64,000 nucleotides of DNA from Candidatus Woesearchaeota archaeon (GTDB lineage: Archaea > Nanobdellota > Nanobdellia > SCGC-AAA011-G17 > PNOQ01): assembly GCA_964474895.1 (NCBI GenBank), contig CAYYUK010000001.1, positions 92,684-156,683 of the forward strand. The letters run 5' to 3'. This document shows positions 1 to 64,000 of the stretch, piece after piece. Numbering within the stretch: position 1 is the first letter of the stretch; each line of letters opens with the position of its first letter. The notes beneath the pieces were generated by a model. The model worked only from the letters and a program-made list of their open reading frames with translations, did no database searches and was not told the origin of the DNA. A program made the translations under genes and the position numbers.

Positions 1-782
1 TTTTCGTGTCTTTGAGTTAGTTCTGCAATTCTTGCATTTTTATCATTTTCTAAAGATAGTTGAAGCTCAGAAATTTTTTCGACAAGACCCTTCGGGTCTT
101 GTATTAATTGTACCCGGCCATTCTCGTCAGCGTACAACAGATTATCGCCCCTAGCAATAAGGACGCCATTCCCGTCACGGTAAAGCCCCCTGAGACCTGA
201 TTGGTTTCCAGGTGTCCAAACTTTAACTCCTTCTTCTGAAGATTCTAATTCTTCAGTTTCTGAATTGTATGAAACTCTTCCATCTTGTTTTAGATATGGA
301 GCTTCTCTAACTAAAATATTTCCAGTTTCTGTAAATGTGAAACCATCTCCTTCTTTTTCAACACCCAAACCAGAAACAACTAAAGGAACTTTTGTTGAGT
401 CTTTTCCAATTATTCCTAAAACTTTTTGTCTTAGTTGTTCATTTGGTCCTTCATTTGAATAAATAACTATAGAATCTGTATCTGCATATGTTGAATTTAT
501 TTCGGGTATTGCGTCCCAATATTGTACTACTTCTTTATCACTTAAAAGATGAGCATTTACTCCTAGTCCTTTTAAAATCTGATTAATTGCTGACGCTCTT
601 GGCGTATTTGAATGTGTAATTGTTTGATTTTTCTTAAATCTTTGAGAATATTGTATTCCTTGAACATCTTTAAACTGTTCATTTACTTTTCTTACAACTG
701 CTTGTCCTAATTCATCGTATATTAGATTTCCAACTACTGGAGATTCTACGACTGGATTTCCTTGTAATTTGTAGTCTTTCAT
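1..782 (-). CDS. Hypothetical protein, N-terminal ~260 aa only (gene runs off the window start). Contains a PolB motif-C-like YADTDS(IVIY) segment.
   Basis: Minus-strand ATG at 780-782 with an in-frame stop just upstream (789-791). Open frame to position 1. Hand translation gives MKDYKLQGNPVV...EINSTYADTDSIVIYSNEG... Confidence 0.4.
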   Translation of the reverse strand, partial: MKDYKLQGNPVVESPVVGNLIYDELGQAVVRKVNEQFKDVQGIQYSQRFKKNQTITHSNTPRASAINQILKGLGVNAHLLSDKEVVQYWDAIPEINSTYADTDSIVIYSNEGPNEQLRQKVLGIIGKDSTKVPLVVSGLGVEKEGDGFTFTETGNILVREAPYLKQDGRVSYNSETEELESSEEGVKVWTPGNQSGLRGLYRDGNGVLIARGDNLLYADENGRVQLIQDPKGLVEKISELQLSLENDKNARIAELTQRHE

Positions 783-852
783 TGTTGTTTACCTCTTGAT
801 TTCTCTTGGAAGTATTGATTTGGTTTAGTTTATAAGTGTTTCTATTGTGTTG

Positions 853-1713
853 TTACTTGAAAGTTGTTAATACTTTCTGTTTTTTGGCACATAATGGAAC
901 TAAGGGTTTTAGTTTATCAATCGGATTTTCATTCCAGTTTATTGAAAACAATTTTAGATTTAGCTTTTTGTACAAAGATATTTTGAGTTCTTTTCTCTTT
1001 AGATAAGGTTCACTATGATAAATTCCCCAGTATTCTATATAAAGATCTAATTCTGGCAAGTAAAAATCACATTTGTACTGCTTATTCTTGAAATCAAATA
1101 TTTTCTCTACTTCATGAGATATTCCATTTTCATATAAAAAATTATCAATTAAAAGTTCAGGACAGCTTCTAACTCTATGGCCATCATTACATGATATTAG
1201 TCCGCTGAATCCGTAAGCTCCTTTTCTGCATTTTATATTCCACATTTTTAGATAATTTAGGATGGTTGTACCTGTAACTCCATACTTTTTAGAAATTAAT
1301 CTAGCAGATTTTCCCTTAAGATATTCATTTATTATCTTTTTCTTATATAAATTCAAGTCAACTTTGCAATTTGGATGGTTTATCCCTTTGCATTTTCCCA
1401 CCCTAGATTTAGACATTTTCCTTTTGGAATTTTTAGAGTGGGTTCTACCGTAGAAATGATTTTTATTTCCTAATGTGGAATTTCTTATTTTTTCTTTTAT
1501 TTCTTCAGAAGTTTTTATTCCCACATTCCATGGAACCCTGCCTGTTAAACTCTTTCTTATGTTATCTTTGTGCTTCTTAGATAATTTTATTCCCTTTCTA
1601 GATTCTTTTGATTTTTCTGCATATTTTTTTACTCTTGGATCTGATTTGGTTAAACCCTTGTTCCAAGCTACTTGTGATCCTTTTCTTCCTTTATTCCACG
1701 GAATTCTTTTCAT
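853..1713 (-). CDS. Free-standing homing-endonuclease-like protein: N-terminal NUMOD3-type repeats, an HTH, and a C-terminal Vsr/DUF559-like PD-(D/E)xK nuclease domain
   Basis: Four to five repeats of WNKG..S.E.K.KIS type (NUMOD3-like). C-terminal CDFYLPELDLYIEYWGIYH matches the Vsr/DUF559 D...E.K/ExW signature. Located 56 bp downstream of polB on the same strand. Confidence 0.55.
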   Translation of the reverse strand: MKRIPWNKGRKGSQVAWNKGLTKSDPRVKKYAEKSKESRKGIKLSKKHKDNIRKSLTGRVPWNVGIKTSEEIKEKIRNSTLGNKNHFYGRTHSKNSKRKMSKSRVGKCKGINHPNCKVDLNLYKKKIINEYLKGKSARLISKKYGVTGTTILNYLKMWNIKCRKGAYGFSGLISCNDGHRVRSCPELLIDNFLYENGISHEVEKIFDFKNKQYKCDFYLPELDLYIEYWGIYHSEPYLKRKELKISLYKKLNLKLFSINWNENPIDKLKPLVPLCAKKQKVLTTFK

Positions 1714-1768
1714 TAATTAAATTATAGAAACTTGATTTAAATAGCTCACTAGCGTCTATGTCAAGATG

Positions 1769-4084
1769 TCAACCATGATTAAACTCAAATAGTTTGGTTT
1801 GTTTTTTCCCTTCTATTAGCTCATCGAAATTTGTGTCAAAAAAGTCTAGAACTGCTTCGGCTATTGGTTTTATTTGTTTCTTAATATAGTGATCATAATT
1901 TATTTTATGTTTTTGGTTTTGTATTGGTTCTGGACCATCTGTTGTTATGTAATATTCTATTGTGCTAGATTCTACTTTCTTCAGTTTTTTTGCGGCTTTT
2001 AAATGAGGGGGATTTACTTTATACCCTTCTATCCCTTTCCTTAAAGATTTTCTATATATTAACTTATCATCATATTTTCCTTTCATTAAATCATCTACAA
2101 ATTTCTTAACGAATTTTGTAACTTCTTTTTTATGGAAGATTCTGTCTAACAATTCTAATTGAAATTCTTTTGCAGCTTCAGTCCAATCTCCCCTTACAGA
2201 TTCTAGCCCAACTATGTCTAGTTTTTCTTTTCCATTTTTTTTCAATAATCCAGCATACCTTTTTTTTGCGCCTTCTTCACTGCCCCTTATTTTTGGCATC
2301 ATAAATCTTGTATACAACTTTTCATATTCTAACTCCAAGTAGCTAGTTCTGTTGTATTTTTCTTTTATGTGTTTTTTATAGAAAGAATTAATTTCTTTTT
2401 CTAGTTTTTTACCTATTTCTTCTGCTTTTTTCTCAGTGTCAACTTTCGTGTCTATAAAAATAGAATCCGTATCAGAATAAATTACCCTATGTCCTTTTTC
2501 TTCAACCATCTTCGCTGTTTGTTTTATTAATTCTTGTCCAAAATGTGTTATGGCATTTGCTATCTTTGTGTTGTAAAATCTACAGTTTGGATTTGCTAAA
2601 ACTCCAAAGAATGAATTCATCAAAATCTTTATTGCGTATCTCCCTATTTCATCTTTCTTTTCTTTGGTTTTATCTCTTGCAGCCCATAGTGTTGGTATTA
2701 TCTCTTGCAGAATTCCGTCTTTTGAATCAAAATATGCTTTGTTTGGTGATTCTATTGCTCCTCTTTTCTTTTTTTCTAGATAAGAAGAAGGATCTATGTT
2801 GAAAGTTCTAATTAGTGAAGGATACAGTGATTTGAAATCAAGAACTATTAAGTTATCATAGATTCCGGGGATTGATTCCATAACATATCCGCCCTTTATT
2901 CTTGTTTCTCTTTCTTTTGGATCTGCTGTTGGAGCAACTAATTTTCTTGCTCTTGCTTTTTGAAGATATAAGAAATCTAATGATGCTATTGACGCGTTAA
3001 CTCTATCTAGTTGCATTCCTGTTAGCAAAGATCTTTGTATTGCCAAATCCAATAAAACTGTTTTTGTAATTATTTTGTAGGCTAATTCTGAGTCCATTAG
3101 ATTGTATTCAACTAATTTTTTTGGGTCCTTCTTGTAAAGTCTGTCTATTTCTTCATATTTTTCTTTTCCAGTTGTTTCTATTAATTTTGATGCACCAAGT
3201 AATTCCTTCGCTACAGTATTTAGCCTATAGTTGTCCAGTTTTACAAATGATGATTTTGTTAAATCTATACCGTCCAAAACTACTCTTCCTGTGATGTCTG
3301 CTTTACTTGTCCTAAAGAAATTCTTCTCCAATCTTAATTTTGAAACTGAATTATCTCTGCCTAAAATAAATGGGATTTCATATTTTTTGAATTTTTCATT
3401 CATAAATTTTAAATCAAAATTGACTACATTCCACCCTGTTATTATGTCTGGATCCAAATCCATTACTTCTTTGTAAAATTTTTCTATTGCTTCTTCTTCA
3501 GTCTTGTAAGATATTGCTCCTTTAACTTTTTTGTCTGAAACAATAATTACTTTTTTATAATCTTTTGAATATAGAGAAACACAGTATAAGGTTTTTGCAT
3601 CTTTATTTGTTTCTATGTCGAATGAAAGTATTTTGAGATTTTTTGGTATGTAATCAGATGATTTTATTTCTGGATTTTTATATATTCTGTCAACCGTTTC
3701 ATGCAGTTCAGATTCTCCATCGATTTCTATTGCCCCTTGGATATTGTTGTCTATCAGAAATCTTACTGGGAATCTTATGTCTGCCTCATATGTTTTGATA
3801 TTCTCTTTTCCTAGTTCAGATCTCAACTCAAATACATCTTTTGGAGAATTTAGTATAATTTTTGTTACTGGTTCTTTTTTGAAATTAGTTAGGTTTGTTT
3901 TTTCAAATTTGAATTCTTCTGCTATTTTTTCTGCTTTTTTTTGATGTTTTGTTTCTATGAAAATGTATGGCTCGAATTCATTTATAGTTAAGAATGATTG
4001 GTTGTTTTCCAGCTTACCATAGAGAAAAACGTATGATTTTCCATTCAATATCCTATAAGTTGAGTAAATTATGAACCCTTTCAT
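1769..4084 (-). CDS. polB: Family B DNA polymerase (PolB)
   Basis: Exo I FDIET, motif A DFKSLYPSLI, motif B KILMNSFFGVLA and motif C IYSDTDSIF are present. The 771-aa length fits an intein-free archaeal PolB. Confidence 0.92.
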   Translation of the reverse strand: MKGFIIYSTYRILNGKSYVFLYGKLENNQSFLTINEFEPYIFIETKHQKKAEKIAEEFKFEKTNLTNFKKEPVTKIILNSPKDVFELRSELGKENIKTYEADIRFPVRFLIDNNIQGAIEIDGESELHETVDRIYKNPEIKSSDYIPKNLKILSFDIETNKDAKTLYCVSLYSKDYKKVIIVSDKKVKGAISYKTEEEAIEKFYKEVMDLDPDIITGWNVVNFDLKFMNEKFKKYEIPFILGRDNSVSKLRLEKNFFRTSKADITGRVVLDGIDLTKSSFVKLDNYRLNTVAKELLGASKLIETTGKEKYEEIDRLYKKDPKKLVEYNLMDSELAYKIITKTVLLDLAIQRSLLTGMQLDRVNASIASLDFLYLQKARARKLVAPTADPKERETRIKGGYVMESIPGIYDNLIVLDFKSLYPSLIRTFNIDPSSYLEKKKRGAIESPNKAYFDSKDGILQEIIPTLWAARDKTKEKKDEIGRYAIKILMNSFFGVLANPNCRFYNTKIANAITHFGQELIKQTAKMVEEKGHRVIYSDTDSIFIDTKVDTEKKAEEIGKKLEKEINSFYKKHIKEKYNRTSYLELEYEKLYTRFMMPKIRGSEEGAKKRYAGLLKKNGKEKLDIVGLESVRGDWTEAAKEFQLELLDRIFHKKEVTKFVKKFVDDLMKGKYDDKLIYRKSLRKGIEGYKVNPPHLKAAKKLKKVESSTIEYYITTDGPEPIQNQKHKINYDHYIKKQIKPIAEAVLDFFDTNFDELIEGKKQTKLFEFNHG

Positions 4085-4135
4085 GAGTTTAGACTATTGA
4101 TTAAGTTTTTAAAGTTTTATTATTGTCTTTTTGTT

Positions 4136-5008
4136 ATGGATAATTGGAAGAAGGCTGGAGAAATTGCTTCTGAAGCTAGGAAATTTGGTGCAAGGTTGAT
4201 TAAGCCAGGAGCAAGTATTTTTGAAGTTACTGAGAAAATTGAAGCTAAAATTGAGGAATTGAATGGTAATTTGGCTTTTCCCACTCAATTATCTAGTAAT
4301 AATGTTGCAGCCCATTATAATGCTTTGATTGGAGATACTTCTAAATTTGGAAAGAACGATTTGATTAAACTTGATTTGGGTGTTCATATTGAAGGTTGTA
4401 TTGCTGATTGTGCTATTACTGTTGATTTAAGCGGAAAGAATTCTAAGTTGGTTGATGCTTCTAGAAATGCTTTGAAGGCCGCAATTGAAGTTATAAAGCC
4501 AGGAATTACACTTTCTGAAGTTGGTTCTGTGATTAGTAATGAGATAACTTCTGCAGGTTTTGTTCCTGTTAAAAATCTTAGTGGACATGGTTTGGGCGAG
4601 TATAATATTCATGATTCCCCAAGTATTCCAAATTATGATAATGGTGATGATACTAAATTGGTGAAAGATCAGAAAATTGCTATTGAGCCTTTTGCAAGTA
4701 CTGGTTCTGGAATTGTTGTTGAAGGAAAGGGTTCTGAGGTATTCGGCTTACAGAATATCAAGAACGTTAGGAATATGCAAGCTAGAAATATAATGAAATT
4801 TGTAACTGAGAATTTTAAGACTCTTCCTTTTGCTAAAAGACATTTGCTTGAGAAGTTTAATAAGTTTCAAATTGCAGTTGGTGTGAATAATTTAGTTAGA
4901 GAAGGTGTTTTGATGGAGTATCATGTTTTACAAGAAAAAGATCCTTCTGTTTTAGTTTCTCAAGCTGAGAATACTGTTATTGTTGGTGAAGGTCAAACTA
5001 CTTTTTGA
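4136..5008 (+). CDS. map: Methionine aminopeptidase, type 2 (archaeal)
   Basis: Pita-bread fold motifs (DLGVHIEGCIADCAITV, HGLGEYNIH). The track ORF starts at 4097, but ATG 4136 (MDNWKK) is the more likely start. Confidence 0.85.
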   Translation: MDNWKKAGEIASEARKFGARLIKPGASIFEVTEKIEAKIEELNGNLAFPTQLSSNNVAAHYNALIGDTSKFGKNDLIKLDLGVHIEGCIADCAITVDLSGKNSKLVDASRNALKAAIEVIKPGITLSEVGSVISNEITSAGFVPVKNLSGHGLGEYNIHDSPSIPNYDNGDDTKLVKDQKIAIEPFASTGSGIVVEGKGSEVFGLQNIKNVRNMQARNIMKFVTENFKTLPFAKRHLLEKFNKFQIAVGVNNLVREGVLMEYHVLQEKDPSVLVSQAENTVIVGEGQTTF

Positions 5009-5438
5009 GAAAATATCTACTAGCAATTAAAATATTTGGTGATGAAACTTCTCCCTTTTCTGTCATTTCTTCTATTTGTTCTAATGTAAACCATTCATAT
5101 TCTTTATTTTCGGGTTCTTCTATTATTTCTGCCAGATAATGAAGCAAAACAATTTGCTCTGGTTTTCCATCCCTTGTAATTTGTCCAACTATTGGTAGTG
5201 GAGTGTCATTAATTATTCTAACTTCCAGATTCAGATCTTGCTTAGCTTTATTTATTGCATTTTGTTTTGGACTTACACCATCATCTAATCTTCCACCAAT
5301 AAATTGATATTTCTCTGTGCTTGGTGCCTTATGCAACATAATTTTATTGTCTCTAATTATTACTGGACCTGTTGCATGTGTGAACTTAGTTGGTTCTCCA
5401 TTCAAGTTAAATCCATCCAAATTAAATAATTTTGTCAT
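4998..5438 (-). CDS. NUDIX-fold protein with a degenerate Nudix box
   Basis: GGRLDDGVSPKQNAINKAKQDLNLEV resembles Gx5Ex7REUxEExGU but lacks the REx2EE residues. Confidence 0.3.
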   Translation of the reverse strand: MTKLFNLDGFNLNGEPTKFTHATGPVIIRDNKIMLHKAPSTEKYQFIGGRLDDGVSPKQNAINKAKQDLNLEVRIINDTPLPIVGQITRDGKPEQIVLLHYLAEIIEEPENKEYEWFTLEQIEEMTEKGEVSSPNILIASRYFLKK

Positions 5439-5468
5439 GGTTTCAGAAAGAATAAGAGATATAAAAGT

Positions 5469-7763
5469 TTAACCCATATACTGGTGGGTTTCTCTCATTG
5501 CTGCTCCTCTTGCAACTTTTAAGTATTGTTCTTCAATTTCTTTGTATTTCTTCACATCATTCTCTGTAATTGAAGGTCTTACTTTCTTTACAGCATCTTC
5601 GAAATTACCCATTGTAATTTCTTTTGCCTTTATATCTTTTCTAAGTGCGATCATTCCAGATTCCCTACAAATTGCATCAATATCTGCTCCAGTATACATC
5701 TCAGTTAATTCTGCTAATCTTGTTGTGTTCACGTCAGTTGATAGCTTCATTCCTTGTGTGTGTACATCAAATATTTGTTTTCTGCTTTTTTTATCTGGAA
5801 CTGGAGCCAACAAAATTCTGTCAAATCTTCCTGGTCTCAATAATGCTGAATCTACTTTATCTGGTCTGTTTGTAGTTCCGATTACAACAACATCATTCAA
5901 TTCTTCCAAACCATCTAGTTCTGTTAAGAACTGGCTTACAACTCTTGATGTAACTTCATGAGTATCTCCTGCTGTAGATGTTACTGAATCTATTTCATCA
6001 AATAAAATAATTGTTGGTGAAACTTCTCTTGCTTTGGAGAATATTTTTCTTATTCCTTTTTCAGATTCTCCAACCCATTTAGACATTAACTCAGGTCCCT
6101 TTACAACTATGAAGTTCGCTTCTGATTCTCCTGCGACTGCTTTTGCTAAAAGAGTTTTACCTGTGCCCGGCGGACCGTAGAGTAAGATTCCCTTTGGGGG
6201 TCTAATCCCAATCCTTTTGAATGAATCTGGATTTTTTAGGGGCCATTCTACTGCTTCTTTTAATTCTGATTTAACATTTTCAAGTCCACCAACATCTGCC
6301 CACTTAACATTTGGTTTTTCTACCAGAACTTCTCTCATTGCAGATGGTCTTACTAATTTTAGTGCATCGTGAAAGTCTTTCTCTGTTATTTTTAATTTGT
6401 CTAAATATCCTTGTGGTATTTTTTCTTTTTCTTTTAATTTTAGTTCAGGCAATATTTTTCTCAATGCAGCCATTGCAGCTTCTTTTGCTAATGCTTGTAA
6501 ATCTGCACCTACAAAACCGTGTGTTAATTTTGCCAACTCATTTAGATTAATTCCTTTTGTAAGTGGCATGTTTCTTGTATGGATTTGCAAAATAGTCAAT
6601 CTGCCTTTTTCATTTGGTACTCCGAATACTATTTCTCTATCAAATCTTCCTGGCCTTCTTAGTGCTGGATCAATTGAATTTGCTCTGTTCGTTGCAGCCA
6701 TTATTACAACGTTTCCTCTTTGATTTAGTCCGTCCATCAAAGTTAGTAACTGTGCTACAACCCTCCTTTCAACTTCCCCTTGTGTTTCTTCTCTCTTTGA
6801 AGCAATTGCATCTAGTTCATCTATAAAAATTATAGAAGGTGCTTTTTCAGAAGCATCATCAAATATCTTTCTAAGTTTTTTCTCTGATTCTCCATAAAAT
6901 TTATTCATAATCTCTGGTCCGTTAACTAACATGAAATTTGCTTCTGTTTCATTTGCTACTGCTTTTGCTAAAAGTGTTTTACCTGTGCCCGGCGGACCGT
7001 AGAGTAAGATTCCCTTTGGGGGTTCTATACCTAATTTTTCAAAAAGTTCTGGATGTTTCATTGGCAACTCTACCATTTCCCTAACTTTCTTTACTTCTTC
7101 ATCCAAGCCACCAATATCTTCGTATGTTACATCAGGAGCTATTGCATCTTCTTTGATTTCTACTTTTTTTGAACTTAAATGTATTTCAGTGTTTTCTGTA
7201 ATTATTGATGGTACTCCTGCTGGTTTTGAATCTGCTACGATAAATCTTAAACTTCCTACAGAACCCATGAATCCAGATCCCATGACATCAGAAAATAGTC
7301 CTTCAAATATATCTTCAAATGGACTTCCTGAAAATGTTGATCTTCTTCTGCTTGAACCACCTAAAGATAATATGTCTCCTACAACTACCGCTCTTCCCAA
7401 AAGGCTCCTTTTTAGTGCATTTGGATCTGCTCTAACCATTACTCCTTGTTGTGCTGGTGCTATCGTTATTTTTTTTGCTTCCTTAACTTCTGTTTTTCTA
7501 ACAGTTACTGATTCTCCAATACCTGTTTTGGCATTTCTTCTTAGAATTCCATCCATCCTTATTACAGATTCACCTACATCTGTTGGATAGGCCCTATCTA
7601 CAATCCCTACAGTTTTTCTTCCGCCTTCTATTTCTACTATGTCTCCAGGCCTTACGCCCATGTCTTTCATATCTTGACCATCAATTCTAACTATTCCTTT
7701 GTATGCTTCTTCTTGCATAGCTTCCATTACTTTCAAACCAATTTCTGCATTTTCTTTTGCCAT
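5469..7763 (-). CDS. cdc48: Cdc48/VCP-like AAA+ ATPase (two AAA domains plus Cdc48 N-domain)
   Basis: Two GPPGTGKT Walker A motifs and two DExD Walker B motifs. N-terminal double-psi barrel-like region. C-terminus ends ...HQYMG. Confidence 0.92.
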
Positions 7764-7764
7764 T

Positions 7765-8121
7765 TTATCTCCTTATCTTTCTGAATTCTAAACTTAATCT
7801 TCCCGGTTTGTCTAAACATAATCTCATCATCTTATCCATTTCTTTTTCCATTTGCAGGAATTCTTCTTCGAAAGTTATGATCTCTTTTGGTATTGTAACT
7901 GAAAAACTGTTTCCAACCATTCTTAATTTTACTAGGAAATCTCTTTCTCTCAGTTTTTTAAAGTTTTCGAATTGTTTAATATCTGTAGGGTGAAAATATT
8001 TTTCTTTGCATTTTGGACATTCAGAATATCTTAGTTTAAAACCATCTTTCTCGACGGTGTTTTTATTAGTTTTTGTGTCGCATTTACTGCAAACAATTTG
8101 AGCATCAAATATATCTTTCAT
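7765..8121 (-). CDS. Small zinc-ribbon plus AbrB/MazE-like (swapped-hairpin) DNA-binding protein
   Basis: CSKC...CPKC zinc ribbon at the N-terminus. [16 protein letters not shown] resembles an AbrB/SpoVT domain. Confidence 0.4.
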
Positions 8122-8217
8122 TTTGTGTTAGTTATTTTTGTGTATACGGGGAGTGTATACTTATTTATAAAAGTTATGGTTGGATACTTTTATAAATTAA
8201 AAATCTAAATTTCAATC

Positions 8218-9165
8218 ATGATTGAATATCTCTATTTAGTTATTGGTCTTGTTCTATTAGTTGCTGGTGCTAATTATCTTATTAAGGGTTCTACAAACTT
8301 GGCAAAGAGATTCGGTGTTTCTGAGCTCATTGTTGGTCTTATAGTTCTTGCTTTTGGAACTTCTCTTCCTGAACTGATGGTTAGTGTTCTTTCTGCCCTT
8401 GGCGGAAATACGGATATTGCTTTGGGGAATGTTATTGGAAGCAATATCTCTAATACATTGCTCATTCTTGGATTATGTGCTGTTATCTTTCCTTTGGTTG
8501 TAAAGAAGAGTATAGCTTGGAAAGAAATCCCCCTGGGCATCCTAGCTGTTTCTTCGCTTGTTATCCTTTCTGGAGAAATAGTTTTTGGTTTCACTCCTGT
8601 GTTTGGGAGGTTTGATGGAATTATTTTCCTCTCTCTTTTTTTGGTATTCCTATACTACTCTTACAAATCTCTAAAAGTTCATAAGGTCGTAACTGTTGAT
8701 ATAAAGAAAAATAAAGATTTCTTAACTGCCCTAATGATTCTTGGCGGTTTGGCTGCTGTTTTATTTGGAGGGCATTTAATTGTTGATAATGCAGTACTTA
8801 TTGCCAATAAGGTTGGAATTAGCCAATTTTTGGTTTCTGCTACAATTATAGCAATTGGTAGTTCTCTCCCTGAGTTGGTTGTCTCTCTCGTTGCAATCTT
8901 TAAGAAAAAAGCTAACTTGGCAATTGGTAATATTGTTGGTTCTAATATTTTTAATATCTTTTACATCTTAGGTATTACTGCTTTGATTAAGCCCATCACA
9001 ATTCCTTTGTTTGCTTTCTTCGACATTACTTTCTTATTAATTACAAGTTTGCTTCTATTTGCATCTATATTTATTGGTAGAAAGTATGCTATCGGAAAGT
9101 CAAGCGGAATTATCTTCCTAATTTTGTATTTGATTTATTTAATGATAATAATTGCAAGAGGGTAA
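8218..9165 (+). CDS. Na+/Ca2+ exchanger (CaCA/YrbG) family membrane protein
   Basis: Two alpha-repeat motifs, GTSLPELMVSV and GSSLPELVVSL, each followed by GNVIGSNI and GNIVGSNIFN. Ten predicted TM segments. TATA-like ttttataaatt lies about 27 nt upstream. Confidence 0.75.
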   Translation: MIEYLYLVIGLVLLVAGANYLIKGSTNLAKRFGVSELIVGLIVLAFGTSLPELMVSVLSALGGNTDIALGNVIGSNISNTLLILGLCAVIFPLVVKKSIAWKEIPLGILAVSSLVILSGEIVFGFTPVFGRFDGIIFLSLFLVFLYYSYKSLKVHKVVTVDIKKNKDFLTALMILGGLAAVLFGGHLIVDNAVLIANKVGISQFLVSATIIAIGSSLPELVVSLVAIFKKKANLAIGNIVGSNIFNIFYILGITALIKPITIPLFAFFDITFLLITSLLLFASIFIGRKYAIGKSSGIIFLILYLIYLMIIIARG

Positions 9166-9200
9166 TTCTTAAATTTGGTACCTGATTATTATTAATTAAT

Positions 9201-9788
9201 ATGGATTTTTTTGATGGAGCAAAGAAGGGCATAACTCTTGTATATGGCGAAAGTGCTACTGGTAAGACCACTTTTGGTTTGCAATCTTCATTGGCTATTG
9301 CCAAGAAAGGAAAAGTTTTGTTTCTGGATTGTGATGGAAGTTTCTCTCTTGATAGATTAAAAAAAATGGATCCTGATTGTCGGACATACTTAGATCATTT
9401 CCTTGTTGTTAATTTGAAAGACCTTTTGGAACTTGATTCTAAACTTGAACAATTTGAAAAGATGGTAGATAAATTTGATTTGGTTGTTTTGGACAATATT
9501 GGTTTATATTACAGACTTGGATTAAAAGAAAACTATGTTGTGACAAATAGTCTTATTGTTCGTATATTAAGGAAGCTTAGACATATGTCTGAAGAGATTC
9601 CAATTATAATAATTAGCCAAGTTTATGAAATTGATAAAGGGAAAAAGGTCCTCGGTGGTAAAATGGTTCAAAATTTCTCTGACATTGTATTAGAATTAAA
9701 TAAAGACCCAAGAAAAATTAAAATGTTAAAACCAGAAGAAAAAGAGATTTTATTTAAAATTGAAGATAGTGGTTTAGTTAAGATTTAG
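9201..9788 (+). CDS. radB: RadB-like recombinase paralogue (RecA-superfamily ATPase)
   Basis: Walker A GESATGKTT. VLDNI Walker B. IPIIIISQV. The overall order of motifs matches the short archaeal RadB proteins. Confidence 0.7.
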   Translation: MDFFDGAKKGITLVYGESATGKTTFGLQSSLAIAKKGKVLFLDCDGSFSLDRLKKMDPDCRTYLDHFLVVNLKDLLELDSKLEQFEKMVDKFDLVVLDNIGLYYRLGLKENYVVTNSLIVRILRKLRHMSEEIPIIIISQVYEIDKGKKVLGGKMVQNFSDIVLELNKDPRKIKMLKPEEKEILFKIEDSGLVKI

Positions 9789-11991
9789 TTTTCTTTTTTG
9801 TTGGTCTGTCATTTTCTATATATCTGCATCTGGGATAACCATCACAACTAATGAATAAACCATAAATTGATTTTCTAACTTTTAAATGTCCTTCCTTGCA
9901 GTTTGGGCACTTCTTTTTTAATTTTCCAGAGTCTATTGCTTTCATTTCTTTTAATTTTTCTTTTGATAGATGTCCTATTTTGGTTTTGCATGATGGATCT
10001 ATACACAAAATTTGTGGTTTTTTTCCTTTTTTAATTATTTTCAACTGTGGTTTTCCACATTCTTTGCAAAGTTCATCATGGGCTTTAACTAATGCACTTG
10101 GTAATGAATATATTGTTTTACATTTGGGATAACCGTTGCAAGCAATAAATCTTCCAAACTTACCAAATCTAATCATTAACTTTCCCTTTTCACAATTTGG
10201 ACATTTCCCAATAAGATTTTCATCTTTGGTTGCTTTTGCTAATGCTTTTCCAATTTCCAATTCATTTTTTTTAAATTTATTAATAATCGTTGTTAGAACT
10301 TTTCTTGCTTTTGCAAGTATTTTTTCTTCTGAGTGTTTATTGTCCATAATCTTTTCCATGTCTTCTTCGAATTCTCTGGTTAATTTTTCATCCAAAATTT
10401 CTGGAGCGTATTTTTCCAAATTTTTTATTAGTGCCATCCCTATTGGCGTTGCTTCTAACCTTATTCCATCAATATATCTTCTTTGGGATAGTGCATCTAC
10501 AATTATTGCTCTTGTTGATTTTGTTCCAAGTCTTAAACTTTCCATTTCTTTGATTATTGACGCCTGAGTATATCTTTTTGGTGGTTGTGTTTCTTTTTCT
10601 TCATCATTTATTTTTGGTTTTTTTACTTCGTCACCTTCATTAATATTTTTAATTATTATTTCTTTTGTGTCTACAAATCGCCCATATAGTTCATACCAAC
10701 CTTTTTCTACTATGATTGATCCTGAGAATGAAAATTCTTCTTTGTTAACATCAATTTTAACGTTTGTACTTTCTTTTCTTGCTGGGTCTCCGAATACTGC
10801 AAAAAATCTTCTTACAATTAGTTCATATAATAATTTTGACCTTCCACTAACTTTTCCCCTTTCCCCTGTGGGATAAACTGCGGGATGTGCTGGATCATCT
10901 TTTTTACCTTCATTTGGTTTTAATTTTGATTTTGATAACAACAATTCGCAAGATTTTGAGAAATCTTTATTTTTTGATAATTGTTTTAGAATCTTTTTAT
11001 AATTTATTGCTATTGGTAATTTTTGAGAACTAGTTCTTGGATATGAAATTAAACCTGCAGTGTAAAGATCTTGTGCTAGTTTTGAAGTTTCCTTAGGAGT
11101 TATTCTCAAGGCTCTAAATGCTTCTATTTGTAATGTTGTTAGATCAAACGGTGTTGGTGGATTTACAGTTGTTATTCTTTTAGTAATTTTTGAAACAATT
11201 GCTTTTTTGCCTTTTGTATTTTTTAGTATCTTAGTAACTTCTTCTTTTTTCTGAAACTTATCTTTCTTGTGTTTTGCTAATATTTTCTTTTTGTTTAGTT
11301 CGCCTTCTAAAAAGATTTCCCAGTATTTTTTAGGCTTAAATTTTTTTATGCTTTCTTCTCTTTTAACAATTAATTTTAATGTTGGACCTTGAACTCTTCC
11401 CGTTGACATTAACCTAAATCTTTTTGCTCCTTTTTTTATTGCTTGCGTTAATGCATTACTTAGGTTAATTCCGTAGTACCAGTCAAGTTTGTGTCTTGTT
11501 TTTCCAGCTTCAATCCTTGGAAAGTCCAAATGCTTGTTCGCTTTTTCATATGAGTCTATTAGTTCGTCTTTTGTTAATGTAGAGAACTTCATTCTTTTTG
11601 CATCTTTTTGTCCGCAAATGAATTTGATTACATTGAACCCTATAACAGATCCTTCTACATCGTAATCTGTTGCTACTGTGAATTTATCTGCTCTTTTTGA
11701 TAATTGTTTTAGAATATTTGCATAATTCCTGGTGTATTCTGCATGTTTATCAATCTCATATTTTGGTTTCCACTCTATGTCAAAATTTGGAAGTTTATTA
11801 GTTCCTTTTTTGGACTTTGCTAATCCAAATAAATGTCCAACTGCACAACCAACAAGAATTGATTTTCCTTTATGTTTTAACTCATAATACTTTACTTTGC
11901 CTACTGTTTTTTTTATTGGTTTTGTGTCTGCTAAGGCGGTTGCTATTTTCTCTGCTTGTGCTGGTTTCTCTGTAACAATTAGCTCTACCAT
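9778..11991 (-). CDS. topA: DNA topoisomerase I (type IA) with C-terminal C4 zinc ribbons
   Basis: Toprim N-terminus (LIVTEKP..., DYDVEG). Catalytic-Tyr region SYPRTSS. Three CxxC...CxxC zinc-ribbon modules at the C-terminus. Confidence 0.88.
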   Translation of the reverse strand: MVELIVTEKPAQAEKIATALADTKPIKKTVGKVKYYELKHKGKSILVGCAVGHLFGLAKSKKGTNKLPNFDIEWKPKYEIDKHAEYTRNYANILKQLSKRADKFTVATDYDVEGSVIGFNVIKFICGQKDAKRMKFSTLTKDELIDSYEKANKHLDFPRIEAGKTRHKLDWYYGINLSNALTQAIKKGAKRFRLMSTGRVQGPTLKLIVKREESIKKFKPKKYWEIFLEGELNKKKILAKHKKDKFQKKEEVTKILKNTKGKKAIVSKITKRITTVNPPTPFDLTTLQIEAFRALRITPKETSKLAQDLYTAGLISYPRTSSQKLPIAINYKKILKQLSKNKDFSKSCELLLSKSKLKPNEGKKDDPAHPAVYPTGERGKVSGRSKLLYELIVRRFFAVFGDPARKESTNVKIDVNKEEFSFSGSIIVEKGWYELYGRFVDTKEIIIKNINEGDEVKKPKINDEEKETQPPKRYTQASIIKEMESLRLGTKSTRAIIVDALSQRRYIDGIRLEATPIGMALIKNLEKYAPEILDEKLTREFEEDMEKIMDNKHSEEKILAKARKVLTTIINKFKKNELEIGKALAKATKDENLIGKCPNCEKGKLMIRFGKFGRFIACNGYPKCKTIYSLPSALVKAHDELCKECGKPQLKIIKKGKKPQILCIDPSCKTKIGHLSKEKLKEMKAIDSGKLKKKCPNCKEGHLKVRKSIYGLFISCDGYPRCRYIENDRPTKKKTKS

Positions 11992-12047
11992 GAAGATTTA
12001 GGGCTAAACTAACTTTTTTAAGTGTTTTGTATAAAAGAAAAAGAATA

Positions 12048-12290
12048 TTATTGTCTTATTTCGAAAGCATCTGCACACTTTCTTGAACAGAATCTGTATT
12101 TTTTTCCCTTTATTTCTTCCTCTATGAATTCTGTTCCTTCTAAAACTTTGTGACAGTTTGCGCATTTGCTTTCATCAATATCATCATTATATCCTTGCAT
12201 GAAACCTTCTTCTTCTGTTTCTATTTCATCATTATCTTCAAGTTCTTCTGCTTTATTATACACATTAACTTCTTTGTTTTCTTGGCTCAT
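12048..12290 (-). CDS. TRASH-domain zinc-ribbon protein
   Basis: CANC-x22-CSRKC matches the TRASH pattern C-x2-C-x19-22-C-x3-C. Acidic N-terminus. The start overlaps the serS 3' end by 26 nt. Confidence 0.5.
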   Translation of the reverse strand: MSQENKEVNVYNKAEELEDNDEIETEEEGFMQGYNDDIDESKCANCHKVLEGTEFIEEEIKGKKYRFCSRKCADAFEIRQ

Positions 12291-13569
12291 TTCTTTTTCT
12301 CCCCATTTTTTTTATTCTGAACATATATTTCCTTAAAGCTCTTGGAACTGTTATTGTATTATCTTTGTTTTGAAAGTTCTCTATGATTGCAACCATCGTT
12401 CTTGAAGTTGCAACCATTGTATTGTTTAACATGTGAACATATTTTTTCTCTTCCCCATCAATGTATCTTATGTTTAAAGGAACTGATTGATATGTTGTTG
12501 TATTGCTTGCCGATGTTACCTCACCATATTTATTCTGTCTTGGGAACCATGCTTCAATATCATATTGCTTTGCTTGTTTATATCCAAGATCCCCTGAGCA
12601 CATCTCTATAACTCTGAAAGGTATTTTTAATTTTTTATAAAAATCTTCTGTAATCTTTTGCATTTCTTCCATGTATTTCCATGAACTTTCTTGGTCTGAA
12701 ATTATTACCTGCTCTACCTTGTAGAATTGGTGCATCCTAAATAGTCCTTTTGTATCTACTCCGTGACTTCCAATTTCCTTTCTAAAACAAGGTGTAATTG
12801 TTGCCAACTTTATTGGTAGTTCTTCTTTTCTAAAAGTCTTGTTCTTAAATAATGAAACTAAGGGGTGTTCTCCTGTCGCAATTAAGTATAAATCTTCATC
12901 ACCTATTTTGTAAATAACTTCTTTGAAGTCTTCAAGGTCTACTGTTCCCCCCATTGTTTTTTTGTTAAGCATTAAAGGTGGGCAGATTATTCTAAATCCC
13001 TTACTAACTAGAGTTTCTATGCCAAATCTTTGTAACGCAAGATCTAACAATGCTAAATCATTTGTCAAATAATTAAAACCCTGACCAGCATTTGTTCTCC
13101 CTGCATTAAAGTTTGCAAGTTTTGCATCTTCTAAGAATTCTCCATGTGATTTTATCTCAAATTGGTGTTGTGTTTTCTCTCCAAAAAATTTGAAAGGAAC
13201 ATTATCTTTTTCAGTTTCTCCTTTTGGAACTGATTCATGTAATGTATTTGGTATTTTTAGTAAATTTGAATTTATTTCTTCTTTAAGAGAGTTCATTTCA
13301 TTTTCTATTTTTTCTAAGCTTCTTGGTATCTCCTTGGCTAAGTTTAATATTCCTTTTATGTCTCTTCCCTCTTTTTTCTCTAATCTTATTTTATCTGTTA
13401 ACTCATTTCTTTTGTTTCTCAACTTATCTGATTTTTGTTTTAGGAATCTCCATTTTTTATCTTGTTCTATAATTATATTTAGCACTTCTTTTTTGTCTAA
13501 AAGGCCTCTTTTTTCTAGAGAATTATTAACGATAGTTTTATTTTCTCTAAGATATTTTATACTTAACAT
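12265..13569 (-). CDS. serS: Seryl-tRNA synthetase
   Basis: N-terminal coiled-coil tRNA-binding arm, class II core motifs, 434 aa. Confidence 0.92.
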   Translation of the reverse strand: MLSIKYLRENKTIVNNSLEKRGLLDKKEVLNIIIEQDKKWRFLKQKSDKLRNKRNELTDKIRLEKKEGRDIKGILNLAKEIPRSLEKIENEMNSLKEEINSNLLKIPNTLHESVPKGETEKDNVPFKFFGEKTQHQFEIKSHGEFLEDAKLANFNAGRTNAGQGFNYLTNDLALLDLALQRFGIETLVSKGFRIICPPLMLNKKTMGGTVDLEDFKEVIYKIGDEDLYLIATGEHPLVSLFKNKTFRKEELPIKLATITPCFRKEIGSHGVDTKGLFRMHQFYKVEQVIISDQESSWKYMEEMQKITEDFYKKLKIPFRVIEMCSGDLGYKQAKQYDIEAWFPRQNKYGEVTSASNTTTYQSVPLNIRYIDGEEKKYVHMLNNTMVATSRTMVAIIENFQNKDNTITVPRALRKYMFRIKKMGRKRNEPRKQRS

Positions 13570-13704
13570 AGAGTTATCAGGACTTCAGTATTTATTTAAA
13601 TGTTTTGCTGAGTCTTCTTTAAAAGGACTTATAAACTATTAAAAGTTCAGCTATATCCTGTAAAATATAAACCTTTAAATATAGTTAGAAGTTGATAGGT
13701 TTGG

Positions 13705-13983
13705 GTGTTAATGATGAGTGATACAGATATATTTGAAGTATTTTTTAGACGTAAGCCGTCGATGATTTTGGTAGCTTTGAGAAATAATCCAAGAGCAAGA
13801 TATGGTTCTCTTTTGGCTAAGGAAGTGGATTGTACTTATTCTCATGCAGTTAAAATCTTGCAAGAGATGGAAAAAAACAAGTTAGTTACCTTTGAAAAGA
13901 AGGGAAGAATTAAGACAATTAACTTAACTGAGAACGGTGAAAGGGTTGCAGATCATATTGAAAAGATCAAAGACATTCTTTAG
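13705..13983 (+). CDS. Small winged-helix DNA-binding protein
   Basis: SLLAKEVDCTYSHAVKILQEMEKNKLVTFEKKGR is a wHTH. TATA-like tttaaatata lies about 27 nt upstream. Confidence 0.45.
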   Translation: MLMMSDTDIFEVFFRRKPSMILVALRNNPRARYGSLLAKEVDCTYSHAVKILQEMEKNKLVTFEKKGRIKTINLTENGERVADHIEKIKDIL

Positions 13984-13985
13984 TT

Positions 13986-14303
13986 ATGGCTTTTAGCAAA
14001 AGTTTTCCAAGAACTGTAGGAACTAGTTCTTATCCAATTTGGGAAGAGATTTTCTTAACTGAAGATGAAGAAAGAGAGATTGAAGAAATTTCTAAGAAAG
14101 AAAATGTGGAATTAATGCAATCTTGTTTTGATGATGCAAAAAAGATAATTATTGAGAAGAGTAATAATGAATCTTCTGGTGATATTGTAAGTGTTGCTAT
14201 TTCTTTGTTTAATAAATTGGCTTCTCATTCAGTTTACCATAAAGAAAATAAGACCAAAGAAAAATTTGATGAAAAGTTTGGAAATGGGCCCGAGGGGATT
14301 TGA
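13986..14303 (+). CDS. Hypothetical acidic protein. The 3' end overlaps tRNA-Lys by 19 nt.
   Basis: ORF only, starting 3 nt after the stop of the wHTH gene. No recognisable domain. Confidence 0.3.
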   Translation: MAFSKSFPRTVGTSSYPIWEEIFLTEDEEREIEEISKKENVELMQSCFDDAKKIIIEKSNNESSGDIVSVAISLFNKLASHSVYHKENKTKEKFDEKFGNGPEGI

Positions 14304-14359
14304 ACCCCCGACCTTCTGGTTAAGAGCCAGACGCTCTAACCAAGCTGAGCTACGAACCC
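14285..14359 (-). tRNA. tRNA-Lys (anticodon CUU)
   Basis: Hand-folded cloverleaf: acceptor GGGTTCG/CGGGCCC, D-arm GCTC-AGCTTGGTTA-GAGC, anticodon arm TCTGG-CTCTTAA-CCAGA (U33, CUU, A37), T-arm GGGGG-TTCAAAT-CCCCT, discriminator A. No encoded CCA. Confidence 0.8.
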
Positions 14360-14399
14360 GTAATTAGTTGCGAAGAAATTCTGTATAAAAAGGTTTTGT

Positions 14400-15164
14400 T
14401 TAGGCACTTTGGAATCTAATCCAGAAGAATAGTATTAATCCCAAAAACAAGAAATACAGTATGTTGTATATCCAGAGCAATTGCGTCTTAATTGGTAACA
14501 AAAAGTGTAGTATGATAAATATCAATGCTATAATTGCACTTGTTAATATTGTTAGCAGCACGTTATCTCTTACGTTTTCTAGTGCATATTCTTTGAGATC
14601 TGAACAATCTTCGTTTAAACATGTCTTTTTTAATACATTTCCAGAGGAATCTGTTATTGAATAATTATTCATCCCTTGTATATAAAAGAATACAACAAAG
14701 GTTCCAGAGAGGATAAGAGTTATAAAAATAAATGATATCAGATATGTAATTATCTTCATTGGTGTTATTTTTTTTCGTTCTGGTTTTTCTTCTTTACTAA
14801 TTTCTTCTTTTTTCTTTTCTATTATTGGTTTTTCTAACTTTTTTGGTTTTGGTCTTTCTATTCCCCTGAACGATTCTTCAATCTTTTGTGGTTTCCACCC
14901 CTTACTTAGAAGTACGTTTCGTATTTCTGTTTCAGATATTCCTTCCTCAATTGATTTTCTTATAAATTGTTTAAGAATTGTTTCTTCTGGTTTTTTCTTT
15001 GGTTTTTTTATTATCTTTTTGTTTTCTTTGCTTACAATCTTAAGGGCAGGCAGTACTTCTTGTTTTTTCCAACCGTTTTTTTCTAGTAAATCCAGTAGTT
15101 CATCTTCAGAATATCCTTTTTTTATACCCTCTTTTATGTAACTTATTAATTTGATATCAACCAT
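14400..15164 (-). CDS. Membrane protein with two N-terminal ~35-aa repeats and a lysine-rich linker
   Basis: Repeats IKEGIKKGYSEDELLDLLEKNGWKKQEV and IRKSIEEGISETEIRNVLLSKGWKPQKIEESF. KPKKK linker. Three C-terminal TM helices. Confidence 0.45.
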   Translation of the reverse strand: MVDIKLISYIKEGIKKGYSEDELLDLLEKNGWKKQEVLPALKIVSKENKKIIKKPKKKPEETILKQFIRKSIEEGISETEIRNVLLSKGWKPQKIEESFRGIERPKPKKLEKPIIEKKKEEISKEEKPERKKITPMKIITYLISFIFITLILSGTFVVFFYIQGMNNYSITDSSGNVLKKTCLNEDCSDLKEYALENVRDNVLLTILTSAIIALIFIILHFLLPIKTQLLWIYNILYFLFLGLILFFWIRFQSA

Positions 15165-15244
15165 TAAAACAGTTTTTGGATTTTAAGTTTAAATAGTTTA
15201 CTAAAAGAAAGATATATAAAGAATTAATTATAAATTAATTAATT

Positions 15245-16006
15245 ATGGAGATAAATCTGAAAAAAACCCCTCAAAATGTTACTATTATCGAGGGCTTTCC
15301 CGGCTTTGGTTTGGTTGGTACTATATCTACAGAATATTTGCTAGATCACTTGGATGCTGAGAAAATTGGCTCTATTTGGTTTGATGGTATGAATCCCATC
15401 GTTGCAGTTCATGAAAAGAAAGTTGTTGAACCAATTGGAATATTTTATCATAAAAAGAAAAATTTGGTTATAATCCATGCACTTACAAACGTTTCTGGTG
15501 TTGAGTGGAAGTTAGCTAAAATTATGGATGACCTTGCTAAAAAATTGAAAGCTAAAGAATTTATAAGTTTAGAAGGTGTTGGTGCTCTTGGTAAGGGCGG
15601 TGCTTTAAATATGAATAAAAAATTTAGTCCAAAAGAGAGGGGTAATTTGGAAGCTGGCGGTCCCAAAACTTATTATTACAGTTCTAAAAAGAATTTAGCT
15701 TGGGAGAAAGCAGGGATACCTCCTTTAAATGAGGGTATGGTCATTGGTGTTACGGCCAGCATGCTGCTAAAATTAAAATCCTCTCCGATTTCTTGCATAT
15801 TTGTTGAAGCCCAGTCTGGATTGCCCGATAGTAGGGCGGCTGCAGAAATTATAAAAGTTTTAGATCTTTATCTTGGATTAAAAGTTGATTTTAAACCATT
15901 ACTTAAGAAAGCAGAGAATTTCGAAGGCAAAATTAAAGGTTTAATGAAAAATACTCAGAAAGTTATTAAAACCAAGGATAACAAAGAATTAAGTTATATG
16001 GGATAA
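15245..16006 (+). CDS. PAC2-family protein (PbaA/PbaB-like proteasome assembly chaperone)
   Basis: N-terminal IIEGFPGFGLVGTISTEYLLDHL signature of the archaeal PAC2 family. Ends ...SYMG. TATA-like gatatataaag at about -27. Confidence 0.6.
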   Translation: MEINLKKTPQNVTIIEGFPGFGLVGTISTEYLLDHLDAEKIGSIWFDGMNPIVAVHEKKVVEPIGIFYHKKKNLVIIHALTNVSGVEWKLAKIMDDLAKKLKAKEFISLEGVGALGKGGALNMNKKFSPKERGNLEAGGPKTYYYSSKKNLAWEKAGIPPLNEGMVIGVTASMLLKLKSSPISCIFVEAQSGLPDSRAAAEIIKVLDLYLGLKVDFKPLLKKAENFEGKIKGLMKNTQKVIKTKDNKELSYMG

Positions 16007-16031
16007 AAAATAAAAAAATAAAATTAAGAAT

Positions 16032-16229
16032 TTATCTTCTTCTTTTTTTCACTACTTTTTTTCGTGTGGTCTTTTTCTTTACTGCTGTCTTCTTTTTTAC
16101 TACTTTCTTCTTTTTTCCGCCCCTGGCCATTCTTGCTTCACAAACATTTCCTTGCCCATCGACGTAGTAAAGATAACCTGATTTTCTTGTGACAACACCT
16201 TTTGCTATTACTTTTCCCAAATAGTTCAC
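16032..16229 (-). CDS. Small basic protein: SH3/KOW-like N-terminus plus a poly-Lys/Arg tail, possibly nucleic-acid binding
   Basis: MNYLGKVIAKGVVTRKSGYLYYVDGQGNVCEA followed by about 30 residues of K/R. Confidence 0.35.
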   Translation of the reverse strand: MNYLGKVIAKGVVTRKSGYLYYVDGQGNVCEARMARGGKKKKVVKKKTAVKKKTTRKKVVKKRRR

Positions 16230-16425
16230 CTCCCCTATGTAGGATACTTACTCTTTGAAAGAAGTCATATATATACCTTTTGTTATATCCGTCGGTGATT
16301 ACAACTCTTAGTTTAAACTTTTAATTATTGATTAAATTATTTAGTTTATTATTATTTTACAAGTTTTAGTTATTGATTAGATAATTTAGGTTTCTTATCT
16401 TTTAGGTTTTGATTAAAAGTTTTGA

Positions 16426-17250
16426 TTATATGTCATCCAATACATTTTTTACTTTCTTCAATTGTTCTTTTGAAACATGTGTATAGATCTGTGTCGTCGA
16501 CAAATCAGAGTGCCCTAGTAGTTCTTGTATAATCCTTATATCTACGCCTTTATCTAAGTTATGTGTTGCAAAGCTGTGTCTTAGCTTGTGTGCAGTCACT
16601 TTCTTAGGGATTCCTGCTTTTTTTGAAATATTGCTTATGATTTTTTGTATGTTTCTTGTAGACAGATGCCCTTCATCCTTTCCTGGAAATAGATATTTTT
16701 CTTTTTCATCTAATGTTTGTATATGTTTTCTTAACTCTTCGCTTAGCTTCTCTGGAAAGAATATTGGTCTATCTTTTCCCCCTTTTCCTTCTCTAACCCA
16801 TGCTATGTTGTTTTTTATCTCAAGATCTGATATTTTTAGATTTACACATTCACTTACTCTGAGACCTGTTGCATATAATAATCTCATAATTAGCAGTGAT
16901 TTTTTTGAAGATGCTGCCTTGAATAGTTTTCTTATTTCTTCTTTTGTTAGAAAGACCGGAATCGATTTTGGGATTTTTGGTGTTTTGAAGGTTACTATGT
17001 TTTTTCCAATTACATTATCATAAAAGAACTTAATTGATGATTTTTTTATGGCTATTGATCTTGGACTTAGTTTTCTGTCTGAAATGAGTTCTGCAAAATA
17101 TAGTTTGAGGTCGTCCTCTTTATTTTCTATCGGGTCTCTTTTTGTTTTTTCTAGAAATAATCTTACATTTGCAAGATACGTGTCAACTGTCCTTTTGGAA
17201 AATCCTCTTAATTTCAACTCAACTTCTAGTTTTTTTAGGTAATTTTCCAC
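16426..17250 (-). CDS. xerA: Tyrosine recombinase, XerA/XerCD-like
   Basis: R..H.R.Y catalytic set with C-terminal HKLRHSFAT...LGHSDLSTTQIYTHV. The 274-aa size is typical of archaeal XerA. Confidence 0.88.
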   Translation of the reverse strand: MENYLKKLEVELKLRGFSKRTVDTYLANVRLFLEKTKRDPIENKEDDLKLYFAELISDRKLSPRSIAIKKSSIKFFYDNVIGKNIVTFKTPKIPKSIPVFLTKEEIRKLFKAASSKKSLLIMRLLYATGLRVSECVNLKISDLEIKNNIAWVREGKGGKDRPIFFPEKLSEELRKHIQTLDEKEKYLFPGKDEGHLSTRNIQKIISNISKKAGIPKKVTAHKLRHSFATHNLDKGVDIRIIQELLGHSDLSTTQIYTHVSKEQLKKVKNVLDDI

Positions 17251-17298
17251 AATATGCCCTCTTTTTAGTGTATTTTTGGTATAAATGGTATATAAAGG

Positions 17299-17322
17299 TT
17301 CGCCTAATGTATATTAGGCGAA
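17299..17322. promoter_or_regulatory. Perfect 10-4-10 palindrome TTCGCCTAAT-GTAT-ATTAGGCGAA about 50 bp upstream of xerA. Candidate dif-like site or xerA operator.
   Basis: Read directly from the sequence: arms 17299-17308 and 17313-17322 are exact reverse complements. Confidence 0.35.
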
Positions 17323-17694
17323 TTATGGAGAAATTTCTTGTTTTCTGGTCTTCTTGGAGCAATGCTCAAATATAAAGATTTCCAATGTTACTATTAAATT
17401 AGAGCGTGTTTGATAATGCAAGAGGTGGTTTTGGTTGATCTTTATTGATACTTGGTGTCTTTTTCTTGTTGTTTGATCTTGGATACTGGACTTTCTGGAG
17501 AATTCGATGGTGGACTGCTTTATTTGTTTTTTGTGTTAATCTCATTAACATGTAATGCATCTAAGAAAAAATAATCTCTTTTTCTTTTTTATTATGTTTC
17601 TGAATGGGATAATCTCTTGATAAAATAGTTAAATTTTGGGTCAAAAAAATAAAAAAGAAGATATTTAAAAAAGTTTTGTTAAAGCTTAAAAGTT

Positions 17695-17847
17695 TTAGGC
17701 CACCGGTAATTCAATACCGAATGCCCAAACAATTATACTTAGTAAAATGTAGACTATTAACTGCCATATTATAAATATAGCCACTACGTTCCAAAAATTC
17801 TCTTTTATCCATTTCCAATTGAATATTCTTCCTTTCTTTTTTTTCAT
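17695..17847 (-). CDS. Small hydrophobic protein (50 aa), below the ORF-track cutoff
   Basis: Hand translation gives MKKKKGRIFNWKWIKENFWNVVAIFIIWQLIVYILLSIIVWAFGIELPVA. Its ATG overlaps the TGA of the upstream ORF (ATGA). Confidence 0.3.
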   Translation of the reverse strand: MKKKKGRIFNWKWIKENFWNVVAIFIIWQLIVYILLSIIVWAFGIELPVA

Positions 17848-18107
17848 TTTCTATTTACATACCTCCACCAGTATCCCACCAACATGGGTATAAATCCCAA
17901 TATAATCCAATTTATATTGTTAAACCAGGCCCCATAAATTAGTATTATCAATCCTATCACTTTTAGCATTATGTGTATGGAATCATTCTGTGAGAAAAAC
18001 CATCCAAAAAATCCTGTTTTCTTCATTGGCACCTTTTTTCTTGGTGCTTTTCTTTTTTTCTTGACCAAAATATCACCTTTCCTTGGGTTTCTAATTTTAG
18101 ATTTCAA
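17844..18107 (-). CDS. Small membrane protein with a basic N-terminus
   Basis: ORF only. Two predicted TM helices (IMLKVIGLIILIYGAWF, WIILGFIPMLVGYWW). Confidence 0.4.
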   Translation of the reverse strand: MKSKIRNPRKGDILVKKKRKAPRKKVPMKKTGFFGWFFSQNDSIHIMLKVIGLIILIYGAWFNNINWIILGFIPMLVGYWWRYVNRK

Positions 18108-18182
18108 GTATTTAAATTTTGTTGTTTTATTTTTCTTAGAAAAAACAAAAGGTTTAATAATACTTAATAAAATTGTGTTGTT

Positions 18183-18776
18183 ATGGGTTTTTTATTTTTT
18201 GGAAAAAAGAGGAATGATATTAACAAGAAGTTCTCCGATTTGCACACTAGCCTTACTGGTTCTTTTTCTAAAGTTAAAGAAGATATTACTTCTGCATATG
18301 AATTACTTGGAGATCTTAATAAACATAAAGAAATCCAAAAACAAACTCTTGACGGCATTGATTCTAGATTAAGTTATATTGAGGGTTTTATCGAGGAGTT
18401 TATTTCTGGACAGACAGCTGTCCAAACACGCTCTGTGTCTGAACAAACTCAAACAAACAGCCGTTCTAAACGGACGTCTGTCCATGTCCAAACAGAGATT
18501 TTAGCTGAATTGAGACGTTTGACACCCATGGAAAGGTCATTGGTTTGGGCATTATTAAACACCGATTTGAAACTCAGCTATACAGATTTGGCCAGGGTAT
18601 TGGGCAAAGATGAATCAACTGTGAGAGGACAAGTTAGTAATATAAGAAAAAAGACAGATGACCTGATAAGTGAGAGAAACGAAATTCATGGTCAAAAGAG
18701 ATTTTACATAGATGAGAGAGTAAAAAACAAGGTTTTGAGAGAATATAAGGTAAAAAATAAGAGAAATAGTAATTAG
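18183..18776 (+). CDS. Coiled-coil plus C-terminal LuxR/GerE- or HTH_10-type helix-turn-helix regulator
   Basis: LTPMERSLVWALLNTDLKLSYTDLARVLGKDESTVRGQVSNIRKK fits the sigma-70-region-4/LuxR HTH pattern. N-terminal coiled coil. Low-complexity linker. Confidence 0.5.
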   Translation: MGFLFFGKKRNDINKKFSDLHTSLTGSFSKVKEDITSAYELLGDLNKHKEIQKQTLDGIDSRLSYIEGFIEEFISGQTAVQTRSVSEQTQTNSRSKRTSVHVQTEILAELRRLTPMERSLVWALLNTDLKLSYTDLARVLGKDESTVRGQVSNIRKKTDDLISERNEIHGQKRFYIDERVKNKVLREYKVKNKRNSN

Positions 18777-18829
18777 TGAGTGTATTTTGTTTCTTTTTTA
18801 GTGTTTTTTACATGAAAAGTGAGTTTAAA

Positions 18830-19444
18830 TCATGAAAAAAGTTTTGTTTGAGAAGGATCTTTATGGTAATATAAGTTTGTGAGTCTTTCTTTTAAATTTA
18901 ACTCCCTGAAGTTTTGGGGTATTGTGAGAATAACCATCCTATTATTGACCTTTTGCTTTTCTAGAGGGAGTTCCTTTCGTATAATTGAGCTTGTATAGCT
19001 TCTTATGCATCCAGTAGAAAGCTTAAGTTTCGACGACAATTCTTCATATGTTACTCCCCTTCCAAGATCTTCTTCTAATTGGTATATCGTCAGAAATACC
19101 ATGAATTCTTGGTTGGTTATATCCCTAAATCTGTCTTCCATATTGCCCTTTATCTGTTTAATATCTATTGAATGGCTGTTGAATGAATGAATGTCTGTTG
19201 AATGAATGAATGAATGAACCCCTTCATTTCCGGTGGAACTTTTTGGGTTTTTGTGAGAGATTATTGTGTTTGGAAGCCCAGAACCCCTAAATTTGGGGGT
19301 TTCAGCCTTTTTTTGCTCTAATAATTCATCTAATTTTCCCAATATCTCTTTAAATTTGGTTTCTATTTCGGATATTCGGCTATTTATGTGTTCTATGTCC
19401 CTTTTTACTTCTGAGAAAGCAGATTTTATCCTTTGATTTACCAT
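18830..19444 (-). CDS. Coiled-coil plus C-terminal HTH regulator (paralogue-like of 18183..18776). The linker contains a coding (GAAT)n microsatellite.
   Basis: N-terminal coiled coil (DIEHINSRISEIETKFKEILGKLDEL). C-terminal HTH (VTYEELSSKLKLSTGCIRSYTSSIIRKEL). The linker encodes IHSFIHSTDIHSFNSHSIDIK from the GAATGAATG repeats. Confidence 0.5.
   Translation of the reverse strand: MVNQRIKSAFSEVKRDIEHINSRISEIETKFKEILGKLDELLEQKKAETPKFRGSGLPNTIISHKNPKSSTGNEGVHSFIHSTDIHSFNSHSIDIKQIKGNMEDRFRDITNQEFMVFLTIYQLEEDLGRGVTYEELSSKLKLSTGCIRSYTSSIIRKELPLEKQKVNNRMVILTIPQNFRELNLKERLTNLYYHKDPSQTKLFS
19166..19219. repeat. (TGAA/GAAT)n microsatellite with duplicated CTGTTGAATGAATGAATG unit. Further GTGAATGAATG copies lie at 19487-19539.
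   Basis: Direct read: ctattgaatggctgttgaatgaatgaatgtctgttgaatgaatgaatgaatgaacc. Confidence 0.6.
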
Positions 19445-19551
19445 TTTGGCACTTTAGGAACTGTTGGTAGATATATAACAATTATTGTGTGTGAATGAAT
19501 GTTTAGTATGTGTTTAGTGAATGAATGGTGAGTGAATAGTTGGGATATATT

Positions 19552-19827
19552 CTATGACTCTGAAAGATCTTTATATTGGTTGTATATCTTGTCATTTAGA
19601 ACCCATTTCTTTCTGGCCAAATAGGTTTTACCTTCGGTGTTTTTGTTTATTTCCTTGGCAAAGCCTTCTTGCTTTAATTCATTTAGAAGTCTTAATGTGA
19701 ACTCTTCATCCCTTATTGCCTCTTCTGCAATTTGTGAGGTATAATATGGAACTAGGTGGTTTTCATATAGAATTGATAGTATATGTTCTTTAATCTTTTG
19801 CAGTTTTTTATCGCTTATTTGGGGCAT
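19552..19827 (-). CDS. Small winged-helix-like protein
   Basis: ORF with ILSILYENHLVPYYTSQIAEEA...LNELKQEGFAKEI, consistent with a wH fold. Confidence 0.35.
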   Translation of the reverse strand: MPQISDKKLQKIKEHILSILYENHLVPYYTSQIAEEAIRDEEFTLRLLNELKQEGFAKEINKNTEGKTYLARKKWVLNDKIYNQYKDLSES

Positions 19828-19877
19828 ATTTCTTTCTTAATTGGGGATTATTTAAATTATTCGGTTAAAAGGATATG

Positions 19878-20513
19878 TTATTTATGTCCATATATTGTAA
19901 ATCTTGTTGGCTCGCACATTATCATAATTAACGCATCTTCATTTCTCTCCTTTAGACCTTTTAGCATCTTTAGATCTTGTCTCGAAGCAATACATCTTTT
20001 GTAAGGGTGTGTGTGTAAAACTATTATTGTGCCTTCTGAGCAAGGCCTAAACGAAACATGACTATATGATTGTTCAATTATGTCTGGTTCGTAGATTTCA
20101 GATATGAAATAATCTTGGCTTTTTGTCCCTTTTAGACATACGCTTGTTTCCGCTTCTAAATTTTCTGAATATAGTTCTTTTAGTTGTGTGTAGGTGTCAT
20201 CTTCAAATATGATTAAAAATTTGTCAAGAGTTATTACATTTTCGATTATTTCTACAGATTCATATTTGCTCTCTAAAATTGAGTAAATTGGAAAACTCAC
20301 TAAAAAATAAGAGATTATTAATGCTAGTAGTAATGTGCCCGTAATTGCTATTAGAATCTTTTTCCATAGTGGATTTTCAAGCAATTCGTTTATCTCTTGC
20401 CCTTCTTGCATATTAGACATATTTCTTTCTCCGAATCGTAGCAATTTTCGCAAACGCTCTCTCCACAAAACTTGCAGATCTTCTTTGAGATCTGTTGTTT
20501 GCATATCCCACAA
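19878..20513 (-). CDS. Membrane-anchored JAB1/MPN/Mov34 (JAMM) metalloprotease
   Basis: E...HTHPYKRCIASRQD is exactly E-x(n)-H-x-H-x7-S-x2-D. One N-terminal TM helix (ILIAITGTLLLALIISYFLV). An alternative start is at ATG 20420. Confidence 0.6.
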   Translation of the reverse strand: MWDMQTTDLKEDLQVLWRERLRKLLRFGERNMSNMQEGQEINELLENPLWKKILIAITGTLLLALIISYFLVSFPIYSILESKYESVEIIENVITLDKFLIIFEDDTYTQLKELYSENLEAETSVCLKGTKSQDYFISEIYEPDIIEQSYSHVSFRPCSEGTIIVLHTHPYKRCIASRQDLKMLKGLKERNEDALIMIMCEPTRFTIYGHK

Positions 20514-20796
20514 GGCCTCATATGTTCCATAGTTTTTGCACTCTTTTCGTTTTCTTAACAGTTGTGTAATAACTTAAAAGTTTAATTTTTTAGTTAATTT
20601 TTTAGTGGTGCCCTTTTTTAAAATATAGTTGTAAAAAAAGGTGATTAAGTCTGCGAATGTATATAAATGATTTTTTAGATTAGTAAATTATAATGTACAC
20701 CGAACTTAAGATTAAGAAAATAATGGAAGAAGAAGGTTGTACATGGGAAGAAGCTTCTGAAAAGAATAGTGAAGCTGTAGAGGTTACTGATTTCTT

Positions 20797-21213
20797 TTAA
20801 TTTTTTGATTCTTCTGGTTTCATATATGGAAGTCTTATCTGCGGTGGTAAATTTACTTCTTGAGATAAATTTAGTCCTTTTATATTACACTTACCTAAAA
20901 TCGTATTGAATATTAGTGGTGCTATCTCTTTTGGGAGATTTTTTTCTTTTTTCCACGATTCTTGTATTTCTTTGATTTTCTTTGGATCTTCCATATAGAG
21001 CACGTGACCATTTAAAACAATCTTTCCAATTTGAGGTTCATAATCCACTAAATACTCAAAATCAAATTTTAGAACCTCTTCTGACTTTCCAAGTGACAAT
21101 TTATCTTGTTCTACATTTTTTATTGATAAATTATTCTTTATTTTCAAGTTTGCATTTACTTGATTAGTTTTTTCTGCATTTATTTTTTCAAGATTGAATC
21201 CAACAATAGGCAT
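20797..21213 (-). CDS. Hypothetical protein
   Basis: ORF only, 138 aa, no recognisable motif. Confidence 0.35.
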   Translation of the reverse strand: MPIVGFNLEKINAEKTNQVNANLKIKNNLSIKNVEQDKLSLGKSEEVLKFDFEYLVDYEPQIGKIVLNGHVLYMEDPKKIKEIQESWKKEKNLPKEIAPLIFNTILGKCNIKGLNLSQEVNLPPQIRLPYMKPEESKN

Positions 21214-21258
21214 TTGTAACCACCAAGATTTAAACCTGCGTGCCTTTTATAAATTTTT

Positions 21259-22923
21259 CTACATATTCTCTGGAGATTGTATTCCCAGGAGAAATAGTCC
21301 GTTTTCAATAACTTGTTTAACTGATCTAACAAGGAGCAATTTTGTTTCTATTTCTTTCTCATTTCCGGTTAAAATTTTGTGTTTATTGTAATATTCATTG
21401 AATTTCTTTGATAATTCGATCAGATAATTCGCTAAGTGGTGTGGTTTGTATGTTTCTGCAACTTTTTGCACTATTTTTGGAAAATTATGTAACTTTTTTA
21501 TTATTTCTGCTTCTTCCTTTTTGTTTAGTAGCCCTATTTTTGTATTTTTTTTGCTTTTTTTTGCTTTTTTTAAAATACTATTTGCCCTTACGCAAGTATA
21601 TTGTATGTATGGTGCTGTTTCGCCTTCAAAGGACAACATGCGATCCCAATCAAAATTTATATTCTTTGTTCTATTATTGCAAAGGTCTCCAAATATTATT
21701 GCTCCAATTCCAACTTTTTTTGCTATATCTTCTTTATCTTTTAGATTTGGATTTTTCTTTTCTATAATATTTTTTGCAAGAGTTATAGATTTATTCAAAA
21801 CGTCTTCCAAAAAGATTACATTTCCTTTCCTTGTTGACATTTTTCCTTCTGGAAATCTAATTAATCCAAAATCTATGTGTTTTAGTTTTGATTTTGTTAA
21901 TCTCGCCAATTCAGATGTTTTAAATAACTGTTCGAAATATAATTTATGTTCAGAACCAACTATGTATAATATTTCTTTTGGATTAAACTTTTTTGACCTG
22001 TATATGATAGTACTTAAATCTCTTGTGTGATAAGTTGTTGATTTGTTTGATTTTCTTAAAATTATTGGGGGCATGTTGTATTTCTCTAAATTAACTATCA
22101 GTGCTTTTTCACTTATTTCTGTTTGTAATTTATTTTTTATTGTTTTAATAGTGTTTTCTGTGTTTCGCACATAAAAAGATTCTCCCGTATAGTAATCAAA
22201 TTTTACGTTTAATAGGTCATATATTCTTTTGAATTCATTTAGACTTAACTCTTTAAAGAATTTCCATAATTCTATCGTTTTTTTGTCTCCTTCTTCTAGT
22301 TTCTTGAATTCTTCTCTTCCTTCATCCAATAATTTTTCATTAAATTCTTCTTCTTTATGAAATCTTACATAGAGATCCAGTAGGTGGTTTATTGGATCTT
22401 TCTTAAGTTCTGCTTGAATTCCCCATTTTTTATATGCTACAATTAATTTTCCAAATTGGGTTCCCCAATCCCCCAAATGATTTACTGATATTGGATTATA
22501 CCCTACAAATTTCAAAACGTTATATATTGAATTTCCTATTACTGTTGAACGTAAATGCCCAATTCCAAATGGTTTCGCTATATTTGGATGGGAGTAATCC
22601 ATTACAATGTTCTTCCCCTTTCCGATGTTTTGGCTCCCATATTTATTTTTCTCTTTTGAGATTTTCGTTAAAGTTTCCTTCGTTAATTTTTTTGGATCCA
22701 AAAAGAAATTTAGATATTTGCCTTTTAATTCTATTTTTGATATAAATTTTAAATTAATTAGTTTTTTTTGTAACTTTTCTACTAGGTCATCAGAATTTTT
22801 TCCTAATTTGAAAAAGGGGAAGGCATAATCTCCAAAAGCATTGTTTGGGGGTATTTCTAGTTTTATTCCTTTCTTTTTAGTTTCTTTTATTATTTCTTCA
22901 GTCAATCTTTTTTGAAAATCCAT
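21259..22923 (-). CDS. argS: Arginyl-tRNA synthetase
   Basis: Class I motif region PNIAKPFGIGHLRS. C-terminal DALR-type anticodon-binding domain. 554 aa. Confidence 0.9.
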   Translation of the reverse strand: MDFQKRLTEEIIKETKKKGIKLEIPPNNAFGDYAFPFFKLGKNSDDLVEKLQKKLINLKFISKIELKGKYLNFFLDPKKLTKETLTKISKEKNKYGSQNIGKGKNIVMDYSHPNIAKPFGIGHLRSTVIGNSIYNVLKFVGYNPISVNHLGDWGTQFGKLIVAYKKWGIQAELKKDPINHLLDLYVRFHKEEEFNEKLLDEGREEFKKLEEGDKKTIELWKFFKELSLNEFKRIYDLLNVKFDYYTGESFYVRNTENTIKTIKNKLQTEISEKALIVNLEKYNMPPIILRKSNKSTTYHTRDLSTIIYRSKKFNPKEILYIVGSEHKLYFEQLFKTSELARLTKSKLKHIDFGLIRFPEGKMSTRKGNVIFLEDVLNKSITLAKNIIEKKNPNLKDKEDIAKKVGIGAIIFGDLCNNRTKNINFDWDRMLSFEGETAPYIQYTCVRANSILKKAKKSKKNTKIGLLNKKEEAEIIKKLHNFPKIVQKVAETYKPHHLANYLIELSKKFNEYYNKHKILTGNEKEIETKLLLVRSVKQVIENGLFLLGIQSPENM

Positions 22924-22965
22924 GTAGAACTAATTGCAGATATCTCTTTTAAGGTTTGCTAAATC

Positions 22966-23238
22966 TCAAAGGATATCTTCTTCAGAGACAACAATATAAT
23001 CACCAATAGCTATTACTGCACTGTGAGGGATTAAAAGGTTTCCTTGCTCATCTTTCTCGAGATCAACATTATCTGCAAGCGTTGTTGGATTTCTTAAAGT
23101 TAAATGTAATATTTCTCCAGTTCTAACTTCAAAGAGTATATTTCCAACTTCTCCAAATTTTTTACCAGCTTTACTTACTACTGTTTTTCCCAGAATTTGT
23201 TTTGAATATTTTCTATCTTCGTTTGCCATTGTATCCAA
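22966..23238 (-). CDS. PRC-barrel domain protein
   Basis: VVSKAGKKFGEVGNILFEVRTGEILHL fits the PRC-barrel pattern. A paralogous PRC-barrel gene lies at 38214..38510. Confidence 0.5.
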   Translation of the reverse strand: MDTMANEDRKYSKQILGKTVVSKAGKKFGEVGNILFEVRTGEILHLTLRNPTTLADNVDLEKDEQGNLLIPHSAVIAIGDYIVVSEEDIL

Positions 23239-23282
23239 AGGGTAGGTTTATGGGATTTATAAACTTTCTTAAATTTAATTAA

Positions 23283-23567
23283 TTACTTTATTAAGTTCTT
23301 AAAAAAATCACCTATTTTTTCTACTGTTTCGTCCACAAAAGGATTTTCCGCTATGCTTTCAGATATTACTGCACCTGTTCTTATTACTGGATTGTCGGTT
23401 CTTAGTGTGTTATCTGCAGTTAGAGATCCTATAATAAATAAAAATACTGCTAATAATAGTACTATAACTATTATTGATTTTGCGATTCCTTTCATTAAGA
23501 AATGTTTGGAAAGTTCCATTACAGTTATTACAATTATTAATATTATTAGTAATGTGAATATCTCCAT
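23283..23567 (-). CDS. Small membrane protein
   Basis: ORF with two hydrophobic helices. Confidence 0.35.
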   Translation of the reverse strand: MEIFTLLIILIIVITVMELSKHFLMKGIAKSIIVIVLLLAVFLFIIGSLTADNTLRTDNPVIRTGAVISESIAENPFVDETVEKIGDFFKNLIK

Positions 23568-23949
23568 ATCCTTGTATAGAGGTTTACACTATTTAAAATT
23601 ATATGTTGGGTCCCCTACCTTCTTTTCATGTGGAGTTGTATTAAATAACTTTTTTCTTGTGGAGATTTTTCTTTAGGTGTGTTTATTTTGATATTATTCG
23701 CTGTTTTTGTAATGGTTTTTTGCATTATTTATTGTTTTTATTTGTCGTTGCTGTTTTCTTGTTTTTAATATTTTGTTTATATGTTTTATTATTATATTAT
23801 ATGTTATATTATTATATTATATATTGAAATTTATAATTACTACAAAGTTCCACTTGAAAAAGAGGTTAAAGTTTCAAATAAATGTTTTCCATTGGAAATA
23901 TAGGTCTCTGTCTGATAATTCTTATATATGGTTGAGATAGTTTTGGTTT
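23568..23949. promoter_or_regulatory. Predicted replication origin (oriC): an AT-rich unwinding region plus ORB-like elements directly upstream of orc1/cdc6
   Basis: Mini-ORB-like dyad TTCCATTGGAAA at 23887-23898. Two direct repeats TTTTC(A/T)TGTGGAG at 23623-23637 and 23652-23666. Extreme AT tract with tandem ttattatattatat units at about 23700-23830. The adjacent gene order orc1-polD small-polD large is the classical archaeal origin context. Confidence 0.55.
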
Positions 23950-25296
23950 ATGGTAATTAAAAAGAGTGAGAAGAAAAAGAATAAAATTAAATTGATCGAA
24001 GACAAATCATTGAAAGATTATGTTAAAAATACATCTGAAGAAGGAATACACAAAATAGAAGAAGATTCAGGGGAAGACGATAAGAGTATTGCAACTGACG
24101 AAATAGATGGTTTCTTCGAGGATTTTTTAACCAAAGAATCAATATTTAAAGATAAACAAGTTTTGCAAGTTAGCTATACTCCAGATACAATACCACATAG
24201 GGAAAAGCAGATAAAAGAGATAGCATCAATTCTTGCACCCTCGCTGAGAAATGAAAAGCCTTCAAATATATTTTTATATGGTAAAACTGGTACTGGAAAG
24301 ACTCTATCTGTATTGCACGTTGTTAAGAAATTAAAGAATGTTGCGAAATTAAAGAAAGTTGAACTCAGTGTGTTTTATTTAAATTGTAAATTAAAGAGGG
24401 TTGCAGACACAGAGTATAGGCTTGTTGCAGCATTAGCAAGAGAATTTGGTGAAGATGTTCCATTTACAGGGCTACCTACTGATGAAATTTATCGTGTTTT
24501 TGTTAAATCGATAGATTCCAAAAGGAGGAATTTGATAATTGTTTTGGATGAGATAGATCAGCTGGTTAAGAAAATTGGAGATGAAATTTTGTATACTTTA
24601 ACAAGATTGAATTCAGAATTAAAACAGACAAAGATAACAATAGTGGGAATTTCTAATGATCTGCAGTTTGCAAATTATTTGGACCCAAGAGTAAAATCTT
24701 CTCTAACTGAAGAAGACATAAATTTTCCCTCATATAATGCATTACAACTACAAGATATACTTTCCCAAAGGGCAAATGAAGCATTCAACGAAAATGTTGT
24801 TTGTGAAGGAGTTATTAGTAAATGTGCTGCTTATGCAGCAAGAGAACACGGTGATGCAAGAAGGGCACTGGATTTGCTAAGGGTTGCCGGAGAGCTTACA
24901 GAAAGAGAAAATAATGAAAAATTAAGTATAAAATTTATTGATTCTGCAGAGGAAAAAATAGAAAGGGATTTGATTTATGATGCAATTAAAACGTTGCCAA
25001 AACAATCTCAAGTGGCATTACTTTCTATATTTGAATTGCATGTTAAGAGCACAGAGAAAGTTTTGACAGGGGAGGTTTATGAAAAATATAGGTCTCTTTG
25101 TTCTTCTTGTGGATTAAAAATGTTGACACAAAGAAGACTTTCAGATCTTATTTCAGAACTTGATTTGTTGGGGATAATTAATGCGAGAGTAATTAGTAAG
25201 GGCAGATATGGTCGTACAAGAGAAATAAAGTTGGCAGTTCCTGTAACAAATGTCAATATACTATCAAAGGAGCTAAAAACGTGGTTGGGAATTTAA
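23950..25296 (+). CDS. orc1: Orc1/Cdc6 replication initiator
   Basis: Walker A LYGKTGTGKT. Walker B VLDEID. C-terminal winged helix. TATA-like ttcttatatatgg at about -27. Confidence 0.92.
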   Translation: MVIKKSEKKKNKIKLIEDKSLKDYVKNTSEEGIHKIEEDSGEDDKSIATDEIDGFFEDFLTKESIFKDKQVLQVSYTPDTIPHREKQIKEIASILAPSLRNEKPSNIFLYGKTGTGKTLSVLHVVKKLKNVAKLKKVELSVFYLNCKLKRVADTEYRLVAALAREFGEDVPFTGLPTDEIYRVFVKSIDSKRRNLIIVLDEIDQLVKKIGDEILYTLTRLNSELKQTKITIVGISNDLQFANYLDPRVKSSLTEEDINFPSYNALQLQDILSQRANEAFNENVVCEGVISKCAAYAAREHGDARRALDLLRVAGELTERENNEKLSIKFIDSAEEKIERDLIYDAIKTLPKQSQVALLSIFELHVKSTEKVLTGEVYEKYRSLCSSCGLKMLTQRRLSDLISELDLLGIINARVISKGRYGRTREIKLAVPVTNVNILSKELKTWLGI

Positions 25297-26912
25297 CCAA
25301 TAAAATATCTTTTTTCTTGAAAAGGGGATATTTGCTTAATCCAGATATATTAAAAGTTATAGACGAAAGTCTTTTTGAAAGACTTGGAGGACAATTTGAA
25401 TCAGGAGATAAACCTGTTGTGTTGACCAAGGATATAAAAAAGATTTTAGAGAAGAAGGGATTTAAATTTAATGCAAATTGGAACGATTTCGAAAAGGCAA
25501 GGGTTGATTATGAAAAAGGGGAAGATAGTGAAGTTTATCTTACTTTTTTAGAAGTTTCAGATCATAACTTACCAAACGTGGTTGGGGAAGACAATATCCA
25601 AGAAAGAGAAGAAAATGTAGTTACAGAAGAAACTTCTGAAAATGGAGCATCAATGCCTATTGTTTTGAAAAATTATTGCGACAAGGGGGCAAAAGTAGAT
25701 GTTTCCTCTTTTGTTGCTTATTATAAAATTCGTTACAATTATCTGAGAAAAGTATTACAAACGAGAAATGGATTATCAGGGGTGCTCTCTATAAACAGGT
25801 TAGGAAACAAAAGGAAAGGCGAGAAAATATCTACAATGGGTATTGTGTATTCTAAAGAAACTACAAAAAATGGTCATGTTGTTTTGGAATTAGAAGATGT
25901 AACTGGAATGGTGAAGGTTTTAATTATGAAAACAAAAGATGATTTGTATAATGATGGAATTGACGTTGTTTGTGATGAAGTAATTGGTATAACTGGTGTT
26001 GTTGGAGATAAAATTATTTTTGCAGATAAAATATTTTTCCCAGAATTCCCAAAGAGTAATAATATTAAGAAGGGGGGGGTTGAAGAATATGCCGCATTTA
26101 TATCTGATGTTCATGTCGGGTCTGATGTTTTTTTGGAAGACAATTTTTTGAAATTCATAAATTGGATGAATGGCAATTATGGAAATAAAGAACAGAGGGA
26201 AAAAGGATCTAAAGTGAAATATCTATTTGTTGTTGGCGATCTTGTAGATGGTGTTGGGGTGTATCCTGGGCAAGAATCAAATTTGAAAATAAATGACATA
26301 ACAGCACAGTATAACCGATTAGCAGAATTATTTTCAATGATAAGAAAAGACATACAGATTATTGCTTGCCCAGGAGACCACGATGCATTAAGATTAGCAG
26401 AACCACAGCCTTATTTGGATAAATCAATTGCGGAATCTGTGTGGAATTTGGGCAATGTTACCCTTGTTACAAATCCTTCCTTGGTTAATGTTGGAGCCAC
26501 AAAAAACTTTGGGGGGTTTAATGTTTTGTTGTATCATGGACGTAGTTTTAGTTATTTTATAGATGTTTTGGATTCCGTTAGAGAGGCTGGGGGGTATGAT
26601 GGAATAGATTATCTTTTGAAATTATTACTAAAAAAGAGACACTTGGCACCAAGCCATGAATCAACGTTGACAGTTATCGATAAGGAAGAAGATGCAATGT
26701 TAATAGAAGAGGTTCCTGATTTTTTTGCAGTTGGGCATATCCATAGGTGTAAAGTCGAACAACATGGCGTGACAACTTTAATCTCTGGTAGTTGTTGGCA
26801 ACCCCTTACAGACTATCAAGAAAAGTTAGGGCATAATCCCGAACCTGCAAGAGTTCCAATAGTGAATTTGGAATCAAGGGAAGTTAGTGTTATGAAATTT
26901 ATAGATGATTAA
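25281..26912 (+). CDS. polD1: DNA polymerase II (PolD) small subunit DP1
   Basis: Calcineurin-like phosphoesterase motifs (DVHVG, GDLVDGVG, GDHD, VGHIH). Overlaps orc1 by 16 nt. Confidence 0.9.
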   Translation: MVGNLTNKISFFLKRGYLLNPDILKVIDESLFERLGGQFESGDKPVVLTKDIKKILEKKGFKFNANWNDFEKARVDYEKGEDSEVYLTFLEVSDHNLPNVVGEDNIQEREENVVTEETSENGASMPIVLKNYCDKGAKVDVSSFVAYYKIRYNYLRKVLQTRNGLSGVLSINRLGNKRKGEKISTMGIVYSKETTKNGHVVLELEDVTGMVKVLIMKTKDDLYNDGIDVVCDEVIGITGVVGDKIIFADKIFFPEFPKSNNIKKGGVEEYAAFISDVHVGSDVFLEDNFLKFINWMNGNYGNKEQREKGSKVKYLFVVGDLVDGVGVYPGQESNLKINDITAQYNRLAELFSMIRKDIQIIACPGDHDALRLAEPQPYLDKSIAESVWNLGNVTLVTNPSLVNVGATKNFGGFNVLLYHGRSFSYFIDVLDSVREAGGYDGIDYLLKLLLKKRHLAPSHESTLTVIDKEEDAMLIEEVPDFFAVGHIHRCKVEQHGVTTLISGSCWQPLTDYQEKLGHNPEPARVPIVNLESREVSVMKFIDD

Positions 26913-29900
26913 AATGGTTTTTAGTTTAGAGAAATATAATGAAGGATTAAATGAGAATGTAGATAAAGCATATTCTCTTGCAAAACTTGCCAAAGCAAAG
27001 GCATATGATCCCTTGGATATTGTTGAGATTCCTCTTGCCAAGAATATGGCAGAGAGAGTAGAGAGGTTGACCGGTGTGGCTGCTCCTCAAATAGTTGGAA
27101 AGGGAATACCGGATAGGATAGGGGAATTAGAAAAAAAATATGGAAAATTGGATTGGAGGGTTGCATTATCAATCGCCCATGAAGTAACACAAGAGAAATT
27201 CTGTAAATTTGAAAATAAAAAAGAGGCAATTGAAATTGGAATTAGGGTTGGGTTTGCATATGTTACTGTCGGTGTCGTTGCAAGTCCTCTTGAAGGATTT
27301 ACAGGAATAGATATTAGAAAAAGAAGGGACGGAAAGGAATATATTGCATTGTTATATTCAGGTCCTGTAAGAAGCGCAGGGGGAACTGCAGCATCTGTTT
27401 CTGTTTTAATTGCAGATTATATTCGGAAAAAGATGGGATATAGTGTATACGATGCTGATGAAAACGAAGCGAAGCGAGCAATAACTGAGCTAACAGATTA
27501 TCATGAGAGAATTACAAATTTGCAGTACTTTCCTTATCCTGAAGAGATAGAGTATCTGATTTTAAATCTTCCAGTACAAATAGACGGAGATCCAACCGAA
27601 AAGTTAGAAGTTTCAAATTATAAAGGGTTGGACAGGATTGCTACAAATAAGCTAAGGGGTGGGTTTTGTTTAGTTATAGGGGAATGTTTGGCTCAAAAAG
27701 CGAAAAAAGTTTTAAAGCAATTAGACTCATGGGGTGGCGATTTTGATTTGGGAGACTGGAATTTTATGGGTAAATTTTGCAAACTACAAACTAGGCTGAA
27801 GGCAAAACAGAAAGAGGATATAGTTGCAGAAAAAAAAGAAAAGGTTTCTCCAGATTATACTTTTATAAAAGATATAGTTGCAGGTAGACCCGTTTTAACA
27901 CACCCCTTATGCAAGGGAGGGTTTAGATTAAGATACGGTAGAACAAGAACAACAGGATTAAGTGCAACAGCAATACACCCTTTGACTATGAAAATTTTAA
28001 TGGATTATATTGCTATTGGAACACAATTGAAAGTTGAACGACCTGGCAAGAGTACTGTTCTTAGTTCGTGTGATTATTTGGAAGGACCCATAGTTAAACT
28101 GGTAAATGGAGATGTCGTTTTTTTAACTGAAGAAAATTATGATTTGGTGATTTCTAAAATATCTGAAATACTTTTTTTAGGGGACATTTTGATTCCATAT
28201 GGGGATTTTTTGAATAGGGCACATACACTAGTCCCCCCTGGATATTGTGAGGAATGGTGGTTAAAACATTTGCAAGCAAAAGGAAAATTTCCAGAGGATA
28301 TTTCAGAGATTACGGGTTTAGACATATTTCAAATTAAGAAACTTTTTGCAGATCCAATAAAAACAGTAATTTCTGCAGGGGATGCATACATTCTTTCTAA
28401 GATGGCAAAAGTACCTTTACACCCAAGATATACATACCATTGGAAAGATATTGATGTCAAAGAACTTCTTGTTTTATTAGGGTGGCTTGTTAAATCTACC
28501 ATAAAAAAGGGGGATCAATTTAAAATTATTTTTCCAATTGATTACGGGTCTGATGTTGTCGAACCAAAAATTATATTGGAAAAACTTGGAATCCCTCATA
28601 GAGTTGTTTCAAAAGAGTACATTGTTGTAGAAAATGAGTGGGCGATAGGACTTATGGCAAATCTTGGAATATATAGCAAAGATATCGACATTAAAGAATT
28701 AATAAAGAAAATAAATTCCAGTAAAGATGCTTTAGCTAACATAAACCTTTTTTCAGAAGTGGAAATAAAAGATAAATCTGGTTTGTCAATTGGTGCAAGA
28801 ATGGGCAGGCCAGAAAAAGCAAAGATGAGAAAACTAAAAGGCAGTCCACACGTTCTCTTTCCAGTTGGTTCCGAAGGTGGCAGACTTAGAAGTTTTAATG
28901 CTGCAATGGATAATGGAAAGATAAGATCGGAGTTCCCGATTTTTTTGTGTGAATCTTGCAATAGCGAAACAGTATATCCTTTTTGTGAGAAATGTGGTGC
29001 TAAAACAAGTAGACAATATTATTGTCCCAAATGCAAAAGAACAATGGGTACCAAAGACTGCCCACAACACGAGAAAAATAATCATTATTCCTATAGGGAC
29101 ATAGACGTAAACCATTATTGTAAAATTGCCAAAGAAAAGTTAGGCTTAACTGGGTTTCCTGATTTGGTTAAGGGAGTGAGGGGGGTTTCCAACGAAGAGA
29201 GAGCTATGGAGAATCTAACTAAAGGAATCCTTAGATCAATACATGGAGTAACAGTTAACAAAGATGGAACTGTTCGTTATGACATGACTGAAATGCCACT
29301 AACACATTTCAAACCTGTAGAAATTGGCACATCGGTAGACAAATTAATAAAATTAGGATATACTGAAGATATACATGGAGAAACTCTTGTAGATATTAAT
29401 CAAATTATACAGTTAATGCCCCAAGATGTTATTTTGCCTTCCTGTGAAGAGTCTTCAGAAGAAGGAGGGGATGCAATATTATTCAGGGTTGCTGGTTTTG
29501 TTGATGATCTTCTTCAATATTTTTATGGTTTGGAAAGATTTTATAATTTTAAATCTAAGGAAGACTTGGTTGGTCATCTAATAATAAGTCTTGCTCCACA
29601 TACGTCAGCAGGCGTAGTTGGAAGAGTGATTGGTTTTTCTAAAACACAGGGTTGTTATGCTAGCCCAATATGGCATTCTGCTCAAAGAAGAGATTGTGAT
29701 GGGGATGAAAATGGCATAATGCTGCTAATGGATGGGCTGTTGAATTTTTCTAGAAAATATTTATCAAGTCATAGGGGTGCGACACAAGATGCCCCCCTTG
29801 TATTAACCACGAATCTTATTTTAACAGAAGTTGATGATATGGTATTTGATGTTGATTGTTCATCCGAATATCCTCTCGAATTTTATAATGCATGTGAAGA

Positions 29901-30438
29901 GTATAAGATGCCTTGGGGAGTAAAGATTGAATCCATTGGGGATCATTTGGAAGAAGATGATTTTAAAATAGGATATACTCATGAAGTTAGTAATCTGAAT
30001 TCCGGTGTTAGATATAGTGCATACAAGAAGATACCGACAATGGCAGAGAAAGTAATTGGTCAAATGAAATTGGCAGAGATGATAAGGGCTGTTGACGAAA
30101 ATGATGTTGCGCGTTTAGTTATTGAAAGACATTTCATTAGAGACATTAAAGGAAATCTTAGGAAATTTAGCATGCAGCAGTTTAGGTGTGTAAATTGTAA
30201 TGAAAAATATAGAAGGCCCCCCTTGATTGGAAAGTGTCGCAAGTGTGGTGGAAAATTATTGTTTACTATATCTGAAGGTTCGGTAACAAAATATTTAACA
30301 CCTTCTTTGAATTTGGCTGAGAAGTATAAAGTTCCCACTTATACTTATCAGACTCTTGATTTAACCAGGAGAAGGATAGAAAGTGTTTTTGGAAAAGAAG
30401 CGGATAGACAAGAAGGATTGGGTCGTTGGTTTGGTTAA
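26905..30438 (+). CDS. polD2: DNA polymerase II (PolD) large subunit DP2
   Basis: 1177 aa. Cys clusters (CESCNSE...CEKCG, CVNCN...CRKCGG). Catalytic region CDGDENGIMLLMDG. Overlaps DP1 by 8 nt. Confidence 0.9.
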   Translation: MIKMVFSLEKYNEGLNENVDKAYSLAKLAKAKAYDPLDIVEIPLAKNMAERVERLTGVAAPQIVGKGIPDRIGELEKKYGKLDWRVALSIAHEVTQEKFCKFENKKEAIEIGIRVGFAYVTVGVVASPLEGFTGIDIRKRRDGKEYIALLYSGPVRSAGGTAASVSVLIADYIRKKMGYSVYDADENEAKRAITELTDYHERITNLQYFPYPEEIEYLILNLPVQIDGDPTEKLEVSNYKGLDRIATNKLRGGFCLVIGECLAQKAKKVLKQLDSWGGDFDLGDWNFMGKFCKLQTRLKAKQKEDIVAEKKEKVSPDYTFIKDIVAGRPVLTHPLCKGGFRLRYGRTRTTGLSATAIHPLTMKILMDYIAIGTQLKVERPGKSTVLSSCDYLEGPIVKLVNGDVVFLTEENYDLVISKISEILFLGDILIPYGDFLNRAHTLVPPGYCEEWWLKHLQAKGKFPEDISEITGLDIFQIKKLFADPIKTVISAGDAYILSKMAKVPLHPRYTYHWKDIDVKELLVLLGWLVKSTIKKGDQFKIIFPIDYGSDVVEPKIILEKLGIPHRVVSKEYIVVENEWAIGLMANLGIYSKDIDIKELIKKINSSKDALANINLFSEVEIKDKSGLSIGARMGRPEKAKMRKLKGSPHVLFPVGSEGGRLRSFNAAMDNGKIRSEFPIFLCESCNSETVYPFCEKCGAKTSRQYYCPKCKRTMGTKDCPQHEKNNHYSYRDIDVNHYCKIAKEKLGLTGFPDLVKGVRGVSNEERAMENLTKGILRSIHGVTVNKDGTVRYDMTEMPLTHFKPVEIGTSVDKLIKLGYTEDIHGETLVDINQIIQLMPQDVILPSCEESSEEGGDAILFRVAGFVDDLLQYFYGLERFYNFKSKEDLVGHLIISLAPHTSAGVVGRVIGFSKTQGCYASPIWHSAQRRDCDGDENGIMLLMDGLLNFSRKYLSSHRGATQDAPLVLTTNLILTEVDDMVFDVDCSSEYPLEFYNACEEYKMPWGVKIESIGDHLEEDDFKIGYTHEVSNLNSGVRYSAYKKIPTMAEKVIGQMKLAEMIRAVDENDVARLVIERHFIRDIKGNLRKFSMQQFRCVNCNEKYRRPPLIGKCRKCGGKLLFTISEGSVTKYLTPSLNLAEKYKVPTYTYQTLDLTRRRIESVFGKEADRQEGLGRWFG

Positions 30439-31637
30439 ATAAAATATAAAATTGTTGGTAAAAGTAAGCAACCCATTAAATGATTTCTACCTATTCCAAG
30501 TTTTGCAGGTATTATTCCTGTTACTGTTGAGACTAGTAATATTAGTAAGCCTATAAAATTACTTGATAGAAAAAATACCATTGTTATTATTAAAATTATT
30601 ATTGAAAGTATTAGTTTTTGGTAATTGACTTTAGAAAACAAATTTGAAAATACTTTTGTTATTTTTATTGTTAGGAACGTTGCTATCCCTCCTGCTATTA
30701 ATGTTACTCCCAAGAATATAATCAGATTTTCTAAAGTCAGAATTCCTATTATCTTTGAAATTGTTACAACTGCTCCATTTCTTGCTTTGTCTAGTAAAAA
30801 TAATGCTAAGAAGCTCAAAACCATATTGATAGTGTTTAAACCACCAACCAAGATGAGAAAACCTTCGTTTGTTATTTTTTTGTATAGTTCAGATCCTAAT
30901 ATTGCAGCTTGTGCAGGACCAAGTCCGGGGAGGAAAGAACATAATCCTCCTGCTGCTAAAGAAGAACCCATTGTTTTAGATAGTTCGGATTTTTTTATTT
31001 TTGGAAATGTTATTTTTTGGGGTGGTATTGTTGCTTTTTCTGATAAACTTATGAATAACATACTTGTTCCGAATAATCCCGAAAGTAAAGGGAACAAAGG
31101 ATTTTGTAGATTTGGTAAATTAAGAACTCCAATACCCAAAACACCAGACATTAGAAAGATAATTAGTGCCCATATTCTTGATTTCTTTTCCCGCAGTATT
31201 AAGAAGCCGGATGCAGCAATTAATACATACCCAATAACAGTTTGTAGATAAGGATAAACTGTTTCAATTATTATTTTAAATAATGGAGACAATGCTACTG
31301 CAAGAATCAGCGAGAATAAACTACCTATTAAAGTTAGCATTACTGCTTCATAACCTCTCCCTTCAAGTAGCATTTTGTGTCCTGGCAAGACGGAGAGTGC
31401 TGTTTCTGCTTCAGGTGCTCCAAGGAAAATAGATGGAATTGAATCAAGAAAGGTATGTGTTATTGCCATGGAGATTATGAAAACACAGATTATGACTGGA
31501 GAAACAATGTCAAGCAAAATTGCAGAGAAACTCAAGATAAGAATTGAAACAAGATTTATGTGCACCCCAGGAATTAGACCAGTTATTATCCCAAATGCAC
31601 ACCCCAAAATTATAGTGATTATTATTTGTTCAATCAT
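30435..31637 (-). CDS. Polytopic membrane permease, TctA/DUF112-like
   Basis: Repeated G-x-(I/L)-PG-(V/L)-G motifs (GLIPGVH, FLPGLGPAQAA). About ten TM helices. Confidence 0.4.
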   Translation of the reverse strand: MIEQIIITIILGCAFGIITGLIPGVHINLVSILILSFSAILLDIVSPVIICVFIISMAITHTFLDSIPSIFLGAPEAETALSVLPGHKMLLEGRGYEAVMLTLIGSLFSLILAVALSPLFKIIIETVYPYLQTVIGYVLIAASGFLILREKKSRIWALIIFLMSGVLGIGVLNLPNLQNPLFPLLSGLFGTSMLFISLSEKATIPPQKITFPKIKKSELSKTMGSSLAAGGLCSFLPGLGPAQAAILGSELYKKITNEGFLILVGGLNTINMVLSFLALFLLDKARNGAVVTISKIIGILTLENLIIFLGVTLIAGGIATFLTIKITKVFSNLFSKVNYQKLILSIIILIITMVFFLSSNFIGLLILLVSTVTGIIPAKLGIGRNHLMGCLLLPTILYFI

Positions 31638-31983
31638 TTGTTTTGATTATCTGTTCTGCCTGTAGCTCAAATTCTCCATTGTATTCGACAATTTTTCCTT
31701 TTATTTTCACTCTTTCGTTGTTGTTAAGAATAATCTGTTCATTTTTGAATGCTATTACAACAATGGTTGATTCTCCATCAAATAATTTTAATAGATAAAG
31801 CCCTTCTGTTTCCTTTAGTATTGATAGTTCACCAGATATTGTTACTAGCTTGTCTATATCTTTATTTGTTATGTCTTTTATTTTGTAAGCTGGCGGTTCT
31901 ATACTTTCTGAAATGAAAAGAATTAGTAAGATTCCAATTAGCGAAGACAGTAGTGAAATCTTTAACAAGGTATTTTCATTCAT
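31630..31983 (-). CDS. Signal-anchored OB-fold protein
   Basis: N-terminal TM helix, then a beta-rich segment (ISGELSILKETEGLYLLKLFDGESTIVVIAFKNEQ...VKIKGKIVEYNGEFELQAEQI) typical of BOF/tRNA_anti-like OB folds. Confidence 0.4.
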   Translation of the reverse strand: MNENTLLKISLLSSLIGILLILFISESIEPPAYKIKDITNKDIDKLVTISGELSILKETEGLYLLKLFDGESTIVVIAFKNEQIILNNNERVKIKGKIVEYNGEFELQAEQIIKTND

Positions 31984-32036
31984 TAGTTCAGTTTTTAGAG
32001 AGCAATGTTTATAAATACACGCAGTTTAATCTTTTT

Positions 32037-33155
32037 ATGGGTATACTTACCAAGAAAAGAGGTGGTGATAGTTCCTACACTCTTGGTGAAGAGAATAGGA
32101 AACTTAGGGAAACTGTTTCTAATCTTAGAGGAGAACTTGGGGTGTATAAAGAACCCCCTCTAATAGTCTGTGATGTTGTAAAAGTTTTTAATGAAAAAGC
32201 AATTGTTAAGTTGCAAAATGGAAATAAATTTCTTGTCGGTGTTTCACCTTCATTACGTGGAAAAATTGCTGCAGACCAAAGAGTTTTAGCCGAACAAAAA
32301 TCACTGGTTGTTGTTGACATACTTGGAAAAATGAAACAGTATGATGTTGAAAACTATGTTATCATAGAAAAACCAGGAATTTCTTGGAAGGAAATAGGTG
32401 GACTAAAAGATCCAATAAGAGAATTACATGAGGTAGTTGAGTTGCCTTTGAAAAATCCTGCGTTATTTAAGAAAGTGGGAATACAACCACCAAAGGGTAT
32501 TTTATTGTATGGTCCAAGCGGAACGGGTAAAACTATTTTAGCAAAAGCTGTTGCAAAAAGTACAAACTCCACGTTTATAGAAATAGTTGGTAGCGAGTTA
32601 GTGCAGAAATTTATTGGTGAAGGGGCTAAACTGGTAAAAGATATTTTTAGTTTGGCTCGTGAAAAAGCACCATCGATTATCTTTATAGATGAATTAGATG
32701 CAATTGCGTCCGAAAGAGCAGACTATGGTACTAGTGGTGAGAGGGAAGTACAAAGGACGTTTATGCAACTTTTGAGTGAGATCGATGGATTTGATCCTTT
32801 GGATAATGTTAAGATAATTTGTGCAACAAATAGAATTGATGTTCTGGATCCTGCAGTTTTGAGACCAGGTAGATTAGATAGACTAATAGAGATTCCAATG
32901 CCAGATGTTGGAAGTAGAAGAGAAATTTTTAATATACATTCTAAAGATATGACTTTGGATGGTGTTGCAATTGATGGGATAATTCCACTTACAGAAGGAT
33001 TTTCTGGAGCAGAAATAAAATCAGTTTGTACTGAAGCAGGATATTTTGCAATAAGACAGGATAGAACAAAAGTAAATATGGATGATTTTTTATGTGCAAT
33101 AGATAAAGTTAGACAGAATGAGTTTGGAGAAAGTACTGGGGGGATGTTTGGGTAA
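32037..33155 (+). CDS. pan: Proteasome-activating nucleotidase (PAN)-like AAA ATPase
   Basis: N-terminal coiled coil. OB domain. GPSGTGKT Walker A. DELD Walker B. The track ORF starts at 31953 and overlaps the upstream gene, so ATG 32037 is preferred. C-terminus ...GGMFG with no canonical HbYX. Confidence 0.85.
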   Translation: MGILTKKRGGDSSYTLGEENRKLRETVSNLRGELGVYKEPPLIVCDVVKVFNEKAIVKLQNGNKFLVGVSPSLRGKIAADQRVLAEQKSLVVVDILGKMKQYDVENYVIIEKPGISWKEIGGLKDPIRELHEVVELPLKNPALFKKVGIQPPKGILLYGPSGTGKTILAKAVAKSTNSTFIEIVGSELVQKFIGEGAKLVKDIFSLAREKAPSIIFIDELDAIASERADYGTSGEREVQRTFMQLLSEIDGFDPLDNVKIICATNRIDVLDPAVLRPGRLDRLIEIPMPDVGSRREIFNIHSKDMTLDGVAIDGIIPLTEGFSGAEIKSVCTEAGYFAIRQDRTKVNMDDFLCAIDKVRQNEFGESTGGMFG

Positions 33156-33255
33156 AAATGAATGATATGTTGATACTAATACTATCGATGATTAGTTTGC
33201 TTGTTTTATACTGGATATTTTTTGGAGAAAGAAAATTTAAAGAGAAACTTGAAAA

Positions 33256-33792
33256 ATGAGATTATTTGTAGGGGTAGTTTTACCAACAGAAATTAAAGAT
33301 GAACTTTTCAAAATTCAAAAGAATTTTCCAAAGAATGTGGCAAAAATTAATTGGATAGCCAAGAAAAGATTGCATTTAACTTTAAAGTTTTTGGGAGAAG
33401 TTGATGAAGATAAACTTTCTGGAATAGTTTCTGCATTGAATAAGGTGTCTTTTGATTCATTCGAAGTTAGTGTTGGGGGTGTTGGAACATCCTTGCATAA
33501 TGGGGTGTCTTCTGTTATTTGGGCAGACATATTGTCTAAAGAGAATGTTATTAATTTACAACAGAGGGTTGATGCCGAACTTTTATCTATTTTTAAGTTT
33601 AGTCAAAAATTTAATCCACATTTAACATTGGGAAGGGTAAAGATTTTAAAAAACAAGGATAAGTTCTCTAAAATAATTAAGGAGATAAAAGTTCAGAAGA
33701 AGAGTTTTTCGATTGACGAATTTTGTTTGATGAAGAGTAAACTTACTAAAGATGGTTCTAAATACGAAATCATATCTAAGTTTAATACGTAA
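33256..33792 (+). CDS. thpR: RNA 2',3'-cyclic phosphodiesterase (ThpR/LigT, 2H family)
   Basis: Two H-x-T-x motifs (HLTLKF and HLTLGR). 178 aa. Confidence 0.75.
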   Translation: MRLFVGVVLPTEIKDELFKIQKNFPKNVAKINWIAKKRLHLTLKFLGEVDEDKLSGIVSALNKVSFDSFEVSVGGVGTSLHNGVSSVIWADILSKENVINLQQRVDAELLSIFKFSQKFNPHLTLGRVKILKNKDKFSKIIKEIKVQKKSFSIDEFCLMKSKLTKDGSKYEIISKFNT

Positions 33793-33828
33793 AGTTTTAT
33801 ATATTTCTAGATTTGATGTTAGGTAAGT

Positions 33829-35091
33829 ATGGATTTGGAATATAAGAAATGGCTTCCTTTGATTGTTTTGTTAATCTTGATTCTTTCTCTTGTTGCATAT
33901 TTATTGTTTTTTAGATCTGGCATGGGTGAAGAAAGATTTGCTTCCAATCCTGTTCAAGGGTGTGTTGTTATGGCTGATAGGGGGCATTATGATGATAGCG
34001 TAGACATTGTTTTTTTATCTGAAAATTATAACGATATGTCAAAGTTTATTTCAGACACAATAAGTTTTAGGGAAAGTTTCTTGAATGTTGTACCGTACGG
34101 CGGGTATTCTGAAAGATTTAATTTTTTTAGATTGGAATCTTTTGAGAACTTGGGTTGTGAATATGATGGAGAATATGAAGGCGCAGTTGTATGTAATCCT
34201 TCAGATGTTAAGAAAGCCGCGTTAGGATGTCCTGCAGATTATTATATTGTTTTAGTAGATATTAATGGTGTTAAGAATTTTTTCGATCATTTAAGATCCA
34301 GTGCATGGAGGGGTATTGCTTCTTTAAATTCTGCTGATGACCCTCTTGTTTTTGCTCATGAATTTGCACATCTTTTTGCAGGATTACATGACGAGTATAC
34401 TTGGAATGGTGGAAAGATAATCGGCGCCTCTCCAAATTGTGATAGTGAATATAACTCTTGTCCAATGTTTGAAGGATTTGATGATGCAGGGTGTTATGTT
34501 GGGTGTGTGAATAACGAACATGCTAGGTCTGTGGATGTTGGAATAATGAGTGACTATTGGAAATCAAATAGTTATGGTTTGTTTAATGAATACATAATTG
34601 AAGAAGTTCTTCTTAAGAATAGTCTAAGCAATTTTGAAATAGGCACTGTTTCAATGTCCCCTAGTTTGGTCCCTCTCGGGGAACCAGAAGAAATTCTTTT
34701 GGTTGAATATTCCTGTAAAGGCGATAATTGCATAATCTCTTCTGTTTTTGAATCTGAAGGATATTCTTCAGATTACATCGATACTCTTTCTTTAAACCCT
34801 GCAATGTCTGTGGAATTAAGCAATGGAGATTCTTATTCTGTTGATTATCCAAATATTCTTTATATAGAAGGGCATAATTCTGATGGCACAATGATTGCAG
34901 ATCATAGGAAACTTAATGGGCTAACAGATTCTTTGATTGTGAAAAATCCTATGGAAAATGTTGAAATAAAGATAAAGAATGCAGCAGGAATGATATTGGA
35001 TACTTATGATTATATTTATGGGGCAGATAGTTCTCCATCTTATGTCGGAGGGTTTGGCAGCAAATTTGTGAAAGTGCGAGAAGTAATTTAA
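33829..35091 (+). CDS. Secreted or membrane-anchored HExxH zinc metalloprotease (M64-like)
   Basis: N-terminal TM/signal anchor. AHEFAHLFAGLHDEY zinc-binding motif. Many Cys residues. Confidence 0.5.
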   Translation: MDLEYKKWLPLIVLLILILSLVAYLLFFRSGMGEERFASNPVQGCVVMADRGHYDDSVDIVFLSENYNDMSKFISDTISFRESFLNVVPYGGYSERFNFFRLESFENLGCEYDGEYEGAVVCNPSDVKKAALGCPADYYIVLVDINGVKNFFDHLRSSAWRGIASLNSADDPLVFAHEFAHLFAGLHDEYTWNGGKIIGASPNCDSEYNSCPMFEGFDDAGCYVGCVNNEHARSVDVGIMSDYWKSNSYGLFNEYIIEEVLLKNSLSNFEIGTVSMSPSLVPLGEPEEILLVEYSCKGDNCIISSVFESEGYSSDYIDTLSLNPAMSVELSNGDSYSVDYPNILYIEGHNSDGTMIADHRKLNGLTDSLIVKNPMENVEIKIKNAAGMILDTYDYIYGADSSPSYVGGFGSKFVKVREVI

Positions 35092-37277
35092 TCTTCATAT
35101 ATCTCATTTATTATTCTTTCTATCTCTTCAGCTCTTTTTCCCCCAATTCCTTCTATTTTTTCTAGTTCTTCTTTTTTTGAGTTTGCTATCTTTTTTATTG
35201 ATTTTATTTTGATTAGAAGTGTTTTTGCAGTTTTTGGTCCTATTCCTGGCAGAGATTCTATTATGAATTCTTGTTGTTCTTTTGTTGTGATTGGTTTCCT
35301 CTCTAATCTTAAACCAATTTCTTTACTATTTGGTTTTTGTTCTCTTAGTGAAATTACTTTTATTAATTCTGCAGTGTCTTGTTGATTTTTTGTATAGATT
35401 ATTGGAATTCCAAAAGAGATTGCTATTGTAGATAGCATCCCTCTTATTGCATTTGGATGGATTTTTCTCATTGAATAAATATCTTCAGTTCCCTCCACAA
35501 TTACGATTGGTTTTTCGAAATTTTCTCTTAAACTTTTTATCTGTGAAAATATTCTTTTATCTATTAGTGAATCAACAAAATCCTTCACAGTTTTTCTTTC
35601 AATCCCGACCCTTTCTGAAACCATAAAGTCTGAAGTTGCTAATGCCTTTATTTTGATATTTATTCCTAAATCGTGAAGTTTTTTTGTTATCCCTGAGTTC
35701 GCTTCTCTTGAATCAACGTAGACAATAGATCCAGTTTCTTCTATAAAAGTTTTTAATGTTGGTTGTTTTTCAAGAGTTAATTTTTTATTAATCTCTTGCA
35801 AAGCAGAATACATTCTTTTTTCTTTGTGGTGTGAAACCCAAAAATTTATTTCATCTCTAGTGTTTTTTGTTATTAGTAAAATTATTTTTCCCTTATCATG
35901 TCTTGCAGTTCTGCCCCTCCTTTGGATAGATCTAATTGCAGAAGGTACTGGTTCATAAAAAATTACCAAATCTACTTTTGGTAGGTCCAAACCTTCTTCC
36001 CCAATTGAGGTTGAGATTAGACAATTATATATGCTATTTTCGAAATCTTTTATAATTGAAATTTGTTCTTTTTGATTTAGTTTTATTCCATCTTTTTTTG
36101 CTTGACCTACGAAGAGTTTTGCATTAATGTTTTCAATTTTATTTAGTTCGCCTTCCAATTCTTTTACCGAATCTCTGTAACTGTTGAATATGATTATTTT
36201 TACTGCAGGATCTTTTTTTATACTTTCCTTGACTATTTCTAGAAGTCTTTTTTGTTTTGGGTGTTTTACTTTTTTAAGAGCTAATTCTTTTGTTAAAATA
36301 TATGCTGATTTGAAATTTAAATCATTTGTCAGATTTATTACTGCTTTTGTTTTTGTCTTTGGATCTTCGAAGATAGTTTTTAGATATTTATGTAAAGAAT
36401 TTATTCCCTGAGTTTCTAGCATATCAATTGCATGATTTATTTTTATTGTTTCGGCAACAAGAGAAATCGATCTAAATGTATTATAATCTTTGCTTCCTCT
36501 CGCAATTTCTCCTTGGAGAGAAGCTTGCGCGCCAAGAAGTTCTTTTTTTATTGGTTGTCTTGATAGTTTTATTATTCCCTGTTTTCTTATTTCTGCTATC
36601 TTTTCGGTTAGTGAAGCAACCATCAGTTTTTTTATTTTTTTGAATTCTTCTGGAAGGTCAACCATCTCCTTTTCTATTATTAGTTCTTGGATGTATTCTT
36701 TTACATCAGGATCTTCTTCGGTCCTTGCTTCTATTTTTTTTGAATGTATATTTTTACATACTTCAAGTATTTTTTCTTTGTCTGATCCAGGAGAAGCTGT
36801 TAAACCAATCAATCTTTCAAATTTTGATTTTTTATGATATTCTTTTGCTATCCAGGTGTAAGAATAATCTTGCACTGCTCGATGTGCTTCATCTATTATT
36901 AATGTAGACACTTCTTTGAAGTCTATTGATTTATTTAGTAAATCATTTTCTATACACTGTGGTGTACTTACTATGATGCTTGAATTCTTCCACAATTCTT
37001 TTCTTTTGCTTGGCGGCACAGCCCCTGTAAAAAGAGTTACGTATTTTTCATCTGTGCTTTCTTTTATTTCATTATATATTTGGTTTGCAAGTGGTTTTGT
37101 TGGGGTTAAAAATAATGCTTTAGAATTTTTGTAATTTTCGAATCTTTTTATAATGGCCAATATTGCTATTTTGGTTTTTCCCATCCCTGTTGGTAATACT
37201 ACAAGTGTGTTATCTTTTAAACAAGAATAGAGTATTGTCTCTTGATATAATCGTGGCTTGAATTTAATTGTTGGCAT
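35088..37277 (-). CDS. hef: Hef (helicase-associated endonuclease for fork-structured DNA): SF2 helicase plus ERCC4 nuclease plus HhH2
   Basis: DEAH helicase motifs (VLPTGMGKT, IIDEAH). ERCC4 motif ERVGIERKTVKDF. C-terminal (HhH)2. Confidence 0.88.
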   Translation of the reverse strand: MPTIKFKPRLYQETILYSCLKDNTLVVLPTGMGKTKIAILAIIKRFENYKNSKALFLTPTKPLANQIYNEIKESTDEKYVTLFTGAVPPSKRKELWKNSSIIVSTPQCIENDLLNKSIDFKEVSTLIIDEAHRAVQDYSYTWIAKEYHKKSKFERLIGLTASPGSDKEKILEVCKNIHSKKIEARTEEDPDVKEYIQELIIEKEMVDLPEEFKKIKKLMVASLTEKIAEIRKQGIIKLSRQPIKKELLGAQASLQGEIARGSKDYNTFRSISLVAETIKINHAIDMLETQGINSLHKYLKTIFEDPKTKTKAVINLTNDLNFKSAYILTKELALKKVKHPKQKRLLEIVKESIKKDPAVKIIIFNSYRDSVKELEGELNKIENINAKLFVGQAKKDGIKLNQKEQISIIKDFENSIYNCLISTSIGEEGLDLPKVDLVIFYEPVPSAIRSIQRRGRTARHDKGKIILLITKNTRDEINFWVSHHKEKRMYSALQEINKKLTLEKQPTLKTFIEETGSIVYVDSREANSGITKKLHDLGINIKIKALATSDFMVSERVGIERKTVKDFVDSLIDKRIFSQIKSLRENFEKPIVIVEGTEDIYSMRKIHPNAIRGMLSTIAISFGIPIIYTKNQQDTAELIKVISLREQKPNSKEIGLRLERKPITTKEQQEFIIESLPGIGPKTAKTLLIKIKSIKKIANSKKEELEKIEGIGGKRAEEIERIINEIYED

Positions 37278-37330
37278 ACTTTTGTTGTTTTGTCTTGATT
37301 TATAAAGAATTTTATGGTGTATGTCAACAA

Positions 37331-38092
37331 CTATCTATATTTGAATAAGAAGATTAGTAATAAAACTACTGCGGCAACCAATCCAAATAAAAGAGCAGTC
37401 AATGAATTTGCAAGGATTAGTAGGGCAGTTGAAAATATTATAAAAGTTATTCCAAATAGATATAATGGTGCAGACCCAAAAAAGATTTTCGTTCCATCTA
37501 ATCCAGCCAAAGGCAACATCGCAAATATTGCTATATAATAAGATATTTTTACTAAATCTGAGAATCCGGGGAAACTGTTAAGGAGCAATGCTACCAAAAT
37601 TACAGCAAGAGGACCTGAAAAATGAATTATTGCAATTTCGAAATCGGTTACTTGCTTGAAGGGTCTTTTCATTCGGGAGAGTTTTATTTCCGAAATTTCA
37701 GAACTTCCGATTGCACAGAATTTTAATAATCCGTTTGAAAATAATGAAATGAGTAATGGAAGAATTATTCCGATTTTTATTGATTTTAATTTCATTCCAA
37801 AAATTCTTAGATTTTCTATTTTTGCTCTTTTAGTAAACCAAAATCTTTTGATACCCCAAATTGTAAATGTAGATTTACAACCATAGTTTTTTGCCACCGA
37901 TTTGTGAACTACTTGATAGATTATTAAAATAATTGCAGAGAGAATAGCTAATCTTAGCCAGTTTGTTAAGCCTGTTGATAGTTCAAATATTTGCCCATAT
38001 CCCCATTGCCTAAAAGAAAACACAAATCCAAGAATTATTGCAGAAACAGCTATTCTTCCAATTTCTCTTTTATCTATTGTTTTTTTGCTCAT
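37331..38092 (-). CDS. Polytopic membrane protein, unknown function
   Basis: ORF with six to seven predicted TM helices. No catalytic motif recognised. Confidence 0.4.
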   Translation of the reverse strand: MSKKTIDKREIGRIAVSAIILGFVFSFRQWGYGQIFELSTGLTNWLRLAILSAIILIIYQVVHKSVAKNYGCKSTFTIWGIKRFWFTKRAKIENLRIFGMKLKSIKIGIILPLLISLFSNGLLKFCAIGSSEISEIKLSRMKRPFKQVTDFEIAIIHFSGPLAVILVALLLNSFPGFSDLVKISYYIAIFAMLPLAGLDGTKIFFGSAPLYLFGITFIIFSTALLILANSLTALLFGLVAAVVLLLIFLFKYR

Positions 38093-38213
38093 CTATAGAA
38101 AAATATCTTGTTCAGATTATATAAGTTTTTTGCCCTGATTTTGTTGTTCCTGCGGGTGTGCTGTAGGCTCGAAAGTTATATAAAGTTGGAGAGACTTCTC
38201 TCCGATATCTTAA

Positions 38214-38510
38214 TTGGAGGAATTTACTATGTTGAAAACGAAGAAGATATCTGAAGTTGTTGGTATGCCTGTTTATAATGATTCTGGAGAGTATTTTGGT
38301 GATGTTGAGGAAGCTTTGATAGCTTCAAATAAAGTGTATGGCTGGAAAATTAGGTCTACTAAAAGATCATATATAAGCAAGGTCATGAGCGGTGCCAAGG
38401 GAGTTATAATCCCTCATAAGTTGGTTAAGTCCGTTGGCGATATAATGATAGTTACAAAAGCAGAAGTTCCTAGTTATGAGGAAAAAGGAACAGACGTGGC
38501 TGTCGAATAA
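38214..38510 (+). CDS. PRC-barrel domain protein (first gene of a 4-gene membrane operon)
   Basis: GGAGG RBS 8 nt upstream. MPVYNDSGEYFGDVEEALIASNKVYGWKI matches PRC-barrel. Confidence 0.5.
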   Translation: MEEFTMLKTKKISEVVGMPVYNDSGEYFGDVEEALIASNKVYGWKIRSTKRSYISKVMSGAKGVIIPHKLVKSVGDIMIVTKAEVPSYEEKGTDVAVE

Positions 38511-38553
38511 AAGCACAAATTTTAAATACTCTTATTTCAACTTAGGGATAATA

Positions 38554-39093
38554 ATGGCTTCTAAATTGCAAGGCACCATCGAATTTTTGAAGGATTTCGG
38601 ATTGTTTGATGTTATTCTTCCTTTCTTACTTGTTTTTGCAGTAGTTTTTGCTGTTTTGGAAAAAACGTCAATTCTTGGTAAGGATAAGAAGAATTTGAAT
38701 TCCATTGTTGCATTGGTTTTGGGGTTGCTTACAATTGCAGCCAACAAAGTTATTATGGCGTTGACTAATGCATTGCCAAATATTGTTTTAATGATTATAA
38801 TCTCATTATCTTTCTTACTGATGATTGGCATCTTTTTGAAAGAGGGAGATCTTGACTTGGAAGAAAAACACAGTGGCTGGTATAAAGCGTTTTCTTTTGT
38901 TATGTTAATTGGAGTTATTTTTATCTTTTTGGGTGCGTGGGTTACAGATAGTGGGATAAGTGTTTTATCTTATATTTTTGCATATATGAACTCTAACTTT
39001 GGTGGAGATTTAATTGGAGGCATTGTTTTAATTGCAGTTGTTGTTGGTGTCATTGCAATTGCTGTTAAGGGTAGCAAGTCAGGTGATGATTAA
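38554..39093 (+). CDS. Paralogous multipass membrane protein 1 of 3 (conserved N-terminal LPFL..FAVLEKT.ILG motif)
   Basis: ATG 38554 is preferred over track start 38476. Five TM helices. The stop overlaps the next start. Confidence 0.5.
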   Translation: MASKLQGTIEFLKDFGLFDVILPFLLVFAVVFAVLEKTSILGKDKKNLNSIVALVLGLLTIAANKVIMALTNALPNIVLMIIISLSFLLMIGIFLKEGDLDLEEKHSGWYKAFSFVMLIGVIFIFLGAWVTDSGISVLSYIFAYMNSNFGGDLIGGIVLIAVVVGVIAIAVKGSKSGDD

Positions 39094-39668
39094 TGGCTTT
39101 AGATTTTAGGTCTCTTTTTCTTGAAATGCAGATGTCTGGCTTTTATGAATATGTTTTACCTTTTTTGATTGTGTTTATTGTAATCTTTGCAGTTTTAGAG
39201 AAAACTTATATTCTGGGTTCAGAAAAAGATAAAAATGGAGAAAGAGTTCCACGAACAAATCTTAATGCCCTTCTTGGTGTTATTTTGGGGTTAGTTTTGT
39301 TGTTGCAACCAGATATAAGATTAGTTGAATATATGAACCTTTATTTATCTAAAATGTCGTTCTTTATTGTATTGGCTGTTATGGCGATGCTTGTAATTGC
39401 CCTGTTTGCTGGGAAAGATGAAGATGGTAAAATGTTTTCTGGCTTTGGTATGCTTTTTGCAGTCATAGTTGCTATTGGTGCTGTTTTGTGGTCCTTGAAT
39501 TCCTCATATGGGGGATATGGGTGGACTTCTTTACCCTATTGGGTTACAGATGAGATTCTTAGTCTTATACTCTTTGTTGTGATAGTTGGCGTAATTATAG
39601 CTACAGTTACTAAGAAAGCATCCAAAGAGGGAAGGGGGGAGAAATTTACTCTTAGGAGTGCACACTAA
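39093..39668 (+). CDS. Paralogous multipass membrane protein 2 of 3
   Basis: YEYVLPFLIVFIVIFAVLEKTYILG. taATGg overlap with the upstream gene. Confidence 0.5.
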   Translation: MALDFRSLFLEMQMSGFYEYVLPFLIVFIVIFAVLEKTYILGSEKDKNGERVPRTNLNALLGVILGLVLLLQPDIRLVEYMNLYLSKMSFFIVLAVMAMLVIALFAGKDEDGKMFSGFGMLFAVIVAIGAVLWSLNSSYGGYGWTSLPYWVTDEILSLILFVVIVGVIIATVTKKASKEGRGEKFTLRSAH

Positions 39669-40168
39669 TGGCAACTTTTTTGGATATTGGGTTGCTTGAA
39701 TATTTTTTACCTCTCTTTAGTTTTGTTTTGATTCTTGTTTTGGTTTATGCTATTTTGCAAAAGACCAAGCTATTAGGTGGTAAAGGTTGGATTGATGTTA
39801 CTGTAGCAGTCATAGTTTCTTTAGTTGCCATGTTTTCGGGATCAGTTTTTGATTTTACAAATATAGTGGTTCCTTGGTTTGTCATTCTGATGGTTGCTGT
39901 TGTGATGTTTGGTTTGGTTGCTTCTTTTTCTTTTGGAAGCGATATAGCAGATATACCAATTTTTAAGTCCCTTGCACTTTGGTTACCTTTGATAATTATA
40001 GTTTGGTCTATTACTGTCGTTTTTGGTCCGGTGTTTACTCCTTATTCTCCTGGGGCTAATTCTGAATGGGAAGCAATGAGAACTCTTTTCCATCCACGTG
40101 TTTTAGGGGCAATAGTTATGATTTTGGTTGTACTTTTTACTACAAAAGTTGTTGTCGAGAATACGTAA
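39668..40168 (+). CDS. Paralogous multipass membrane protein 3 of 3
   Basis: LEYFLPLFSFVLILVLVYAILQKTKLLG. The start overlaps the upstream stop. Confidence 0.5.
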   Translation: MATFLDIGLLEYFLPLFSFVLILVLVYAILQKTKLLGGKGWIDVTVAVIVSLVAMFSGSVFDFTNIVVPWFVILMVAVVMFGLVASFSFGSDIADIPIFKSLALWLPLIIIVWSITVVFGPVFTPYSPGANSEWEAMRTLFHPRVLGAIVMILVVLFTTKVVVENT

Positions 40169-40741
40169 TTATTTTATTTTTTGTGTGACTCTTTCCAAAT
40201 CTTTAATATTTTTTGTTAATGGGGCAATTATATTTCCTAATACTTTTTCTAGTGCTTTTATTTCTGCTCCCAGATCCTGTATTCCTTCACCATATTCAGA
40301 AACTTTTCCAAGAACTGCTTTTTGCAAATTTTCAAATCTGTTTTGTACCCTTAAGATTTCTTGCTTTGTTCCTGCAAGATCTGTGTCCATTTTTTCTTTC
40401 CAAAGTTTTAAATCTCCAAATCCTCTTATTAGTTCATCCCATTTTTCTCCAACTATTGATTCAGCAATTTCTTCTATCATATCATAACTTGCTCTTTCTG
40501 GAGAAGGCTCTTGAAAATTTGTATGTTGAATTGGTTGTGACTGTGATTTGAATGTTGGTTTCATGTGTGAAATATCTCTTACAGGAACTTCTCTTTCTTC
40601 TTTTTGTGCAGGAGCTTCTGTTGGAGAAGGGGCATCTTCTAATCCCGGAGGAATTCCTTCGGGTGTTGATCTTTGATGCACTGCGTTTTTAACATCTAGA
40701 ATTTCTCTATTGTTTTCAAAACCCTCTTTTTGTTTTTCCAT
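40169..40741 (-). CDS. Coiled-coil protein with a disordered Pro/Glu-rich N-terminus
   Basis: The C-terminal ~100 aa form heptad-rich coiled coil (EILRVQNRFENLQKAVLGKV...IKALEKVLGN). Confidence 0.45.
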   Translation of the reverse strand: MEKQKEGFENNREILDVKNAVHQRSTPEGIPPGLEDAPSPTEAPAQKEEREVPVRDISHMKPTFKSQSQPIQHTNFQEPSPERASYDMIEEIAESIVGEKWDELIRGFGDLKLWKEKMDTDLAGTKQEILRVQNRFENLQKAVLGKVSEYGEGIQDLGAEIKALEKVLGNIIAPLTKNIKDLERVTQKIK

Positions 40742-40742
40742 C

Positions 40743-41102
40743 TTATTTTGTTTGATTTTTCTTTATTAGTTCAATTACGTCATCTTCAGTTACAACGTTT
40801 AATGGATTCCACATATTAATATACTTTTCTAAAATTTTTACCTGTTCTTTTTTTGCAAATAGTTTTAATTCATTTATTATGTCTTTCATAGTATTTTTTA
40901 AAAGTTCAATGCTCTCTTTTACTTCTTTTAAATCTTCGTTTACTGATTTTACTTCGATATTAAGAGACTTGTAATGGTCAACCATATTTTGGTTAATCAT
41001 AAGAATTCTTTCTCTGGTTAAGTTGTATTTTCCTTCAAGAATCCTTATTCTGGTGTTTAGGTCATTTAAATCCGCACCCATATTTTGTTGGACAGTATCC
41101 AT
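40743..41102 (-). CDS. Small coiled-coil protein
   Basis: 119 aa, all-helical heptad pattern. Stop is 1 nt from the downstream gene start. Divergent from the pilus ATPase gene. Confidence 0.45.
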   Translation of the reverse strand: MDTVQQNMGADLNDLNTRIRILEGKYNLTRERILMINQNMVDHYKSLNIEVKSVNEDLKEVKESIELLKNTMKDIINELKLFAKKEQVKILEKYINMWNPLNVVTEDDVIELIKKNQTK

Positions 41103-41183
41103 TTTAAACGAAAGTTATTTTAAGATAGGTAATATATAAGACTATGAATATTAAAGGTTATGTTATTTTTTTAAAGTGGTGAT

Positions 41184-43493
41184 ATGATGGGAACTGGAGA
41201 TAGTTTGAAACCTGGTGAGTACGAGCTTATTAGGGAAGGAAAGCAAGAAGTTATGAAAATTAATTTTATTGGTGTTCCTTATTCTCCATCCATTGAAGAT
41301 GATAAGATTACTATGGCGATGGTTGTTGATCGGCTAATTGAAGTTCCAAGCGTTAGCAGAATAATTCTTTCAGCAGATAGAAACTACCAATATGGTATTG
41401 ATCAGATTCAGATGCTAAGGGAGATTGCTAACATTTATATTTATTTAACAAGACAGAAAGGAGTTCTATCTCTTTCATCTTTGGGTACTAGTATGGAATA
41501 TGCCCAAATGTATCCTTCTAGATTTTCAGATATACAATATATTGTCAACAATCTTTTGAAAGGAGATCCAATAGGTGCTTATGTTGAACTTAAGAGAATA
41601 ATGAGGGAACAAAAAATAAGATTAAAAAATGCTAAAGGTCCCTTTGCGGTCCGAGATGAAACCGCATATTTTAAATCACTGACTGAAATTTTTGAGGTTG
41701 TCAATAAGTCTACTTTGATTTCTCAATTGAAGTCTGAATTGGATGGGCATGTTTTGGGTGATAGATCTATTTATTCTAGATCTTTTAGACCAATGATATC
41801 TCCTAATTTTATGTTTACCAGATTAATGGCAAGAGTTCCTGTAGATTCTGATGAAATAGATAATTATTCATTGAATGATGGATCTCAAATAATGATTTTT
41901 GAGCCTTCAGATGGTGTGAATATATTGTACCATTTAGCTCCTCCGGAATTTAATTTACCCGAAGATCATGTTTGGCTTTTGGATCTTGCAAGGGTTGTTA
42001 TGTCCGAACACAAGCCAACTACTGCAGAATTTACAGATCCTATTAGAATAAGACAAACTTTTCTTAATATTGGTAAAGATCTTCTTAATGAGTTGGCAGC
42101 AAGTAAAGGAATCGCATTAAGCTATGAAGAGTCTGGGAAACTCGCTGAAATTTTAATTAGATATACTATTGGTTTTGGATTGATTGAGGTTTTACTTTCT
42201 GATCCAAAGGTACAAGATATTTCAGTAAATGCTCCGATCGGCGAAGCACCAATTTTTATTGTTCATCAAGATTATGGTGAATGTCTAACAAACATAACAC
42301 CTAGTTCAGACGATGGTGAAAGTTGGGCTACCAAATTTAGGATAATGTCTGGTAGGCCTCTTGACGAAGCTAATCCTGTTTTAGATACTGAACTAGTTCT
42401 TTCTAAATTTAGGGCAAGAGTGTCTATTATTACAAGCCCCCTAAATCCTGTTGGTATTGCTTATGCGTTTAGAAGACATAGAGAGAAACCATGGACATTG
42501 CCTTTATTTATAGATAACAATATGATAAGTTCCCTTGGGGCGGGTTTGTTGAGTTTTTTGATTGATGGTTCTAGAACTCTTTTGATTGCAGGTACAAGAA
42601 GTAGTGGTAAAACTTCTTTATTGGGATCCTGTTTGGTTGAGATAATGAGAAAATATAGAATTATTACTGTTGAAGATACATTAGAACTTCCAGTTAGTTC
42701 TATGAGGGGGCTTGGATATAATATTCAACCAATGAAAGTTAGATCTGCTTTGGCTGCAGGAGGTACAGAGTTACCTGCTGAAGAAGGAATAAGAACAAGT
42801 TTAAGATTGGGGGATAGCAGTTTAATTGTTGGTGAGGTAAGAAGTAAAGAAGCTCTTGCATTATATGAGGCAATGAGGGTTGGTGCTTTGGCTAATGTTG
42901 TTGCAGGCACAATTCACGGTGGTAGCCCTTATTCTGTTTTCGATAGGGTTGTGAATGATTTGGGTGTGCCCAAAACTAGTTTCAAGGCCACAGATATAAT
43001 TGTTGTTGCGAATCCAGTTAAGTCTCCTGATGGACTGCATAAGATTAGAAGAGTTACGAGTATAACTGAAGTTAGGAAGGAATGGGAGAACGATCCTTTG
43101 GCAGAAGGAGCGTTTGTTGATCTCATGGTTTATAATCATAAAACAGATCAGCTTGAACCTACAGATAGTTTAATTAATGGAGATTCTGAAATTATAAAAT
43201 CTATTGCAGGTAGTGTAAAAGAGTGGGCAGGAAATTGGGATGCTGCATGGGAGAATATTTTGTTAAGGGCGAAAATAAAAGAAACCCTAGTCGATGTTGC
43301 TAATAAAATAGAGCGGAAGGATTTGCTAGAGGCAGAATTTTCAACAAAAGCGAATGATGTATTTCATAAGCTTTCGGATGAAGTTTTAACTAACTTTGGC
43401 GTTTTAGACAGCGAGAAAATCTTTTTTAGGTGGAATGAATGGTTTAAGAAAGAGATAAAAAAAGAGGTGCCTAATGTCGATATCGAAAGATGA
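41184..43493 (+). CDS. Type IV pilus/archaellum-family assembly ATPase (FlaI/TadA/VirB11-like) with a long N-terminal extension
   Basis: Walker A AGTRSSGKTS. Walker B and Asp box (TVEDTLEL). His box (GTIHGGS). 769 aa. Confidence 0.8.
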   Translation: MMGTGDSLKPGEYELIREGKQEVMKINFIGVPYSPSIEDDKITMAMVVDRLIEVPSVSRIILSADRNYQYGIDQIQMLREIANIYIYLTRQKGVLSLSSLGTSMEYAQMYPSRFSDIQYIVNNLLKGDPIGAYVELKRIMREQKIRLKNAKGPFAVRDETAYFKSLTEIFEVVNKSTLISQLKSELDGHVLGDRSIYSRSFRPMISPNFMFTRLMARVPVDSDEIDNYSLNDGSQIMIFEPSDGVNILYHLAPPEFNLPEDHVWLLDLARVVMSEHKPTTAEFTDPIRIRQTFLNIGKDLLNELAASKGIALSYEESGKLAEILIRYTIGFGLIEVLLSDPKVQDISVNAPIGEAPIFIVHQDYGECLTNITPSSDDGESWATKFRIMSGRPLDEANPVLDTELVLSKFRARVSIITSPLNPVGIAYAFRRHREKPWTLPLFIDNNMISSLGAGLLSFLIDGSRTLLIAGTRSSGKTSLLGSCLVEIMRKYRIITVEDTLELPVSSMRGLGYNIQPMKVRSALAAGGTELPAEEGIRTSLRLGDSSLIVGEVRSKEALALYEAMRVGALANVVAGTIHGGSPYSVFDRVVNDLGVPKTSFKATDIIVVANPVKSPDGLHKIRRVTSITEVRKEWENDPLAEGAFVDLMVYNHKTDQLEPTDSLINGDSEIIKSIAGSVKEWAGNWDAAWENILLRAKIKETLVDVANKIERKDLLEAEFSTKANDVFHKLSDEVLTNFGVLDSEKIFFRWNEWFKKEIKKEVPNVDIER

Positions 43494-45612
43494 GATAGAT
43501 AAAATATTGAAGAAATATCAATCCAGATTGAATAAACAGATGGGTTCTACTGATGTTAAAAACTATCAGCCTAGCTCTGAATTTTCTAGAGAATATACAA
43601 AATTTAAGGAAGAAGCTATGCCTAAACGTTTGAGTGTATATGAAAAACTGTGTAATTTTTCTGAGACAGTAATAAAGGTTAAACCTTCTGACAAGGATGT
43701 AGGACCTTTGCAGGAAAGCATAAGAATTGCTCATTTGAATTTGACTCCAACTGGTGCAGCCAGTTTTTCTTTGTTGTTTGTTTCGTTAGTTGTTTTATTT
43801 TCTTTGTTTGCTGGAGGAGCGTCTTATTTTGTTTCTGGATTCAAAAGTTTTGGAGGACTTCTTTCTGCAATTATTGTTTCGCTAGTTGCAATTTTGTTAA
43901 TTAAACCAATTACAAGATATCCAATTAATATTGCAACCAAATGGAGATTAAAGGCAAGTGATCAAATGGTTCTATGTGTTTTGTATATGGTAATTTATAT
44001 GAGGCACACTTCTAATTTTGAAAATGCAATTAAATTTGCTTCCGAACATGTTGGAGAACCCCTTTCTTTAGATCTTAGGAAAATATTTTGGGATGTTGAA
44101 ACTGGAAAGTATCCTACCTTGAAAGAGTCTTTGGAAACTTATCTCAAATATTGGAGAAAATACAATCTTGAATTCGTTAATGCCATGCATCTTTTGGAAA
44201 GTAGTTTGTATGAACCAAGCGAAGAAAGGAGATTAAGTTTGCTTGACAAATCCTTGGAAGTTATTCTCGAGGGTACATATGATCGGATGTTGAAATATGC
44301 TCATGATTTGCAGAGTCCAATTACGATGTTGCATATGTTGGGTGTTATTTTGCCTATTTTGGGTTTAGTTATCTTTCCACTTATAGGAACTTTTCTTGGT
44401 GGTGTTAAATGGTATTATCTTGCAATTGTGTATAACATTGCTTTACCGTTGATTGTTTATAATGTTGGAGTTAATCTTTTGAATAAAAGGCCTGCAGGTT
44501 ATGGGGAAACTAAATTAGACATCGCTCCTAAAAAAGGAGTTTTAGCAGTTGCTTGGTTTATTTTCCTTGCATTTTTGATTATTGGATTGTTACCTTTCAT
44601 AATTCATTTTATTTCTCCAGGTTTTGATGTTTCTTTATATGGTGATCCAGCAACTGGGGAGAAACTGTTGGATTTTGAGTTGGCAGGAGATAAATATTAT
44701 GGTCCTTTTGGTATGGGTGCTTTAATATTAAGTTTCTTTATTCCTCTTGGATTAGCTTTGTCTCTTTCGATGTATTACAAATCCAAATCTAAAATTGGAA
44801 AGAAGATTAGAGATGAAACTAAAAGGTTAGAAAGCGAATTTTCAACAGGAATCTTTCAATTAGGAACTAGAATTGGTGATGGTGTGCCATCTGAAGTTGC
44901 TTTTGATGATGTTTCGAAAACATTGGAAGGCACGCCTGTTGGCAAATTTTTTAGAATGGTCCATACTAATTTGAGTACTGCTGGAATGAGTTTAAAGAAT
45001 GCAATTTTCAGTAGGGAAAGGGGAGCAATAAAGGATTATCCAAGCCCATTGGTTAAAAGTTCAATGGAAGTTTTAGTTGAAAGCTCTAGGAAAGGTCCAA
45101 AAGTTGTTTCACAATCTTTGTTGAGTATTTCTACTTATGTAAATAATGTTAAGAGAATAAATGAAAGACTGAAAGATCTTCTTGCCGAGATTATTTCTAG
45201 CATGAAGAGTCAAATTAATTTCATGGCCCCTGTTATTGCGGGTATTGTTGTTGGAATAGCGAGTATGATTGTTGGTATAATTTCTAAATTGGGATATATG
45301 TTACAGCAAGTTAATTCCGGTGGCACTGATTTTTCTGTTGATATTGTTAATCTAAGTAGTTTGTTTCAGAAAACTCAAACAATTCCAAGTTATTTTTTCC
45401 AGTTAATTGTTGGGATTTATATCGTTCAGATAATTTATATTTTGACAATTATTTCGAATGGTATAGAACATGGAGCAGATAAATTAAATGAACAGTATAG
45501 TTTGAGTAAGAATTTAAAGAGGGGCTTTTTGTTGTACTTTGTTATTGCAGTTGTTGTTGTTATTCTCTTTAATATGATTGCAGGATCTGTTTTGAGTTCA
45601 ACTCAAATTTAG
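43474..45612 (+). CDS. FlaJ/TadC-like polytopic membrane platform protein
   Basis: 712 aa. Nine to ten TM helices in two blocks with a cytoplasmic domain, as in FlaJ/PilC. Overlaps the ATPase gene by 20 nt. Confidence 0.75.
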   Translation: MSISKDEIDKILKKYQSRLNKQMGSTDVKNYQPSSEFSREYTKFKEEAMPKRLSVYEKLCNFSETVIKVKPSDKDVGPLQESIRIAHLNLTPTGAASFSLLFVSLVVLFSLFAGGASYFVSGFKSFGGLLSAIIVSLVAILLIKPITRYPINIATKWRLKASDQMVLCVLYMVIYMRHTSNFENAIKFASEHVGEPLSLDLRKIFWDVETGKYPTLKESLETYLKYWRKYNLEFVNAMHLLESSLYEPSEERRLSLLDKSLEVILEGTYDRMLKYAHDLQSPITMLHMLGVILPILGLVIFPLIGTFLGGVKWYYLAIVYNIALPLIVYNVGVNLLNKRPAGYGETKLDIAPKKGVLAVAWFIFLAFLIIGLLPFIIHFISPGFDVSLYGDPATGEKLLDFELAGDKYYGPFGMGALILSFFIPLGLALSLSMYYKSKSKIGKKIRDETKRLESEFSTGIFQLGTRIGDGVPSEVAFDDVSKTLEGTPVGKFFRMVHTNLSTAGMSLKNAIFSRERGAIKDYPSPLVKSSMEVLVESSRKGPKVVSQSLLSISTYVNNVKRINERLKDLLAEIISSMKSQINFMAPVIAGIVVGIASMIVGIISKLGYMLQQVNSGGTDFSVDIVNLSSLFQKTQTIPSYFFQLIVGIYIVQIIYILTIISNGIEHGADKLNEQYSLSKNLKRGFLLYFVIAVVVVILFNMIAGSVLSSTQI

Positions 45613-45648
45613 AAATTATTATAAGTTGTAGAATTGAGGGAATTGAAT

Positions 45649-45768
45649 ATGGGAAAGAAAGGTGAGCTAGGTACTTATTTGAAGTATATCTTTATTATAC
45701 TTATAGTGCTTCTGATGATTTATTTGTTTTATAAATCTGTTATGGGGAGGATTGGTAGTTTTGGATAA
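45649..45768 (+). CDS. 39-aa pilin-like peptide (class III signal-like KKGE then hydrophobic helix), below the track cutoff
   Basis: Hand translation gives MGKKGELGTYLKYIFIILIVLLMIYLFYKSVMGRIGSFG. Confidence 0.3.
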   Translation: MGKKGELGTYLKYIFIILIVLLMIYLFYKSVMGRIGSFG

Positions 45769-46573
45769 AAAAGGTTCTACGCTTAAAGTAATTGTATTTG
45801 CGATTATTGCATTAGTTCTGGGGGGGATATTGTATGCTATTGTTGTAAGCTATTTTTCAATAGGTGGAGATAGTGTCGATAGAGAACTGTGCAAAGATAG
45901 TGTTTTGTTACAAGCGAGATCAAAGGTGATCGGTACACCACTTATTGAAGATTTGAGGTGTGGAACAAATGGAATTGAAATAGATGACTTGGATGAGAAT
46001 GAAATTTATTCTGAAATTGCGGGAGAGATGTATGATTGCTGGAAGCAGTTTGGAAAGGGAGATATTGATTTTTTAGATGATCGTGATTGGGGAACTGGAA
46101 ATAATTGGTGCTTTATTTGTTCTAGAATTGATTTTGATGAAAGTGTTCAAGAAAAATATCCTGAAATTGATGGGTTATTTACGTATCTTAAAGATGAGCC
46201 ATTGCCTTTGAAACCCGATGAAACCTTTTTTACTTATATTTATGGAGATGTTTCTGAAGATATAGATCCACAAGAGTTCGATTATCCTTACCCCACTACA
46301 GGGCCCTTTTATGTTGTATTTTTTGGAGATAAGAGGTTTGAAATTTTGGCTTCTGAGTCAAGGGATTTGGTTTCAATAGTTTCTGAGATAGGCGGTTCGA
46401 TTTGGGTAGGGGCGAAAATTGGTTTGAAGTTTGGAAAGGCAGCTGGAGTAAAGGGTGCAATTATTGGGAGTATTGCAGGAGTAGTTCTTCATTATTCTAG
46501 TACGAAAACAGGATATGTTAGTGGATTGTATGTTGGACCTTCTGCTGAAATGATAGAAAGGTGTAGGCAATGA
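45752..46573 (+). CDS. Pilin-like protein (DKKGSTLK then hydrophobic helix). TTG start per the ORF track.
   Basis: N-terminal class III signal-like segment. The remainder is acidic and beta-rich. Confidence 0.45.
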   Translation: MVVLDKKGSTLKVIVFAIIALVLGGILYAIVVSYFSIGGDSVDRELCKDSVLLQARSKVIGTPLIEDLRCGTNGIEIDDLDENEIYSEIAGEMYDCWKQFGKGDIDFLDDRDWGTGNNWCFICSRIDFDESVQEKYPEIDGLFTYLKDEPLPLKPDETFFTYIYGDVSEDIDPQEFDYPYPTTGPFYVVFFGDKRFEILASESRDLVSIVSEIGGSIWVGAKIGLKFGKAAGVKGAIIGSIAGVVLHYSSTKTGYVSGLYVGPSAEMIERCRQ

Positions 46574-46711
46574 AAAGGGGAGAGATTGTTTGGGATAAGT
46601 TAGGGAAGTGGATTTTATTATTAGTACTTTTGATCATTTTATTGATGTTGGCTTATACACAAAAAGAGAATTTCATAAATGCACTTGAGAGTTTGAAAAC
46701 TGCTTTGAGGT

Positions 46712-47335
46712 TTGGAGGCTAAGATGCGAATAGCCATGCCACATATAATTGCAGCAGTTTTAGTAATACTTATTGTGGTAGTTGTTTTATTTTTTACTAC
46801 TCCTGTTTTTAATAAACTTAAAGAGCAGATTGGATTTGGTACTGATTTGAGTGCTGAAGAGACACAGGCACAAATAAAAGCCAGGGAAATCTTTGTTGAT
46901 GGAGTTTATCCTATTTTGGATGATTGTTCAAAAAGTAGGAATGTTAGTTGTTTTTGTACTGATGAAAAGTTTGAATTTCCGACTAGTTACACATTAGATA
47001 TTTATGATGATGGTGGAATGAGGGTCGAACTGATCAATCATTTGGGTGGAAGTGTTGAGGATCGTTTATTATCGGATATTAAGCCTTGTATTGGTTGGAA
47101 AGTTGGTTTTGATTTGTCTGGATTCGGTTATGTTCAGGACGGTAAAGTTACTCTGAGATATAACTATGCTCCTTCTCCTTTGATTGAGTTTTTTGATTTG
47201 GGTGAAGATAAGTTCATAAGTAAACCTTTTGATTTGAGTTACGTTTTCTATAAGCCACGGGAAGGGCATATTTGTGTTTTGACGGAAGAATATGCTTCAG
47301 CTAAGAGGGTTGTTGGTGGGGGTATCTGTGAGTAG
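46712..47335 (+). CDS. Pilin-like or pilus-associated protein
   Basis: N-terminal hydrophobic helix (IIAAVLVILIVVVVLFF). Cys-containing extracellular domain. Confidence 0.4.
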   Translation: MEAKMRIAMPHIIAAVLVILIVVVVLFFTTPVFNKLKEQIGFGTDLSAEETQAQIKAREIFVDGVYPILDDCSKSRNVSCFCTDEKFEFPTSYTLDIYDDGGMRVELINHLGGSVEDRLLSDIKPCIGWKVGFDLSGFGYVQDGKVTLRYNYAPSPLIEFFDLGEDKFISKPFDLSYVFYKPREGHICVLTEEYASAKRVVGGGICE

Positions 47336-47390
47336 TAATCAAAAGATTTAAATAATAAGAATTAAGATTATCAAATAGAGGTGAAGATAT

Positions 47391-47774
47391 TTGAAAAATA
47401 AGAAAGGTCAAACGCTTTCAATTAATACTGTCATTATTACTATTCTTGCTATTTTTGTTTTAGTTCTGATTGTTGTTGCACTTACAGGGGGATTTGGTAA
47501 TTTTGTCGATTGGTGGAACAATGTTTTTACTGGTAGCGGAATAGATAGTCAGAAAGCAGCCTTGCAATGTAATGGGTTCTGTGAGTCTTATCAAACAACA
47601 GGGAGTGTCCAATTTGCTGAGAATTATTGTACCAAAGAGTTCAATATTGATAGTGACGGCGATAATAAAGGAGATATTACTTTGATTTGCCCCGATATAG
47701 TCACTGTTTCGTGTTCAGTCATTGATGACTATGAATCTGATGTAGGCGAGATTGGCTGTGAAGCTTTCTCTTAG
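47391..47774 (+). CDS. Type IV pilin (class III signal peptide)
   Basis: MKNKKGQ then TLSINTVIITILAIFVLVLIVVALTGG. Confidence 0.6.
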   Translation: MKNKKGQTLSINTVIITILAIFVLVLIVVALTGGFGNFVDWWNNVFTGSGIDSQKAALQCNGFCESYQTTGSVQFAENYCTKEFNIDSDGDNKGDITLICPDIVTVSCSVIDDYESDVGEIGCEAFS

Positions 47775-47777
47775 AAA

Positions 47778-47963
47778 ATGCTTGGTAAGAAAGGACAGGG
47801 ATTATCAATAGAAACAATTATCATTTTAGTGATTGCTGTCCTTGTTTTGGTTGCTGTTATTTTAATCTTTAGTGGGCAGGCTGGTGAAATCTTCCAATCT
47901 GTTCAGGATTTTATTTCTGGAATAACTACACCAACTGTTGATGTTTCGGAGGCAGTGCAATGA
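47778..47963 (+). CDS. Short type IV pilin (61 aa)
   Basis: MLGKKGQ then GLSIETIIILVIAVLVLVAVILIFSG. Confidence 0.55.
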   Translation: MLGKKGQGLSIETIIILVIAVLVLVAVILIFSGQAGEIFQSVQDFISGITTPTVDVSEAVQ

Positions 47964-48472
47964 ACAAAAAAGGTGAGTTAGCTTTTATGATTAAGATTGC
48001 TATTGGTTTAACTATAGGTATAGTTTTGATTCTTTTTAGTATGACTTTTTGGAAGGTTATTGTTGGACTTCTTTTCCCAGAGATGTCTGTTTTAACGGAG
48101 AACACAATGGAGGAGCTATCTGAAGCAATAATTAGATTAGAGGGTGGAGATAATACCACCGTTCTTTTTTATATGTCTGGTGATTTTGTTTTAGTTGCAT
48201 TTGATAAGAGTAAATCTTTTGGTTCGGGGAGTTTGGGTTATTATGAGAGACCAGTATCTTGTTTTGACTCTTCCTGTTTGGTTGTTTGCAGAGATTCTGA
48301 TTCTGGAAGCGCATGTAAGAATTCTGATCTTTTATATTTGTTTGAATTTGATAACTTTGATTTAGAAAATCCTGATACTGGAATTATTTCAGTTGTTAAG
48401 GGAAAATATGTTGAATTTTATGTTGAGAAAAAAAGTAATTCTGTTACAATTAGGGAAACTAATGAAAACTAA
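47960..48472 (+). CDS. Type IV pilin-like protein
   Basis: MNKKGE then LAFMIKIAIGLTIGIVLILF. Start overlaps the upstream stop. Confidence 0.55.
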   Translation: MNKKGELAFMIKIAIGLTIGIVLILFSMTFWKVIVGLLFPEMSVLTENTMEELSEAIIRLEGGDNTTVLFYMSGDFVLVAFDKSKSFGSGSLGYYERPVSCFDSSCLVVCRDSDSGSACKNSDLLYLFEFDNFDLENPDTGIISVVKGKYVEFYVEKKSNSVTIRETNEN

Positions 48473-48499
48473 TTTAAATAAGGAAATTAATTTTTTAGT

Positions 48500-48889
48500 A
48501 TGGTTTCTAAAGTAGGAATTTGGATAGGATATACTGTCGTAGCTGTTGCGGCTTTTTTAACTGTCTTTGTTATTATGGATAAAATGACGGATGATACCTC
48601 TTTTGAGCAAAGATTTATTTCTAAAGACTTGATTATACTAGAGGACAGTGCCCTCTCCGCCCCATATAATTTAAATGTCGCATATTCTTTTGATGATTCT
48701 TATGAAGTTTTTTTCGGGGAGAAATGTTCTTTGACGATTAACAAAAGAGAAACTCCTCTGTATTCAGGTAGCATTAACTATTGTGCTGCAGATATTAATT
48801 TTGAAGTCATATATTCAGATATATTAGATTCCGGGTTAGTAATTTTTGATAAAAAAGAGAATGTTTTTGAGGTGAAAGTTAGTGAATAA
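48500..48889 (+). CDS. Pilin-like protein
   Basis: MVSKVG then IWIGYTVVAVAAFLTVFVIM. Confidence 0.4.
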   Translation: MVSKVGIWIGYTVVAVAAFLTVFVIMDKMTDDTSFEQRFISKDLIILEDSALSAPYNLNVAYSFDDSYEVFFGEKCSLTINKRETPLYSGSINYCAADINFEVIYSDILDSGLVIFDKKENVFEVKVSE

Positions 48890-49382
48890 AAAGGGTGACT
48901 ATACTATTGGCAAAGAATCTCTAAAGATGATAGTCTATCTTATGCTGATTACAGTTGTTAGTTTTATTATAATCTCCATTTTTGGGGTTTCGATTGTAAA
49001 AGACATTAGAACTAGTGAACTAGAACAGCATGTCGCAGTTACAAGAATGTTATCTTCTAGCAATTGTTTAGCATATTCTGGAGAAGAAAGAGTGTTTTCT
49101 GGAATTATAGATTTGAATAAATTTAGCGAAGAACGTGTACAGAACTGTTTTAGTTACAAAGAGAGAGAGGGACAAGGACTACTGCTTAGTCTGTATGATT
49201 TTAATGATAATCTGTTAGGAGAAGTTGAAACCAATAAGATACTCGTTGCGCAAGTTCCAACTTGTGGTTTGGATAAATCTGATTATGATTGTTATTTTAC
49301 TAGGAAGTATATTCTTTATGACGATGGTGGAGAAATGAAAAAGGGTTTTTTGGATTTTACGGTGGTGACCAAACTTGAATAA
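48882..49382 (+). CDS. Type IV pilin-like protein
   Basis: MNKKGDYTIGKESLK then MIVYLMLITVVSFIIISIFG. Confidence 0.5.
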   Translation: MNKKGDYTIGKESLKMIVYLMLITVVSFIIISIFGVSIVKDIRTSELEQHVAVTRMLSSSNCLAYSGEERVFSGIIDLNKFSEERVQNCFSYKEREGQGLLLSLYDFNDNLLGEVETNKILVAQVPTCGLDKSDYDCYFTRKYILYDDGGEMKKGFLDFTVVTKLE

Positions 49383-49860
49383 GAATGGAATAATAGTTCT
49401 AGCTGATATCAACTTTATTATTCTTACCGTTTTACTTTTAGTTGCTTATATAATCTTGCTGGTTCAGTTTGATATTGCAAATTTTGGTGATAAGAATCAA
49501 ATAATTGAGTTAGATGATGGTTTGAAATCTTCCGAAAATGAGTATCTTGTTTTAAATTACCTAAATACAGAAGTTAATGAGTTTACGTTTGCAGATATGA
49601 TTTATTCTTGGAAAAATGGTGGTTCTGTTGTGTGGTCAGAGATTGAGTCTGAAACCGAAATCTTATTTTCAAAAGTTTATGGGAACTGTTATGAGTTTGA
49701 AATAGACGGGAATAATATAAATGCTGTAATTTTTAATAGTGACTCTGCTAGTTGTATTGATTTTTCTGTTGATTTGAATGAAGTTGTTGAAATTTGTATT
49801 GATATTAGCGAATATGATAATAAATTTGAAAATTACAAAGAGGAGGAATGCTTTGTATGA
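49375..49860 (+). CDS. Type IV pilin-like protein
   Basis: MNKNG then IIVLADINFIILTVLLLVAYIILLV. Confidence 0.5.
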   Translation: MNKNGIIVLADINFIILTVLLLVAYIILLVQFDIANFGDKNQIIELDDGLKSSENEYLVLNYLNTEVNEFTFADMIYSWKNGGSVVWSEIESETEILFSKVYGNCYEFEIDGNNINAVIFNSDSASCIDFSVDLNEVVEICIDISEYDNKFENYKEEECFV

Positions 49861-50576
49861 ATAGAAAAGGTGTTTTAAGTGCATATGTATTTGTTTTTAC
49901 ATTTATGGCCATAGGTCTTGCTCTGTTTTTGATAACACAGATAGGGGATGATGTTGTTAATGCTTTAGGCAGATCACAGTCTGAATTATTGGATACTTAT
50001 GTTGGTGCTGAAGTTGATTTGTTTAACGATGGGAGATTGATAGAATATGTTTGGAAGGATTCTCTGATTGGGTTGGGAAAAACTGGTGGGGTTGATACTA
50101 GTTCTATTGGGGAATATAGCTATTGGAAAAGAGGGGGTGAAAGTTGTTTTCCCGATTTAGAAGAATTAGAGAGTAAGTTGGCTGAAATTATTGTTTTGAA
50201 AACTGAAGGAGATTATGTTTTGGATGTGGATAGTTCTAATGTTGTAATTACATATGATAAAGAGTATGTGGGTGGTGCCGATAATACCAGTTTTACTTAT
50301 TATTTTAATCCAGTTGTTGAAATTGGGTTTGATTATGATTTGAATGAGTTTTTGGATGCTATACAAACTGTTGAAATCATTGTTTCTGAATGCGGAGATG
50401 ATATTGCCTGTTGGGATACTAAGGATGTATCATATTCAGTGGATGATAATAATGTTTTTAAGGTAGATGTTGTTTCTGGAATCGTTAAAGATATTCTTGG
50501 GGAAGAAGTGGTGATTGTTAAGGGGGCTATAGATTTTGACTATAATCCTCTTCAAGATGGTGAATTCGAATGTTGA
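49848..50576 (+). CDS. Pilin-like protein
   Basis: MNRKG then VLSAYVFVFTFMAIGLALFLI. Acidic extracellular domain. Confidence 0.45.
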   Translation: MLCMNRKGVLSAYVFVFTFMAIGLALFLITQIGDDVVNALGRSQSELLDTYVGAEVDLFNDGRLIEYVWKDSLIGLGKTGGVDTSSIGEYSYWKRGGESCFPDLEELESKLAEIIVLKTEGDYVLDVDSSNVVITYDKEYVGGADNTSFTYYFNPVVEIGFDYDLNEFLDAIQTVEIIVSECGDDIACWDTKDVSYSVDDNNVFKVDVVSGIVKDILGEEVVIVKGAIDFDYNPLQDGEFEC

Positions 50577-51553
50577 AATTTAGTTATGATGAAATCCTTA
50601 GGAAGATAATGGAGAACACTGAGCTTTCTAAAGAGAAGATTGAAGAAAAAATAAATGATAAGATAAAACAACTTTCTGATTTGGTTAGTAAGGAAGGTGC
50701 TGCACATATAATTGCTAATCAACTTGGTGTTAAATTATTTGAAAATCTTGGTGAAAGAGTTATTAAAATTAAGGAAATTCCGAAAGGTTCAACTTCTGTA
50801 AATGTTTTGGCCAAAGTTGTAAATATTTATGGCATTAATAAATTTACTAGAAATGATAAGGAGAGCAGAGTTGCAAATCTAATGATTGCTGACGAAACTG
50901 GTCCTGTTCGTTTGGTTATGTGGGAAGATCATCTGATTGATATGCTTGATAGGGATGAAATTGCAGAAGGAGATATACTCAGAGTTAAAAATAGTTATTC
51001 TAGGGAAAATAGAGGATATACAGAATTGCATCTTGGTGCCAGATCTGAAATTGAAGTTAATCCAGAGGGCGAGAAAATTGGTGAAGTTAATATGAGTATT
51101 AAATCTGAACCAATGACTGTTAGTAGGAAAGATGTTGCAGATTTGCAAGATGGTGAAAGTGCAGAAGTTTTTGGTACTGTTGTTCAAGTTTTTGATCCTA
51201 GATTTTATAATGCTTGTCCTGAATGTAATAGAAAACCAGAGATGGATGATAATGAGTTTAAATGTTCTGAACACGGTGTTGTAAGTGTTAGGAGGGTTCC
51301 TATTTTGAATTTCTTTTTTGATGATGGTACTGGAAATGTTCGTACTGTTTGTTTTTCTGAACAAGCTAATCAGTTAGCTGGGAAAGAATTAACTGAGGAA
51401 GTGGATTTTGAAGCAGTTAAGGATGACTTGTTGGGTAAGCAGTTAATTTTAATAGGGAGGGCTGTCAAGAATAAAATGTTTGGTCGTACTGAATTTATAG
51501 TTCGATCTGTTAAGGAGGCAAACCCTGTTGAATTAGTGCAAAATGATGTTTAA
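50570..51553 (+). CDS. rpa: Replication protein A (ssDNA-binding OB folds plus zinc ribbon)
   Basis: N-terminal RPA-type segment (EGAAHIIANQLGVKL). Two OB folds. CPECNRK...CSEHG zinc ribbon. Confidence 0.8.
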   Translation: MLKFSYDEILRKIMENTELSKEKIEEKINDKIKQLSDLVSKEGAAHIIANQLGVKLFENLGERVIKIKEIPKGSTSVNVLAKVVNIYGINKFTRNDKESRVANLMIADETGPVRLVMWEDHLIDMLDRDEIAEGDILRVKNSYSRENRGYTELHLGARSEIEVNPEGEKIGEVNMSIKSEPMTVSRKDVADLQDGESAEVFGTVVQVFDPRFYNACPECNRKPEMDDNEFKCSEHGVVSVRRVPILNFFFDDGTGNVRTVCFSEQANQLAGKELTEEVDFEAVKDDLLGKQLILIGRAVKNKMFGRTEFIVRSVKEANPVELVQNDV

Positions 51554-52001
51554 AACCCATTTATCTTTAGGTGTATTGGCTGGCTTGTTTTTTATGAAAC
51601 AGGTTTCTTTGGATTCGCCTTGGGTGTTCTTAGCTATTGTTGCTTTTAGTTCTATTTTGCCAGATATTGATACTAAGAATAGTTGGATTGGTAGGAAGGT
51701 TAAACCTCTTTCTTGGATTTTAGGTTTGATATTTGGACATAGGAAGATTTTCCATAGTATTTTGTTTGCTTTACTTATTTTTGTTATTCTTTATTTTTTA
51801 ACTGTTAGTTATGTTGCCGCTGCTTTTTTGATTGGATATGTGGTTCATATTTTGGTTGATGGGTTGACTTTGAAAGGTGTTAAACCATTCTTTCCTTTGT
51901 CAAGATTTAAGATTAAAGGTTTTTTGAGAAGCGGGGATTTGACAGATAATTTATTGTTCTTTTTAATAATTGCTGGGATAATTTGGTTGAGTATTGGTTG
52001 A
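51543..52001 (+). CDS. Membrane-bound metal-dependent hydrolase, YdjM/DUF457 family
   Basis: LPDIDTKNS, HRKIFHS, HILVDGLT: His/Asp-rich TM protein typical of YdjM. Confidence 0.5.
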   Translation: MMFKTHLSLGVLAGLFFMKQVSLDSPWVFLAIVAFSSILPDIDTKNSWIGRKVKPLSWILGLIFGHRKIFHSILFALLIFVILYFLTVSYVAAAFLIGYVVHILVDGLTLKGVKPFFPLSRFKIKGFLRSGDLTDNLLFFLIIAGIIWLSIG

Positions 52002-52102
52002 CATCTTGACATAGACCACGATATTCTTTATAAATAAAGTATAATTATCCCTTTTATCTCCTTATTGAAATAAGATCCGATAAGGAATAGGAGGTAATGT
52101 AA

Positions 52103-52345
52103 ATGACACAACCATTAAAGAAATTTAAATCTGGTTCTATAGAAGCCGCAGTTTGGTCCAATGAAAGGGATGTAAAAGATAGTAACACAAAAGTTGAATT
52201 TAAGACTGTTAGCTTGAGGAAATCATGGAAAGATGACAAAGATGTTTGGAGAGATGCAACTATTAATTTGAGACGATCTGATTTGATAAAGGCTATCTTG
52301 GTTTTGGAAAAAGCCCAAGAAGAGTTATTTTTAGGAGATGGATAA
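52103..52345 (+). CDS. Small PC4/Sub1(YdbC)-like putative ssDNA-binding protein
   Basis: Strong [54 protein letters not shown] resembles the PC4 C-terminal ssDNA-binding fold (KGISL...W.QL pattern). Flanked by rpa and radA. Confidence 0.35.
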
Positions 52346-53297
52346 TATGGCTGAAAAATTTAAATTAACTGATTTACCAGGTGTTGGAGAAGCTACTGCT
52401 ATGAAGTTAGAAGAGGGTGGTTATGGAACTCTTTTAGCATTGGCTGTTGCTAGTCCTAGTGAAATTGCAGATAGTGCAGGACTTACAGAGTCTGTTGCAA
52501 GGAAGATAATCCAATTTTCTAGAAGCGAATTAGATATGGGTTTTGAATCTGGTATGGATCTATTGAAGAAAAGAGAGAGGGTGATAAAGATTACAACAGG
52601 TTCTACTGCGTTTGATGATTTAATTGGTGGTGGTGTGGAAAGTAATGCTATAACTGAAACTTATGGACAGTACGGTTCTGGAAAAACTGCATTGGCACAT
52701 CAGTTAGCTATAACTGCACAGTTACCAAGGGAACAGAAAGGTGCAGATGGCATTGTTGTTTGGATAGATACTGAAGGAACATTTAGACCTGAAAGAATTA
52801 AACAACTTGCAGAGATTGGCGGATTGAATGTTGAAGAAGTTTTGGGCAATTTGAGAGTTGTTAGGGCTTTTAATTCAGACCATCAAATGTTATTGGCTGA
52901 AAAAGTTGAGGATTTGATAACTAAGGAAGATTTGAATGTTAAATTGGTTATTGTTGATTCTTTGATGAGCCATTTTAGGAGTGAATTTATAGGCAGAGGA
53001 ACTTTGGCAGGACGTCAACAGAAATTGAATAAACACATGCATACTTTGTTGAAGTTGGCGCATACTTACAACTTAGCTATTTATGTAACTAATCAAGTTA
53101 TGTCTAAACCAGATACTTTCTTTGGAGATCCTACTGAAGCTATTGGGGGGCATATTGTAGCCCATGCATCTACTACTAGATTGTATTTGAGAAGGGGTAA
53201 GAAGGGTTCCAGGGTTGCTAAATTAGTTGATAGCCCATGTTTGCCGGATGGTGAATGTATGTTCTTTATTACCGATAAAGGTATCAGAGACGAATAG
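52338..53297 (+). CDS. radA: RadA recombinase
   Basis: N-terminal HhH ([20 protein letters not shown]). Walker A GQYGSGKT. Walker B VIVDS. Full RecA/Rad51 core. Confidence 0.92.
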
Positions 53298-53467
53298 TTT
53301 TTAAACTTCTTTTTTCTTTTTTATTTATGGGTTTTCAAAAATGGATTAAACAGAAGAAGAAAAGGAAGAAAAGAAAGTCTACTATAGCCAGAAAGAAAGG
53401 CGAGAAAGATATTAGTTATAAATCTAAGAGAGATAAAGAAGGTAATAGAATTAATATTAAGAATTGA

Positions 53468-53941
53468 TTATTTTTTATAATTTCCAAGCCCTGGAATTAT
53501 AGTCCTTATTCCTCCTGTTGGATCTTTTATATCTCCTTCATATCTTGGTATAATCTGGATGTGTAGGTGGTGAATTGTTCTACCTGCTGTTGACCCTTCG
53601 TTGTTTCCTATGTTATATCCTTTTGGTTTTTTCTTTATTCCCATGTGCAGTAACATTTTTTCGCAAAATGGGGGCGATTTTTTTGTAGGTTTTTCTATGA
53701 TCATTTTTCTATATAGTTTTTGAAAGTTCGTGTTTTCTATAACTTCTATTGTTTTTGAAATTGCTGGCTTTAAGGACGCCCATTGTTCTTGATTTAAATC
53801 TAATAAAGATATTATATGTTTTTTTGGAATAATCAGAGAATGACCTGGGGACACGGGATGTACATCAAAAATAGCGTAGAAGTTTTCATTTTCGAAGATC
53901 CAATTTTTCTTTATTTTACAAAATAAGCAATCTTTTTTCAT
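53468..53941 (-). CDS. HIT-superfamily nucleotide hydrolase/transferase (GalT/Ap4A-phosphorylase-like branch)
   Basis: CLFCKI zinc motif at the N-terminus. Histidine triad variant HHLHIQIIP. Confidence 0.6.
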   Translation of the reverse strand: MKKDCLFCKIKKNWIFENENFYAIFDVHPVSPGHSLIIPKKHIISLLDLNQEQWASLKPAISKTIEVIENTNFQKLYRKMIIEKPTKKSPPFCEKMLLHMGIKKKPKGYNIGNNEGSTAGRTIHHLHIQIIPRYEGDIKDPTGGIRTIIPGLGNYKK

Positions 53942-53970
53942 TTTTCGTCCCTTGGCCTATATTTATTATT

Positions 53971-54044
53971 ATGCTCCCGCCGGGATTCGAACCCGGGTCT
54001 TAGCCTCCGCAAGGCTATATTCTATCCAAACTAAACTATGGGAG
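53971..54044 (-). tRNA. tRNA-Arg (anticodon GCG)
   Basis: Hand fold: acceptor GCTCCCA/CGGGAGC (one A-C mismatch at 7:66), anticodon arm TAGCC-TTGCGGA-GGCTA, T-arm CCGGG-TTCGAAT-CCCGG, discriminator A. Confidence 0.7.
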
Positions 54045-54081
54045 CAAAGTTTTATAAATGGGCTAATTTTCCAAATGTAAT

Positions 54082-54258
54082 ATGGTTAAAAAAGATTCCG
54101 TTTGCACATCCTGTAAAAGTAGGTTAATAGGGGCTTCAGGTTCTGTTAGTTTTTTATGTCCTTCTTGTGGAACTGAAGAAATAATAAGATGCACTTCGTG
54201 TAGAAAGAAGAGTGTTAAATATGTTTGTCCAAAGTGTTCTTTTGAGGGACCTAATTAA
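54082..54258 (+). CDS. Zn-ribbon protein (COG2888-like, typically co-transcribed with aEF-1beta), 58 aa, below the track cutoff
   Basis: Hand translation gives MVKKDSVCTSCKSRLIGASGSVSFLCPSCGTEEIIRCTSCRKKSVKYVCPKCSFEGPN. Four CxxC pairs. Stop is 2 nt before the EF1B ATG. Confidence 0.6.
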   Translation: MVKKDSVCTSCKSRLIGASGSVSFLCPSCGTEEIIRCTSCRKKSVKYVCPKCSFEGPN

Positions 54259-54260
54259 AA

Positions 54261-54539
54261 ATGGGAAATGCAGTTGTAACTATGAAGATAATGCCTGATA
54301 ATCCTGAAGTGGATTTAATCAAAGTGGAAGAAGAAGCTAAGAAGATTATATCTGGTTTTGTTGGTGAAGGCGAAATGAAAGTTTCTCAAGAACCAGTTGC
54401 TTTTGGTCTGAAAGCTTTAGATATTATTTTTGTTATGGATGAAAATTCTGGTAGCCCAGATCCTATTGCTGAAAAAGTTTCTGAATTGGATGGTGTTAAT
54501 TCTGCAGAGATTTCAGATGTTAGAAGAGCAATTGGTTAG
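54261..54539 (+). CDS. ef1b: Translation elongation factor aEF-1 beta
   Basis: 92 aa. VTMKIMPDNPEVDL...EPVAFGLKAL pattern of archaeal EF1B. Confidence 0.85.
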   Translation: MGNAVVTMKIMPDNPEVDLIKVEEEAKKIISGFVGEGEMKVSQEPVAFGLKALDIIFVMDENSGSPDPIAEKVSELDGVNSAEISDVRRAIG

Positions 54540-55408
54540 ATAAATAATAAGAAAATATTTCCATAAATTAAACTTATAATTGTTGCTATTAAAAATACAG
54601 GTATGAAAACTATACCTTCTTTTACTACTACTTCTTTTTTATGTTTCTTTATTATTTCAATTTGTTTATTAGTTACTCCTGTGCTTTTTGGTGAGTAAAT
54701 TGTTTTTCCATCTATTATTATCTTTTTTGTAATCCAATCTCCTTCCCTAAGGTTACTTGTTTGCATTTTTTTATACATAGATGTTTTTTCTATTGCCTTT
54801 GTTATTGTTAGTAAATAGTTTGTAATTAATGGAATTGCAAATATTGTTGAAAAGATTATGCGTAGCTCTAGTTCTTTCACTGCAATAAAACTTATTAGTA
54901 TTCCAACTAATAGGAGAATTAGTAAAACTTTGTTTAATTGTTTCTTTTTTTGCTTTATTTTTTTGAATTCCTTTGAGAAAGAATTTCTGTGTTTTATTAT
55001 GAGAAAAACTGTCCAAAACAATCCATAGACTGAACCAACTATTATCAAATTTATTAGAATTGTAACTGGAAGATTTATTGTTAATTCTGAATTGAAAAAG
55101 TTTCTTAGTAATGATGGATAAACTGGTAGGATTGCCCCAATTCCAATTAATAGTTTTGCATCCCCCCCGCCCCATTGTTTTGTGTAATACATTATGTTTC
55201 CAATAATCAGGAAAATTCCAACATAAAGTAGGCTGTGAAGTATTGGCCAATAACTTTGTTCTAAAATTGATTTTGTTGCGAATATTGCCAAACCAATCGC
55301 AATTAAGCTGAAGTTTAACCAGTCTGGAACTTCTTTTGTTTTTATGTCTGAGATTGTTGCTGCTGTTAACCAAATTAGCACAACCCCAATAAGAATCCAG
55401 TCTATCAT
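54536..55408 (-). CDS. Type IV prepilin peptidase (PibD/FlaK-like A24 aspartyl protease) with an extra C-terminal membrane domain
   Basis: Two catalytic Asp motifs: ISDIKTKEVPDW and WGGGDAKLLIGIG. Polytopic membrane protein. The 54771..55373 track ORF is an overlapping spurious frame. Confidence 0.7.
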   Translation of the reverse strand: MIDWILIGVVLIWLTAATISDIKTKEVPDWLNFSLIAIGLAIFATKSILEQSYWPILHSLLYVGIFLIIGNIMYYTKQWGGGDAKLLIGIGAILPVYPSLLRNFFNSELTINLPVTILINLIIVGSVYGLFWTVFLIIKHRNSFSKEFKKIKQKKKQLNKVLLILLLVGILISFIAVKELELRIIFSTIFAIPLITNYLLTITKAIEKTSMYKKMQTSNLREGDWITKKIIIDGKTIYSPKSTGVTNKQIEIIKKHKKEVVVKEGIVFIPVFLIATIISLIYGNIFLLFI

Positions 55409-55447
55409 GATAAGATTTAAATACCTGATTTTATAAACTTTGTTAGG

Positions 55448-55855
55448 ATGTTAAACAAGAAAGAAATTTTGGTTATTGCAAGGGCAGCTTATGATTCTTT
55501 TTCTAGACTACATAAAATTGATGTTAGAATTAGATTAATTAGTTCTAAGGCTTTTTGGAAGCTTGCCAAGAAAAGTAGTTTGGTTAGGGATAAGATAAAG
55601 AAAAATATTCCTATTGCCATTGGTGCTCTTGTTGTGCATTCTTCTATTGATACAGTTTATGTTAGCAAGGATGTCATAAATTCGATAACTGATGATCCAA
55701 AATTTATTAAAGCAATCTTTTTGCATGAATTTTATCATATTTATTTTAAATCTCAAATGAAAGATAATAAATTTAAAAGTTCATTAGAATCTGAAGATAG
55801 GGCAAAGAGCGCTATGAAAAAGGATTTTCCAATATTATCTAAATATCTTGTTTGA
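55448..55855 (+). CDS. Small HExxH protein, possible SprT/WLM-like zinc metallopeptidase
   Basis: KAIFLHEFYHIYF is an HExxH motif in a 135-aa protein. The N-terminal region loosely resembles SprT-like domains. Confidence 0.35.
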   Translation: MLNKKEILVIARAAYDSFSRLHKIDVRIRLISSKAFWKLAKKSSLVRDKIKKNIPIAIGALVVHSSIDTVYVSKDVINSITDDPKFIKAIFLHEFYHIYFKSQMKDNKFKSSLESEDRAKSAMKKDFPILSKYLV

Positions 55856-55893
55856 CAGAAAACCTTTTAAATTTAGTTCCGGTTATTTTTCCC

Positions 55894-57033
55894 ATGATGA
55901 ATAAGAAAGCAAGTAATCCGGTTTCTACGTTAATAATCATAATTGGTGTTTTAATTGTGTTGTATGTCTTAATCATGCCTCCTTGTGATAAGTGTGAATT
56001 GTTGAAAACAGATTGTCCTTCATATTGCGAGGATGAAGGAGCTTCAGAAGATATTTTATTGTCTGTTGAGCCTGGAGAGGTTTCTTTGGCAGATAGGAGA
56101 ACATATGATTTAGGATCTATGAATCTCTATTCCCATTCTGAACCAAATATAGATGAACTTGCAGAGTCATTGAGTGTTAGCAAAGGTTGGTTTGGAACTA
56201 TTAATCAAGATTTGGTTTTTAATATAGATAGTTTTAGTGATTTAGATTCTGTTGAACTTTCTTTTGTTGTTGTTGATTCTAGGGGAGATTTAAAGGTTTA
56301 TTTGAATGATAGGCAAATTTTTTCAGATAGTGCTTCTTCTGGTAGAACTGTTGAAATAGAATTGCCTGTTTCTTATTTAGAAGAAGTTAATGATTTAAGG
56401 TTGGAATCTGAAATGCCAGGATTGGCTTTTTGGGCAAGAAATTATTATGACCTAAGAGACATAGAAATTTTACAATATTATGAGATAGTTCATTCTAGTG
56501 AAGAAAAATCTTTTTTTATGGGCGATTCTGAGTTTGATTCTCTTGAAGCTGCAGAGTTGGAGTTTACAATATATTGTTCTTCTTTAGATGGGGATACTGG
56601 ATTCAAAATTTATTTGAATAATGAATTAGTTAGATCTGATAATATTGGTTGTATTAGGGATGATATTTCTTTTAGTATTGACACTAGTTATTTTGAACAA
56701 GGAACTAATGAGGTAAAATTTTTAGTTGATAACGGTAACTTTTTGTTGAGTGGTGTTGAAATGAAAGTTTGGTTTGATGAAACTGTTTATCCTTCTTATG
56801 AATTTGATGTTGATGAAAAGTTTGGAAATGAGTTTGAATTGTACATGAAATTTGGTTCTTCTGGAGATAAGAATGGAGATATTTATCTTAATGGAGATAC
56901 GATAGTTTTAGATACTGGTTCGAATACGTTTAGGGAAGATATTACAGATCATGTTGTCGTTGGTACAAATTATTTAGAAATCAGACCAGATAATGAGTTT
57001 GAAATAGATAAATTAAAAGTTTCAATTGTATAA
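55894..57033 (+). CDS. Secreted or surface protein with three internal YLN-motif repeats
   Basis: N-terminal MMNKKAS then PVSTLIIIIGVLIVLYVLI (signal or pilin-like). Repeats DLKVYLNDRQIFSD, GFKIYLNNELVRSD, GDIYLNGDTIVLDTG. ATG 55894 is preferred over the TTG at 55852. Confidence 0.5.
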   Translation: MMNKKASNPVSTLIIIIGVLIVLYVLIMPPCDKCELLKTDCPSYCEDEGASEDILLSVEPGEVSLADRRTYDLGSMNLYSHSEPNIDELAESLSVSKGWFGTINQDLVFNIDSFSDLDSVELSFVVVDSRGDLKVYLNDRQIFSDSASSGRTVEIELPVSYLEEVNDLRLESEMPGLAFWARNYYDLRDIEILQYYEIVHSSEEKSFFMGDSEFDSLEAAELEFTIYCSSLDGDTGFKIYLNNELVRSDNIGCIRDDISFSIDTSYFEQGTNEVKFLVDNGNFLLSGVEMKVWFDETVYPSYEFDVDEKFGNEFELYMKFGSSGDKNGDIYLNGDTIVLDTGSNTFREDITDHVVVGTNYLEIRPDNEFEIDKLKVSIV

Positions 57034-57046
57034 AGGGGTGTAAATT

Positions 57047-58231
57047 TTGGCAGAATATGAAGAAAGAGAATTGGCAGAATATGAAGAAAGAGAATTTTCT
57101 TTAAGAACTGGGCTTGGTTGGGTCGTGAAGGTTTTTATAGTTCTTGTGTTAGTTGGGGGTATTTTTATTGGGGCGGTTTTTGCATGGAATTTTGTCAGTT
57201 CTGGTTTAGCCGGTTCTGCTTATGAAAAATTGTCTGTTGGAATTCAGGAACAAACTCCTACTAATCCTTTTTTGAAAGCTTGGCATTATATAACTAATCC
57301 CGCGGATCTCAATACCTATGATTCTGTTGTTGAAGTTAATGAGGAAAATGAAGATTTGGGCGTTAAAATTACTGACCTTGAAAGTACAAAACCCTTTTTC
57401 TTTGAAGATGAAGGCATTGTTGTTAGGGGGATGGTTGAAGCTGCAGCTATCACTGGAGGGGGTTCTATTGTTTCTTTGGATTGTATGATCAGAGGGTATG
57501 AGAACGAAGCAACTGTTGATCCTACCGAAATTGAAGTTATTGGTAATGGGATTGTTCAACATGAAAATGTTCTTTGTTCTTTTGAGCCTGGAAATAATAT
57601 AGATAGTGATGTTGGAATAAGGAGGATTGAATTAGGTGCCACATCCGAACTTTATACAATAGCTACTTATGATGTCTTTGTGATTAAAGATGAAGAATAT
57701 AATCGTATTAAGTATGAATTAGGATTGGATCCTTTTATTGAAATTTTGGGTGGAAAGCCAGATTTGCTTGGTCCAGGAAATATAATGAGATCGAGAACAA
57801 TTCCAAGTCCTATGAAATTAAGTATTTCTACTCAGACAGAGCAGCCATTTAAATCTGAAGATAGCATTTTTTTATTAGTTAGTTTGGATGAAATCTGGGA
57901 AAATGGAGAGTGGCTAAGAATTGATAGTTTAAAGATCACTGTTCCAAGCACCATAATTGAACCAAGAGATGATCCTAACAGTTGTGATTTTGTGTTTACT
58001 GGTGAATACGATGGGGAGTATAAAATTTATGAGGTTTCTGAAGAAGTTTTGAGTAGAATAAACAGTGTTGGTGAGTCTGGCGAATATAGTGTTGTTTTTC
58101 AATGTGCCATGGATGTAGGATCTCTTTTGTCTGATGAAGATATCTTTCAGAGCTCCATTATTGCGGAAGCGAGCTATGTTTACAAAGTAGAAAAGGCTAC
58201 TACTGTAGATATCAGGAAGAGTAGTGTTTAG
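57047..58231 (+). CDS. Signal-anchored acidic surface protein. TTG start. The N-terminus carries a 24-bp tandem duplication (AEYEEREL x2).
   Basis: No in-frame ATG upstream of the TM helix. GGGGTG SD-like sequence 8 nt upstream of TTG 57047. TM is VVKVFIVLVLVGGIFIGAVFAW. Confidence 0.45.
   Translation: MAEYEERELAEYEEREFSLRTGLGWVVKVFIVLVLVGGIFIGAVFAWNFVSSGLAGSAYEKLSVGIQEQTPTNPFLKAWHYITNPADLNTYDSVVEVNEENEDLGVKITDLESTKPFFFEDEGIVVRGMVEAAAITGGGSIVSLDCMIRGYENEATVDPTEIEVIGNGIVQHENVLCSFEPGNNIDSDVGIRRIELGATSELYTIATYDVFVIKDEEYNRIKYELGLDPFIEILGGKPDLLGPGNIMRSRTIPSPMKLSISTQTEQPFKSEDSIFLLVSLDEIWENGEWLRIDSLKITVPSTIIEPRDDPNSCDFVFTGEYDGEYKIYEVSEEVLSRINSVGESGEYSVVFQCAMDVGSLLSDEDIFQSSIIAEASYVYKVEKATTVDIRKSSV
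57049..57096. repeat. Perfect 24-bp tandem duplication (ggcagaatatgaagaaagagaatt x2) at the 5' end of a surface-protein gene
   Basis: Direct read of positions 57049-57072 and 57073-57096. Confidence 0.85.
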
Positions 58232-58260
58232 AAAGATTTTTATATAATCCTCTTTAGGAT

Positions 58261-59184
58261 TTGTTTATTATGAGAGGTGTTTTAGTATTATTACTTTTGG
58301 TAGTGGTTTTGTTAGTTTCTTCTTGTCAACAAGGAACTCAATCTACAAATGTTGGGGGGATTGATATAGAATTTATTGAAAATCAACCTCCTGTTACTTT
58401 GAGAGAAGATGCTTCATTCACTGTTGGACTTTATTTAAAGAATAATTTACCAAAAGCCGTTCAAAATATAGAAGTTTGTGTTCAAGATTCTTTTAGGGAT
58501 GGTAATGGGGGCATATTTGGTGAAGAGTGCAAATCTGTTGATATTTCTGCTGCAGATGTTAGTGGAGATACAATTTCTCCAGAGATAGAACAAGTTTATT
58601 TTCCAATTGGTGAGGGTGGTTATGTCTATGATAATTTAGGTATCGGTATTGATAGTGTTGTTGTGCTTGTTGACATCTCCTACTTTTTGAATACTATTTC
58701 TACTGTTAGTGATTTTTGTTTGAAAGAGGATCCAGGTTATGAGGTTGAAGAAATGGATTGTGATCCCAATAAAATTTTTACTGGTAGTGATATAAGAAAT
58801 CAGATAGCTCCAATTATTGTGGATAGGGTAAAAACTAGTGTGGTTAATGAAGGTTATCAAAATAGGGTTTATTCTGAAATCTATTTTAAGAAGGCCGTTG
58901 GTGGAGAAGTTTTACAATCTGATTTTTATTCTGGTGAGGATTCTACAATGCCGTTAGTTGGGTACTCAATTACTCTTGCTTCTGGAGAGGTTTTTGAATG
59001 TGACTCTGACGAAGAAGGATTCCTTGTTTTTGATGATCTTGTTGAAGTACTTGAATGTAATGCTCCTGTGGTTCTTAGTAGTGAGTGGGAAAATAGTGCA
59101 ATTAATATAGAGTTGTCTTATAATTACGGTATTGGTGCAAATCGTGAAATATCTTTTAAAAAAAGTGGGGAGGAATTAATTTAA
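58261..59184 (+). CDS. Lipoprotein-like surface protein (CARDB/DUF11-like beta-sandwich segments)
   Basis: Signal peptide LLLLVVVLLVSSC (lipobox-like). FTVGLYLKNNLPKAV motif. Multiple Cys. Confidence 0.5.
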   Translation: MFIMRGVLVLLLLVVVLLVSSCQQGTQSTNVGGIDIEFIENQPPVTLREDASFTVGLYLKNNLPKAVQNIEVCVQDSFRDGNGGIFGEECKSVDISAADVSGDTISPEIEQVYFPIGEGGYVYDNLGIGIDSVVVLVDISYFLNTISTVSDFCLKEDPGYEVEEMDCDPNKIFTGSDIRNQIAPIIVDRVKTSVVNEGYQNRVYSEIYFKKAVGGEVLQSDFYSGEDSTMPLVGYSITLASGEVFECDSDEEGFLVFDDLVEVLECNAPVVLSSEWENSAINIELSYNYGIGANREISFKKSGEELI

Positions 59185-59185
59185 A

Positions 59186-60100
59186 ATGAAAAAAATAATA
59201 TTTGTTCTTTTGCTGGCAACGATGTTCATATCTGCTTGTAGTAGCGATGGAGATGTTGTTGTAAGTGAAGGACCGTTTGTTGGAGGTTCAGAAGGTGTTG
59301 CAGTTTCTTTTGTTGAGGGCGCGCCGTTTGGAGAGTTTGTTGCTGGGCAAGATATTCCTATTAAATTGTTGTTGAAGAATAGTGGGGAGTATGATCTTGC
59401 TGGAGGAAGTATTGAAGCAAAATTGTTCGGAGTTCATATGCCTTCTTTTAGTTTGGATGCAGGTTGGAGTATAGTGAATTCTCCACTTATAGGTGTCAAG
59501 AAAGGATTCTTAGAAGAGGGTTCTGAAAAGATAGTTGATATGGGTGTTTTAAATTATGTTGCTGAAATAAATAATCCAATAGAAACTACATTGTACTCTA
59601 AAATATGTTATCCCTATAGAACTAGTGCAAGTGTTAATATTTGTGTTAGCTCTAAAGAAATTGAGGATTCTGGAGGAGAAGTTGTTTGTGATATAGCTGA
59701 AGATAAACTTGTTGAGGGCGGAGTTTCTAGTGGTCCTGTTCAGTTGACTAGTTTTTCTGAAGAATTTGAGGGTGTAAATAGACTGGCTTTTAAGTTGACT
59801 TTTGAAAATCAGGGTGTTGGCCAGGTTTTCGGCAAGAATATTTCTTGTGAGAACATAGATACTGTCGAAGGAAATCTTGAGGAAGATAAGGTTTATTTAA
59901 CTATGCCAGAAGACATAACTTGTTTCTTTGTAGAGGGAGAGGAATCCAATGAAGGGTATATTAGAGTTGGTGGAAATACGGTTACTTGTCATATGGATGT
60001 AGAGAATACTGGGTCAACCTATGAAAGAAACATAAACATTTTTGCAGATTATAGATACATTGAAAGCACATCTGTCGATTTGACAATTTTAGAGGTTTAG
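59186..60100 (+). CDS. Lipoprotein-like surface protein, paralogue-like of 58261..59184
   Basis: Signal LLLATMFISAC. IPIKLLLKNSGEYDL, LTFENQGVG and MDVENTGSTYERN motifs, as in CARDB-type domains. Confidence 0.5.
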   Translation: MKKIIFVLLLATMFISACSSDGDVVVSEGPFVGGSEGVAVSFVEGAPFGEFVAGQDIPIKLLLKNSGEYDLAGGSIEAKLFGVHMPSFSLDAGWSIVNSPLIGVKKGFLEEGSEKIVDMGVLNYVAEINNPIETTLYSKICYPYRTSASVNICVSSKEIEDSGGEVVCDIAEDKLVEGGVSSGPVQLTSFSEEFEGVNRLAFKLTFENQGVGQVFGKNISCENIDTVEGNLEEDKVYLTMPEDITCFFVEGEESNEGYIRVGGNTVTCHMDVENTGSTYERNINIFADYRYIESTSVDLTILEV

Positions 60101-60121
60101 TCCTCTTAATTTTTTCTTTTT

Positions 60122-60697
60122 TTACATTAATGTTTTTTGAGAAAGTTCTTGTTTAACTATTTCCATATCTTTTTCCCATTCAGTTATAAGATTTCTATTG
60201 TAAATTATTGCCGCAGGATGGAACAAAGGAATTAGTTTTATTTTTTGATCTTCTATTTGAATTAATTGTGGTTTTCCATGTACTTGTGTTATTCCTGGCT
60301 GTAGCTTCATGTTTTCTATGTTTCCAAGAGCTAAGAAAAATTTGGTTGAATAGTTTCCTAATGAACAAACAACTTTTGGTTTCATTTCTCTTATTTGTTT
60401 TAGTAAGTATGGTGTGTGTTGTTTGATTTCTTCTGGTTGTGGATCTCTGTTTTCTGGAGGTCTACATTTTAGTATGTTTGTTATGTAAATATCATCTAAT
60501 GATAGTCCTACTTGTTTTAGAAGATTGTCTAGATTTTTACCTGCTGCACCTACAAATGGAACGCCTTGTTCATCTTCTTTTCTTCCTGGTGCTTCACCAA
60601 CGAAGAGAATCTTTGCTTGTTCGTTTCCTTTTCCGAAGACTATGTTTGTGCAGTTTTTGAAGATTTCTGTAGATTTGATTAATTCTAGTTCATCCAT
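60122..60697 (-). CDS. udg: Uracil-DNA glycosylase, family 4
   Basis: ILFVGEAPGRKEDEQGVPFVGAAG (GEAPG motif) and the HPAAIIY/His motif. ATG 60697 is preferred over the track start 60727. Confidence 0.8.
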   Translation of the reverse strand: MDELELIKSTEIFKNCTNIVFGKGNEQAKILFVGEAPGRKEDEQGVPFVGAAGKNLDNLLKQVGLSLDDIYITNILKCRPPENRDPQPEEIKQHTPYLLKQIREMKPKVVCSLGNYSTKFFLALGNIENMKLQPGITQVHGKPQLIQIEDQKIKLIPLFHPAAIIYNRNLITEWEKDMEIVKQELSQKTLM

Positions 60698-60848
60698 TTT
60701 TCTTTGCAATTCTTCTGTATTTTCCAAATTTATCGTCTACTGAATACTTTGCTGGTTTCGGATTTTCTGTTTTCTTTTTACACTTAGGACATTCTTTTTC
60801 TAGGGTGTAAAGATTACATGATTCACAAAAAAAGATTTGATGTTTCAT
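60690..60848 (-). CDS. nop10: H/ACA RNP protein Nop10, 52 aa, below the track cutoff
   Basis: Hand translation gives MKHQIFFCESCNLYTLEKECPKCKKKTENPKPAKYSVDDKFGKYRRIAKKNG (Zn-ribbon CxxC...CxxC then the PxKYSxDDK Nop10 signature). Its ATG overlaps the aIF2alpha TGA. Confidence 0.7.
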   Translation of the reverse strand: MKHQIFFCESCNLYTLEKECPKCKKKTENPKPAKYSVDDKFGKYRRIAKKNG

Positions 60849-61618
60849 TTTAATTTAGAGAATGAAATTGTTCCGCCCGCTGCTTCAATTTCTTTTGTTG
60901 CATCTTCTTCTAACTGTTTTAACAATCCTTCTGCAGTTTTATAGTCTGATGCTGTAATACTGACTTTATATTTTGGTGCACTGATGTAAGCTATTTTTAT
61001 TTCTCCTTTTTGCAATTTTACTAATGTTTTCTTTATTATTTCTATTCCGTTTGGAGATTCTACTTGTATCTCTAACATTCCTTTAACTTCAACTTTTTTT
61101 GGTTTGATTTTTTCAAGTATAGTGTCTGTTATTTCTTGTTCTAATTTTTTTGGAAGTTTTAGTTCTTCTAATTCTTCATGATCTAGAGAGAATCTTTGAA
61201 ATGCCTTATTCAGTGAACCATATTCGTCAATTAACTTATTACCTAGTTCTTTGTACATGGTTTCTAAGTTTTTTCCCAGTTTTTTCCCAAGAGAATCTAA
61301 AGCTTTTTCTGCCTTTAACTCTTGTTTCCATTCGGCAGTTTTGTTTATCTTTTGTGTTGTGCTTACTCTTCTTATCGATAAATCAATATGTCCTTTTTGC
61401 CTGTCTATTTTTAGAATCTTGCAAACTATTTGTTTGCCTTCCCTTACATAATCTCTAATGTTTCTTATTCTACCTGGCGAAATTTCAGAAATATGAATCA
61501 TTCCTTCTTTTGTAGCGTATTCATCTAATGTTGCAAAAACAGAATGATAAAGAATTTTTTTGACTGTAGCTATTGCAATCTCTCCTTCTTCTGGGAAACC
61601 TTGTTTTTTGAAGAACAT
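60845..61618 (-). CDS. eif2a: Translation initiation factor aIF-2 alpha subunit
   Basis: N-terminal S1 domain (PEEGEIAIATVKKILYHSVFATL...ISEISPGRIRNIRDYV). 257 aa. Confidence 0.9.
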   Translation of the reverse strand: MFFKKQGFPEEGEIAIATVKKILYHSVFATLDEYATKEGMIHISEISPGRIRNIRDYVREGKQIVCKILKIDRQKGHIDLSIRRVSTTQKINKTAEWKQELKAEKALDSLGKKLGKNLETMYKELGNKLIDEYGSLNKAFQRFSLDHEELEELKLPKKLEQEITDTILEKIKPKKVEVKGMLEIQVESPNGIEIIKKTLVKLQKGEIKIAYISAPKYKVSITASDYKTAEGLLKQLEEDATKEIEAAGGTISFSKLK

Positions 61619-61621
61619 ATT

Positions 61622-61789
61622 TTACTCAATTACCTCTAGAATGTTTGCATTGATTTTTCCTTTTCCACCGGTAGGTGTACTAAGGATTTCTGAACATACA
61701 AGGCATTTTATTTCTGATGCTCCCTTTTCAAAGATTATTTGTTCGTTTTTGCATTTCTTACAACGTATTTTTATAAATTTTGATTTCAT
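61622..61789 (-). CDS. rps27e: Ribosomal protein S27e (eS27), 55 aa, below the track cutoff
   Basis: Hand translation gives MKSKFIKIRCKKCKNEQIIFEKGASEIKCLVCSEILSTPTGGKGKINANILEVIE (C4 zinc finger of S27e). Its ATG overlaps the L44e TGA. Confidence 0.75.
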   Translation of the reverse strand: MKSKFIKIRCKKCKNEQIIFEKGASEIKCLVCSEILSTPTGGKGKINANILEVIE

Positions 61790-62097
61790 TTTAATTCTAC
61801 CTTCTTTGCTCTTTTTAGAGTTAATATGCTTGCTTTGTTACATTCGGCACATGTTAATTTTAGATTTATTTTTTTGCTTGTTTTTGCACCATATCTTTTC
61901 CAAGAAGTCAATGCACCTTTAGAACCGTAATTACCTAAGTTACCAAAACCTCTTCCAAGGCCTCTCTTTTTAGCTCTGTTGATAGATCCCCTCTTAAGAG
62001 AACCTCTTTTACCTGTGGTTTTTGCTTGGGTTGTTTTGTGCTCTGTGTGCTTCTTACAGGTTTTGCAATATGCTTTTTTTGTTTTAGGTACTTTCAT
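61786..62097 (-). CDS. rpl44e: Ribosomal protein L44e (eL42)
   Basis: KTKKAYCKTCKKHTEHK...CAECNK zinc ribbon. Highly basic. 103 aa. Confidence 0.85.
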   Translation of the reverse strand: MKVPKTKKAYCKTCKKHTEHKTTQAKTTGKRGSLKRGSINRAKKRGLGRGFGNLGNYGSKGALTSWKRYGAKTSKKINLKLTCAECNKASILTLKRAKKVELK

Positions 62098-62713
62098 TTT
62101 CGATTGCTTTTTTTGTTTTTATCAGTAAATTTGCTACATCTAGTGGTATTTCAGCTAAATTTTCTTTTTCAAATGGGCCATACACGTTTAAATCTGTTCC
62201 AACAAAAGTGGGAACGCTGGCCAGGAATTTTAGCTGCTTTGTTGTTGTAGGGGGCATATTTTCCTCTTTTAAACCTTTTGGTTCCTCTTTAGTGATTATT
62301 TCTTTTCCAGATAATATGCTTAATAGGGTATTATCTCTATAATTTGATAGAAGATAGAGTGCGTCTTCATAGAAAGTTCTTTCTTCCTTGAGCATACTTT
62401 CTTTGTCTGCAGTGTTTGTATGGTTAGATTTTGTTGCTATTAACGCCAATTCTATAATCTTTGCTTCTCTTCTTTCATATAACTCTTTTAGAATTTTTTG
62501 AATATTTTCTATTTGTTTTCTTGTTTTTTGCACTTCAGTGTTTGTAAAAACACTATCTTTGTTTTCTTGAGATTGTAAGATATCCTTTTTTTCTTCTATG
62601 TATCTTGTTATGTTTATGTAGAATTCTGGATCTAATTTTTGTAGTTCTACCCTTTGTTTTTCCATTCGCAAAGCATCATATAACAATTCATATGTAATAA
62701 CTGTCTTTTCCAT
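62084..62713 (-). CDS. GINS subunit-like protein (Gins51/Psf1-Sld5-like A-domain)
   Basis: N-terminal ITYELLYDALRMEKQRVELQKLDPEFYINITRYIEE fits the GINS A-domain pattern (yeeL..l..E....eLq.L..dFy). Overlaps the L44e gene start. Confidence 0.4.
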   Translation of the reverse strand: MEKTVITYELLYDALRMEKQRVELQKLDPEFYINITRYIEEKKDILQSQENKDSVFTNTEVQKTRKQIENIQKILKELYERREAKIIELALIATKSNHTNTADKESMLKEERTFYEDALYLLSNYRDNTLLSILSGKEIITKEEPKGLKEENMPPTTTKQLKFLASVPTFVGTDLNVYGPFEKENLAEIPLDVANLLIKTKKAIENEST

Positions 62714-62799
62714 TTTTCGTGTAAATTTTAGTTTGTTTATTAAGTTATTGGACTCTGAAGAGAAAGGTTTTTATTCTTGATTTTTTAAGGTTAATTATC

Positions 62800-63375
62800 A
62801 TGAGGCGATACATTTACCTTTTTAGGCATGGTACTACTACTGATAATGCCGCTGGCAAGTTTTCTGGTTTTAGAAATGTTTCTTTGAATAAACGGGGAAT
62901 GGATGATGCTAGGATAGTCGCTCTTAGATTGAAGGATAAGAAATTTGATGTTGCTTTCCAGAGTAGATTAAAGAGATCCAAACAGACCTTGAAAGAGGTT
63001 TTGAAGTTTCATCCTGAATGCAAAGTTGTTATGACTGATAATCGAATTATTGAAAGAGATTATGGTGCCGTTTCTGGTAAGACCCATTATAATTATATTA
63101 AGAAGAATTCTCCTGAAAAATATGATAAGTTTCACAGAGGATATTCTACTAGGCCTCCTAAAGGCGAATCTGTCAAAGATGTTGAAAAGAGAATTAAACC
63201 ATTTATTAAAGATATGATAAAAATTATGAAGGAGAAAAAAATCAATGTTGCAATTTCAGCACATGGCAATTCTATGCGGCCTTTAAGAAGATATTTTGAA
63301 AAGTTAAGTGTAATAGAAATGATGTTGATAGAAAATCCTTATGATGATGTTTTTGTTTATGAAGTAAAAGTTTAG
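62800..63375 (+). CDS. Histidine phosphatase / phosphoglycerate mutase family protein
   Basis: LFRHGTTTDN (RHG catalytic motif). 191 aa. C-terminal His at ISAHGNS. Confidence 0.7.
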   Translation: MRRYIYLFRHGTTTDNAAGKFSGFRNVSLNKRGMDDARIVALRLKDKKFDVAFQSRLKRSKQTLKEVLKFHPECKVVMTDNRIIERDYGAVSGKTHYNYIKKNSPEKYDKFHRGYSTRPPKGESVKDVEKRIKPFIKDMIKIMKEKKINVAISAHGNSMRPLRRYFEKLSVIEMMLIENPYDDVFVYEVKV

Positions 63376-64000
63376 ACATTTATGCTTAAGAAATCTTCTG
63401 CAAGTTTTGAGTTCTTGAATATTTTTTTAGCTTCTGCTATTATTTGTTTTCTTTCCCTATATCTTTCACTTATGTGGGTTAAGATTAGTTGTTTTGAATT
63501 TGACTCTTTTGCTATTGTTGCTGCTTGTTTTGCAGTTAGGTGTTGGTATTGTTTTGCCTTATCTTTATCTCTATCTAAGAATGTTGACTCAAGAACCAAT
63601 ACTTTTGAATTTTCTGCAAACTTGGAAATCTTTTTTGTATAACCTGTGTCTAAAATTATTGTTACTTTGTGACCTTCGATGAGAGTAGTTCCTTTTTCTG
63701 GAGTTATTTTTTTCCCTTTGTAAGTAATTGTTTTTCCCTTTTGAAGTTTTCCGAGTATCGGATCTTTTTTTAACCCAAATTTTTTGATATATTCCAAATT
63801 TATTTTTCTCTTTGGTGTTTCTCTGAATGAGTATCCAAGGCAGTGTGATGTATGGGGGAGTGTTTCAGCCAGAATTTGGAAATCTTTTTCTTTTATGAAG
63901 ATGCCTTTCTTCTTTATTTCGGTTACTTCATAGTTTATCTTATGGGTGTTTGCCATGAAAAGAGACATTATTCTTGAAATGAATTTCTTTGTTCCTTCTG
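63372..64000 (-). CDS. rnz: Ribonuclease Z (tRNA 3' endonuclease), C-terminal ~210 aa. The N-terminal part lies beyond the window end.
   Basis: HTSHCLGY, ILDTGY and LILTHISERY motifs of the metallo-beta-lactamase tRNase Z. The frame stays open through 64000. Confidence 0.75.
   Translation of the reverse strand, partial: EGTKKFISRIMSLFMANTHKINYEVTEIKKKGIFIKEKDFQILAETLPHTSHCLGYSFRETPKRKINLEYIKKFGLKKDPILGKLQKGKTITYKGKKITPEKGTTLIEGHKVTIILDTGYTKKISKFAENSKVLVLESTFLDRDKDKAKQYQHLTAKQAATIAKESNSKQLILTHISERYRERKQIIAEAKKIFKNSKLAEDFLSINV

Follow-up and report, generated by a model that had tools for sequence, protein, structure and literature searches.

Three paralogous five-helix membrane proteins encoded beside the type IV filament genes of Woesearchaeota

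Three tandem genes in a 64,000-nucleotide stretch of Woesearchaeota DNA (the window) encode paralogous membrane proteins, A, B and C (Table 1), which match no known family. The trio is followed by two opposite-strand genes for coiled-coil proteins, CC1 and CC2, and by the genes of a predicted type IV filament system. The initial annotation, made from the sequence alone, had left open that the arrangement might not occur in any related genome; the contrary was found decisively, as it is kept in metagenome loci and in the genomes of about 80 species. On this sequence evidence our best reading, to which we give an about even chance, is that the three proteins are distinct subunits of one membrane complex, an accessory part of a filament machine specific to Woesearchaeota.

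Table 1 Features of the locus (positions in the window)
Feature	Position	Strand	Description
TATA-like box	38177..38186	+	ttatataaag, ~43 nt upstream of PRC start; consensus resemblance only, function putative
GGAGG	38216-38220		upstream of PRC start ATG 38229
PRC	38229..38510	+	stand-alone PRC-barrel protein, 93 aa; PF05239; first operon gene in the window's sub-lineage
A (paralogue 1)	38554..39093	+	179 aa, five TM helices; subfamily 1 orthologue
B (paralogue 2)	39093..39668	+	191 aa, five TM helices and a cytoplasmic β-hairpin (predicted); divergent middle-position member
C (paralogue 3)	39668..40168	+	166 aa, five TM helices; subfamily 3 orthologue
CC1	40169..40741	-	soluble coiled-coil protein; conserved C-terminal domain of ~110 aa
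CC2	40743..41102	-	soluble coiled-coil protein; C-terminal Y..W.P.NFVT motif; divergent from ATPase
AT-rich region	41103..41183		81 bp between divergent CC2 and ATPase; presumed shared promoter region
ATPase	41184..43493	+	FlaI/GspE/CpaF-type secretion ATPase, 769 aa; long N- and C-terminal extensions
Platform-like protein	43474..45612	+	polytopic membrane protein, 712 aa, in FlaJ/TadC platform position; weak T2SSF similarity
Small genes	45752..50576	+	eight same-strand genes, five with class III signal-peptide-like N-terminus
Prepilin peptidase	54536..55408	-	class III signal peptidase; PF01478 (Peptidase_A24), 58.3 bits vs. cut-off 26.5

The filament genes and conservation of gene order

The ATPase matches PF00437 at 54.2 bits (cut-off 24.9) and its identity across loci is 50-58%. 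Its best PDB matches, 2oap (4.8e-25), CpaF and FlaI, cover residues ~300-640 only, and compared with solved FlaI/GspE structures it has an extra ~300 N-terminal and 130 C-terminal residues. According to a 2026 preprint (10.64898/2026.04.22.720090), such ATPase extensions are proposed as docking sites for subsystem-specific accessory proteins.

The start of the next gene overlaps the end of the ATPase gene. Its 712-aa product gave a weak match to PF00482, below the cut-off (E = 0.36, 11.2 bits vs. 25.2), and no PDB match; six of its 19 orthologues match PF00482 at E ≤ 1, the best at 0.0016. Gene position and polytopic nature fit the role of a platform, and the protein is best described as divergent and platform-like. 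The five pilin-like ORFs further downstream begin with M..[KR][KN]G and then a hydrophobic stretch, and relatives of the eight small genes are found behind the platform gene in as many as 16 of 29 loci. FlaH/ArlH was not found in this block by Pfam scans or in the gene tables. With its ATPase, platform-like protein, class-III-type pilins and A24 peptidase, the locus is predicted from sequence to be a complete type IV filament system.

Fused into the pilin operon is a gene for an RPA-like ssDNA-binding protein, which was found again in 10 of 29 loci; RadA and Hef are encoded nearby in the window. A search for origin-recognition repeats in 22900-23980 gave nothing convincing, and four ORFs at 55852-60100 showed no paralogy among themselves.

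Of the loci in 80 GTDB species genomes, almost all that have sufficient flanking sequence read trio (+), CC1 (-), CC2 (-), ATPase (+), platform (+). Over these 80 loci, trio genes recur in 75-80, CC1 in 63 and CC2 in 55; as a control, the genes upstream of PRC (Hef, a 253-aa membrane protein and an M64-like peptidase) recur in 0-1. CC1 follows the trio in 57 of the 65 loci with at least 1.5 kb of downstream sequence, and the ATPase does so in 35 of the 48 with at least 5 kb. When the count was begun at the ATPase, 49 metagenome loci had 3.5 kb or more of upstream sequence; trio genes were found in 38 of them (exactly three in 35) and CC1 in 43. The coupling to the adjacent pilus locus that had been suggested is thus borne out at the level of gene order, which is kept from both directions while the genes upstream of the trio vary.

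The association has exceptions on both sides. No ATPase lies within 5-9 kb in 13 of the 48 loci; the trio is followed by housekeeping genes in one locus (L039), and by CC1, CC2 and then housekeeping genes in another (L059). Eleven of the 49 ATPase loci have no trio upstream, and CC1 keeps its place beside the ATPase also in loci that lack the trio. There are three separate transcription units: the trio, the CC pair and the ATPase operon.

The family of membrane proteins

The PRC-barrel gene and the three paralogous genes had been reported on one strand, and all four ORFs were confirmed on the + strand. The description of these genes as overlapping or abutting holds for A/B and B/C, where stop and start overlap by 1 nt each in TAATG (ttaATGg at 39091-39096 and ctaATGg at 39666-39671), but not for PRC and A, which are separated by a 43-nt gap. 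Judged by the N-termini across the family, A starts at the ATG at 38554 (MASKLQ...) and not at the longest-ORF start, 38476. BLASTP supported the paralogy of the three proteins (A-B 9e-12, A-C 1e-5, B-C 4e-6), and five hydrophobic segments were seen in each, in line with the four or five TM helices claimed. The N-terminal motif already noticed in the three proteins was found to extend over 129 relatives, in which P23 and G42 are invariant and G16, L22, F24, L26, F28, L35, K37 and N58 are conserved in at least 90%. What had been called a Gly-rich helix is TM2.

The copies behave as position-specific orthologues in 227 of 228 comparisons among 76 genomes, with mean identities of 51, 44 and 30% within positions and 21-30% between positions. 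The triplication is therefore old and its order fixed. Subfamily HMM scores for A were 156, 98 and 56 (subfamilies 1, 2 and 3), and C scored 105 with subfamily 3 and 27 and 21 with the others. The assignment of B is ambiguous, since it scored 92 with subfamily 1 and 81 with subfamily 2; its nearest relatives share 84% and 82% identity with it. The family as a whole comprises 3,066 clusters at 50% identity, and the best 120 of 571 relatives are all named 'hypothetical (membrane) protein' or carry a bare gene-call string. A single 365-aa fusion of subfamilies 1 and 2 (P0016) was found. It was set aside as 'Rosetta stone' evidence, being one case and topologically awkward for two units with N-terminus outside and C-terminus inside.

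Family scans covered A, B and C, then the 129 relatives, and then four selected relatives. No Pfam or NCBIfam family reached its cut-off for A, B or C, and a PDB sequence profile search with the trio family gave zero matches. No relation was detected to PF00482 or to the platform-like protein of this locus (hhalign probability 0.3%), and no similarity to known pilus or archaellum accessory proteins was found. PF01478 did not match A, B, C or the 129 relatives, and no conserved GxGD was seen in them. As far as these Pfam, NCBIfam and PDB sequence searches reach, the earlier view that the proteins are neither a known transporter nor a known pilus component stands.

The 129 relatives gave scattered weak matches of a hydrophobic kind (Acyl_transf_3, DUF2070, TMEM127 and others), none in more than 15 members, and these were rejected as homology. 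The sole match seen above a cut-off was that of one relative to TMEM127, at 27.0 bits vs. 25.3 and over residues 121-178 only. That the trio proteins are related, in truncated form, to a known family of membrane enzymes, for example Acyl_transf_3 (PF01757), is barely credible. Fifteen of the 129 members have a sub-threshold match to it, and the two inspected both align to profile positions 128-261, but their scores of 25.7 and 27.6 bits stay below the cut-off of 31, and they cover only the central part of the 326-position profile of a ten-TM domain. Most members give no match, and many unrelated membrane families match at similar levels, suggesting hydrophobic composition rather than homology.

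An AF2 model of B (pLDDT 82; monomer pTM only 0.54) contains, besides five long helices, a short one at the N-terminus and a β-hairpin, and the conserved N-terminal 70 residues are modelled at pLDDT >92. No significant or convincing match of the model to a solved fold was obtained. The K+R bias is the same in all three subfamilies (11.1 vs. 2.8, 6.7 vs. 0.9 and 4.0 vs. 1.0), and all three copies are predicted to be parallel, with five membrane crossings, the N-terminus outside and the C-terminus inside. An antiparallel dual-topology pair, following the logic of EmrE or DUF606, was rejected as the bias is the same and not opposite. The most conserved part is predicted to be an element at the cytoplasmic face, made up of TM1 with the invariant Pro, its LEKT end, the Lys-rich loop of the β-hairpin and the start of TM2; the proteins have hardly any extramembrane mass. 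Position-specific orthology and the common predicted topology together strengthen the suggestion that the three subunits physically assemble as a hetero-oligomer.

Two other functions could be read from these features. The first is that of unusual pilins or pseudopilins cleaved by the prepilin peptidase after Gly16, a nearly invariant residue with a long hydrophobic helix after it and an acidic residue three positions further on. The leader of ~15 residues is, however, of mixed charge and has no basic residue before Gly16, whereas the locus's own pilins carry [KR][KN]G, and four further TM helices and no globular domain follow. This reading is very improbable, and it was rejected on leader and topology.

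The second is that of a hetero-oligomeric channel or transporter, either an ion path that drives the machine or a conduit that works with the filament to take up DNA or nutrients. Three parallel five-TM subunits with an invariant Pro and mostly an acidic residue in TM1 would suit such a role, and the RPA-like gene of the pilin operon (10 of 29 loci) and the nearby RadA and Hef also speak for it. No transporter or channel family or fold was matched, however; the acidic residue is common in the family but not invariant, and conservation is poor in the three C-terminal helices, contrary to what a pore would normally show. FlaI apart, there is neither an ATPase nor a substrate-binding partner, and we regard a channel as distinctly improbable.

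The coiled-coil and PRC-barrel genes

The two opposite-strand coiled-coil genes are the tightest partners of the trio and were absent from the block as first annotated. The stop codon of CC1 abuts that of C. Alignment of CC1 shows a small helical domain at the N-terminus, then a low-complexity linker and a coiled coil, a layout common in cytoskeletal adaptors. Its matches in Pfam and PDB are to generic coiled coils only, with weak DUF7626, UBA-like and HTH matches of the N-terminal domain in a minority of members; among the best 120 relatives listed, most are unnamed and most of the rest are 'hypothetical protein'. For CC2 nothing beyond a generic coiled coil was found in Pfam or PDB. CC1 and CC2 show no detectable relation to each other (hhalign probability 7.6%), and neither has a CdvA match in Pfam. 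The gap between CC2 and the ATPase gene is ~50-120 bp in many related loci.

The PRC-barrel ORF proved real, but its start is more likely the ATG at 38229 than the TTG at 38214 given previously, considering the GGAGG at 38216-38220 and the 92-95 aa of its orthologues (93 aa here). The protein matches PF05239 with E = 3.3e-8 and 33.9 bits (cut-off 21.2), residues 11-81 aligning to profile positions 5-72 of 78, and it thus belongs to this domain family. The gene is nearly absent from the GTDB set of trio loci, from which it had seemed confined to close relatives. This was revised, since 21 of the 49 metagenome loci have it directly upstream on the same strand; the gap between PRC and trio is at most 82 nt in 21 of 22 cases. 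Its earlier designation as an operon member is correct for the window's sub-lineage and does not hold elsewhere: the PRC gene is a member of the block in one sub-lineage only.

These partners raise the possibility that the trio, CC1 and CC2, with PRC in some lineages, are a separate membrane-cytoskeleton module for division, shape or envelope organisation, whose place beside the pilus genes reflects no more than an inherited gene order or common regulation. The tightest link is that between trio and CC1 (57 of 65), the pair persists without a nearby ATPase (as in L059), and the layout of CC1 resembles that of cytoskeletal adaptors. PRC-barrel proteins also have a part in archaeal division, among them the SepF-binding CdpB1-3, and CdvA, in which a PRC barrel and a coiled coil are fused (10.1101/2023.03.28.534520). 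The likeness is that the first operon gene in the window's lineage encodes a small stand-alone PRC-barrel protein, with coiled-coil partners near. However, neither similarity to CdvA, SepF or FtsZ nor such a neighbour was seen, adjacent ESCRT genes are likewise lacking, and the PRC gene, limited to one sub-lineage, is absent from most trio loci. CC1, moreover, lies beside the ATPase in 43 of 49 loci, even without the trio, and CC2 shares a short divergent intergenic region with the ATPase. We regard a separate module as unlikely.

A possible role at the filament machine

For an accessory subcomplex of the filament machine, we infer both the role and its possible mechanism from gene order. The conserved cytoplasmic face of the trio would dock the soluble CC1 and CC2, which in turn may touch the N- or C-terminal extensions of the long FlaI-type ATPase. 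In this way the trio would anchor or scaffold the ATPase/platform core in the membrane, and the PRC-barrel protein could be a further cytoplasmic adaptor in the window's sub-lineage. Contact of the trio with CC1, CC2 or the ATPase and its scaffold role are suggested by sequence data, and the role would be comparable, by analogy, to that of ArlX/ArlCDE or ArlF/G of the archaellum or of bacterial PilMNO/GspLM.

The archaellum accessories (the cytoplasmic scaffold of ArlX or ArlC/D/E and the membrane-anchored ArlF/ArlG stator) are likewise encoded beside a FlaI-type ATPase and a FlaJ-type platform, and likewise combine soluble or anchored coiled-coil proteins with membrane-anchored partners in a lineage-specific make-up. 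ArlF and ArlG are, however, single-pass and pilin-like, and ArlX is single-pass, whereas the trio consists of paralogues with five TM helices each; neither in sequence nor in fold was a similarity of these accessories to the trio detected. PilM/N/O of type IVa pili and GspL/M/C of type II secretion surround the platform and couple the ATPase, and some of them are paralogous pairs. The same role is predicted for the trio, but those proteins are bitopic with periplasmic ferredoxin-like domains while the trio is polytopic, and no Pfam family, theirs included, reaches its cut-off for the trio. TadB/TadC and EpdJ/EpdK are also paralogous polytopic membrane proteins beside a CpaF/FlaI-type ATPase; they carry T2SSF domains, to which the trio showed no relation.

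Woesearchaeota are abundant, uncultured archaea with small genomes that are thought to depend on other cells. Their filament genes were among their most highly expressed in one metatranscriptome study, in which it was suggested that these genes may enhance cell-to-cell contact (PMC11606122). Descriptions of archaeal type IV filament systems list ATPase, platform, pilins and peptidase as the core, joined by lineage-specific accessories, and the trio/CC block is not described in the sections consulted of two census papers (PMC4858521 and 10.64898/2026.04.22.720090), nor was it found in them by keyword. The strong conservation of this five-gene accessory block, three membrane paralogues and two coiled-coil proteins, makes it a concrete target for predicting the structure of the entire machine, for cryo-ET and for heterologous reconstitution. 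The three protein families jointly hold thousands of unnamed clusters, and they could be curated as new families and serve as markers of the subsystem.

A bolder and rather unlikely reading takes the trio, CC1 and CC2 for a novel type of core component embedded in the membrane, such as a stator-like anchor or a conduit, which would define a filament class specific to DPANN (Woesearchaeales), possibly for host attachment or DNA uptake. Were this so, archaeal type IV filament machines would not always be the minimal set of ATPase, platform, pilin and peptidase. The recurrent RPA-like gene in the pilin operon gives a hint towards DNA uptake.

Operon layout and gene starts

The four forward-strand reading frames of the initial annotation are present in the sequence: the junctions between paralogues A and B and between B and C (together the trio) are both TAATG overlaps, and 43 nt separate A from the gene upstream. 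That gene does encode a PRC barrel: it scores 33.9 bits with PF05239, whose cut-off is 21.2. From the DNA its most probable start is ATG 38229, with GGAGG 8 nt upstream; its orthologues are 92-95 aa long. All family N-termini place the start of A at ATG 38554 (MASKLQ...). The stop codon of C (40166-40168) directly abuts that of CC1, the first of two reverse-strand coiled-coil genes, with zero intergenic bases, so the convergent transcripts must either overlap or terminate within the adjacent gene. A shadow ORF was seen opposite the trio in the window, and at locus L086 a public gene call (4290-4841, -) is an antisense ORF over the real third paralogue (4336-4860, +).

Features of the window and their recurrence among 80 loci from GTDB species
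Feature	Position	Strand	Loci of 80
Orc1/Cdc6, PolD small subunit, PolD large subunit, in a row	22924-30438
Upstream controls: Hef, 253-aa membrane protein, M64-like peptidase	35088-37277 (Hef)	- (Hef)	0-1
TATA-like ttatataaag upstream of PRC gene (sequence read)	38177-38186
PRC-barrel gene	38229-38510	+
Shadow ORF	38532-38831	-
Trio genes A; B; C	38554-39093; 39093-39668; 39668-40168	+	75-80
Stops of C and CC1, back to back	40166-40171	+/-
CC1	40169-40741	-	63
CC2	40743-41102	-	55
FlaI-type ATPase	41184-43493	+	39 (limited by flank length)
Platform-like protein	43474-45612	+	31 (limited by flank length)
RPA-like OB-fold gene (Rep_fac-A_C)	50570-51553	+
RadA	52338-53297	+
A24 prepilin peptidase (Peptidase_A24)	54536-55408	-
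Four consecutive genes	55852-60100	+

The trio family and its triplication

BLASTP bore out the paralogy of A, B and C (9e-12, 1e-5 and 4e-6), and the four to five TM helices first assigned to each became five hydrophobic segments in all three. A word-indexed search with B returned 15 relatives, the named ones being Woesearchaeota or Nanoarchaeota. With an exhaustive profile search the number rose to 3,066 representatives of clusters at E<=1e-3, of which 1,679 also pass E<=1e-10; of the 150 relatives listed, nearly all have lengths of 170-200 aa. A second search returned 571 relatives, and the source names of the best 120 go no further than 'hypothetical (membrane) protein'. In an alignment of 129 members P23 and G42 are invariant and G16, L22, F24, L26, F28, L35, K37 and N58 at least 90% conserved, and the N-terminal motif noticed initially falls on these conserved positions.

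The trio had not been recognised as a known transporter or pilus component, and A, B and C indeed have no curated family match. A PDB sequence profile search with the family gave zero matches, and a scan of the 129 members against curated families gave scattered weak matches to unrelated membrane families only; a truncated enzyme is among the weaker readings of the trio. The commonest weak match, Acyl_transf_3 (15 members), was rejected: in two members inspected it covered a central profile fragment, with scores of 25.7 and 27.6 bits where the cut-off is 31.

The AF2 model from the 129-sequence alignment (mean pLDDT 82; >92 for residues 1-70) comprises a short N-terminal helix (residues 5-14), TM1 (17-38), a beta-hairpin (43-53), TM2 (55-71), TM3 (77-105), TM4 (118-138) and TM5 (153-174). 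By K+R counts loop 1, loop 3 and the C-tail are predicted inside, and the N-tail, loop 2 and loop 4 outside, in all three position-specific subfamilies; from this common bias the subunits are predicted to be parallel, with the conserved hairpin cytoplasmic. A channel or conduit formed by such subunits is a weaker explanation. One 365-aa protein (P0016) is an in-frame fusion of a subfamily 1 and a subfamily 2 unit in gene order, and may be a read-through or assembly artefact, as joining two five-TM units that are each N-out/C-in makes for an awkward topology.

One genome per GTDB species was scanned, giving 352 coding stretches, of which 80 loci were analysed. The trio order recurs across them, so the arrangement is conserved in related genomes. 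For 76 triplets, the window's included, each protein's nearest relative in another genome was at the matching position in 227 of 228 comparisons, and mean identity is 51, 44 and 30% within positions against 21-30% between them. Given such position-specific orthology, the triplication is older than the divergence of these genomes and its order is fixed. The window's A clearly belongs to subfamily 1 and its C to subfamily 3; the middle protein, B, is divergent (scores of 92 for subfamily 1 and 81 for subfamily 2).

The 80 loci are nearly all titled Woesearchaeota, Nanoarchaeota or Nanoarchaeia, or are seemingly mislabelled. The trio locus also occurs in many TPA MAG records with the title 'uncultured Methanosarcinales archaeon' (L007, L016, L018, L020, L024 and others); all other records with the locus are of Woesearchaeota type. 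These titles are probably wrong.

The conserved neighbourhood and the filament genes

The proposed link to the adjacent pilus locus gained support, as gene order is kept both from the trio and from the ATPase. In almost every locus with enough flank the trio (+) is followed by CC1 (-), CC2 (-), the ATPase (+) and the platform-like protein (+). CC1 follows the trio in 57 of 65 loci, and the ATPase is present in 35 of the 48 with at least 5 kb downstream. Exceptions are L039, where the trio adjoins aminoacyl-tRNA genes, and L059, where housekeeping genes follow CC2. A reverse survey of metagenomes, seeded with the ATPase alignment, gave 49 loci with an upstream flank of 3.5 kb or more: trio genes are present there in 38 (exactly three in 35) and CC1 in 43, and the window's pattern of PRC, trio, CC1, CC2, ATPase and platform is the commonest (20). 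The PRC gene lies directly upstream of the trio in 21 of the 49; in 21 of 22 cases the gap is no longer than 82 nt. It is therefore a conserved part of the operon in the window's sub-lineage, where the joint operon first described holds; from the lineage sampled in the GTDB set the PRC gene is nearly absent.

CC1 in most genomes has a small N-terminal three-helix domain (consensus PVD.V..MR.QGLSNNQI.Q.LQR.GY), a Pro/Gln/Gly-rich linker and a conserved coiled-coil domain of ~110 aa; the window's CC1 lacks the first of these (~45 aa). CC2 is a coiled coil with a C-terminal Y..W.P.NFVT motif. Neither matched anything beyond generic coiled coils in Pfam or PDB; comparison of the two found no relationship, and CC1 relatives are mostly unnamed or 'hypothetical protein'.

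The ATPase is of the T2SSE/FlaI/CpaF type with long extra N- and C-terminal regions, and is 50-58% identical across loci. The 712-aa protein after it has a weak T2SSF match, which makes its identity as the platform probable, short of proof; on comparison it was unrelated to the trio. Of eight small genes that follow, five have class III-type N-termini, and relatives of the small genes lie downstream in up to 16 of 29 metagenome loci; that the trio are themselves pilins is again a weaker reading. The A24 peptidase, ~9 kb downstream of the platform gene, would complete the filament gene set of the window.

A functional link of the trio and the coiled-coil pair to the filament machine is supported by three features: gene order that persists in both directions at protein identities of 20-50%, a flank upstream that is not conserved, and a short presumed promoter region between the divergent CC2 and ATPase genes. 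The leading alternative is an independent membrane-cytoskeleton module, suggested by the role of archaeal PRC-barrel proteins in cell division (10.1101/2023.03.28.534520) and by loci that have trio and coiled-coil genes without a nearby ATPase. From the genomic context, the trio is proposed to form a hetero-oligomeric membrane anchor; CC1 and CC2 would attach to its conserved cytoplasmic face and couple it to the extended ATPase. Type IV filament systems themselves are known; what is new is a conserved, probably accessory module of three unannotated protein families. The sections covered and keyword searches of the text of two archaeal type IV filament censuses (PMC4858521 and a 2026 preprint, 10.64898/2026.04.22.720090) gave no mention of the trio/coiled-coil block, and keyword searches of further literature did not find it either.

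Other genes in the window

The four genes at 55852-60100 (393, 394, 307 and 304 aa) encode N-terminal hydrophobic segments, and two are lipoprotein-like; they gave zero Pfam matches and BLASTP among the four found no similarity. Near cdc6 no clear origin-recognition repeats were found. Both GC skew and gene strand bias switch sign near 23-24 kb, suggesting that a replication origin lies in the 1-kb gap ahead of cdc6. The RPA-like gene shares 7 nt with the end of the last pilin-like gene, and in 10 of 29 metagenome loci relatives of it are found downstream of the platform and pilin genes. RadA and Hef are also nearby; this arrangement could tie the filament to DNA handling or uptake.
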